Part shown: positions 1 through 64,000 of the stretch, piece after piece
Numbering within the stretch: position 1 is the stretch's first letter
Layout: every line of letters begins with the position of its first letter
Source: Bugula neritina
Lineage: Eukaryota > Animalia > Bryozoa
NCBI GenBank assembly: GCA_964035545.1
Contig: OZ037768.1
Coordinates: 23,593,319 to 23,657,318 of the forward strand
DNA: 64,000 bases
Direction: 5' to 3'
Program-made: the position numbers and the translations under genes
Notes under the pieces: model-generated
Told to the model about the DNA's origin: nothing
Seen by the model: only the letters and a program-made list of their open reading frames with translations
Database searches by the model: none

Positions 1-3000
1 CTCAGCCACCAGATGGGTAAGGAAATGTTTCAGTAGATATGATGTTGCTCGTGTAGCAGCTTTTGCTATACTGGTAGCTCCTTTAACTCATTTACTTCAG
101 TCTGACTACAGTACTGTAATTGTATATAATGCATCTCTACTATCTCAAAGTACCTGTTTATGTTTTATCTGGTTCCTGACCCTCAGGTTTAGCAGCAATT
201 GACAGAGTAATAATTCTACACTATTCAGTGGTACTCTAAATGATAAATATGATAATAATTATAGGAGAGTGTGTCAATCTGTGAAATAGCTAAGTTCACT
301 CTTTAATTAACCCAAGTATATAACTTTCTTCATAAATAATGCAACCGTATTATTGACCCATCGTGTGGAATTACTCAATCATCAAAGCCAGTAGTCAATA
401 AAAACCTTTTCACATCCAAAGCTAAGCAACCAGCTAGCACATTTTATCTATTCATTTGATTGAGGCTTTTCATGGAGTAAGTTAAAATTTAATTACTTTC
501 CACATGTTTGGATTCATATTCAAAAGAAGAATTTATCATAAATGCATGTTTTAATTTATATTAGATTACAAACCTGACAGTGTTGGCTGTTATAAACATT
601 TTGCAACTTTCACAAGACTCCTTCCTAAATGCTGATTTGACTGTCAACCAGTGAATGATCTACCTGAACAGAAAGTCAAACTGGTTCTAATCTTAATTCT
701 TTTTTTTTCAGCAATAGCTCAATTTAAACAATAAATTTAGCTGTTTTAGTCGCTTAGAAATTTCATACTGTTTTCAGCTGATCAAAACACAACCATGGTT
801 AGTTGAAGTTTCAATTTGATTTTATAAGAATAAGTTTATTTATAATTGCGAAAAGTCAATAAATAGTGTATTGAAGAGCCGTCAATGCAGTGACTGTAAC
901 CAGAGATAACTTCTGGCCGTGTCTTCTGCAGTTCTGAGCCCCAGTTGCCAAAGGAGATTTCCATGCTGACTGGCCTCACTTCACTGAGTCTCATTTACTG
1001 CAATGTTGGCAGTCTACCTGAGAGGTATGTATACGTGAGAGATTAGTCTAACAACAAGGTTTTTGTAATTGAATTTGTTTTATAATTTTTATCTAATAAG
1101 AGGTGTGGGTGACATTTAACAATCGGAATAATAGCTTCACCATTGTTGATAATCCGCATAATAAATTTCCATTAACAGCTTATTAGAACAAATTCAATAT
1201 GACTTCAGTTTCTTGGCAACTTATATCTCAAATTCAAAGTTTTAGGGATACTGAGTTTTAGAATTGTAGTGAAATTTTACGATAATAGTTTAGCGTGTGT
1301 TTTACCTAGAGTTGTCTTTTCAAATTTTATACTTATTTTCATAATAGCTTTATGATTTATGATCATATAAATCGATCCCGGCTGAAAATCAGAACATATT
1401 CCGATGTCTGTAAGCGCGACAATTTATCGGAATGACCGACAATTTGTTGGTGTGTTCGACTTTCGAATGTGACCGATAGAAGTTTCCAGAAGGGTTTTTG
1501 TCCCTGTATATAAAGAGGTGAGCTCACAGAGTAGATCAGTCTACCACTGGAGCTTGCAGGGTACAGACCTACCTATACACACTACTTTTCATACTACAAT
1601 AAAGATTCTTCTCTCAAGACTACAACTCTACCTGGTTTCTTCTATATTGGAGTTATGCTCCCCACTTAATTTCATTCTACCCACAAAACTACTACAGTAT
1701 TTAACCATTCAATCAACTTTTTGAAACTATTTTGTAGCGCAAGAGCTTTACAGAATCTGGAAGTGTTAGAGATTACTACGGATGATTTCTTTGCAAAATT
1801 TTCACCCGTGATATCAGAATTAAAGGCTTTGAAAGAATTAGACCTGGTAGCTCATGGAATATCCTCTCTTCCCATGAGGTAGTAACCTGATTAAAAAAGT
1901 CCTGCTTTAACTTTTATAAGATACTAACAGGACTTTAAATATCAGATTAGCCCATTGGTTTGATTTATCTGTAAAAAATTTTTGAATTACATAACTAAAT
2001 TTAAGTATTTTATGTTACCCAAGTATGTTTTTCATTTTATTAAATAATTTTGAGTGACTACATTACTTGAATTGACTACACAGAAACTAGCTCACAACGT
2101 GATGCCATGATTGGGCATTTCTCTCAAGTAAACATTTTCAGTTTATGATTGAATTTTCTTTATTTTATGTTATCTTGTATACCACTATTTTCAGCCTACA
2201 AAATCTTGAGCAGCTACACACACTACACTTCTTTTCTTTGGATTTTCGATCTGGTCTGCCAGAAGTTATTTCACATTTGCCATCTCTTAAACAGTTGGTG
2301 TTAAACAGATGTGGTCTTGCAGAACTTCCAATGAGGTAATAGTTTAACATCACCATGTTTTGATAATTTATTTGAAAAATATTCTGATCTATACTTGTTA
2401 CTAAAAAGGTCGTGTCCAACTGTTTGCCTTTCTCATGTTTTAGTTTGGAAAATTTGAAAAATCTAGAAATTCTCAACATTTTGGCAAATGATTTTCAAGG
2501 AAAACTCCCCTCTGTCGTTTTTACACTCGCCCAGTTACAAAAACTAAATGTTGGGAACAACATGCGTCTCACAGAGCTAGGAGCTGATCTGATGAAACTA
2601 AGCAAGCTCACAGAGTTGAAATGTGAAAATTGTTTCAATCTTGAGTTTCCAGACTATACTGTGTGCCAGCAGGGTATTGATGCCATCAAGAAGTTTTACA
2701 GGGACTGGGATACTGCAGCTGGCACAGGCGTGACTGTTCTACCAGTTGCTGTCGTTGGCAATACACTGGCTGGTAAAACCAGTCTTGTGTTGAGTTTGAA
2801 GGAAGAAAAGCAAGTCCTTACATTTCGTGATGAAACGTCGCCTTTGGATGAGACTACAAAAGTGTTTGATTTCCACAGTTTGAACCTATCAGATTCAATT
2901 GTCAGGTTCATTGATTTTGGTGGCCATGAAGTATATCATATGGCCTATCAGCTAACAATCAATAAGAATTGTGTCCCATTGGTTGTTGTTAATCTAGACG

Positions 3001-6000
3001 AATATCAAAAGTTGGCCAGTAGCCGAGGCGGCAGAGAGGCAACGAGAAGGTTGTGCTTGGATTGGCTGTCCCATTTCTATTTAGCATGTCCACATCTGGG
3101 TCCGCCAATTCTTGTGCTTTCTCACAAAGATCTTCTCTCAGATGTCGTGTTCGAGGAATGCAAAAGTCAGTTGCTTAGCTCAGCTGAAACTCTTCGAGTT
3201 GAGTTGCTTAAAGAAGAGAACAACATGTCTGAAGGCACAAGCGATTACTGCCGAATTGTTCATCTGTGTGATACCACTAAACCCTTGTTTCATCCAGATG
3301 ACATATTTGTTTTTGGTAATGAGCACGAAACAAAAGCCAGCATTCAAAGCCTCAGGCAATGCTTTAAAGGGCGCAGTAAGTTCAAAAGCCCTAACCCTAG
3401 GTTATGGGAACAAGTTGGTTCTTACTTGGAAGAACAACGATCTAAGCTGCTCATCTCCCTGTCTCAAATAAAGTCTAAGTTTCCCGATGAAAGTGGCATT
3501 GAAATCATTTTGAAAACTTTTCACAACAGTGGAAAGATTCTGTGGTTTGATCACCTATCAGATTTGCGCGAATATATTTTTCACCAAATACCAGCAATTG
3601 TAGAAATGATTGCTGTTCTTTTTCATCATGCTGGTGAAGAAAGATGGAAAAGTCGAGAAAATGATTTTGTTCCTTTTAAACATAAAAATCGCAATGTTGG
3701 GAAAATTGCCTACAAAGACATGGTGAAGAAATTTCTTGTGGAGGGTATTTTAAGTGAAGCTATTTTGGTAAATCTACTCAAACTAGAGACAGATTTTCCG
3801 GTTGACATGGCTTTGAAGCTACTTACCTCTTTTTGCATAATTCATGGGCCAATAACACAACAGGGCTGTGACGCTTTCATCCTGCCCTACTTTTCTAAGC
3901 AGTTCAAAGACCGAGAATGGAGAACTCATGGCTATCTGCAGCTTAGAGCAGATGTTGTGTTTGAGGGCCTTCCTCTGCCCAAATATGTCTACCAGTTGAT
4001 TACTGTAGCATTTTTGAATCATTTTTCAAACCCCACATATGCTTTGAAAGCCGCCAACAATGGAGCTACCGCTCAGTTTGGAGGATGCACTGCTCATCTG
4101 GTACACGATTGCTACACTAAAACTATCACCATTCAGGCCTCTACCCCTGTCGAAGCTGTCGGTAACTCATGGAGTATTTTGGTGCAGCTCCTAAAACTTA
4201 TTGTAAGACACACAACTAAAGTTTGGAAGGCATGTCGACCAGAAGTGTTAATCTACTGTTCCCACTGTCTCTTTATCAAAGCTGAAAATCCTGACTACCA
4301 CGTCACACCTTCCTGGTTTCAATCCCAATTAAATATGACAGACATGCCAGTGTTTAACCCACTTGAGCCTGTGGCCTGTGAAAATTCTAAACTCGATAGC
4401 AACGGGCAGTTGACTGTGCCCTCCATCCTTCGTTTCCCTTGTGAGTAGGTTACTTTATCATCTTGTACAACCAGATATTGAAATCATAAAACTAAAATAG
4501 GTTATAATATGAAATGCTTTTAACACACTCTGTTGCAGGAAGTTTGTGTCAGTTTCTTGGGTGTAATTTGTGAAATTATTTTCTTTGCCCAATTAGCTTG
4601 ATACTTTGTAGGCTATTGCTCGGAAGGAGATGAAGTATCAAGTCTAAAGAACTATCTCAGTGCCCTGGAGAACACTCTTCCATCCAAAACGAGTTAGTGT
4701 CAAACTATTGCCTGCTTTTCAGTGCTATGAGACACAAACTGCAATGTTTCCAGTATTATTAGTCATTAACTACAGTCTACTGGCATCTAGAATAGTTTTC
4801 TTAGTTTGGTTATACACACTTTGAGTTGTTGATACCAGGTTTCTGCAATTATTATTATATTGCATATTATCTAATTATTGGCAAGCTGCTTCGTTTTTTA
4901 TTCTCGCTTTCTTAGTCAATAATCCACTTGCCTTTTCTAGGCCTTCAAATAACTACTTTTCATTTATATTTCATAAGGTTCTACACCAACAAAAGCAGGT
5001 GAATATCCTGACCTTGATGATCAAGATGACCTCGAAAATGTTGACTGCACGCATGAGAATGAAGAAGAAAGTGACATCTCTGACATCGAGGAGGCGGGTT
5101 ATGCTGACTTTAATAAAGCTGACCTTGACCCTCATATCTGCAACTTGATGCAACTCCAGCCAACCAGGAAAAGGAATATCAAAAAGCTGTTTAACAACAA
5201 GAAGGCGGTAAAACTTTAAGTTATTATATTCCAACTTGGATTATTATATTCCTATATTCCGTGATATTCTTTGTTGATTGTGCCATGAAAACTTTCTATT
5301 ACTGGTAAAACTCCCCCCCCCCCAAAGTTCTCCCTGTATGCTGGATTTATTAGCTATTATCTACTGTACTACCATGCCAACCCCGCACGGTGTTTGTTTT
5401 TCCTCTACGCTTCTTTTTCTCTCAGGTGTACGAGATGAGTGACCCTGTTAGAGGTCGTGCGATGATCATAAACATTGAGAACTTTCGCAAAGATGGCCGA
5501 CACCGCCCGGAGCTGACAAGAAAAGGCTCTTATATCGACTATCAAAACATTCGCAGACTGTTTCAAGATATGACATTTGATATTGTAAAGAAGGACGAAG
5601 AGATGTCAGATCTGTGCAAAAACGTTTGTATCCAACATAGTAATAAATAGATGTATGATCAACACAACCAAACCAAGTTCTATTTTTATATTGATTTTTA
5701 ATAGAAAAACTGACTATAATTAAGCATGTTTGACCAGCAGTTTAGCTAATTTAAACTTTTGTAAAAACATGGATTAGCTGTAAAGCTGATTCTAAAGTTA
5801 ACTAAGAGCACACCAGTTAATAGCCTGTTAACTGTTAACACTGACTTTGGTTTCATTCACTCACAGGAGATACTAGCCGAGATTAAAAAGGAGACGGAGT
5901 TGTCCGTCCACAAGACCCTTGGGATGTTCGTCCTCGTCATCATGTCTCACGGCTCGGCCAATAACATCTTTTATGACAAAGACTGCGTACCTGTGAATAT

Positions 6001-7037
6001 TATGACTGAAGTGAAAGACTTGCTTTCGGCCAGTCGTTTTCCAGCTATGAGAGGAAAACCTAAGCTGATAATACTTCAGGCATGCTCAGGCAGTGAGTCA
6101 TCGTGTCTGTGTGTTGATGAGTCAGCTTTATACTATATGCTGCTTATATACTGGTATACTATATATATTTTGTATACTATCTACTGTTTAATATATAGTG
6201 TATACTACATACTGGTATACTGTATATATTATACTGTATACTATATACTGTATATTATATTCTGCTATACTGTATATTATGTACTGTTCCAGGTCAGGTT
6301 GATCTTGGTGGTGCCACGAGCAACACTCAAACTGCTTTGCCAACTTCTACCATCTCAAGTGATGACCCTAGCTCTGTTGACAGTGCAACGCCATCTGAAC
6401 CAATCATTCCCTCAGCTGGGCCAGTACCCTCAGCCAGGCCAGTACCCTCAGCTGGGCTAGTACCTTCAGCCGGGCCAGTACCCTCAGCTGGGCCAGTATC
6501 TCCAGCCGGGCCAGTTACAGATATTGACGTTAGCCGACTGGATTACCTGGATGTTGATGATTTCTACATCATGAAGTCAAGCACAGAATGTAAATATAGA
6601 TAGCTGTCTTTTATTAGATGTATACAAAACTTACGGTTGGTTAATATTTCACTAACTTCTTTCCTAAACTCACCTTTCCTCTCATTAAAGCATTCACAGC
6701 AGGGAGGGATGACTCATACGGCTCGTGGTTCATCAGAGTTCTGGTCGCAACTTTCTACAAACACAGCTGTCACAGGGACGTAGATCAGCTCTTTCTAATA
6801 GTGAGTCATTCTGTTCTCTTTTTACTACGGCCTGCTCTCATTGGTCAATTCCTTCTAACCAACAGTGTAATTGGTTGTGCATTGCTCTGGTAGATACAGG
6901 AGAGAGTTAGACAGGCGAGTATTGCGTACATGAAGAAGACTGGCTTAGCTGTTGGAGGAAATGTTCCTTCCAGACCAGACTGTACTTTCACTCATGGCAG
7001 GAAACTGCTCTTCTTCCCAAAGGTCAACGAAAAGTGA
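1..7037 (+). CDS. LRR-Roc-COR-caspase (ROCO GTPase fused to a C-terminal caspase); 5' end outside window
   Basis: Phase-compatible GT-AG exons: <1-16, 932-1024, 1738-1878, 2195-2335, 2444-4440, 4612-4692, 4978-5207, 5426-5623, 5867-6092, 6293-6589, 6691-6800, 6894-7037 (TGA). LRRs include LPKEISMLTGLTSLSLIYCNVGSLP and LQNLEQL...LPSLKQLVLNRCGLAELP. Roc motifs: GNTLAGKTS, FIDFGGHEVY, LSHKD. COR-like region: LKTFHNSGKILWF...YIFHQ. Caspase: YEMSDPVRGRAMIIN, RKGSYID, VIMSHG, KPKLIILQACSG; p10 GRDDSYGSWFI and RKLLFFP. Confidence 0.88.
6409..6515 (+). repeat. Coding 18-bp tandem repeat (PSAGPV) x~6 in the caspase inter-subunit linker
   Basis: ccctcagctgggccagta-like units; translation PSAGPVPSARPVPSAGLVPSAGPVPSAGPVSPAGPV. 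Confidence 0.9.
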
Positions 7038-7440
7038 CCTTTCTTGTAGTTCTAACAGCTCATTGAGAATTACTGCTGAGGTGAAAACAAACTAAACCAG
7101 GTCACTATGTTTCATTGTAATAAACAGTCCACATTGACAATTAGTATATATATAGTCGTCATATGTACATGGCAATGCTTATCTGGTGCATTCATGATAC
7201 TTCTATTATATGATGCCAATACCTTTGGAGCTTAGTGCTATTTTCTATATTCCAAAATTCTAACCAACACTAAATGCACTCTATTTCACCCCTAGTTTTA
7301 TTAGCTACATATTTAATTTTACATAATTTGTGTACTGCTCAGTTTTTATAGCTATACAATTTATATGCCACATTTATACTGTTTGGTCACTTGTAAATAT
7401 AAACATCTGTACTACATAATCATAAGGTACATCTACTTGT

Positions 7441-7480
7441 AATCCTCACAGGGATAGTGACTATGAACTTGTGTGAGTTT
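7441..7480 (+). mobile_element. 3'-end fragment of the tRNA-derived SINE family
   Basis: ctcacagggatagtgactatgaacttgtgtgagttt matches the reverse complement of the 3' tails of the SINE copies at 43424 and 52943. Confidence 0.6.
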
Positions 7481-7910
7481 ACACCTGCTTGTATGTCGTG
7501 ATATGAAAGCCTTGCTACAGGCTGGAACAGTTAACAGAGTGCATGCTTCACTGTGTAGAGGTGTAGGCTGTTTCATTCCTGAGTTCAAATTATGGTAGAA
7601 AGTCTTCGTTTTATGTCAGACCTAAAGGAACAACCTAATTAGTGACTCCATTAGCACACAGTCTCTACTTCCTGTTAGGGGAAGAGCAGCTGAACACTGG
7701 TAGAGCATCTCCCTATGAGAGCAAAAAACTTCGCAATTTTTTCAGTAAGACAAAAACTTGTTAAAAATTTATTGAATACAATTATATTATATAAAAAGTA
7801 ATGAGAAAATGTATACTATTTAATATAACAAAATGATATTGGTGAGATTGTCCATGATGGTATATAACAGATCCTTCAGATAAATGGAGAGCGACTGATA
7901 GAAGAATACT

Positions 7911-8112
7911 GGTGTATATATTGTAAAGTGACACTGTTAGTGTATACATTTTAAAAGTGACACTGTTGGTGTATACATTGTAAAGTGACACTGTTGGTGT
8001 ATACATTGTAAAGTGACACTGTTAGTGTATACATTGTAAAGTGACACTGTTAGTGTATACATTGTAAAGTGACACTGTTAGTGTATACATTGTAAAGTGA
8101 CACTGTTGGTGT
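7911..8112. repeat. 28-bp minisatellite (probably in the 3' UTR of the Ihog/BOC-like gene)
   Basis: gtgtatacattgtaaagtgacactgtt(a/g) x~7; a minus-strand AATAAA lies at ~7768-7773. Confidence 0.9.
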
Positions 8113-8480
8113 AACCAGAGCACAGAAAGTTGGAAAGTAAAAACTACAGTCAGTTGAACAACGGACTGTATTATCACATATTGACGATTGACTGTATATA
8201 ATATACTTGTATATTATATAATATAATATAAAATACTAATATAGTTATATAATATACTAGTATACTATATAATATATAGTTATATAATATGCTTATATAA
8301 TATAGGTGTAACATGAATGAATAAAACAGGCTTTTATGTTTGATAAACTAGTTGTGGCGGGAGGGGAAGGGAGAGCACCAACATAATCCACCAGGATTGT
8401 AGGCTATAGTAAGTCATGTAATGCATAGTGCTGTTATAACAAGTTCTGCTGCAGATATCATCTAAAGCTATTTCTCTAGA

Positions 8481-11400
8481 TTACACTTGCTCATCCTTAT
8501 AGCCTAAGTCCCCGGTATTGGTGTCCATAGTGTTGGTGTTCAGTGGGTACGTCTCGTCACAATCCCCCTCCGCAGTGCTGGGTACACTGTGGCTATAACT
8601 TGAGGGTAGGACCGGAGGAGGGGGTAGCATCTGACTGTATTCCTCGGCACCCGTACCTTCTGCAACAAAGAGTATATGACTTACTATGAGCTCTACACTC
8701 TAACTATGAGCTCTACACTTTAGCTATGAGCTCTACTTTAGCTATGAGCTCTACACTCTAACTATGAGCTCTACACTCCCACTATGAGCTCTACACTCTT
8801 ACTATGAGCTCTACACTCCTACTATGAGCTCTACACTCTAACTATGAGCTCTACACTCTAACTATGAGCTCTACACACTAACTATGAGCTCTACAATCTA
8901 ACTATGAGTTCTACACTTTAACTATGAGCTCTACACACTAACTATGAGCTCTAGAAGAGGGGTGGGGGAAGAGAGAGAGTTGAGAGGGAGAAGATAGAAA
9001 GACTTACCGCCGCTGCTCAAGTCCGTGTTGGTGTTGTAGTCCCTCCCAGAGCCGGGGTTTGAGTGGCTCAACATCTGATCTCGCTGACTTCTCTTCTTCC
9101 TGCGTTTTCGCTGCTGATTGACTGGCGGGTGGTCACTGGGTGCAGGAGAGTGGCAGTGAGGGACGGGTCTCAGACCTTCCAGTAATAATATAGTAGTTAA
9201 TAATTATACAATAAGTCCTGTGTGCCAGACACCCCAGGGCAATGGGAGCTGCAAGAAAGCAGCTTGAAAAGGTATTTCAAATCCCACTGCAAAATAATTC
9301 AATAAACACATAAAATATTTTCAACTACGGCCGTGACCTTCAACTAACCTTGAGGATGCGGTAGTTTATTATAGTGAGTCGGAACAGGCGGGGCAGGGGA
9401 GCCTTCCTTCGTGGTTCTAGGTAGGAAGGTGCTGAACTGCGGGGTGTTGGAGCGAGACCTCTCGTACTGCTGGTGTACGTTGTAGTGTGGCAAGGAACCA
9501 TGGGAATAGTGATGACCATTGGCAGCGTCGTGCTGACTTCCGGCATCTAAAGCACACATAGACATAGAGAGTATATTATATACATGTGTACACATAGACA
9601 TAGAGAGTATATTATATATACATGTGTACACATAGACATAGAGAGTATATATATATACATGTGTACACATAGACATAGAGAGTATGATAGTATATATTAC
9701 CTATGACGCTGTGATGAGAGCTATGAGGATGCTGCTGAAAGGAAGAGGGGGCGTGTCTGCTGCCGTTACTATTATAGTGAGGGTAGTGCTGCATCAAATT
9801 GTAGTCCAAGTGTTTCGTGTCCTATAAACAGTGAAGTTTATAATCATATATAATATAGTGTGTATAGTATAACGTGTAGTGTGTATTATACCATCTAGTA
9901 CAGTGTATATTATAATATCGTAGAATGTATATTTTATTATAGAATACAGTGTATATAACGTATACTATTACACAGAATACAAGCAGGTAAAACATCCACC
10001 TGGTGGTTCTCATTGGCTGCATAACTTTCATCGAGTTCATTCAGTGGATTTATATTCAGACTGATTCTCTGGGAGTGAACGGAGGACAGGGTGCCGTTGG
10101 AAGGGGCGGACATTGGGCCCACCCCGCCATTCATTGTGACAAACTGCGTGGATCCGTTGACACTCGGCTGTTTCAGCTGCTCTCCGTACAGAACTTTGGA
10201 GGCGTCTGCAAACTTGTTGTGACTTCCTCTTCCTCTTGCTAACAATACAACGGGGAGACAATAGAAACAACACATCAGAATTGTCTTCTCTTACATTCTA
10301 TTAGAGAGAAGACAATTACATCAGCTGCTTGTACTCTAGCTGAATTATAAAGTTTTGAGAAATCTAACAGAGTATTGGGATTATTAGTCTACCCATGTAA
10401 GCATATAATGTCGAGTATGTAAACAACAATGTATGTACACTCAAGATATTTGTATTCTATGTTATCAATGCGGTCAAAAGAATACATCAATATTTCTACA
10501 GGCGAAAACATATAGTTCTAAACATATACACATATAATTCTACACGTGTGTAGATATACAATTCAACACATATAGATACAGCATGCTCACCCAACACAGT
10601 TCTGCGACGCTGCCGCTGCTTGAAGCCGCAGACGGCTACAAACACTATGAGTATGAGAATCATGAGACCGAGCACCGAGCCGAGAATTATGTAGAGAAGA
10701 TCGCTGTCGCTCGTCAAACCAAAGATGTTCTTATCTTTGTCAGCGTTGATGTATTTCTGGTCGCTATTAGTTCCTCTTGTATCTGATCCGGGGTTGTCTC
10801 CACTGACGAGAGTTGGGAGGGAGTAGTCTTCAGTGTTGTAGTTTGCTGAAAACACAAGGAAAGAGTTTACAGGAAGACAGAGTGAGTTTTAGCACACAAG
10901 GGAACTTCACAGTAGAAGTGGGTAAAGGAACATCATTTATTCTTTTATTTAGGAGAGAAGAAAAGAGAAATTAATGATACCGAGTTTTGTGAGAGATTAA
11001 TAAGTAAGGAGTTCAACCAAACAGGAAGTGATAAACTCGTCGTACCGGAGAGCGAGTGAGTGAGCACAAAGCTGGGAGGACTCTGACCGTACGAGTTCTC
11101 GGCCGTAACTCTCACTCCGTACTTCTCTCCCGGAGACAGACCAGTTATGGTGGCTTCCATCACAACGTAGGACGGCTCTGCTAGGACAGACAGCTGTGAC
11201 CACGTGACATCCGCCGGCATGTCCCACACCTTGTACTGTAACACAACACAATAAACTGAAGAGAATTTCAAATGTATGCAGACAATGTGACACGACTTTA
11301 GCACTCTCGTAATATTTTAAAATATTGATAACATAATTACAAGTGAACTGAATTGCGATATTATATGTAAAGGTTATATAATGTAACTTACATCTTTTAT

Positions 11401-12170
11401 AAGTACTATTTTGTGAATACAAGTGGAGATACTTGGTCTAGACGTGGAGTTAGTTAACATGAATGAGTAGCACTATGAGTGAGTTGCACTGTGAGTGAGT
11501 AGCACTATGAGTGAGTAGCACTGTGAGTGAGTAGCACTGTGAGTGAGTTGCACTGTGAGTGAGTTGCACTGTGAGTGAGTAGCACTGTGAGTGAGTAGCA
11601 CTATGAGTGAGTAGCACTGTGAGTGAGTAGCACTGTGAGTGAGTTGCACTGTGAGTGAGTTGCACTGTGAGTGAGTAGCACTGTGAGTGAGTAGCACTAT
11701 GAGTAAGTAGCACTGTGAGTGAGTTGCACTGTGAGTAAGTAGCACTGTGAGTGAGTTGCACTGTGAGTGAGTAGCACTGTGAGTGAGTAGCACTGTGAGA
11801 GTTAGTTAGAGTCAGAGAAAGTGCTAGACAGTGAAGTACCTCAACTATGTATCTCTCCACCAGCTCCTTCTTGCTGCTGGGCCACACCACCGTCAGCTGA
11901 GTGCGACCCGTCTGCACGACGGAGGACACGGCGGGAGGAAACTTGGGAGCTGATGAAACTGCAGCTTTGAGCAGTTTGACTTTCCGCGTGCTGGGGCTCA
12001 CTTCCACCTGATTGTCCACATAAACAGCACCTATTCTGAATCGGTAGATCCCACCTTCAACATAAGAGTAGTACTAGTAGTAACAGTAGTAGTACTGGTG
12101 GTAGTAGTAGTAGTAGTAGTACTAGTAGTAGCAGTATTAGTAGTGGTGGTGGTGGTAGTGGTAGTAGTAC

Positions 12171-12205
<35 letters not shown>

Positions 12206-12234
12206 ATAGTAGTACTAGTAGTAACAGTAGTAGT

Positions 12235-12269
<35 letters not shown>

Positions 12270-15200
12270 CTAGTAGTGGTAGCAGTAGTTAGTAGTAACA
12301 GTAGTAACAGTAGTAGTACTAGTGGTAGTAGTACTAGTGGTAGTAGTGGTGGTGGTAGTAGTACTAGTACTAGTAGTAGTAGTACCTGCAGAGAGACCAG
12401 CTAGTCTGTACTCATTTGTCTGCATAGAATCAACCCGCAGAGTGAACCACTTTGACCAGCCATCTGGATCCAGTCTCTTGTACTGTACTTTATACATAAC
12501 GACAGGCACACCCCCTGATACAGGGGTGTAAGTTATTCTTACTTCAGTAGAAGATATGACCTCCACCACTGGCATGGTTGGGGCGACTATAGCTATAAGA
12601 AGTGTAAGTGTATTACTCATGATATGTATTATATATACAGTAATATATCATATGATACTCATGATATGTATTATATATACAGTAATATATCATATGATAC
12701 TCATGATATGTATTATATATACAGTAATATATCATATGATACTCATGATATGTATTATATATACAGTAATATATCATATGATACTCATGATATGTATTAT
12801 ATATACAGTAATATATCATATGATACTCATGATATGTATTATATATACAGTAATATATCATATGATACTCATGATATGTATTATATATACAGTAATATAT
12901 CATATGATATCTGCTGTATATAACCAAATAAACAAACTGATTCAATAGTCAGCAAATCATTAGCTCAACATCAGTAGTATCTATACACATGGAAAACTTC
13001 CCACCAGTGATCAGTTTCCATGGTGACAATATTACTCAATGACAGGAACAAAACTTCAGAGCTATCCTACTTATGTTTTATAATGTTTGTAACCAAGTTA
13101 TCCTTCCAGTTCAACTTCATAATGTCTCAAATTGAAACTTCAATCCGTTAGTTACGCACTTTGACTAGCTACATTATAAATACAGTATAAATATAAACTA
13201 GATGTTAGCATGAGGCATGCATCTACCTGTTATAACGGGTACGTAACTACAAAGCAACTAAATACTACCAACTATAAGTATAAGTGCTACTAGCTCCGAG
13301 TTTTGTCACAGTATAGGTGCTGGGGGCAAAACATTTCTATGGGGCAACAGATTTGAGGGGCGATATGACAATAAATGCTGTCTGTAAATCTTTGAGTTTT
13401 CAATTCAAATAGTAGTCACTTACTTTTGGAAGGCGTAGTTGTAGTTGAAGTCACGAGTATACTATTAGGGGACGTTGGTGATGGGGTTCGCTCTGAAAGC
13501 AAATGGACATGCCAAGAACATTAGTCTATTAATAAAGTCGCAAGGTGAGATATACAGGCAAGGAAAAGGCTAATACTACTCTACGTTGATAAAGCCTTAG
13601 AAAGTCCACTACAAAAACTAGTCCATGTAAAGATAAGACAAAATGTTACATGGTTTTTAGTCTGTAGCATTATGAAGGATAAAGCTGGTTATTCAGGAAA
13701 AAGAGAGTGAGGCATCTTTGTTAGAGTTTTGCATGAAAACCAAAATTAAATTACACAAACGTGTTTATAAATTCAAACTCAAACAGAGATCCCAATTCAC
13801 GTGGATTTCTGTTAGGAAAAATATTTCAGGTGAAAGTAGAGTAAGTGTGCTTTTATTTTTAATATCCATATGAAACTTTATACTACTCACTGCAAAAAAA
13901 GAATCATTCTGAAAAAGATTCTTTTTTACAAAAAGAGTGGTGGTCATAAGATGAAAAAATTACCTTGCTCAAACAGGTTAGTTGGAGTGACAACAGCTAT
14001 AGCACTACACAATACACAACTTTACTTTCACCTGCACACAGGTTTGACGTGAGAGAAATAGAAAACAGTGCATCAAACAGATGAGTTGGTAGCATTTTAT
14101 TGTTTGATTAGTTACAAAGAGCCAGCACCAAGAGAGTAGCTAGGGGTTACTATACAAGCAAGGCTACCTATTGCGGGCGGGCTGGAGAGGACCCTCAAAT
14201 AGGCAGTCGAGTTTGTGGATCCGTACTGATTAGCAACTTGACAGCTATACCATCCGGTATCAGCTGGTGTCAGCTGCATGATCACTAAGATGTTCATTTG
14301 GATGAGCCGGCGGGCGGGTACTGCACTCAGCTGGACGCCGTCTTTATACCATCCGTACTCGGCATCGTGATCGTTGACTATACACATGAGTCTAACATCG
14401 CTGCCAGAGCTACGAGTGGCATTCTCTAGCCCAGTGATGACTGCTGGAGGCCGACACTGATTGACACACACAGGTGCTTGCAAAGTGGCTGTTAGTTGCG
14501 TGACAGCAGCAGCGGGTGGTTGGGAAGCAGAAGACAGTGAGACAGCTAACAGTAGAGAACAGCAGCATGTGACAGTAGCATGTGACAGCAGCACTAGCTA
14601 AAACTCATCTCCCTATTGTACATTGTTAGCAGCTATTATATAATGCTACAGAAATTTTAAATGTGAAAATTTGCACTTCTAAAAAGCTATCAAAAACAAG
14701 TCAATGTTAAAAGGTGCATATTGTGGAATAAGACAGGGTGGGATAGAAACACTAATCAGTATTTAGTACAGTGAGATGGTTAAAACATTCATTTGCTATA
14801 AGTCTCGGAGATTTATTGTTACAAAAAGCAAACAGTAGGAAATGTTAGTATAATAAATAGCGGACAACTCCAGTGTGTAGCCAGGGTTAGAAGAGACAGG
14901 GAAAGACAACTACTGTACAGACAAGCAACAGCTGATATATAACTGCAGCAACTACATACAAAGGGTGTAAGCAGATACCTGTAATTGGGGTTGTCTCCTC
15001 ATCGCCAAAGGTTGGATCCAGGCGAAATCTAACACTAGGGGGACTGTCTACTTGTATGTTGTTACGATACAGCGCCACTATGATGAACTTGTACTTTTGA
15101 CCTGATGAGATGATGTAGTTTAATCAAACATAGCAATATAATACATATAATATAATATACATGTATATAATATAATATATACATGGTAATATATATAATA

Positions 15201-18200
15201 CAATACATATAATATAACATATACAATATAATATAATATATACATGGTAATATATATAATACAATACATATAATATAACATATACAATATAATATAATAT
15301 ATACATGGTAATATAATATATATAATATAATACATATAATATAACATATACAATATAATATAATATAATATATGCAATGTAATATAGTAACATATCAAAT
15401 CATATTATATAACACAGTATAAGAAGTGCATACAGTAGACTAATATTAGCATGCAGTATACAAGAAATAGAAATATAGTCACAACTGCCAAACTGTTTAT
15501 ATCTTGCATATCATCTTCAGCTAACTGTCCTCACAGCAGCAGAGAATGGGGTTTCTAACTTTTCCTAACAAGAGTTGCCGTCTTTGGAATAGTAGTTGAA
15601 CTGTTTACCTGCCACGAGGTCGTTGTTGACCTCCACGGAGCTGGTCTGCCTGGGTATGTCTCTCAACACAACCAGCCAATCATCTCCTGCGGTCTTCGCC
15701 TTCACCCAATAGGAGAGCACATTACTTAACCCCTGAGTAGACCAGGTAAGTTTGACTCCTTCCCTCCTGATCTGCTCCACGGAAGGCTGGCCAGGAGCCG
15801 GTTGGGCCGCAGTGACGGCTACACGAGAGTAAGAGTAGAAACACGAGGGTTAGACATTTACATGAGAATTCTTAAAACTCCAAGCCTAAAACTACTCGAC
15901 TTTGATTCAATGGCATCTCTTAGATCTTTAGAAGACTTAAGATTTACTGATCGCATTTTATACTCTTTAAATATATTCCTAGAAATGGCAAGACAAAACA
16001 TATAACTTTACACAATGCCTTAACTAAATATAACGTGGACATTAATCACCAGATAATATCATACAGAATAAACTCTGTAAACATTGCACGATATGAAAGG
16101 AATAGGGCAGAGTTGAGTTGCCAAATGAGGGGCAACTCCAAAGAGAATACAACTCCTGAGTGAAATACTACATCTACAGCTGCGTACCAGAAGCAGACGT
16201 GGTGACTACAGGAGCAGACGTGGTGGTGGTGGTTGTGGACGTGGTAGTAGTCGTCGTCGTGGGTTCCTTAACAACGTGCAGCTTCACATAACCGCTGTCG
16301 GAGCCGACATCATTACCCACAATGCACTGGTACAGCCCGGCAGCATCCGAGGTGAGGTTTGATATCGTCAGCGAACCTGGTAAACAACCAAATCACACTT
16401 AGTCATGGGAGTTATTCAGTGTACTGGAAAACAGTTTACAGGGTCTGGGAATTATCTTCTCACTGCAAACTGACGAGTAAATATTGCACAGCAAACAGTG
16501 TATTACAGCATTGCTAACTAAAATGTGCTGTTGCAATGACTAAACCGTGGAGATCGGAAGCACAAATCGGCAAAATTGAAATGCAACGAATAAGGTATCC
16601 AAATCCAGCGCATCATAAAATCGTCTCAAAGCTGAGTTTCAGGTTGGAGATTGCTAGTTTTTCAATTTATTTTTCAAAAAATGATCAAATTGAGATTTAA
16701 TTACATGTACATAGGATATGTATATTGTGGAGACTGGCATTATGTTTAGTGAGAGTGGAAGTGAGAAGCTAAGCTACAGCAGGGTGAGCACACAGTTTCA
16801 ACCTCAGCATGTGCCGGACATGTGTGTAGGCTTAAACAGTAACTAATATATTGCATAACATGGCTGATAGTCATTTATCAATTTAACATTTCCTGTTCGC
16901 TGATAAACTTGAGGAAAACATCTAAAACTGCTAGCAGACACCATCTGTCTACATTCTGTAGGATCCATGAGGAACTAGAGTGGGAGGAGCTAGAATGGGA
17001 GGAGCTAGAATGGGAGGAGCTATTATTTTGTACAAAGAGACAGAAATTAAAAGTGAATACAAAGTTCAAAGATTAGAGGTGAGAAATGAGGCTGCCGAGT
17101 GTTATAGCTTGAGGCAGCGCAAATAGGTGAACAGCAGGGGCCTCCACTACCCTCAACACTGACTGTGAGTAATTAATCTAGAGCTGATATGCAGTTATGG
17201 ACTCAAGTGTTTGCTCTTAATTAGTATCTAGTATAACATTATTGATCAGCCCCCAGCTTCAACTCAATTCTGATTCACTCTCATCCAGCTGAGTGCAGCC
17301 GATTTTAGGTGCTGCCTCAATTAAGGTGTTGTTACACACCAAACTTAGGGGCCTCAATTAAGGTGTTGTTACACACCAAACTTAGGGGCCTCAATTAAGG
17401 TGTTGCTACATGCCAAACTTAGCAAACTATATATAAGAGACTTTAGTGTACAATAGAGGAGTTGTCCTCACTCCTCACACAGAACTGTCCGTAAAGTAGC
17501 TGGTGAACCGACAGTTATATTCTGCTCAAATGACTTCATTTCTATTGAACAGGAAGACCCTTTGCCTGTGCATAAAGCGCTGCAGTTAATCACTACTCAA
17601 ATTTAATTGGTCAGCTATAAAAAACGAACCGAGAAATGTCTTGCAAATTACCTACTAGGCTTTTCTTCTGAAATGTTTATAGCATTTCTTTCCCAAAATA
17701 ATAAGAAATGCATATATTTTTACTGCAGAATACACCCAGTGTGCCGGCAGGTGCTATAAATCTACTGCAGATTCACTCACCCTCGTAATGCTGCAGATCT
17801 TCCCCGTTGAAGTACCACTGATACTCTACGTCTGCAGCTGAGTCGTTCTGCAGAGAACACTCAATCTCCGTAGACCGAAATTCTACGGCATGTTTTATGG
17901 AGCTTCTCGGGGAAACCTTAGGCTTAGCTAAAACATATCGGCATTTGTGTGAAGGAATTGTACAACTCGGGCCAAAACATGGAATTCATAACAGGAAATA
18001 TAGAGAGAACATAACTCATAGCAAATATATTAACTAACAAAGAAATTAATACTTTCATACAATAAAACATCAACTGAGAAAACTAAACTTATTATCATTA
18101 ATATATTAATTTATTATCATTAATATATTAATTTATTATTATTAATATATTAATTTATTATTATTAATATATTAATTTATTATTATTAATATATTAATTT

Positions 18201-21200
18201 ATTATTATTAATATATTAATTCATTATTATTGAAATTATTTTGGAAAAACAAACATCCCATAATGTAAAAACAAACACAGATGTGATAACACAAATGGGA
18301 CCTACAGCTGTACTTACAGTAAACACTCAAAAGGTAAGTAATGGTGGTGGGAATGTTTCCATTCTCTATGATACAGTTGTAAGTTCCCTGATCTGTTGGT
18401 TGTATGTTACTAATACGCAGGGCATCTGTAATACACAGTGACTTAGTGTGATGTGAAATTCAACAAGAAAAATATACAAACAAACACACACATGTATTAC
18501 ACATAGTACACACACTACACATGTGCATCTACAGTAAATATATACACAACACTGCACACCACACTGTCTGCCAACTACCACACTGTCTGTTAACTACCAC
18601 ACTGTCTGCCAACTACCACACTGTCTGCTAGCTACCATACTGTCTGCTGCACTCACCGCCCACGTAGGAGGTCCTATTGAGCGGAAGCTCTTGCTGGTAT
18701 CTCTCCCAGCTAGTGGAGCCCAGCGGGTTGGCTCTGTACACGCAGGGCAGCACCAGGGTGTCCCCTTCCATCGCTGTCACCTGGGGGCCAAGAGACCAGC
18801 TGATTGGTTCGGGTGAGACCGGTGTCTGGGGAGCCACTACAATATATATTACATTCTCTTACACTGTGTTACACTTGAATACTAGTCACAGTAACTCACC
18901 TACTACTACTAGAGTCACAGTGACTCACACTTGACTACTAGTTACAGTGACTCACACTCTATTACTAGTCACAGTGACTCACCTTGTACCAGTAGTCACA
19001 GTACCTCACCTACTACGACTAGTTATAGTAACTCACCTTCTACTACTAGAGTTATAGTGACTCACCTTGTACTACTAGAGTTATAGTGAAAGGTGCTGGA
19101 ACTTTATCATTCAGCACACTGTTGATGGCCACACATTTATAAGCTCCAGCGTGTTCCTGTTGAACATTGGATATCTGCAGATCTCCGGAACTTAGCAAGT
19201 AGTGATTACCTGCAGAACAGAGAGAATATCTACAGAACAGAGAGATTATCTGCAGAACAGAGAGAATATCTGCAGAACAGAGAATATCTGCAGAACAGAG
19301 AGATTACCTACAGAACAGAGAGACTACCTGCAGAACATAAAGGTGACTAGCTGACTAGCTACTATATTTAGCATATTTGTTGTCAGCTGAAGTATCGCCC
19401 TGACACGTTTCAATTTCCAAATATGAAGGTCACTTATAGAATAAAATGATCTTTATAATATACTACTGTCTATATAACACTGTCTATATAACACTGTCTA
19501 TATAATACTGTCTATATACTACTGTCTATATAATACTGTCTATATACTACTGTCTATATATTATATAATACTACACAAAAAAGAGATTTATACATTAGTG
19601 GGGAAATAATTCCCAGCTTTTTCTTAGCAGAAAATATTTTTTACTAATTCCTATGAATAAATGAACTAATGATAATATAACGTGTTTCTATAAGCTCCAA
19701 TAACTGCCCCCCCCTCTCCCTCTACCACCACTACACTGCTCTAAGTCAACATGATGGGTAGATAAAAATTGATTTTATTAGTTGAACAACATCTTGACAA
19801 TGGCAAAGTCAAATAGCATAAAGAAAGCATACAATTTCACCTGTCACACTCTATTAGAAGAGTATTTATGTATTAACAGTATAAAACCTTTCCCCACAAA
19901 AAGAAAGCTAACCGACTATCAAAATATCATTCAAGAACCAACTCTGACTAATAAGATCTGAAAAAGATAGACCAGGATGGTTTCTGCAAGACATAACAGT
20001 TAATTAAGTGAGTATAACCCATGGGATAAGAATATGTGAGTGAATTATTATTCGCTCCTACATAAGCTGACATAACAGCACATCGAAGGCTGACTAACGC
20101 AAACCAGCCGTGTGACAGAGTGCTCAAAGCCGACATTTATTTGTTCAACTGGATTGAGTTTTAAAACAATGACAATAAATTATCTTCTAACAATAGAGTA
20201 TGGGAAGCCGTGAGTTCATTTAATATTTTGGATTTGTTTGGAGGTGAATAGAAGAATAATATTTACAGTTATGCTGTGATTGGGTATTGTTTTACGTGGT
20301 AGAGTATTGGTAGGACGGCATTTGCACCTCAGGGGTATTCAACAAGTGGCTGAGTTAAATGTTCAGTTTAAAGGTGAATCAGTGCAATTTTGTAGTAGTA
20401 TATTACAGTATATAGTACATACAGTGTGTATATTACAGTATATAGTACATACAGTGTGTATATTACAGTATGTAGTACATATAGTGTGTATATTACAGTA
20501 CATAGTACATATAGTGTGTATATTACAGTATATACAGTGTGTATATTACAGTATATAGTACATACAGTGTGTATATTACAGTATGTAGTACATATAGTGT
20601 GTATATTACAGTATGTAATACATATAGTGTGTATATTACAGTATATACAGTGTGTATATTACAGTATATAGTACATATAGTGTGTATATTACAGTATATA
20701 TAGTGTGTATATTACAGTATATAGTACATATAGTGTGTATATTACAGTATATAGTACATATAGTGTGTTTATTAGATGATGTGAAGAGGCAGCACCCACT
20801 AGAGCTGAGCTACTCTAGTAATGCAAGTGACAGCAAGGACTAGAGAGTGACAGCAAGGACTAGAGAGTGACAGCAAGGACTAGAGAGAGACAGCAAGGAC
20901 AAGAGAGTGACAGCAAGGACTAGAGAGAGACAGCAAGGACTAGAGAGAGACAGCAAGGACTAGAGAGTGACAGCAAGGACTAGAGAGTGACAGCAAGGAC
21001 TAGAGAGAGACAGCTGTATTGGGTAGAGTGGTGACCTGGGGGGATAATTGCTACTACAACGAGCTCATTACTTTGTTTACTACAACTTCTAACAGCTTCC
21101 TGTTGCATTCACAAATAACTACAGGATACATCACTGGAAAGTGCCACTGATGTCTAACACACTATAAAACTGACCTCTAGACTCGTCTATAGTTTGGCCA

Positions 21201-23577
21201 TTGATCTCAAAGACCGTGTGGGCCGTAGGTCTACTGGCAGGCGGCTGGCAGGGTATGAGGGCGGTGGCGCCCTCTATCACAGTTATAGTCTGGTCTTTCA
21301 GAGTTGACGAGAATGGCTTGATCTCTACAAGAAAATACAAGAATCAAAAACTTTTATTCAAAGTATTTGATACAAGCTTTAGAGAGCAGAAACTCTGAAA
21401 ACTAGATCCTTGCAGACGTCAACTTAGCTATGTTAGTTACAGACGACTTTGAGAGACAAAGCAGTCCATCGATGCAAACTCTACTGAGTCACGAATTTAC
21501 AAATTATCTCAAAACTCAGACTTGCACAAAATTTTTCAAAAGAAACTGAAGCTCTTTTAGACTCAGAACAATGAACATTATGAGGAATTTATTGTGGAGG
21601 TGTTGCTGGACTCCCTCTTGGATAACTTGAGAGCTGTGAAGAATCAAGTCTTTGCTCAATTTATTAAAAAGCGAATATTTATCTGATAAAAGGATAAATA
21701 GTTGAAAAAATTTAGAGACAAACAGACAGACAATTTCACTCACTCGCTTTTGTCAGTACGAACACTTGACTGACGAGCTGGTGTCTCACGCACTGCCAGG
21801 ACCCGGTGTGAGACGTCCTCACAGCTGGTATGCGGAGGCCACCAGTGGAATTGATTACCACTCTGTCTTTTGGGTCGACAGAGACTGTGGGTACAACTTG
21901 GCCATCCTTTAGCCATGTGACCGGAGTGTCGTACTGATCGTCTCCGGGATTACAGTACAGTTCTACTACAGATTTCAGTTTAACTACTCCATTTGCTGTG
22001 TTGGAGGTTATTGTTGGCGGATCTACAAAAAATATTATTATCAGAGACTTGGGAAGATTTTAGCGTTTTTCTGATGTCATTGGCTTTGATGATGGTGAAC
22101 TGGCAATTCTCACAGTCAACTGCCCTTTGAAACTGCACTACTTGGTTAAATAGTCTAATAATGAGAAATGAATAACTTTTTAGCAGAAAAAATTATTACA
22201 GCTCAATAATTCCATCACTCAGTCTCACTCACTAATCACTCTGTCTCACTCTCTACTCACTCAGTCTCACTCTCTACTCACTCAGTCACACTCTCTCTTT
22301 CATTTACTAAGTTGCTCTAGATGTGTTCCTGTAAAATGATTTTATCTGCTGTATTTTATGCACATTTAAAGGGAATACACTGCTCTAGTAGTTCCGGTAG
22401 TAACCATTCAGAAGAATTTATCATCTCATTAATACATAATATCATCACCAAAAGATATCCTGCTAAAGGAAATAGGAACTCCACAATTTCATAAGAATTT
22501 AGGAATAAATTTAGATACAGTGGCTTCTGTCTCACTTTGAATACCCTTAAACTAAGTTAGCAGGGTGGTTTGGGACGGGATCTACAATAGGCCTAGCACC
22601 CACACCACCAGAGTTCTCTCAGGGGGGGGGGGGTGTGTGAGTGGATCCTCAAATAACAGGCAACATAACCCAAAACCTCAAGTCCTGTATCAGACTGCAG
22701 AGGAGGGGGGGGGGTAAGGGCGTTTGGCTGACCAGCGTTTAGAGACAAATGCTAAGATGATCTCTGGATAATCACTGCTTACAGTAGACTGTTGAGGTAG
22801 AGACATCCAATATTTTTAGGGTCTCAATGTTTGTAGAAGAATAATTAATTCACAGCCTTCTGACCACTTCAAACAGCCCCGAGTATTCAGTTACCTTTTA
22901 GTAATTATATCTAAATAACTGGTAACCTCTGCTCAAGGAAAGCAACCAGCAACTGGCAATCAGCAATTAGCAACTGGCAACTAAAACTTAAGGTATGCAT
23001 TCTTGTTTCATTCATAAATGGCTTTCCAAATTAAAGTTTTTACACCCTTTAGTTTTTTGTATTACAGAGATAAATCTACAACCTTCCATATACACTAAAA
23101 CCTGGTTACATATTACTACATAAACACATATGTTTATATATAATGAAATATATAATATCACAGCATATATAAACATCACTACATAATACATACTGCTACA
23201 TATAAAATACTATATACATGCATGTTCAATAAAACCCACATGACCCACATACAATATGTTATTTCCATTATTAGTCCATTATTTGTATTTCCAAATTACT
23301 ATTTAGTATACAACTGGCTGTTGCAATTCCATGAGTCATGGAGACTGCAAAACAGCTGAAAAACGGATACAAAAGCCTGTCACAAACAGTGAAGCAGAGA
23401 CAAAGCCAAATTAAATGTAAAACCAGTGGAAAACAAAAGTAATGCTGGTACAAAACCCTGCCTTGTACTGTTTGTGTTTGTCCTGATAAAATATCTACTA
23501 ATTCATTCTACTGTTACTAGCCAAGTACTAATATTACCACTATATTACTACTAATACTGCTAATACTGCTAATACTG

Positions 23578-23622
<45 letters not shown>

Positions 23623-23780
23623 TTACTGCTACTACTACTACTACTGCTACTACTACTACTACTAGTACTACTAATACTACAACTGATGCTGTCAGGCAGC
23701 AGTGACTCACCAGGTAGAGACTGTTCCCCACTGACCAGAGCTACACACAGAAGAAGTAGGGAGAACTCTCTCTGATACAT
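8481..23780 (-). CDS. Ihog/Boi/BOC/CDON-family Hedgehog co-receptor (signal-Ig4-FN3-Ig-FN3-FN3-TM-cytoplasmic tail)
   Basis: 21 coding exons: 23780-23711 (MYQREFSLLLLCVALVSG signal), 22022-21744, 21324-21175, 19209-19066, 18836-18657, 18425-18318, 17927-17781, 16376-16188, 15818-15609, 15101-14979, 14545-14168, 13492-13424, 12592-12386, 12054-11840, 11235-11046, 10845-10591, 10238-10000, 9821-9701, 9546-9349, 9175-9008, 8659-8481 (TAA). Ig motifs ALIPCQPPASRP, GDLQISNV, GLYQCIVGNDVG. The FN3 segment YRFRIGAVY and juxtamembrane SDLLYIILGSVLG resemble Ihog/BOC/CDON. Confidence 0.82.
8682..8953. repeat. 20-bp intronic minisatellite
   Basis: actatgagctctacactcta x~13. Confidence 0.95.
9553..9684. 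repeat. ~36-40-bp intronic tandem repeat filling a short intron
   Basis: cacatagacatagagagtatattatatacatgtgta x~3.5. Confidence 0.85.
11463..11798. repeat. 16-bp intronic minisatellite
   Basis: gagtgagt(a/t)gcact(g/a)t x~21. Confidence 0.95.
12067..12384. repeat. (TAG/CTA)n trinucleotide microsatellite filling an intron
   Basis: Degenerate gtagtagta runs between the exons ending at 12054 and starting at 12386. Confidence 0.95.
12614..12908. repeat. ~42-bp near-perfect intronic minisatellite
   Basis: tactcatgatatgtattatatatacagtaatatatcatatga x7. Confidence 0.95.
15134..15400. repeat. AT-rich intronic tandem repeat
   Basis: Repeats of atataatacatataatataacatatacaatataatataatatatacatggta-like units. 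Confidence 0.85.
17315..17422. repeat. 37-bp tandem triplication
   Basis: cctcaattaaggtgttgttacacaccaaacttagggg starting at 17315, 17352 and 17389. Confidence 0.9.
18880..19089. repeat. Minisatellite derived from an exon 3' end plus donor site
   Basis: Units such as gtgactcaccttgtactactagagttata copy the end of exon 19209-19066 and its GTGAGT donor. Confidence 0.8.
19204..19338. repeat. 20-bp minisatellite derived from an acceptor site plus exon start
   Basis: ctgcagaacagagagattac-like units (minus strand: tctctgttctgcag|gtaatc). Confidence 0.85.
20396..20768. repeat. ~30-bp intronic minisatellite
   Basis: tattacagtatatagtacatatagtgtgta repeats. Confidence 0.95.
20827..21014. repeat. 20-bp intronic minisatellite
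   Basis: cagcaaggactagagag(t/a)ga x~9. Confidence 0.95.
23525..23690. repeat. (ACT)n microsatellite immediately after the signal-peptide exon donor
   Basis: actactact runs. Confidence 0.9.
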
Positions 23781-23873
23781 AACGTGGCAGCTTTTCTCTC
23801 GTCTAGCAGCACTCACTCATTTCCTGTAACTAGAACAGCAGAGTACTACTACAGTTAGATTTATTGAGACTCA

Positions 23874-24181
23874 CTGAGAGTTACTGAGAGTTACTAGTTA
23901 GAGTTACTGAGAGTTACTAGTTAGAGTTACTGAGAGTTACTAGTTAGAGTTACAGAGAGTTACTAGTTAGAGTTACTGAGAGTTACTAGTTAGAGTTACT
24001 GAGAGTTACTAGTTAGAGTTACTGAGAGTTACTAGTTAGAGTTACTGAGAGTTACTAGTTAGAGTTACTGAGAGTTACTAGTTAGAGTTACTGAGAGTTA
24101 CTAGTTAGAGTTACTGAGAGTTACTAGTTAGAGTTACTGAGAGTTACTAGTTAGAGTTACTGAGAGTTACTAGTTAGAGTT
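23874..24181. repeat. 23-bp minisatellite
   Basis: gagttactgagagttactagtta x~13. Confidence 0.95.
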
Positions 24182-27100
24182 AGCTAGTATTTTTATAGAC
24201 AGTGTCAAAGTTGCACTAGCTGGCCCAGCCTGACATTTTCCAGCCTAAAATCACTCTACTGACCTTTAAAAACACAAATAATTAAGTCATTAAAAGAAGT
24301 CAGCAGTGACTCATGCAGGGCTGCCAGATAAGAGAGCATCTGCTGCTAGTCTGCTATGAATTTATATATACTACTCTGTATCCTATTGCATGATTATATT
24401 ATGTCTAACACCCTGCTTGTACAAGATACAATAAACTTATTCTATTGAATGTTATTCTTTAAATTATGTTCTTCATAAATAAAATAATATATTACTACAG
24501 TATAAAATAATATATTACTACTGTATAAAATAATATATTACTACAGTATAAAATAATATATTACTACTGTATAAAATAATATATTACTGTTGTATAAAAT
24601 AATATATTACTACTGCATAAAACAATGTATTAATATGATATAACATACATGTGTTATTCATGTATTATTTATGTATAATAATATATACTAATACATATTA
24701 TTTTTCACCATAATATTTTCCCTGTGCAAAATCAAAATCTCATAAAATTAAAACAATTTGTTTATTTCCAGCTGAGAAATAAACTATAATTATTGACAAT
24801 TGTAATAAGCCAGTAAGAATTTGCTAGCCAAGTAATCACAAGTAAGGGTGGCGCAGTGTGTGCTCTTCAACACAAAGGGAGAACCTTGGGTTTGGGAGGT
24901 AAAAACTGTAGCAGAAAGTCAAGTGAAAGCATAAATACCTACTAGAGACTTAAGTTGAAGTAGTTACTCAATTATATCTCAAGTAACACTTAAATCTACT
25001 TAAACAAATTGACAGTAATTTAAAACCAAGGTCCCAGCACAAATGGTTGCTATTTATGATTATATACAGTAGATTTTCCCACCTGAGCTATGCATAGCCC
25101 AAAACTATACAATATATTAGTGTGTAGAGGGTGGGTCTGCACCATGCCACATTACTTTTGAAGCAGATGAAAGCGAGACTAGTTAAGTTACCAATTGCTT
25201 TCATATTTAGACATAATGTATCAAAAACTGAGCTACATACAGAATTGCCATAAATATTCTATTTTCAACTCTGCTACACCTTAAAAAAACTAAACATGGT
25301 CACAAAATAGCCTGAAGGAAGTTGAAATACAACCATAAGTTTTACAGATACATAACATTATTTCGATAAGAAAGTTATTTGTTTCCATGACAACGCATAC
25401 ACAAGATGTCTAATGAATCACATAGATTTTCCTTTGTATTTCCTGCATTTAGCCATTTACTATCGGAGTTGTAGATTACTGGAAGTAGATGTTTTCCTGC
25501 TGATGTTAATTGTCCTACCTCGTAATAAGTTTACTATTATCTTTCAAATGACTGATGTTTGCCAGAATATGATTACAAAATTACATTACAAAATTACTGA
25601 GGGAATAGATAGTGCCACTGGATGATGGCAAACATAATCAAGTGGTTTGCTTTAATATTATTTAATTTAATGTTTGTTGGAAAGGTTATACAGATAACTT
25701 CATGTTTGTATTTTGATTGGACAGCCAGTTCTTAGGGACAAAGGTTAAAATAGTCCTCTAAAAGTTTATTTAAATTGTAATTAGTCCAAAGATATAGCCG
25801 CTATTAAAAAGCATTACAGTTTAAGAATCAATTTGTAAACATTACGTGATTGATTTCTGAGAATTTTAATTAATCAAATGTCAAATTTAAAGAGAAAATA
25901 TTTTTAGCAAAACATCAAAGGACACTAGGAGTAGGAAAACTAGAGGTGGTTGGTTGAGCTTCAAGAGTTGCATAATTTGGCAGGTGTGGGCAGGTTCTTG
26001 CTAGCACACACCTGCCATACGAGGGGAAACGTATATAAAGAATACCAAGATTGAGTACAAAGTATTCAGTAAATGAAGTGATAATAGCAGACAAATTGAT
26101 CAAAATGATAAGCTGAGTGGACCATTTCCACTGAGAGTCACCACGTAGTCTGAAATAAGTGCCACTAATTACAAGTTTGAATAAAGTCAGTCTATTTTTC
26201 CTTCTCTGCAGATACTACGTGAGATGAAGATTTTATAATTGCAGAATGAAGATAATTAGAAGTGAGTTAGTGCTCTGACACCTACAGCTATGGCATGTTT
26301 AGTTAGTCTACATCAAACAACTCTATCAAATAATGAGCAAAGGCTCCACTGAGTAAACAATTCACACCAACTTGTTAATGATGTCATGAGGGCAGATTAC
26401 TAAGCTATTTATATTCACAATAAGACTTATAAACAAAAATATTGTAGTATAATAAATTAATAGCGTTTTAGGAATGAAATTAAAGTTATATTTACAAGTA
26501 GTACGTTGACATAAAGAGAGAAAATATTATGAAGAGCCTTTACAGTGTTCATAGTACACAGAACTGATGCTATAACAGGATGTGTGTCAGCTACTGTATG
26601 TGATGGCGTAACAGCAATGTGATTGTGTTAGCTATGTGATGGAGAGGGAAATTTATACTTTGAAAGAATCACTCAGATTGGTGTCCAAGTTGTGTTAAAA
26701 CCGGCACTTAATTAAACATTGTAATTTATAAATTGCTAACAACTCTATTTTGAATTTTATACATTGCCATCAAGTTGTAGTGATGTTTGTATATGTAATG
26801 TGATTGTATTTGTAATGTAAACTATTGCATTTCTAATTGAGACATGTACATAAATTATTTATTCCCACACAGTGAAATGAGCTGCCCAGCAAATTACAGT
26901 TATTAGTCACAAATCAGACAGATATCACAAAGGTATTAGAAAGGTATCACAGAGGTATTAGAGATGTATCAAACAGGTATCAGACCAGCCTTAATAAATG
27001 TCAGAGAGGTATCAGGTAGTGATTCAAGGACAGACTGCATGAACGTTCGGTGAACAAACTTATTGCAAGAAGTAACACGAGCCTCAACAAACAGGCAATT

Positions 27101-30100
27101 GGTTATCCTCAACTTTATACTAAAACTTACTTTCCAAGCATAGTAATCCTGCATAGATAACTTCTAAACTGTACAGCTACAAACCTATCCGTGGAGTGAA
27201 TAAATTCGAGTAGAGGTATTTGTGTAATAGCTGTATGTAGACAGATGTAGGGGACCTGTGAATGATTAACTCTTTATATAGCTACATCTGGATGTGTTTT
27301 AGCCTTTATTGTTCTAATTAAACTGAGTAAAATATGTAGGATTAGCTTGCAGTTTTTGTGTTTAGTAAAGTCAACATGACCTTAACACATTTATATCGTA
27401 CTATACTAGATTGGAGGGAGAGAGGAGATTTAATAAAGCCAAACTATAATATAATAATTAGTTATATTTCCAACTATTAATAGAGATAACACTTTTAATA
27501 CCAATTAGATCCCCATGATAATTTGATATATAAGTAGATCAAAGTGCAATTATGTAGGGGATCTCATTTGATGTATGCTAGGAGGCTGCCTTTATTGCTT
27601 GTACAAGACTATTATCATTCACTAGTCTACTCAAAAGTGGTCCATAAAAATGCTATTCCACAGAGATCAACCTTTAGATCGTGCAAAATCTAGTCATGAT
27701 ATCATTAATATGGGAGGGAAGGGGGGCAGGGAAGGGAAAGGGAAGGGGGTATTCTTTCCTTTAGAGAATTAATACTCAGACTTTAAACAAGTAGGAAATG
27801 AGATTAGCAACCACTACTTCCTAGACTCTGATGGACATTCAACACCAACTAGCATAGAGCTAGATTCTAAGGCTACTAAAAGTGGAAAGATGATAATTAC
27901 TTTAGTAAATAACCAATTTCCAGAAATGGAACTTCTGACTAACAATTACATTCCAATCAAGGCTGAGAAGGCTGTTAGAATGTCATTAGATTTTCGTAAA
28001 TAAACTCATTAAAACACTTCTAACAAATACAGAAAAATTGTAGAACCTAAAAAATCCGAATACTTAAGAGAAATGCTATACAAGACCCTTCAACAGATTA
28101 TTAGCTTTAAATTTATGTACTTATACACCAGCCTACTATAACAGTATTTAGATTTGATTGTTTTCACTCTCTTTTGTTCCAACAATTTGCTTTAAATTCA
28201 AGTTCGTTTGTTAAAATAAGCTTGTTTTTTCAGTTTGTGCATATTGTGGTTGCTACAGGTGCTTACATGCAGTTAGCAAGTTTTGTACAAATGCCAAGTG
28301 TTCAACTATGTTATATGCATTATATGTAATTTTACTATACTATGTTATATGCATATGTAACTTCACTATACTATATGCATATGGAACTTCACTATACAGT
28401 GCAGGCTTAGATGAAACCGGCGCCACAGTTCTTCAAGTACTGGTCTCATTTGAACTGATCCGAGAAGTATCGTCAGCTTTAACATTCTTCTATTATTTCA
28501 TCATTTTAATCTTGTGTAGTTACTTTCTCTTACACAATCAGAGCAGTGGTGGAAAATTTGGCTCCTGTGTATTTAAGTTAAAAGTCTTTTAGTTGTTAAT
28601 GTCCCATTGGTCAGATGAAAAAAAGCTGTTGTATTAACTGCAACTATAATTCAGTTTCAGATTTTCCTTTGTTTCAAGTGTTTATTGTAATTGTGTACTT
28701 GTTTACAATTGTGTATTACAAAATACTAACACCCCACATCACCCTACCAGCATTTGAAAATGCTAAGTTGAATTATTCAACACAAATGGTATTTCATAAT
28801 TTACTTGCAAATATTATATTTTTAGAATTCCTGAGTTGCCCAGTCCAAATCTACCAGAACAGAACAGAACAGAAAGATTAGCTCAGACAAACTCGAAATG
28901 AGGTTAACACAAAAGACAATGAACTTGAGACTGCAGCTTTGAAAGTAACTCATCAGACTAGAGTTTTATTGCTCAGCACTTGGTTATACTTTTCTCAAAC
29001 CAGTAGTAAGTAAAGTCAAAGGTCACAGCATTGTTCTATTTTGACACCATTTGGCAAACTGGATGTTTTCAATCAAATCACAGCATAAATGTGTCTACAC
29101 AGAGTTCCACATCTGGTCTTTTGAGAACCATTTTAAACAACTGTGACAGGAATTAATAGAAAAAATGAATACAATTTGATTTTTGTAGCCATCAGCTTTT
29201 ATTTCAACAAGTGCACTTTCGTGTGTACCAAAGGGCTGGGAAGAATTAGACACACGGTTGCAATAGGGTATTATTATCAACTGGTATCAGTAGATTGCGA
29301 GTGACTAGAGAGCTGGGTGACAGATAATGAAGCACATTTCACGGCCAGTGGCAGTAGTGAATTAAAGACACAAAGCAATGAACCTACATACAGCACACAT
29401 TGTTTACAATTATTGTAACTGAATGAATCAATGAATATTTTACATACTGACTATTGATAAACATATGTTAAGATGAAAAAATTCCTTTGAGCCTTGTCTA
29501 ATCAACTGCCTGTAAAGCAGATAATGGGGTGACAATGATTGATCTACGAGGCAGCGAGAGAATTGCTGTGATTAGAGATCAATATCCTGGACGTACATTG
29601 TGCAGATCATTAAAGCTACAGCAGAAGATCTATCTGCATCAGTGGAACATGAAATGAGCCAGTAGAACATGAAATGACATGTAACCTAGTAACTGTGACT
29701 CCATCAAAGGCATGCGATGATTTTTTTCAATTTAAACAGCATCAAAGATCAAATAATAATATAATTATAATTGCCAAAACATCGGTGATGTTTGCCAAAC
29801 ACATAAGCAGCTTCTGTCAGAATAGAAGTGGCTGCCATAACATAAGAAGGCCGATTGAATCACTCAACTTGATTGAGTAGGACATATCTTGCTCAATCTC
29901 ATTTATTTTTTTACGACTTAGCAAAGTGAGAGTTGTGGTCAAACAAAACCAGAAAGAACAAAGACTGGCACAAATGACATTAGTTGGCTTGTGTATACAA
30001 CTTTTGTATCAGTTATTTAAATTAAAGATAAAAGACATCAATTGAAATATAAACATGAAATAATACCAAAAATAGACCCATAAACACATTCACTTAAGTG

Positions 30101-33100
30101 CATCCTGTCTTTCTATGTATCAGAAAACTGTTAGACACTCAATGAAAACAAAGAACTTGTAAACAAAATGCTTACAGTGATTAGTACTCCCATAAAAACT
30201 TACTAGATTACTGGACTTAAATGTTAGTAGTAGTGGTTTAGTTAAAACAGTCAAGAGCAAAAAGGTCAGTCATAGTAATAAATAAATTAAGTTTGAGAAA
30301 AAGCTGTTAGTTTAGCAAAAAAGCCTAAACAAAGGATTTTAGTCTTATAATTTACTTAATATACAAAAAATATAGAAAGAACACCTGCTAACTGCAAACA
30401 AGTAATCAATGGGGGTATTAAATAGGACTGAAGTTTGATGCTTCTTAGAAAACAACAGTGCAGGAATTCCAAGTCAAGAGAATTAATTTACTGATCTATC
30501 ATATACCTTAGCTAAACTCTAAATATCTAAAAACTGTAGCACTGAATGTTTATATTCATCACAAATATAATAGTAGTGAAATTTTCTTACCAACTGTAAT
30601 CAACACACCTACGAACTAATAGAAACAAACAAATTTAAAGGCTAATTTCCATATATTCAACTTGTTAGTATAACAACTACAATAATACAATATAACCGAT
30701 AAAAATAGTGAATATATAAATATTAATATAAATATGTACATGCTTAGAATCAATATGAGTCAAAGTCCATCTTTTAATATCTTTACACTCACTGCAGCTT
30801 TTTTATATATGGTATGCCTAACTCCACAATTTAAAATTATTACTAAAAATATTTTAAAATATTTATTAGGTTTATTTAGTAGCTTAATACTCATACTTTG
30901 CTTGTTGCAGGTAGTAGCATTATGATCAGTATGAGTATGAGTGAGTACAGTGTGAAAATCTGCAACTCACTAAAAGGAAAGGGGCTTTTCTAGCTTACAG
31001 TCTGTCCCCAGAAGTTTACTAGTACTTCTAGTCATTGTGATTTTCTTTACATGAATTAATATCTATACCAGACAACAGATGATATAAATAATAATATTAC
31101 ATCAGCACGTCAACAATCTAACAACTTAAAATAAAGCTTACTTTGATTTCATAAATAATTTAGGAGTATTAAAACAAGTACTTGTAAATAATAACATGTA
31201 ATAAGTAAAAGAAACACAATAACTTGAAGTTAATTTTATACAGATCCTTACAGTTATGGTAAAACCAAATGCAATAGTAAAACATTAACTGTAACATCAA
31301 CATGTAACAGAAACACTAACAGACACAGTGCCCAGTGGTGAGACTGAGTGGCAGGCACACCCATAGTCATACTCATACTCACAGAAACAGTGAAAGTATT
31401 ATATTAGATGGTAAATGTATTAGCATCAATATTTGAGTACTACACCCACAGTTGTCTTTATCTTAAAGTCTTTAAGTTTAATTTTAATAGATGAAAATAT
31501 ATTATCAATATAATACCTCATTAATCTTTAAGGTTAATGATTGTCAATACCTACACAGTTTTGTATAGAATTGATTATTGATTGTATTAAATTTAAAATT
31601 ATATAATAATAATAATTGTAATTGTTGAAAGAATTGTTATAAAAAGAAACTATAAGTATAAGTATATTCATAACTAATTTTACTCAATAACACTCAGTCT
31701 CACTCACAGTTTTACTTTTACTTTTAGTTATACTCCAACTACTTGTAGTTGTAGTTGTACTTCTATCTTTACTTATAGAAATTGCGTGAATAAGAAAATA
31801 ACTATAAGTAAGCTGTTTACCTGTTTATATTTATTAGCAGCCAAAGTGGAACAGGACTACTAAGTTTTTCTCTTCGTACTATCACTGTGACTATGCTTAG
31901 TTATTATTATCGCACATCAACATGAATGGGGAACCCGTGTTGGTACTTGCAATGTGATCGTTTTTCTATACAGTTGCAGAGTTAAGAGTATTGCCGCAGC
32001 TGTCTGTAAAATCAGCATGTGATTTGCTCAACCAATCAATTCATGATGTTGTTAGGTTCTCAGTCTATTTTTGTTGAAAGTTTGCGATTCAAAAACAAGG
32101 TCTCATAACCCTTAAATATACAATACTGTGTTATTCACAACACTGATCATGGCACAATTGAATACCAAGAGTTTTCAACCAAAAGTACAAATACTACCAG
32201 AAGCTCATTTTAAAAACTAAACAAGTATTTTGCTGATCGTTTGCAATTTCTTCTTGCTCTAAAGACTATAGTTAATATTGATAGCTTAAACGAATTGTAA
32301 TACAATATCCATTGCTGTTATTTATATATGGTACAATTGTTTTTCAGAGCTTGTATTAATTGATTAACCAGTGTTCAGTATACTTAATCAACTATAAACA
32401 TAGTGAAGTAGTCATAATATTATTATGCATGTTTTAAACATATATAGTAAATTCTTATTGCACAAATATCAATGGATTTAACATATTTATTAAACACTGT
32501 TGACATCAACCTGAAGTTGATGATTTGAGTTTAACAAATTATTTCTTAACTGCTACAACAGGACTTACAGTTTTTAATCCCAACAGAAACTTAGTTGATA
32601 GGAAGAATTTACAAAGGAACTAGAAAATTTTAGAGAGCAACCATTTTTAGTTAGGTAGTGTAAATGCTTGCTTAAAATTTACAGTTAAAATTCAGTTCAG
32701 CCTATCTAAAATTTTTATGAATCTAGCAGTAATAAAATATTTTGGCCGTAGTTCCATTATAGCTTCCATCACTCCAAAAAATATTTTGTACTATTATAAT
32801 AATTATTAATAATTAGTATAATTAATTATTATATTGTTTTATATTATTATTACAAGGTATATTTATTATTTGTGTACAACACTTTATTTTAATCAATCTC
32901 AAAAGATATCATCTACAACTTTGATCATATCAGCAGCAAGAATCTTTAATTAGAGCTCATTGTGAGATGACTAATGGAAATAGACATCAATTGAACTGTG
33001 ATAAGTTGGCATCAAACATGCAGACTACTGTAAGATTTGAACCACCAACTAGAAATGCTGTGATACAAAGTTACATAATAATCTTCAATATGTCCTTTTC

Positions 33101-33245
33101 AAACAACACATAAAATTAGAAAGACCATTGGGCATTATAATATATAAGATTTAGATGAAAGACAATTGGGTAAGTTTACAAAAATAACAGAAATTTGTAA
33201 ATGTTCAGTCAATCGACATGCTGCCAGGATCCTCTAAGTTCAAGG

Positions 33246-39188
<5,943 letters not shown>

Positions 39189-39701
39189 GATAATTATTAT
39201 TATAATAATAAAATAAAATACAACTATTATTTATTAATTAGAGTTGACATATCACATTTGGCATTAGCTTTGGTAGTTCAAATTAAAATTGCTTTTTCCT
39301 TCCGACTTTCAGCTTCAGTCTCTCTCTGACTCCCAGTCTGAGTCTCACTTCAAAGGCAAAGCAACTTTTAATTTAATTTTTTTTACATTATCATTACACT
39401 ATTAAATTAATTTTTATATATCTAGCACATAAATCTTCCACACAAAAATATAATTTTAGTATTGACTTAGTGTTAGTAGTAGCAGCTTAATAAATAGTTG
39501 CTAATGCATCCACTCTGATATTGAATTTGATAATAATTGATAGTGATGGACTGCAGTTTGAAGCCTTTTTATAATACTCGCTACAAGTTGTAGTGTAAGT
39601 TTTGAACTCTTTTTTATTTATTGAGTGTTCACATAGTAGGTTACATTACTATTACTGCATAAATGCGAACTGAGGCTTACGACAGACTGATCGCCTGAGA
39701 G

Positions 39702-39715
39702 GTGGAGTGACCAAT
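39702..39715 (-). promoter_or_regulatory. SRE-like element abutting a CCAAT box in the putative SQLE promoter
   Basis: gtggagtgaccaat: the minus strand reads TCACTCCAC (SRE consensus TCACNCCAC), directly adjacent to CCAAT, ~510 bp upstream of the SQLE ATG in a locally CpG-richer patch. Confidence 0.5.
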
Positions 39716-42646
39716 AAGAGGCTGATAGAAAGAGATTCGCATTATTATGTCGGATTATTATCGAAGATGACCTACGATACGCTGTTGCTACGGTACGCGT
39801 GGACGTTATTCACATTGTTATGGAGTTGTCTAATCAAAAAAGTCAGCGTAGCCTAAAAATCAACAGTGATATAAAAAGTTAACGGATAAGTTAACAAAAC
39901 TAATAAATTTGTAAGAATAGGCTAAGGGAAATCCCCGATTTTACCTTGAGTTTAGCTATATTATATCATTCAATAACTGGTGCCTAGAAATTTCACAACT
40001 GAAATAGCAGTTTCACTTTGATTTAAAGCTTCGTTCTTTACGATAACTGTGTTCATGAGGCTAAGCATAGTACATAAAATCAATTTTTATTGACACATAG
40101 TAATAGTACTGATTGTGATAATTTTCATCACTTGGTCTTTCATATTGATATTGATATTGATAATCATAAAACAGAGATTGGTTAAAGTTAAACTTTGAAG
40201 GTTGAAGTTATCGTTAGACTAAGACTTCGACTTGGTATTAATATTTTTTTTATTATCATTACTATTAGTATTACGCTCACAATGATGATGATATTGATCA
40301 TCATAATCATAGTGATAAAATAAATGTCCATATTCATGTTGAATATAAATACCAATAGCTATAGCCTATAGCCATAGGCAATATCAATATGGAAGAGAAA
40401 TTAGAAATAGCTTCAAGTTGAAGTTATATTTATAAGTGTATCACATGGGTTTACCGTCTCATAGTCACAGTATAACTACAACTACAAGTCTATAAGTATC
40501 ACCATCAGTATTTAAAAAACTAAATAAATGAGTAATTCACTAATAGTAATTGCATTATGATTAAAAGAAAAATAAATTTATCAATATGACTAAGTGAAAG
40601 TGATAAGACTAGGTGATTATTTCTTATTTTCTATTAGCATTAATTATAAATTCACAATTAATTTTAATATTGTAGATATTATAACGATAATTGTCATCAG
40701 TTATTGACTTACAGCTATTTATTTTTAATAAGTTAGTTAGTGACCTTAGCAAGTGAAAATAAATTGCTGTATGAGTATATAATTAACCATGATGATGATT
40801 AATTAGAATTGTTTCTTAGAATTTACTTACCTCAAGTTCAACTTTGACTATAGCAATTAATATTAGTATATGATGAGACACACTTCAACTACAATATAGT
40901 AATCATACTAATAGTATGCATTAATAATACTTATAATGATAATTGGTAATGATAATTATAATGATCATTGGTCTAACAGATTTAAAATAGGGTTATATCA
41001 TTAATTTTCTTTAAGCCGAATATAATTCAAATTATAGTCGACTGTTGAAATAACTGTTCATAATATTAGTGTTGATAAATTGTTTTTATATAAAATGATA
41101 AACTGTCCAAATGCTTGCTATAAAGGCTAGGCAGAAAGCTTAATTAGGAAATTCAGAATCTTGAAATGCCTTAATTTCAAAATCTTACTATAAGTCAATC
41201 AAAATTTAAAGTCAAATTAGTTGGTTGAGCAAGTAAAGTCCGGCTAATTTTACCAGGTCACCTAGGTCAAAGAGTTTCAAGTACTGAAGTCAACACTGTC
41301 TCCAATTGTTTGACAGTGTGGTTATATCCGTGTTCTACTTTCAGCTTGTTTGTTTGCTCTTAGGAATTATGGTTATACATACTGTTCATAGGGATGAAAT
41401 AATTGTACTGATGGTTATATTTAGTCACATACACTGCATATGCTATTGTATCGCACGTAGTCTGAGGCATGTGGTCACATGTATATATTAATATCTAGCA
41501 TTTGCAGTTACCAGAGAAAAATGTTCTAGTGAAAGAACATTATTTTATAGTAACTGATTGTTAGTTAATAAATCGTTTTTATTAAAGCGTTTGTAATTAT
41601 AATTTTAACTTGTACATTGTTCAGTATGATTTTATTTTGTGTATTGACTCATATTTTACCATTTAATGCTACTACCATTGTAAATAACTTTTGAAAAGTA
41701 TTAGAAAATAGAAAAGAGCTTGTATGAAATTTCTCTCTAACTAGTTATCACTAACCAAGATCAGAGATAATTGACAAAAAGTTAAAGTATGTGATTGCTT
41801 AATATTACGGATTCTTGACTTTCAGTGAACTAAGTCACTACAAAACAAGGTTTCTTCCCTGTAACTCTTATTTATAGTCTAGCAAAATGTACTTAGTCAG
41901 TTATTTATCAGATAAGAGTCACTATCGCACAGTGACTGACAGTCACCAACAATAACTGTAAGATAATCACTATACTACAGTCACTATAACTCAACAACAA
42001 TTACTATACAACATTACCACTATAAGAGTCACTATACGGCAATTAGTGTAAACAATTAGTGTACGAAATGGTTTTCATTCCTTGCAATGATTCACCTACT
42101 AAAAATAGAATTACACTGTAATTATTACTACACAAATATTGTGACCAGGCTGAGTAAACACTATGCACTCCACCTACTTTTATATGGTTGTTATCTGTTG
42201 AAATAGCAGAGTTTAGCTACTTTAAAGATAGGAATGAAATATACTTTCCTTTATCTATCTATAAGTAAATACAACATTCTGTTTGCTCTATTTGGCATTA
42301 GAGGACTTCACGACTGGTTGACTGAACATTATGTAGATATATATTGACTTTGGCAGTGTAATGCAATATTTTAAAATGCTGTAATAAATTGCTTACTAGG
42401 CACACAAAACATTTTGAATTGACAGAAGTTTACAAAAGGTGAATCAATATGCCTTTTATTTAATTTATTATGACATGTTTTTTGTAGAATAAAGTTTATT
42501 CACGATCTGTTTGCTGACAATTTTTGTGCATAGCAATAAACTTGAGTAAACACTAATGTTTCTTAGATGTAGTCACCTTGTATAAATCTAGCCTTCTGAC
42601 ATGTTAATAGGTTTTAAACGAGAATGTAGCAAGTTAATCCGGAAAT

Positions 42647-44073
42647 ATGGTTAAGAGTTCCCACAAACTTCCTCCAAAATCTGACAGGTAAGTGAATGAT
42701 TGCACATGAAAGACCTTTGATTTCCGCTATCATTTTACTATAGAATGTTTTGTACATTGTGAAATATCCGATGATGAAAGCACGTACTATCGTTCAGTCA
42801 TTATGTAACATAAGTCATGTATGTATAGTTGAAAAGAATATCACAGAACGTAGTATGATATTTCTATATCATATACAATTTAGTATAACATATAATACAA
42901 TTTCATATAATATGTAACATTTTTATTTTATGTGGATTCATTTAATATATCAAGTTTTATCGTGATATTTTGTGTCTTTGTGGTTAGAGCAATTAAGCAC
43001 CATCATGGCATATAAATGCATAACATAGAAATTGGTCTAAGTTTGCCTGATTTTTTATTGCAGTAATAATTTGCTAATGCTCGATTACAATGGGAAACGT
43101 TAATTTTATTAAAAGCAATTTTTTGAGATACTGATTTCTAACATTCACTAGTTACTGTTTAGGACTTTACTCCGTCTCATCAAAGCCAATGAAAATCTTG
43201 ACACCAGGAGCAAGTTGATCAAGTTATCACTGGTGATGAAAGAGCAAGGTCAGTGGTGTCAGGTGGTTAGTGTAGATCGAGTAGGGCTGTAGGGCTGTTT
43301 CTATAGGTTTTTTGAGTATAGAAAACTTTAATATGGTTTAATTGAATATTAAATATTTAAAAACTGTAAAGTTCGGTGCAGAATGTTGATATTTGTGTGA
43401 ACTGCAAATCTGAAACTTCTTAAAAACTCACTCATGCAAGTTTATAGTTACTATCCCTGTGAGAAACCCCTGATGGAAAGGGTTTTTGTTAAAGCGGGCT
43501 AAGGACTTATTTAGATGAAGCACAGGAGCAATTATGACTGAATGCCCTAACATCACCAATAGCCTTTGTCGGGGTTCGAACCCATGACGTCGTGTTCACA
43601 AAGCAAACGCTTTAACCCCTAGACCACAGCTGCTCCCTTAAATCTGAAACTTCTTAAGGTCATGGTGAATTAGTCATATAACCTTTGAAGTTTATGCTGC
43701 CAGTACTACTGTCACCAAATTTTTGTCATACCTCTGCTTGAATGTTGAGGGATTCCTTTTGAGTATTAGAATTAGTCAAGCTTCATACCGTGTTTACAAA
43801 TATACTCAATGATTTATAATTGTGTGTAATAAGGTTTTCTCCTTGGACCTGTGATGAGTGTTGTTGTTTCAATTAGATGAGTTAAAAACGGCCATTGCCA
43901 GTATAAAGGCAGCAATGTCTCAGCACGCCAACAGCAACGCACACTCTCCTTTGCTGCCTCAAGTTCAACATATCATATCTTCTAACTGCAAGACCGTTGC
44001 AGCTGGACGTGATGTCATTAAAGGATATGACATCACAACTCAACAAATTGTTGTGGATGATAATCAAAGCTAA
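42647..44073 (+). CDS. Hypothetical 107-aa protein (3 coding exons)
   Basis: Exons 42647-42687, 43163-43248 and 43877-44073 have good splice sites (AG|GTAAGT, TTTAG|, AG|GTCAGT) and matching phases 2 and 1. Only the joined frame of exon 2 is open. Protein MVKSSHKLPPKSDRTLLRLIKANENLDTRSKLIKLSLVMKEQDELKTAIASIKAAM...DDNQS. Confidence 0.55.
43424..43639 (-). mobile_element. tRNA-derived SINE with 18-bp target-site duplication
   Basis: Minus strand carries A box tggtctaggggtt and B box ggttcgaacccc, then a body and a short tgag tail. It is flanked by identical aaatctgaaacttcttaa at 43406-43423 and 43640-43657, and is homologous to the copy at 52943. Confidence 0.9.
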
Positions 44074-45376
44074 TTGACAAACTTTGTTCTATATATTATA
44101 TTCTCATGCGGGTTAACACAGTAGTGAAGATACTTACCTTTTTTGCTATAAGTATTTTATAACTAAGTTCTTTAATGTTGAAGTACGGATGTGCATTCTC
44201 TCTGGTGCCAGATGAGAGTACGTCTGCAGCAGTAAATGTTAGACTTACATTATTTACCAAACTGCAAACTTAATTTGACTGCAATATGGCTTTATATTCT
44301 TTCTATTTCACTGACAGATTTTGTACCTGAAATTGAATGATAATTAGACTCTGCATGTAACATAGTTTTGTAAATTTACTTTGCTCTAAATATTCACCTC
44401 TAATCGCTCATGCCTATCAACTTCCAGCTTTATAAAAGTAGAATTTTTTGTTGGACCAATTTTAGCCAAATAAAAACTTCTAAGGTGAAAGTTGAAATTA
44501 GAATTATAAGTTAATTTTCTCGACACAAAAATGTAATGTTAATGGTTTGCAGTTTGTCTAGCGTCATCTGTTCATCGTGTGATGATTAGTTTACTTTTTG
44601 ATTGCACTGCTTTTGACAATATTTTTCTTTTACTATGTTTATATATGCCAACTGACGCCTACAAGATTTTTATGGTTTATGCAGATTCGTTTTTATGTGT
44701 CGCATAAGATGGGTTTCAGACATTTTTTACGTGGCTAGATTTAGTGCACTGCTTATAAATGAGTATATTTTGTATAATTTTTTGCAGAAAAGATTTTTAT
44801 TTTATGATATTCTTTACATTATCTGCTCTGATTGTTTACCTACTACTGTTATTATCACTGTTTGCTTTATTAATATTGATTGCAATTTTATACAAATGAT
44901 TTAAGAAATTTCCAGAATAAATTTAATGTCAAAAAATAATTAATTTTCAAGTTTATAAAGCAACATAAATATTATTTATATAGCCGTAATATTTTACAGT
45001 ACTGATTGAATTGAGCAATAGTGATTGATTTTTCTTCCTACAAATGAGTTTACAGGACAAAGTTAGTTCAAACAAGTATTTGCATCCTAATAGTAAAATC
45101 CTATTTACCCAGAAGCAACTATAGACTGGTTTATATTAGTAATGGGGGGATATAGAGAGTCAGAAAGCACAGTTCACAGGCTAATAGTCTACAGAAGATA
45201 AGCAGAAGTTGAGTATATCAAATAGACGCATATCATACAAAGTATAATGATGACTCAATATGGTGTTAAAATTTGTTCAGGGATTAAATATTTATGATAG
45301 CTATAGCTGCATGTCTTGGTTCATCTGCATATCAAACATGTTTACAAGTTGTTAGCATATCTGATTAAAGAAAGTA

Positions 45377-45987
45377 TGCATGCTGGAGATATACGTCTGC
45401 ATGCTGAAGATATACGTCTGCATGCTGAAGATATACGTCTGCATGCTGGAGATATATACGTCTGCATGCTGGAGATATATACGTCTGCATGCTGAAGATA
45501 TACGTCTGCATGCTGAAGATATACGTCTGCATGCTGGAGATATATACGTCTGCATGCTGAAGATATACGTCTGCATGCTGGAGATATATATGTCTGCATG
45601 CTGAAGATATACGTCTGCATGCTGGAGATATATACGTCTGCATGCTGGAGATATACGTCTGCATGCTGGAGATATATACGTCTGCATGCTGAAGATATAT
45701 ACGTCTGCATACTGGAGGTGTACGCCTGGCTCGGTGGAGGTATATACGTCTGTATACTGGAGGTGTACGCCTGGCTCGGTGGAGGTATATACGTCTGCAT
45801 GCTGAAGATATATACGTCTGCATACTGGAGGTGTACGCCTGGCTCGGTGGAGGTATATACGTCTGTATACTGGAGGTGTACGCCTGGCTCGGTGGAGGTA
45901 TATACGTCTGCATCCTGGAGGTATATACGTCTGCATACTGGAGGTGTACGCCTGGCTCGGTGGAGGTATATACGTCTGCATGCTGAA
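45377..45987. repeat. Compound minisatellite in the 3' UTR region of the Cys-rich receptor gene
   Basis: atatacgtctgcatgctg(aa/ga)g units plus ctggaggtgtacgcctggctcggtggaggt units. Confidence 0.95.
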
Positions 45988-45992
45988 GTCGG

Positions 45993-48900
45993 TCATAAAC
46001 CGGTGTACGTAATAAGATCACGTTTCCTGTTTCTGTCACTAGAGATTAATGTAGTAGACTCTGAACCAGTAGCACGGAGAGATCTACGCCTATACACAGC
46101 GCAGGCTAGTATTAGGCAGAGAAAAAGAGCACCTACAAAGTGCAACATCTTAGATAGTATATTAACTTAATATTAGTGACACCAAAATATGCATTTAGGA
46201 GCAGTAGAGGAGAAATTGAGATAGCCTAAGTTCTTCAATTTTACTAATAAATTTTGGTTTGGGGCTCGGGTTGAAACTCTCCCAAGAAGATAACTTTTTA
46301 TGCTACATTTCTAATCTAGAACACAGGCTTTTCTCAATTTCTCTATTGCTGCACCTACCTCAAAATATGACCTTCATCCAAACTTGGTAAAAATACTTCT
46401 AAATCAAAGAAAGGGCTCCAAAAACTAATGTAATGTAATAAAAAATATTGGCAACATAGTAGGGCTGGGACCCAGACAGCCTCATCACATGTAAAATTTG
46501 AAGTAAGCAGAACACTGTTAGTATATTGATAAATTAGTAAGTCAATTCTACAATGGCATTCAAGGGCAATTATTGGACCACCTCACCTACAATTGAGCCA
46601 ATCACAATGGTGTAGAGTTCTGTAGACCACACACACTGCTCGCCATTTCTCCCTTTCCAATAGGAGGGGCAAGCGGTTGGCATATCAGATCTTTCAGGGC
46701 AAATGGAATCTTCTGGACATTTATTTAAACAAAATGAGCACTGCAAAGGCAATAATTCAATAATCAATAATATTAGAAAAATTAATGATCAATTTCATTA
46801 CATGAAGACACCTACCTGTACATCATGTCATACAAATGACACACAGAATTGGTGCTCAATTTCGTCATGTCATGGTCTATAAAATTGTCGTGCATGAGTT
46901 AACCACTATAAAAGCCGAATAAGCAAACTACATAACATGCTAGTGACTGAGATACAGAATAATGTCTTTTCAGAAAAGATTTATTCAGATTAACAGAAAA
47001 ATGTAAAGAAAGGAGCCTTAGATCTCCGTGTGGGCTTACTCACGGGGCAATAGTATCCCTCCGGACAAACGGTACAAGACGTTTGGCAAAACTCCAGGTT
47101 GTAGTAACCCTTGTCACACTTTGAGCAACTTGTCGCTATGGGGTCACTTTTGTAGTTCCCTGACATGAGAAGAACATTTGTCTCAGTTGACCCTTTGACC
47201 TCGATATATCAACTCAATTACAAACTACATATATTTGTCATTCTTCAAGTGATCATCACAACATTTGTTCATATACTGCATTCATGCATCCGAAATTCAA
47301 ATATTTAGCTTTATATGCACATAACATATCACAATGAAAGCAACTATACACTCAAGGAGTTATGGGTAACTGTATAAATTGGCTTATTGTTAGCTCCATC
47401 AACTATATGGAGGAGTGCATTGTGTGTGTACGTGTGTGTGTGTGAGTTGTGTGTGTGTATGCGTGTGTGTGTGTGTGTGTGTACGTGTGTTGTGTGTGGT
47501 GTGTGCATGTGTGTGCATGTGTGTGTGGGGTGTGTGTGTGCGTGTGTGTTGCTAGGATGCCAAAAAAGAATATAAGACTAAGTTCCTACCAGGACCGCAG
47601 CAAGTGCAGGCTGCTGAGCCTATATGCTCCGTAAACGTTCCAGGTTTACAATATGTGCAAGAAGAACAGCCAGCTTCGCTAAAACCACAGAAAAACTGAG
47701 TGTGACACAAATGTACAATAAGTACTACAGCACACAGCAACTACTACGGTATACAGTAACTACTACAGTATACAGTAACTACTACAGTATACAGTAACTA
47801 CTACAGTATACAGTAACTACTACAGTATACAGTGACTACTTGAGTTTACAGTAACTAATGCAGTATACAGTAACTACTACAGTATACAATAACTACTACA
47901 GCACACAGTAACTACTACAGTATACAGTAACTACTACAGTACACAGTAACTACTACAGTACACAGTGACTACTACAGTATACAGTAACTACTACAGTACA
48001 CAGTGACTACTACAGCATGCAGTACTTTATGCAATACACTATACTGGGAAAAATGATATTATATATTATATAATATTATGATATAATATATTACGATATC
48101 ATATAATGCATATCATTTTATGATATAATATATTATGATATATTATATAATATATATTATGGTATACTATATGGCGTATATTATTATATTATATACAATA
48201 TAATATAATAATAATATTATATATGGCCTGTTCATCAACTGAATATAGGGTGTGAGCTGCACCCAGATGTACTTTGTACTGTAAGCTTCAACTCAGACTT
48301 TACCTGCAGTTAGTGCCAAGTGGACACAACTCACAGCTACTACTGCCCTCATCATTTGTGTAAGATCCTTTGTCACAGAGGCTACACTGTGTAGATCCCG
48401 TGCTATTAGAATAAGATCCTACAAATTCAAGTGAGTATAATGTTGCTCTATACAATAAACAATAAAATGTGTTGCAGATGACAGAGGTCACATGACATAA
48501 AACTGGTTGCCAATGGCTACAGCATAAATAATTCAAAGCCTGCATAGTTGTTAGTAAAGGAATTTACCTGCAGGACATGGAAGGCACTTCAACATGGTTG
48601 AATCATTTTTGTAGTAACCTGCATTACATTCCACACACGTTGATGCCCCAATAATTCTACAATACACCAGCGAGATGTAGTTTACAACTCAATGACCTCT
48701 AACATTCCAAAACATGATGTCAAACCGTTCTATTTTGCATAGTTGAAAATTCATCTCAGGACTGAATATTCCATGTCTGACCGACAACCCCCCCCCCCCA
48801 CTGACTAATACTATTATAAAATCCGAGTTTTTTGGCTAAAGTCTGACTTAGGTGGCTAAAGTTTAACTAAAACGAATACAGTTACGAGTTTATATTATAT

Positions 48901-50880
48901 TGCGAGTTTACAAACAAAACTACGAGTACTTACAGAGATTCTTTGCCAGGGGGACATAAGATGCATTCTGTTGCAGCATTATCTGGCTGATAAAAGCCTA
49001 CAGATAGAGAAAAGAGGGAAAATCAATAAAATCAATCAATCTTGTACATTGTGGAAACATCAGAGACGGCTAAAGAGTTGGAATAGACTGAAACTAATTC
49101 AAACTACTCTCATCCGATATGACAACTCTGAAGCATAGATTCACCCCCCCCCCCCCCCCAATACACTCGTCATAATAGCTGGCTCCAGTTTCTGTGGTGA
49201 TCCGCAGAAAATCCTATAAATTCAGTAATCAACTTTCCTATGAGTTGTGAAAGACCTAGAAGCTTGGCTGAGACTGTCACCATGCAATTAGAAAAGTGCA
49301 TTTTGAGTGGTTGCAAGTTGATATGAACTAAAGACTAAAGACTGAGTCAAGACGTAAGGCTGAGCATAAAATAGGTCAACACTTCATCTTAGATAAAGTG
49401 CTTTTACATATATATTGTATTTAGACAAACCATAAGATGTGAGCATTGCCTGCTAAAATAAATGTGAGAAAAATCCTAATTCTTGAGTTAATTTTATGAT
49501 TTTTGGACAAGTTGCTAGAAATATATATAACTATATAGATGTTAGCATGTGATATCCAGTAACCCTACCTATAGGGCATTGGAGACAAGACTGACTTTTG
49601 TTCTGAGGTGCATAACTTCCTGGACCACAGGCTTGGCATTCTGTACAGCTAGACTCTCTGAAATATTAAACAATTACTAATCAATATGGAAATTATAATC
49701 GGCATTCAATATGAATACAGGAAAAAAATTACATCTTTTGAAAACAGAGTTTTGGGTGCGAAGCAAAAGTTTTTTTACTGACTCCACATTTAATGCCAGC
49801 AACTGATGAGCAAAAATTATTATTAGTAATGTTGTTTGGAATCCCGAAGCCCCTGTAGCGTAATTGGTTAGCGCGCTTGCTTGCAAGCCGGAGGTCTGTG
49901 GTTCAAATCCCGGTGGGGGCAATTATTTTACAAGTACAATATACACAGATATTACGCATAAGTTTATATTTCATTTTTCAATAACTACAACAACATAAAA
50001 CCATAGTCAGAGGTATCATGGTAATATATTACGCCATAAAATGTTGGCGTGACAATAGATGATACAAAATAGCTGAGCTAACTTATCATCACAGCTATCT
50101 TATCTGGTCTCTCAACAATAGAGATCATGTGATGCGATCTGATGACAAAACAAACAGAAACTGGAGCTGGCAGATATACACGTGATGTGTCAAGTTTTAC
50201 AATGTCCGTTACTTACAGTGTATTTACATATTACTTATAGTATATACTCACAGTATATCTACCACTACATACCCACAAAAATGCCCGGGAAGACATGGCA
50301 GGCAACTGGTAGCTGCTGATATATTTTGAAAAGTTCCATGTCCGCACTCACTGCAATCACTTATATTCTTGCAGTACCCTGACAGTGACCGATTGCTACA
50401 GATCTCACATGACAAATGAGCTACAAAATGAAATTACTGATAAAATAATTTACATTAATGGTAGTGATCTTTAAGCTTTTAAATTTATGAAAAAATAAAT
50501 ATGTGCCAGGTTTGAAACAACAAATAAAGGCACTTTTTAAATAATATTATATTTGGATACACTAATTTTACAGTTTATATTATAATTAGAATAGGTCTTA
50601 CATTCATTGGCAAAAGTCCCAGGTAAGCAGGCTGTACACGTGTTTGTAGAGTTTTGATCATAAGCATAGTCACCAAAAACTTTCAGAAAAACTAAAAATA
50701 TTAAAATTATTCAACATTAAAATATAATTATTTCTACATGACTCTTAAAGCATTTTAACTTATTTTTAGTGCAATTATTTTTAAATTAGGAAATAAAAAC
50801 ACATATATCTAAAAGTTTATATAAAAATGCTGCTTTAAAAGTAAAAACTTACCAATAATCAAAAACCATAAAGAGTTCAT
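45993..50880 (-). CDS. Cys-rich (GCC2/GCC3 ephrin-receptor-like / TNFR-like repeat) type I membrane protein with C-terminal ITYTGL
   Basis: About 11 exons from MNSLWFLII (50880-50853) through repeats CTACLPGTF, CLPCLPGHF, CQACGPGSY, CLQCPIGFY, CLPCPAGSY, CSLCDKGSY, CTYCKPGTF, CTVCPEGYYCP. TM segment LYTIVIGSIVGALFLCLILACAVY followed by RRR. The tail ends RDLITYTGL-TGA (45995-45993). Confidence 0.85.
46195..46363. mobile_element. MITE-like element with ~32-bp imperfect terminal inverted repeats
   Basis: taggagcagtagaggagaaattgagatagcct ... aggcttttctcaatttctctattgctgcaccta; a second, inverted copy lies at 52284-52435. Confidence 0.75.
47410..47550. repeat. (GT)n-rich microsatellite
   Basis: Degenerate gtgtgt run. 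Confidence 0.9.
47738..48016. repeat. 19-bp intronic minisatellite
   Basis: actactacagtatacagta x~14. Confidence 0.92.
49849..49921 (+). pseudogene. Degenerate tRNA (pseudogene or SINE head), Thr/Ala-like
   Basis: Acceptor stem GCCCCTG/TGGGGGC, D arm gcgtaattggttagcgc, T loop ggttcaaatccc, followed by a T5 run. The anticodon loop is only 6 nt (ttgcaa) and the T stem is mismatched. It lies antisense within an intron. Confidence 0.7.
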
Positions 50881-52283
50881 CGAATAGACTTGAATAGAAT
50901 TTGGATGCAATATAAAAATATTGCAATGCCAATTGTAAACTTTATATCAATTATTGATTAGTTCATTACGCTTATGGTACTGAGCTAAACTATTAGCATT
51001 TTTCAAACGAACACTGCTTTTACTCACACTGAATTTGATGGAACCCGTTCGTGTGTAAAACTGAAAGTCGAACTATTATTATGGTAACATAATGATAATG
51101 ATATAATTATACTATAGAGATAGTTATAGATCAAGAGCTAAAGAAAGTGCAAAAATTTGAGTCACCGTTAAACTTTCTGCATGTGTAAAACTCAAACTCA
51201 AACTGAAAGCGAAGTAAAAAGCAATTCAATAAATTTCAAAGTTGAATGTCTGACACAAAGTCAAAGTCAATCACAATGTGATGGCTTTGGGTTACTAAAA
51301 TATCGCTTTTAACTTTTAAGTTTCAACAATAAATATAATTTAAATCAGAATCCAAACTATCCAGTGAATTATAACAGATTGGCAGAGTAATTCATAGAGA
51401 ACAATTATAAATAGCCTATTAATCTTTTAAACACGAAAAGAATTATATAAATGTTTCTTTTAAAAAATAACATAATAGTAGAGTCTAACAATTATTTTAT
51501 TGAAATACAGGCATGTGATCAGTCACATGATGCTACCTCAGTAACTTTGTTTTGCTACCACCAGAGTGATAATTATATGGGTTTGGGTACGACTAACCAT
51601 GCTATCTGCTCAAACATTTAAACACAAAATGCATTTTGGAATTGAGCTGAAATGCTTATTAGCGATCCCGTTTCTGACCACAACTATTGTAACATCCTGT
51701 TATTAATTCGATCAGTAATCAATCCATGATTCGTCAGATTAAAAGAGGCTTATTTTCTATTTTTAATGAAAGCTCAACTCTACTTGTAAGTTGAAATTGA
51801 TGCCAAAAGTTAAAAATTGATACATTTTTTAATTTTGTTTTTTTCTGTATTTTAGTTTTAGTGCAATCAGCTTTCACTTTGTCTTTCAACTTTTCCTCAA
51901 TTTCACTTTTAAACTTGAAGTTAAAATTTAAATTCAAATTGAGGCCGATTTTAAATCATAAATTTAAAAGGATAAAATTAAATGATTATCTGATAAGTGA
52001 TAAATGATAATCACAGTGGTTATCATTGTGATGATAGTATGGAGAATGAATCAGTGAATATCACTGTGAATCTATCATTATTACTTTATGATTATTGATT
52101 AGCATTATGATTATGATTATAATATTAATTACATTTAGCTTTTAGTTTTGTTGCAATAAAATAAGCACAAGCGATTCATTTATACTAACAAACTACAGCT
52201 GAAACTTTGTATATTTACACTTTGACTTACACTACAGAGCTCTAAAAACAATCTACAAAGTTAGTGAGATTAACAGTCTAACA

Positions 52284-52435
52284 TTGAGGTAGGTGCAGAA
52301 AAGCCTGTGGTCTAAATTAAAAATGTAACAAAAAAAGCTATGTTCAGCAAGAATTTCGACCCGCGCCCTAAACCAAAATTTAATAATAGAATTAAAGAGC
52401 TCAGGTTATCTCAATTTTTGTACTACTGCTCCTAA
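52284..52435. mobile_element. Second MITE copy (inverted, with a deletion in one TIR)
   Basis: Its reverse complement aligns along its length with 46195-46363. Confidence 0.75.
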
Positions 52436-52942
52436 GTAATTACTAAAATTGCATTAACAATCTTCAAGGTAAAACTAAATCTCTAATTTTAATTTAGTGT
52501 GAGTTTTTAAGGATAGTCATTATCTTGATATTCATTTTTTAAATTTTTCTCTAAAGTTGGTCTGGTAGACTTGAACGGTAATATAGTGACTGCAATGATT
52601 CTACAATTACATTCACTGACAATGCTAAGGCTAAAAGGGTTAGTAGTTAATCCAATTACTTAAGTCTAATGGGTAATGGGCACTTTGTTTCTTCGTCTCA
52701 TAATTTCATAATAATTAGTTAATAAATAATTAATTAAATTCATATCTAATATTTTTAGGCTATATTATGTCAGGATAGTTATCAGAATAGTCTGATCTAC
52801 TTTCCCCCTTAAACTGTCTACATGAATTTATAATACTGCCCATTCAGTGATTTTTCTAGTTCCAGTCAATTCTGGATAAGTACCACCAACTTGTAAAATG
52901 TGTTTTTTGTATTTAGGTATAGCTGTTAGCTGCCCTGTTCAG

Positions 52943-53151
52943 ACTCATGCAAGTTTATAGTCACTGTTCCTGTGAGATTCCCTGATGTAAAGGGTCTTTT
53001 CAGGCGTGCTAAGGACTTATTAAGAAGAGGCACATGAGCAATTATGACTGGATGCTTTTTCAAACATCACCAATGGCCTTTAATGGGGATCGAACCCATG
53101 ACTTCGTGTTTACTACGCCAGCGCTTTAACCCCTAAACCACGACTGCTCCT
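52943..53151 (-). mobile_element. tRNA-derived SINE (older, more diverged copy)
   Basis: Colinear with 43424-43639 (ctcatgcaagtttatagt...gagcaattatgactg...catcaccaat...tcgaacccatgac...gctttaaccccta...ctgctcc). Confidence 0.88.
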
Positions 53152-54335
53152 TAGCTTCCATTGTCTAATGTAACTATTATGTATTTTTCTGCTTTTTCTT
53201 TCATTATGTAACTATGGGATATAGTATATAATTATTGGTTACAATACATTTTAAAATATCAACTTGTATCTTGTATATTTTTAGCAATCGATGAAAGCAA
53301 ACAGTGGGCCACGGATTGCTGCGGCCAAAGGTGGCACAACTCAGGTCTATATCTCAATGAAATATGTTACAGCTTTCATGTTTTATTTGTACATTGTTTA
53401 AAACTCGAATAAACTTCTGCAATTTTGTAAACAATAAAACTAATAAATTAATTTATGCAGGGTGGAGATAGGAGTAGGACTGTAAGACATTTGATCTCCT
53501 GTGTTTTGCACTAAATGTGACGGATACAGTTATAAATTGCCTGGCAATTTACTTCTGTCTGAAAATGTATTGTCAAATTTGTTTTTAGTCGCCTGGGAGG
53601 TCTCCAGCTGCAAGAAGTCCTGCCAGTAACTCAGGAACCAAGCCTAAGGCAAGGAGCTAATAGTATTCATAAGTTCTCAAGGTTTTGTGTTACATAAAAG
53701 GGCGCCGGCTGTTTGTGAAACATATTTTCGTGATCTAGTTCATTTTGTTTTGATTTTAAATGTAACGGTGTTTTATTTAAAGGATTGCTCAATCTTAGTT
53801 TATTACAATCACATTATAATTATGAACTATAATTTAATGTGTATGCAAACAATTGTGACTTTGCAAAGGGATATGTGCCTAGAAAACAGCTTTTCAAAAT
53901 TCCAATTTTGAGGGCGGTAAAATTTTCAGACATGAAAAAGAATAGCCTAATACGTGACGTGTGAACGCCAGTAACTATGCTGCACGTGCTAACTATAACG
54001 CTAGTATTCAAGGTTGCTGAGCACAATATCAACCAATAACGCTCAAGCAGTTACAGTGCGCTATATAGGTCAGCTTTGGTGTGCCCGTAATATTGCACAA
54101 TCTGACCTAGTTTAGATCGATCGCAGGCATTCATCCTAAAGAATGCATGTTTTTGCAATGCTTTTTTCTAATGTTTACAAGCAAAATATGGCCTAATGTT
54201 ATTACATACATGGTATTTAAAATGTCAAAAAACTATAGATTGAGATAATTCACATTTGCACTTCTATAAATATACAAATTACGAGCTGAAAGATCACATC
54301 TCACAGTCATATTTCTGTAGTTATTCATTTGTATA

Positions 54336-54345
54336 GTCACGTGAC
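54336..54345. promoter_or_regulatory. Perfect palindromic E-box GTCACGTGAC (CLEAR/USF-type) upstream of HDAC6
   Basis: Exact 10-bp match ~220 bp upstream of the candidate ATG micro-exon at 54563. Confidence 0.45.
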
Positions 54346-54562
54346 CAGCAGGAATGCTGGCGCTGTTACGTCACATTTCCCAGCTCATTTCAAAATCGGC
54401 GTTTTGGCTGTTACCAATCTACACCCTCAACTTCAACTAACTTTTTCTACCTTTGGTCAAATGCTTTTTGTCAATGCATGCTTAGAAAAACACAATATTA
54501 TGTGTGTTTGACCTAAATAGCCATTTATTAGACAAGATAGAGCAATCCTTTAAAGAGTGTAG

Positions 54563-55749
54563 ATGGTAAATAAGTTTTCTTTTCCTCTCAGGTGTGTGGA
54601 TTAATCTCAAGTTATGTACTTATGTTTTACTTATTATCTAGTTTGTTCTGTAAAATGATTGGTTTGTTGTGCTGATTTAAGTCTTGATAGCAACAGTGAA
54701 GAGTTTTTTTAAGATAATAAATATTAGTGCTTAATGTGTTTAAATTTGATTGGTTATCTTTAATGTTTGATTGAATGCAAAGCGTCTGGAATATTCTTTT
54801 GCCACTTCAATATTGAATTTTCTTGAAATGAAAGAAAATGCTTTTCATTGCCTTCTATCAGTTCTTAGAATGTAAAGTATTTAAATTAATGCCCTTCATT
54901 TCAGTCCTCACCCAAGTCTGCTGCTAGTGGCAATGCAGGCGGTGCTAATAGAGGGACAACCCCCAAAGTAAGTTGAGATTTCACCTTGTAAACACTTCAT
55001 GCTTGCTAAACTACTACGTAATATGAATATTTGACAGAATTGAATCTCCTGTGTTCAAGGGCATATGATTTTTTAATATAATAAAATTAGATATTTGAAA
55101 TAATTCACTTTTGATCTGTTTTGTGTTGTATAGAAGCCTGCAGCTGGTAAACCAGCAAAGCCAGCTAGGAAGGTGATAGGAGAAGACAAATTCCCTGGGC
55201 TGGTAAGCTTTGTAATTTCTTTCTGTGTCATTTTTCAATAGATATTTGACAATATTTTTTGTTTTGTTTTGTACTTAATTGGTGATGATCTCTTTAAATA
55301 ATAATTTGCTGTCTGGTGTAAGTTGTTATGGTTGTTTCATTGTTTCATGTTTTATTTAAATTTTAAATGATATTAGACAATTGCATTCTATCGTACAAAC
55401 ATGTTCGTTAACAAAAAAGAAACAATATTTTTATTAATACCTGTTGTAGAGTTTACAGAGTAAGACTAAAAGACCAGTGAGGTAAGAAAAGAGACGTCTA
55501 AGTATTTGTATCTATTATTATGATAATCTGTACTACTACTATTACTACTACTACTGCTACTACTAGTACTACTACTGCTGCTGCTACTATTACTACTACT
55601 ACTACTGCTACTAGTACTGCTACTACTACTACTACTACTACTGCTACTGCTACTACTACTACTGCTACTACTGCTACTGCTACTACTACTACTGCTACTA
55701 CTGCTGCTGGTACTACTACTGCTACTACCACTACTACTACTACTGCTAG

Positions 55750-55786
<37 letters not shown>

Positions 55787-55872
55787 GTTGCTGCTACTAC
55801 TACTACTACTACTACTGCTGCTGCTGCTACTACTACTACTACTACTACTACTACTGCTGCTGCTGCTACTAG

Positions 55873-55909
<37 letters not shown>

Positions 55910-58900
55910 GCTACTGCTACTACTACTGCTGTTACTACTACTAGCAGTATTACTAATGCTATTTCCTGACTAGCTATTACTTATGTTGTAAAGGACAGGG
56001 TTCATGTACGATGAAGCCATGCTGGACTACAAATCGCTTCATGATGAGAATTACTTAGAAGCTCCAGAAAGAATTTCGTATACTTATGACAAATGCAGGA
56101 CACAGGGTCTTGTGAAGAGGTGCATCAGATTGAAGGTAAATTTCACTGAAGTACTCTTTGTTATTTGACCTTGACCTTGTCGGTTTAGACTGGCACCAGC
56201 GTTCCGATCCTCTGATCATGTGTCTTGTATGTTCTGGTACAGGTGGCGCCCTGCTCTGACGAAGATCTTCTATCCGTGCATGATACCGATTATGTCGAGA
56301 AAATGACATCTTCTGGCAAAATGTCTAAAGAAGACCTCATCAGTATGGAACATGGCTATGATGCTGTATGCTTTCATCAGGTAGTTTGACCCCAGTATAT
56401 TCTGTAGTAAGCCTATAGTTTAATGTCATGTCTACCATGTCGTCTGCTACTCTATAGTGTCATGTCTACCATGTCTTCTGCTTCTCTATAGTGTCATGTC
56501 TACCATGTCGTCTGCTACTCTATAGTGTCATGTCTACCATGTCGTCTGCTACTCTATAGTGTCATGTCTACCATGTCTTCTGCTACTCTATAGTGTCATG
56601 TCTACCATGTCTTCTGCTTCTCTATAGTGTCATGTTTACCATGTCTTCTGCTTCTCTATAGTGTCATGTCTACCATGTCTTCTGCTTCTCTATAGTGTCA
56701 TGTCTACCATGTCTTCTGCTTCTCTATAGTGTCATGTTTACCATGTCTTCTGCTTCTCTATAGTGTCATGTCTACCATGTCGTCTGCTTCTCTATAGTGT
56801 CATGTCTACCATGTCTTCTGCTTCTCTATAGTGTCATGTCTACCATGTCTTCTGCTACTCTATAGTGTCATGTCTACCATGTCTTCTGCTTCTCTATAGT
56901 GTCATGTCTACCATGTCTTCTGCTTCTCTATAGTGTCATGTCTACCATGTTTTCTGCTTCTCTATAGTGTCATGTCTACTTGATGGCTATTCTATCACAT
57001 ATAATGTGACACAACAATATGAATAATGTACGTCTTTTGTTGCTTTCCAGAACAGTATGAAGTGTGCCAAGCTATCTGCCGGAGCTACTATAGAAATGCT
57101 AAAGGCTATAGTGTCAGATCAAGTCACTAATGGACTCGCTGTTATTCGGTTTGTTGAATTCAAAATTAAAACATTGTTTGGCTTTATTTGAATAAACTTT
57201 CATCTATACTGTCTGTGAGATAATAGAATAAACAAAGTAAAATAGAAGATTGTATGTAAAGAAGTGAGGCTATAAGTTTATCATCGTCTTTATGATGAGG
57301 CGTCTCAATCATTTCAATTTTGATATGTTTTAGTTTAAAATGTTTATTTTGAAAAGTTTTGGATAGTTTCTAATTTCTTATCTTTTTATATATGAATTGA
57401 AAATGTTTACATATCAATCAGGATTCTTTTGTGCTTTAAGCTTACTGATTCCAACTAAGTTTTTTCGTACAATGTTGACATACATTATATTCTACAATGT
57501 CACCCTGTCACATATTACTCACTGCCACATGTCACTCAGTGTTACATGTCACTCACTGCCACATATCGCTCTGTCACATGTCTCACCCTGTCACATGTCA
57601 ATATTCTTTGTCTAGACCACCTGGACATCATGCAACGAAAGAGGGAGGCTGTGGTCATTGCTATTTCAACAATGTGGCGATTGCCACAAAACATTGTTTA
57701 GATAAATTGGGCTTAGCTAAAGTTCTTATTGTCGATTGGGATGTCCACCATGGGCAGGGCACTCAGAGAATGTTTTACAACGACCCCAGGTAATTTCATT
57801 TGTTATTTTATTTTTGTGAATACTTGGGTAAAGGTTTCCTTCAAAATAATTTTGTGTTGTGGCCCTACCATATTTTAATAATGCAACTTTTTTCCTCCGT
57901 TATAAAATTGTACTAAGTGAGTCATAGATGTATTGAGTGAGTCATAGCTGTACTGAGTGAGTCATAGCTGTACTGAGTGAGTCATAGCTGTACTGAGTGA
58001 GTCATAGCTGTACTGAGTGAGTCATAGCTGTACTGAGTGAGTCATAGCTGTACTGAGTGAGTCATAGCTGTACTGAGTCATAACTGTACTGAGTCATAAC
58101 TGTACTGAGTCATAGCTGTACTGAGTCATAGCTGTACTGAGTGAATCATAGCTATACTGAGTGAATCATAGCTGTACTGAGTGAGTCATAGCTGTACTGA
58201 GTGAATTATAACTATTACCCAATAATTAAACTAACTGCCACATGTACTTGTAGTAAAAGCTCTCTCAAAATTGTTGTTTTAGTATTGCATTTTCCTTTGC
58301 ACAAATATATTTGTATTAGACATTATGTGTCGAGTATATGCGTCTAAATGTGAGTTAATTTACAACAGGTATGAGATGTTTTTATTGAAATATGTATACA
58401 TATTATATAATTTACTTTCCCTTTATTAGCTGATTTTGACGTGTTGCATTTTAGAGTTCTGTACATCTCCATCCATCGCTATGAACATGGCTGGTTTTGG
58501 CCCAACCTTAGAGAGTCAGACTACGACTATATTGGAAAGAAGAAAGGCCTGGGTTATAATGTCAATATTCCTTTAAACAAGGTAGCTATTGAGTCGTACA
58601 TTCAGTCTAATAATATAGGCGCTTGTTTGTTACTATGGATACTTTGTTTACTTGTTGCTATAGATACTCTGTTCACTTGTTACCATGGTTACTCACTTGT
58701 TGCTACATCTCACAGACTGGTATGACAGATGGGGACTACCTTGCCATATTTCATCAGATCATTATGCCCCTAGCCATGGAGTTCAACCCGGACGCTGTCA
58801 TAGTATCCGCTGGTTACGACTGTGCTCTTGGATGTCCGGAGGTAACTTTCTACAGTACTCTGTCATCCCATTTTCACTCACTATCAGTGATGCTAAGTTT

Positions 58901-61900
58901 AGTTTTGAGGCAATGAGTAATAGACACACACGTTTAGCCTGGTGTTCTGTTTTCACTAGGGGGAGATGAAAGTGAGCCCCCCACTCTTCTCTCACCTGGT
59001 GCACATGCTGAAGAGTTTAGCCGATGGCCGTTTGGCTCTCATACTAGAAGGGGGGTACCACCTGGAGTCCCTCAGTGAGGGCGTGGCCTACTCTCTCAGA
59101 GCTTTACTGAATGATAGCTGCCCTCTCATTGGTCCTTCTCTTCCTCCACAACCAGAGTAAGGCTCTGTCTGTTTGTCTCTTTACAATCTTGTGTTTGTTG
59201 TAGAGTTTTGACTGAGAAACGAAGAATTTCTTATAAAAATCCACATTTTTCGTAGTTTTTAACTGGCATTTACTTTGTAAATCTTTTAAGCACCAAATTT
59301 TTTAGAAGTTTTGAAGATATCAGTTGTAATATTTTATAGAAAATAATATTTTCAACTAATTCATTTAGTGTTGCCGAGTATGTATCAGTATTAGCCAATC
59401 AAATTGAGTGTTGTATCAGCCTATCACCTCATTTGTTACACACGTCACAGGATGGTGAATGTTATACTGAACTGTATCAACCAGCTGAGACCATACTGGA
59501 AGTGTTTCCTCTACCAGAACACCGACTACAGTGAGAAGGCCGTGAACTTGGCAAGTGCTGACCCAAGGTGAGTGTAAGGCAACTGTTGGAGGTCATATTG
59601 AGGTCACTGAAGGTCATATTGAGGTCACTGAAGGTCATATTAAGGTCACTGGGATCATGTGTATATCAGTAAACATTGACCGAGACATGATAGTGTGTGT
59701 AGTAGACGTAACTTCACCTATTAGTAGGAATTCTGATTATTTCTTCAGACAATGCTGAGTATTATATTCAAGTGAATCTACCATATTTTCGGAAGGTATT
59801 AAACGGTGTTTTTCTTGAATTAATTGTTTTTCCTAACTATAAACTAAGAGCATTATGAAGGGAACATGTTTTTGAAATTGTGTTACACTGTTATACTTTA
59901 CTGATGAAAAATATTTCCACCAGTTTTGTGTTTTGTTTTGCTGTTTAATTCGATATTTTCAACTGTAGAGGCAAAGCGCCTCTGATCTTGGAAGACCCAG
60001 CATACCATGAGCTCTACAAGTGCGACGCTCAGCCTAAGGAGAAGAAAGATGCCTTCACCGAAGAGATCAAAGAGATTGTGAAAGCACACCCAACCAGAAC
60101 GACTCAACATCGGTACCACAGTCTATAAATTGTCTCCACCTGATTGTGGATTAGATATTGTTGGAGTTGCCTTTTGCCATATAATACTTTCTTGGATTAG
60201 AAAACTTGTGAATTACAGTATAATGGCTTATACACTGTAAATGTAGACTATAAAGTTTAAGGTTACGAAAGGGTTTGAGAACTTACCATTTCGCATTACA
60301 TAATGCATTCACATTCACCGTCATATAATCTAAAGATTATTTTCTGGTGAACTTGTCTCTACTTAGTTCAGACTCAAGTAATTCTCGAGTTTTCTAATAG
60401 TGAGCAGCAGGCGTTATGTAATGCGACATTTTGCAGGACGAGTTACGTGTACGATGACCACATGATGGAGCATAAGAATGTCCTTGAACCTTCACATCCC
60501 GAGAAGCCGGAGCGAATCTCGTGGATAAGAGACATGCTGGAAGAGTACGGTCTGCTGGAGAAGTGCATCAAACTGGCGAGTCGTAGAGCTACCCGGGAGG
60601 AGCTGAACCTGGTGCATGAGTGAGTAGTGCAGACGCAGATGTGTGCGCGTGCAGACGTTGACAGTATTATACTGTATTACACCCACTGTTACAATTTACA
60701 AGAATATATTGAACTATTTGATAGACTGTATATTGTTTATACATTGTAGTGCTACCACAAGTCTACTTATAATATATTCTGCATTTGATAAGTGCACAAT
60801 ATAACTCATGACTTTGAGCTGTTTAATTCAATAAAAACTGTTTATTTAATTAAAAAATAATAGTCAGGTTCTTTTCATTGTCCAATCATTTAAATTAAAA
60901 AATTTTAAATATTTAATATTCTAAAATTTAGTTTTTTATTTGAAACTTTTTACATAATCTGACTTTTGATAATTTCACCTTTAACCTTGAGTTCAACCAC
61001 ACAATGGTACTAAAAATTCGGGGTAGCAGTGCGTCTCGTTACACCCAATTCACACTTCCTGTATCCTGTGTAGTTTGAAGCACATAGAAAGAATAAAGGA
61101 GCTGGAGACAACCAAACCCTGTGAGTACCCGGCTATTGAGGCGACTCTAGACTCTATCTACATCCACCCCAAGTCCTACAGCTGTGCCCTCATGGCTGCC
61201 GGCAGTCTTCTCAACGTCGTAGACTCTGTGATGACTGATGAGGTAGGCGTGTCGTGATTTATGGAGCTCAGTCTACATTTTACCAGCTTAAATTAACCAG
61301 TTTTAATAAAACATAAAAGCAGAATGGTAGTTGAGGAAAAATAAATCATATTGAAGTCTTCCCATCTTGTTATTTACTGGTAATTAGAAAATAAGCTGAT
61401 ATGTAGCAGTATTGTCTATATTCTACTAGTTTTTGCACTAATCATACTAGTTTCGCTGTATTTATTATTACTTGCAGTTAAATGGTTACTCTTTCAATTC
61501 TTGTATCACCTACAGAAACTAACTCTGTTTTAACTGAGCTATTTTAGAAAGTTTCCATTAATAAATCATTCTTTGTTGCAGACAAGAAATGGGTTCGCTA
61601 TAATCAGACCACCTGGTCACCACGCGGAGGCCAACATACCGTGTGGGTTCTGTTTCTTCAATAACGTCCCCATTGCTGCTAAATACGCACAGAAGAAGCA
61701 CTCAGCTAAGAAGTGAGTGTCACTATCTGTACAACTTATCTGTTACTATCTGTACTACTTATCTGTCACTATCTGTACTACTTATCTGTTACTATCTGTA
61801 CAACTTATCTGTCACTATCTGTACAACTTATCTGTCACTATCTGTACAACTTATCTGTTACTATCTGTACAACTTATCTGCTACTATCTGTACAACTTAT

Positions 61901-64000
61901 CTGTTACTATCTGTACTACCTATCTGTCACTATCTCTACAACTTATCTGTTACTATCTGTACAACTTATCTGTTACTATCTCTACAACTTATCTGTCACT
62001 ATCTGTACAACTTATCTGTCACTATCTGTACAACTTATCTGTTACTATCTGTACTACCTATCTGTTACTATCTCTACAACTTATCTGTCACTATCTCTAC
62101 AACTTATCTGTCACTATCTGTACAACTTATCTGTCACTATCTGTACTACCTATCTGTCACTATCTGTACAACTTATCTGCTACTATCTGTACAACTTATC
62201 TGCTACTATCTGTACAACTTATCTGCTACTATCTGTACAACTTATCTGTTACTATCTGTACTACTTATCTGTTACTATCTGTACTACTTATCTGCTACTA
62301 TCTGTACAACTTATCTGTTACTATCTGTACTACTTATCTGTTATTATTCACTGCAGGATTATGATCATGGACTGGGATGTTCACCATGGTAACGGCACTC
62401 AACACATGTTTGAATCTGATGACTCAGTTCTGTATATCTCACTCCATCGCTATGACAACGGCTTCTTCTACCCCGGCTCAGCTGACGCTAACTACGACAA
62501 AGTTGGCAAAGGGAAGGGTGAAGGTTTCAATGTCAACATTCCTTTCAACTCCAAGGTATAGACACGTAGACTGTTGTAGGATGTGTGACTATTCTGTGGG
62601 TGTTTTAGACGTACTGTTACCTGTATTTACCTGTTCCAGGTGTCTCCGTTTTATTACCTTGTCAATTCTGGTCCACCAGAGGGAATGCCGGGAGATGCTG
62701 AATATATAGCAGCGTTTCAACAGATTGTCATGCCTATATGCTATGAGGTACAACATATTCCGTAGTCCGTTGTATCAATTTATTGTTGTCTTATGAGCAC
62801 ACAACTCCTATATTTAGTCAGTATGTTGCAAGAAAACTATGCTAATCTGTTTTATATTTGTTTTTATAAAGTTGAAGTATAAACAATCCACTTATTTACT
62901 ATAAATTATTGCTGCTTCAAGTGTAATTTATAGTATTAAAGTGTCAGCCTATATGTATGTATATATGTGAAGGAATTAAATTTATTCTAAACTTACCGCA
63001 CTACAATAGGGTCACATAATAGGGTGTGCAATCCTGTATTTAGTATCATGGTATATTGTATGCTATGTCATAGTATATTATTACAATATATTATATTATA
63101 TAACAGTATAGTATGTTATACCACAGTATACTATATTATATTATATTACAATATACTATGTTATATTACAGTATACTATATTATACTACATTATATTATA
63201 TTACAATATACTATGTTATATTACAGTATACTATATTATACTACATTATATTATATTACAATATACTATGTTATATTACAGTATGCTCCTGATCTTATTT
63301 TCATATCTGCTGGGTTTGATGCTGCTAAAGGCGATCCACTGGTAGGTTTCACTCAGTTACTTTTCTGTCATAGTTTTTATTAAAATCTTAGCCATTAGAT
63401 GAATCTTACTTATGGTGTTCTATGTCTACAGTATTGCCTGGATTATTTGTCAAGTTTTTGTAGCCTGTGATTTCATATTTGTCTGCATTGGTAGGGAAGG
63501 TATCGCATCACCCCCGGTGGATATGCCCACATGACTCATATGCTGACTTCCTTAGCCAATGGAAGAGTGATTCTAGCTCTGGAGGTGAGTGGAATATTTC
63601 CTTCTGCTCTCTTGTGTTTATGGAGAGAAGTACTTGCGTCATTCTGTGTTACTCCTTCTGATTGGCTACCTTCAGGGAGGTTACAACCTCAACTCAATAT
63701 CAGAGAGTTTCTCTGCGTGTGTTGACGTCATGCTGGGCGGAACCCCTCCGAGGATACAGGATACTGAGCCCGCAGCAAATGCCGTGGAAACTATTAAAAA
63801 TGTAATCAGCGTACATAAGAAGTACTGGAAGTCTCTTTGCTGTGATGGTGAGTCACTAGTTTTTGTTGTAGTTTTATGATGTCATCATATTTTGTGTGTG
63901 ATGCCATCATACTCAAAGAGCTTGTCATTGCTTGCTTTTTTAGTCACTCTGCCATACAATGAGACAGAGATTTTGGAACTGAAAAAGGAAAAGCAGGAAG
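54563..64000 (+). CDS. HDAC6: Histone deacetylase 6 (class IIb, tandem deacetylase domains); 3' end outside window
   Basis: Approximate exons: 54563-54565 (ATG, uncertain), 54905-54967, 55134-55202, 55450-55481, 55994-56135, 56243-56380, 57051-57148, 57616-57789, 58455-58581, 58716-58841, 58960-59155, 59451-59567, 59970-60113, 60437-60619, 61074-61242, 61582-61712, 62357-62555, 62680-62746, 63282-63341, 63495-63584, 63676-63847, 63944->64000. Two full sets of RPPGHH, DWDVHHG, SIHRY/SLHRY, SAGYD/SAGFD and LEGGY motifs; HPEKPERI in CD2. Confidence 0.96.
55530..55950. repeat. (ACT/GCT)n microsatellite in an HDAC6 intron
   Basis: actactactgct runs between coding exons. Confidence 0.95.
56424..56979. 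repeat. 35-bp intronic minisatellite
   Basis: tgtcatgtctaccatgtcttctgcttctctatag(t) x~16. Confidence 0.95.
57909..58204. repeat. 20/16-bp intronic minisatellite
   Basis: gtcatagctgtactgagtga repeats. Confidence 0.95.
61718..62343. repeat. 23-bp minisatellite filling an entire HDAC6 intron
   Basis: gtcactatctgtacaacttatct x~27, running from donor to acceptor. Confidence 0.96.
63075..63281. repeat. AT-rich tandem repeat ending at an acceptor site
   Basis: ttatattacaatatactatgttatattacagtat units; the last ttacag is the acceptor of exon 63282. Confidence 0.8.

Follow-up and report, generated by a model that had tools for sequence, protein, structure and literature searches.

Does the long LRR-Roc-COR reading frame in this part of the Bugula neritina genome end ahead of a separate caspase gene, or do both belong to one gene, and how might a Roc-COR module then control a caspase? 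The window, i.e. the whole stretch of 64,000 nucleotides that was analysed, contains both at 932-7037. For LRRK2 the nucleotide cycle of Roc-COR (monomer versus dimer, GTP-on versus GTP-off) is still debated. A protein of this class with a dimerisation-activated caspase as output would be a built-in reporter, in which protease activity could be followed with GDP, with GTP analogues and in interface mutants.

A single spliced gene from LRRs to caspase

The gene model consists of 11 GT-AG exons on the forward strand, which carry one open frame of 1218 aa with zero internal stops (Table 1). Searches were done with the spliced model exon by exon; the joined protein was used only for the frame check, local alignment and codon mapping. 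RNA support consists of spliced contigs from four studies or runs, which match the window at 93-98% identity and whose source is thus a different strain or a near-identical paralogue. Joint 5207/5426 is found in contigs of all four runs, joints 4440/4612 and 4692/4978 in two runs each, and joints 5623/5867, 6092/6293, 6589/6691 and 6800/6894 were all seen. A single contig of 2315 nt (X5 record 8) spans 2798-6050 and leads from Roc into the exon with the caspase catalytic His. The earlier note had proposed that the LRR-Roc-COR frame is spliced onward into the caspase as a single chain, and the bridging contig and the three joints from 4440 to 5426 bear this out. LRR-Roc-COR-caspase is a real spliced gene of the bryozoan and one message.

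In two details the gene differs from what the note had drawn. The GTGAGT donor at 4441, which closes its 678-aa reading frame, is confirmed, but the initial 32 nt of that frame are intron sequence. The second linker exon is used, but three of the four runs use an in-frame alternative acceptor at 4999, which makes the protein 7 aa shorter. The support for joints 1024/1738 and 1878/2195 comes only from loose contig ends, which match the upstream exon. The model is devoid of a start codon. One contig (X1) has a loose end before 1736 that matches exon 932-1024 and extends 231 nt; since this is more than the 93 nt of that exon, the 5' end of the gene very probably lies left of the window. Exon-wise tblastn found no second gene copy inside the window.

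It is scarcely credible that the ROCO gene ends at 4448 and that a separate caspase gene follows, a possibility which the note had already denied. Such an annotation artefact would agree with the Watersipora models P0012, P0013 and P0016, which stop before the caspase, and with an RNA depth that is greater over the first caspase exon. However, the P0012 model runs on into intron sequence, and 9.3 kb downstream there is a caspase exon that is 97% like its paralogue's; the extra RNA depth is accompanied by loose ends of paralogues, and among 68 single-exon homologue ORFs approximately 45 terminate at PC[K/E], where the same phase-1 donor lies. The bridging spliced contig already refutes a separate caspase gene for the near-identical transcript. 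An optional fusion, with Watersipora paralogues lacking the caspase, was rejected for P0012, the one checked.

Table 1. Exons and motifs of the LRR-Roc-COR-caspase gene, in window positions.
Feature	Position	Strand	Basis or remark
LRR exon, first in model, without ATG	932-1024	+	X1 loose end matches this exon
Two-LRR exon, 141 nt, phase 2-2	1738-1878	+	RNA coverage in bin 1650-1838
Two-LRR exon, 141 nt, phase 2-2	2195-2335	+	Joint 2335/2444 in RNA contigs of 4 runs
1997-nt exon: last three LRRs, LRR-Roc hinge, Roc, COR-A, COR-B (predicted)	2444-4440	+	AF2 model and structural alignment
Roc G1/P-loop GNTLAGKTS	2757-2783	+	Lys in 91/92 family rows
Roc G2/switch I DETTKVF, conserved second Thr	2847-2867	+	Thr in 90/92
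Roc G3/switch II DFGGH	2913-2927	+	Family alignment
Roc G4 SHKD, family form THxD	3120-3131	+	Family alignment
COR-B end, CxHC...C...(P)C	4257-4440	+	Cys invariant in family alignments
Linker exon 1, 81 nt, phase 1-1	4612-4692	+	Joints 4440/4612 and 4692/4978 or 4692/4999
Linker exon 2, acidic, basic stretch before caspase	4978-5207	+	RNA joints; alternative acceptor 4999
Family motif SD[ILV]SDxExEGY	5067-5102	+	Linker exon 2
Caspase large-subunit exon 1	5426-5623	+	Pfam C14 E 3e-5; joint 5207/5426
S1 Arg (caspase-1 R179 equivalent)	5516-5530	+	
Caspase large-subunit exon 2	5867-6092	+	Pfam C14 E 6e-10
Catalytic His, VIMSHG	5936-5953	+	Alignment
Catalytic Cys, QACSG	6077-6091	+	Alignment
Intersubunit linker and first small-subunit strand	6293-6589	+	RNA joints
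Caspase small-subunit exon, GSWF	6691-6800	+	RNA joints
S1 Arg (R341 equivalent)	6699-6713	+	
Last exon: small-subunit dimer strand, stop	6894-7037	+	Frame check, RNA contigs

Domains of the predicted protein

Window and RNA strain differ by 6.4-6.8% over the LRR exons and by 2.9-3.1% over Roc-COR (Fisher p 0.0004-0.002). Among the listed differences, a subset from one strain or paralogue pair, LRR concave-face positions hold 7 of the 12 amino-acid changes and one of the 10 silent ones (p 0.005 and 0.03). These are signs of a fast-evolving LRR face. A Csa3 Pfam match on an LRR exon scored under the cut-off and was discarded as noise.

The large exon ends in a phase-1 GTGAGT donor, which splits its final Cys codon. 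Its AF2 model (pLDDT 87, pTM 0.83) aligns with LRRK2 1241-1857 (VIA Z 23.1, rmsd 4.7, 525 aligned) and with CtRoco 345-934 (Z 22.2), and as modelled the exon is an LRR-Roc-COR fold with COR-A and COR-B directly C-terminal to Roc. The best PDB sequence matches of the window Roc are to LRRK2 Roc. Pfam gives E 3e-4 for Roc (21.6 bits, below the cut-off of 27) and only E 0.025 for COR-A. Of 91 family members, 83 retain G1, G3 and G4 intact, despite an overall identity of only 27-45%; at the candidate G5 position the family has [IV][FY]E[FVI][GS], without a clear SA/CA motif. Both fold and motifs mark a Ras-like GTPase, not a NACHT or NB-ARC STAND ATPase. The conserved cysteines at the end of COR-B form a probable four-Cys metal site.

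No death fold (CARD/DED/DD) is found between COR and caspase; instead both are connected by an acidic tether of approximately 104 aa. In the Watersipora relative P0007, a natural protein that served as stand-in for whole-length folding, the tether is disordered (pLDDT <50). Pfam C14 is above cut-off on both large-subunit exons, and the alignment of window, P0007 and CED-3 reveals the S1 pocket Arg/Gln/Arg for P1 Asp as well as large and small subunits with a linker between them. This intersubunit linker of about 88 aa is Pro/Ser-rich, holds several Asp and contains an 18-bp repeat (x5.9, 6409-6515). Exon 6691-6800 is 72-75% identical to Watersipora p10 and aligns to CED-3 via P0007. The GTPase motifs G1-G4 and the caspase His, Cys and S1 residues are present. 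With catalytic and Asp-pocket residues intact, the caspase is complete and a predicted Asp protease. It is nearest to CED-3 and caspase-9, and its assignment as initiator-like (CED-3/caspase-9-like), lacking CARD and DED, is supported by these comparisons.

Relatives in bryozoans, amphioxus and bacteria

The same collinear fusion is present in at least 11 Watersipora models (11 clusters) and in several Bugula neritina models. These relatives from Watersipora subatra and B. neritina share 28-44% identity over Roc-COR and 42-75% over the caspase exons; most have the same linker motif, and most have QACSG. They differ in the number of LRRs, and a few of the models are cut short or have an eroded P-loop. 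Database labels ('MFHAS1 homolog', 'CASP8', 'uncharacterized') miss the fusion, and the first two hide the class in databases. In B. neritina P0218 and Watersipora P0054 the P-loop is eroded while the catalytic dyad persists, so GTP binding is, judging by these two, not required in every member.

The novelty which the note had supposed is lost to amphioxus and bacteria. In three Branchiostoma species (B. floridae, B. belcheri, B. lanceolatum) there are at least 12 LRR-Roc-COR-caspase clusters; the B. floridae protein BRAFLDRAFT_67388 / C3XQ16 is an example in which Pfam fully supports this order of domains. The amphioxus proteins likewise bear a caspase-9-like protease. An amphioxus 'LRRs-caspase' was proposed by Zhang et al. 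in 2008 as a direct link from pathogen recognition to apoptosis (PMC2575513); that text makes no mention of Roc-COR, and its models may be the Roc-COR-caspase genes listed here. Amphioxus and bryozoan Roc-COR share just about 21-32% identity, in patches. The spacer from CxHC to the caspase has 69 aa and no acidic motif in amphioxus versus 109-152 aa in bryozoans, and the catalytic Cys motif is QACRG versus QACSG.

A bacterial LRR-AP-GTPase (Roc)-COR-caspase was described by Kaur et al. in 2021; in these predicted counter-invader systems the effector in the place of the caspase can be a caspase, a TIR or a trypsin (PMC8195603). Fast-evolving LRRs, Roc, COR, a variable C-terminal effector and multiple copies are shared with the bryozoan family, as would be the predicted anti-invader role. 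Unlike the bacterial proteins, the bryozoan one has a metazoan caspase with p20/p10 subunits and intersubunit linker, and its gene has 10+ introns. In quick trees with limited sampling, amphioxus and bryozoans form separate clades of the free Roc-COR tree (SH-aLRT 100 each), a single origin of their fusion is not rejected by the AU test (p-AU 0.196), and the bacterial rows group in a separate starred clade with bryozoan Roc-COR outside. We propose only tentatively, at clearly less than an even chance, that bryozoans built and expanded one-chain immune receptors independently, in which the Roc-COR cycle, in place of a STAND ATPase and death-fold adaptors, would switch the caspase on by dimerisation, convergent with amphioxus and bacteria. 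If true, this would be the first animal apoptosome or inflammasome equivalent driven by a Roco GTPase. Matches in the ESM Atlas are confined to clusters of MFHAS1-like and bacterial Roco proteins, under 0.9, with zero caspase-bearing clusters of 50+ members. No bryozoan or animal ROCO-caspase paper and no anti-phage Roco test were found in a search outside which most subscription papers lie, nor any experiment on an LRR-Roc-COR-caspase member in the literature searchable here.

Possible switching of the tethered caspase

We consider it slightly more probable than its contrary that the protein belongs to a bryozoan ROCO expansion and serves in the cytosol as an innate-immune or cell-death receptor without adaptor. 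Counted for a receptor are the bridging contig, the family-wide fusion, the LRR-Roc-COR fold, intact G motifs, a CED-3/caspase-9-like caspase without death-fold prodomain, the LRR divergence, the effectors of the bacterial systems and the monomer-dimer cycle of CtRoco. Against it counts the modelled flexible tether, which might hamper tight allosteric control and risk leaky activation; P0218, P0054 and the unrecognisable G5 would count against a nucleotide-switched receptor. The concave LRR face would bind a ligand that varies and that probably comes from microbes or damage, and binding would shift the nucleotide and oligomer cycle of Roc-COR. Dimerisation by COR-B would keep two tethered initiator-type caspases near each other, which would dimerise, cut their own intersubunit linker, perhaps release themselves at the acidic tether, and cleave Asp substrates (effector caspases, gasdermin-like proteins or cytokines). 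CtRoco forms monomers with GTP and dimerises in its GDP or apo form (PMC5714945). Because the GTP form is monomeric in this precedent, the protein would rest as a GTP-bound monomer, its OFF state, and would be ON as the hydrolysis-linked GDP/apo dimer. A dimerisation-activated receptor appears rather probable to us, and within this reading the GTP-off sign takes the larger share. The 'GTP-gated dimerisation' of the earlier note conflicts with CtRoco and with the two P-loop-eroded relatives; the label 'GTP-gated' may have the wrong sign.

With the opposite sign, a resting GDP/apo dimer or a closed LRR would restrain the caspase, and GTP would open the hinge for caspase dimerisation in trans or in a higher oligomer. 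GTP-bound CtRoco has been described as a monomer that is open and 'active' and whose LRR-Roc hinge undergoes a large movement (PMC11052575), and the switch residues are conserved across the family; but a GTP monomer would pull tethered caspases apart, the opposite of induced proximity, and the long disordered tether would leave a resting dimer little means of restraint, and we regard this as unlikely. Somewhat less likely still is clustering irrespective of nucleotide, by a multivalent ligand or membrane via the LRRs, with Roc-COR as scaffold or localisation module. The intact caspases of P0218 and P0054 would suit it, as would TNFR-caspase and RLR-caspase fusions, which occur without any GTPase, whereas the retention of G1, G3 and G4 at such low identity speaks against it.

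The linker motif SD[ILV]SDxExEGY, kept across Watersipora and the window within an otherwise variable disordered linker, could point to a tripwire or guard: cleavage of this motif in the acidic tether by an upstream host caspase or pathogen protease, or its phosphorylation, would release or activate the caspase, and LRR-Roc-COR would be an inhibitory prodomain. The motif is, however, absent from P0053, P0084, P0218 and the amphioxus proteins, and the fast change of the LRR face would be left unexplained, which makes the tripwire improbable. Caspases are developmental executors and bryozoans recycle their polypides, which was counted, together with expression in all four RNA studies sampled, for a role with endogenous triggers, e.g. 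in polypide regression or metamorphic cell death. We rate such a role just as low, for pathogen receptors typically show what is seen here: expansion to many copies, paralogues in tandem and LRR faces that change fast.

The preferred reading of a dimerisation-activated receptor would mean that at least two animal phyla have a class of intracellular receptors which skips death-fold adaptors and STAND ATPases.

MFHAS1/MASL1, LRRK1/2, DAPK1 and CtRoco have the LRR-Roc-COR core in common with the bryozoan protein; its C-terminal output is a caspase, whereas these have a kinase, a death domain or nothing. In LRRK2 the kinase occupies the position of the caspase, and MFHAS1/MASL1 has no enzymatic C-terminal domain where the bryozoan gene has a spliced caspase after COR. 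Brown algal ROCO proteins are candidate immune receptors, group 3 with a C-terminal peptidase (PMC11378527), and in Aplysia an expansion with ROCO-TIR proteins has been proposed as immune receptors (PMC9334734); the effectors there are a trypsin-like peptidase (IPR009003) or TIR, here a caspase. Classical initiator caspases (2/8/9/10, CED-3) are recruited to a separate platform by a CARD/DED/DD prodomain, which the bryozoan caspase lacks. With the Apaf-1/caspase-9 apoptosome, CED-4/CED-3 and NLR inflammasomes it would share the logic by which a repeat sensor and a nucleotide switch are coupled to an initiator caspase that proximity activates, but with a Roc-COR small GTPase and no STAND ATPase, without CARD, DED or PYD, and in one chain.

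Gene model and transcripts

The exons of the LRR-Roc-COR-caspase gene (see table) join into a chain of 11 exons (932-7037) encoding 1218 aa, and translation of the splice model meets a single, terminal stop. The model lacks a start codon. One RNA contig extends 231 nt beyond 1736, of which exon 932-1024 accounts for 93 nt, so at least one further exon lies upstream; the additional 5' exon or exons are probably located off the window's left edge. As the earlier note had read from the sequence, a GTGAGT donor at 4441 precedes the apparent stop: it cuts through a Cys codon 8 nt ahead of the stop's end, and the phase is kept into the downstream exons.

Features of the window (positions in nt)
Feature	Position	Strand	Remarks
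Fusion gene, exons	932-1024, 1738-1878, 2195-2335, 2444-4440, 4612-4692, 4978-5207	+	AG/GT ends
Fusion gene, further exons	5426-5623, 5867-6092, 6293-6589, 6691-6800, 6894-7037	+	AG/GT ends
Putative 3' end of an LRR exon further upstream	1-16		Candidate; phase-2 donor GTAAGG at 17, would splice to exon 932
Coding 18-bp tandem repeat	6409-6515		5.9 copies, PSAGPV-like; within the caspase intersubunit linker
28-bp minisatellite	7912-8113		3' of the fusion gene; such arrays are common in window introns
20-bp minisatellite	8683-8953		As above
Multi-exon gene, Ig I-set and fibronectin-III domains	~9300-24000	-	Transmembrane helix, cytoplasmic tail; presumably resembles Ihog/CDON/BOC
Histone deacetylase gene	~57500-63900	+	Apparently two deacetylase domains, HDAC6/10-like; Hist_deacetyl (Pfam) E 4e-25 on one exon

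Four runs, each from a different study, supply the contigs that serve as transcript evidence. A single run is recorded as RNA-Seq, and we regard the contigs of all four as RNA because all are spliced. GT-AG joints are present at 2335/2444, 5623/5867, 6092/6293, 6589/6691 and 6800/6894 as well as at the three junctions predicted by the earlier note, 4440/4612, 4692/4978 and 5207/5426. Its claim that ROCO and caspase lie in one spliced chain is borne out by the open frame and by a single 2315-nt contig (record 8 of RNA run X5), which comprises 2798-4442, 76 nt fitting the 4612 exon, 4996-5206, 5425-5623 and 5867-6050 and bridges Roc and the exon bearing the catalytic His. The gene and its fusion are real. 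An alternative in-frame joint, 4692/4999, drops 7 aa (4978-4998) of the COR-caspase tether; acceptor 4999 is used in three of the four runs, one of which shows both forms. The contigs diverge from the window by 2-7% and thus derive from another strain or a near-identical paralogue. Loose contig ends at 5424 and 5474-5480 represent further paralogues with related caspase exons, and the contigs leave room for additional short transcripts beside the fused message.

Domains and bryozoan relatives

Database searches and structure prediction used individual exons of the gene or natural relatives, and the spliced protein was analysed in local scripts. Pfam matches to LRR, Roc and COR-A are weak and below cut-off; Peptidase_C14 exceeds it on both caspase large-subunit exons. 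The AlphaFold model of the big exon (pLDDT 87, pTM 0.83) can be aligned over its whole length to LRRK2 1241-1857 (Z 23.1) and CtRoco 345-934 (Z 22.2), which identifies the exon as LRR-Roc-COR-A-COR-B. The caspase sits in the kinase slot, past a tether of ~104 aa. Roc motifs G1 to G4 are present and G5 is without clear motif; of the 91 family members that could be scored, 83 have G1, G3 and G4 complete. The cysteines at the end of COR-B are invariant and probably bind a metal. Alignment to CED-3 via P0007, a Watersipora subatra relative, reveals SHG, QACSG and both S1 arginines in the caspase, and among solved structures CED-3 and caspase-9 lie closest to the caspase of P0007. The full-length P0007 model matches the CtRoco fold (E 7.6e-23), with pLDDT <50 in tether and intersubunit linker. 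In the window gene, the linker repeat varies in length (RNA contigs with indels at 6496-6502). The protein belongs to both the ROCO and the caspase family and is neither a classical initiator caspase nor an NLR.

The nearest named relatives are bryozoan models from Watersipora subatra (P0007, P0045-P0054; partial P0067, P0084) and Bugula neritina (P0025, P0116, P0194, P0218), with Roc-COR (partial in some), linker and caspase ordered as in the window. Among 68 homologue ORFs that span one exon on environmental contigs, about 45 terminate in PC[K/E], the mark of translation running on past the phase-1 donor also seen at 4441. P0012 was rejected as a 'caspase-less' paralogue, its model running into the next intron with a caspase exon 9.3 kb downstream. 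In Watersipora P0053, possibly a merged gene model, six fibronectin-III domains follow LRR-Roc-COR-caspase.

LRR exons diverge from the RNA strain by 6.4-6.8%, Roc-COR by 2.9-3.1% (p 0.0004-0.002, three runs). Concave-face positions, 21% of codons, hold 7/12 amino-acid versus 1/10 silent changes (p 0.005; Fisher 0.03) in a partial list of LRR differences from one window-versus-RNA-strain comparison. This pattern is suggestive of a receptor.

Proposed mechanism

Initiator caspases become active when proximity makes them dimerise (e.g. PMC5123071), and Roco proteins dimerise through COR-B (PMC6337361). Together these suggest that the Roc-COR oligomer state would switch the tethered CED-3/caspase-9-like protease without an adaptor. 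The empty and GDP-bound forms of CtRoco are dimers and its GTP-bound form is a monomer (PMC5714945; PMC11052575), and the cycle proposed for LRRK2 involves hydrolysis and dimerisation at the membrane. The simplest reading by analogy is a GTP-bound monomer as resting state, caspase off, and a hydrolysis-linked dimer, driven by ligand or membrane, as the on state. Dimerisation would be followed by self-cleavage within the Asp-containing intersubunit linker and perhaps by caspase release at the acidic tether motif. We infer every step of this scheme. P0218 (Bugula neritina EB796_003546) and P0054 (Watersipora), both of the LRR-(Roc-COR)-caspase family, argue against obligate gating by GTP: their P-loops are eroded, yet their His/Cys dyads are intact. 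The window protein probably works like a one-chain apoptosome.

Comparison with known systems

The earlier note knew of no characterised animal protein with this architecture. The architecture does occur in another animal group: querying with the Roc-COR exon led to Branchiostoma floridae BRAFLDRAFT_67388, an LRR-Roc-COR-A-COR-B-caspase with every domain above Pfam cut-off, whose caspase in turn retrieved 12 LRR-Roc-COR-caspase clusters, all named Branchiostoma. What stands is that the searchable literature yielded neither an experimental test of any ROCO-caspase nor a publication on the bryozoan proteins. Roc-COR trees place the bryozoan and the amphioxus sequences in separate starred clades, the latter near caspase-less deuterostome ROCOs. 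A joint clade is not rejected (AU test, p 0.196), but independent fusions are favoured because the COR-to-caspase spacer differs and identity is low. In three Branchiostoma belcheri models (P0209, P0203, P0212) precomputed Pfam places glycosyltransferase-4 and/or death domains alongside COR and caspase; this could reflect genuine shuffling or the merging of gene models. A single ORF on ENA contig L002 (217-2967, P0215) joins a pannexin-like/LRRC8-type membrane domain, LRRs and caspase (SHG, QACRG), by its sequence another receptor- or channel-caspase fusion.

Earlier accounts of the design exist for bacteria and, in part, for amphioxus; for bryozoans the searchable literature contains none. 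Zhang et al. 2008 (PMC2575513) described amphioxus 'LRRs-caspase' hybrids with intact QACxG, making no mention of Roc-COR, and proposed that they couple pathogen recognition directly to apoptosis; these hybrids may correspond to the Branchiostoma clusters. Kaur et al. 2021 (PMC8195603) reported bacterial LRR + AP-GTPase + COR proteins, predicted counter-invader systems, whose C-terminal effector is one of at least 24 alternatives, caspase included. Further analogues are ROCOs of brown algae that carry a peptidase at the C-terminus (PMC11378527) and the ROCO-TIR proteins of Aplysia (PMC9334734).
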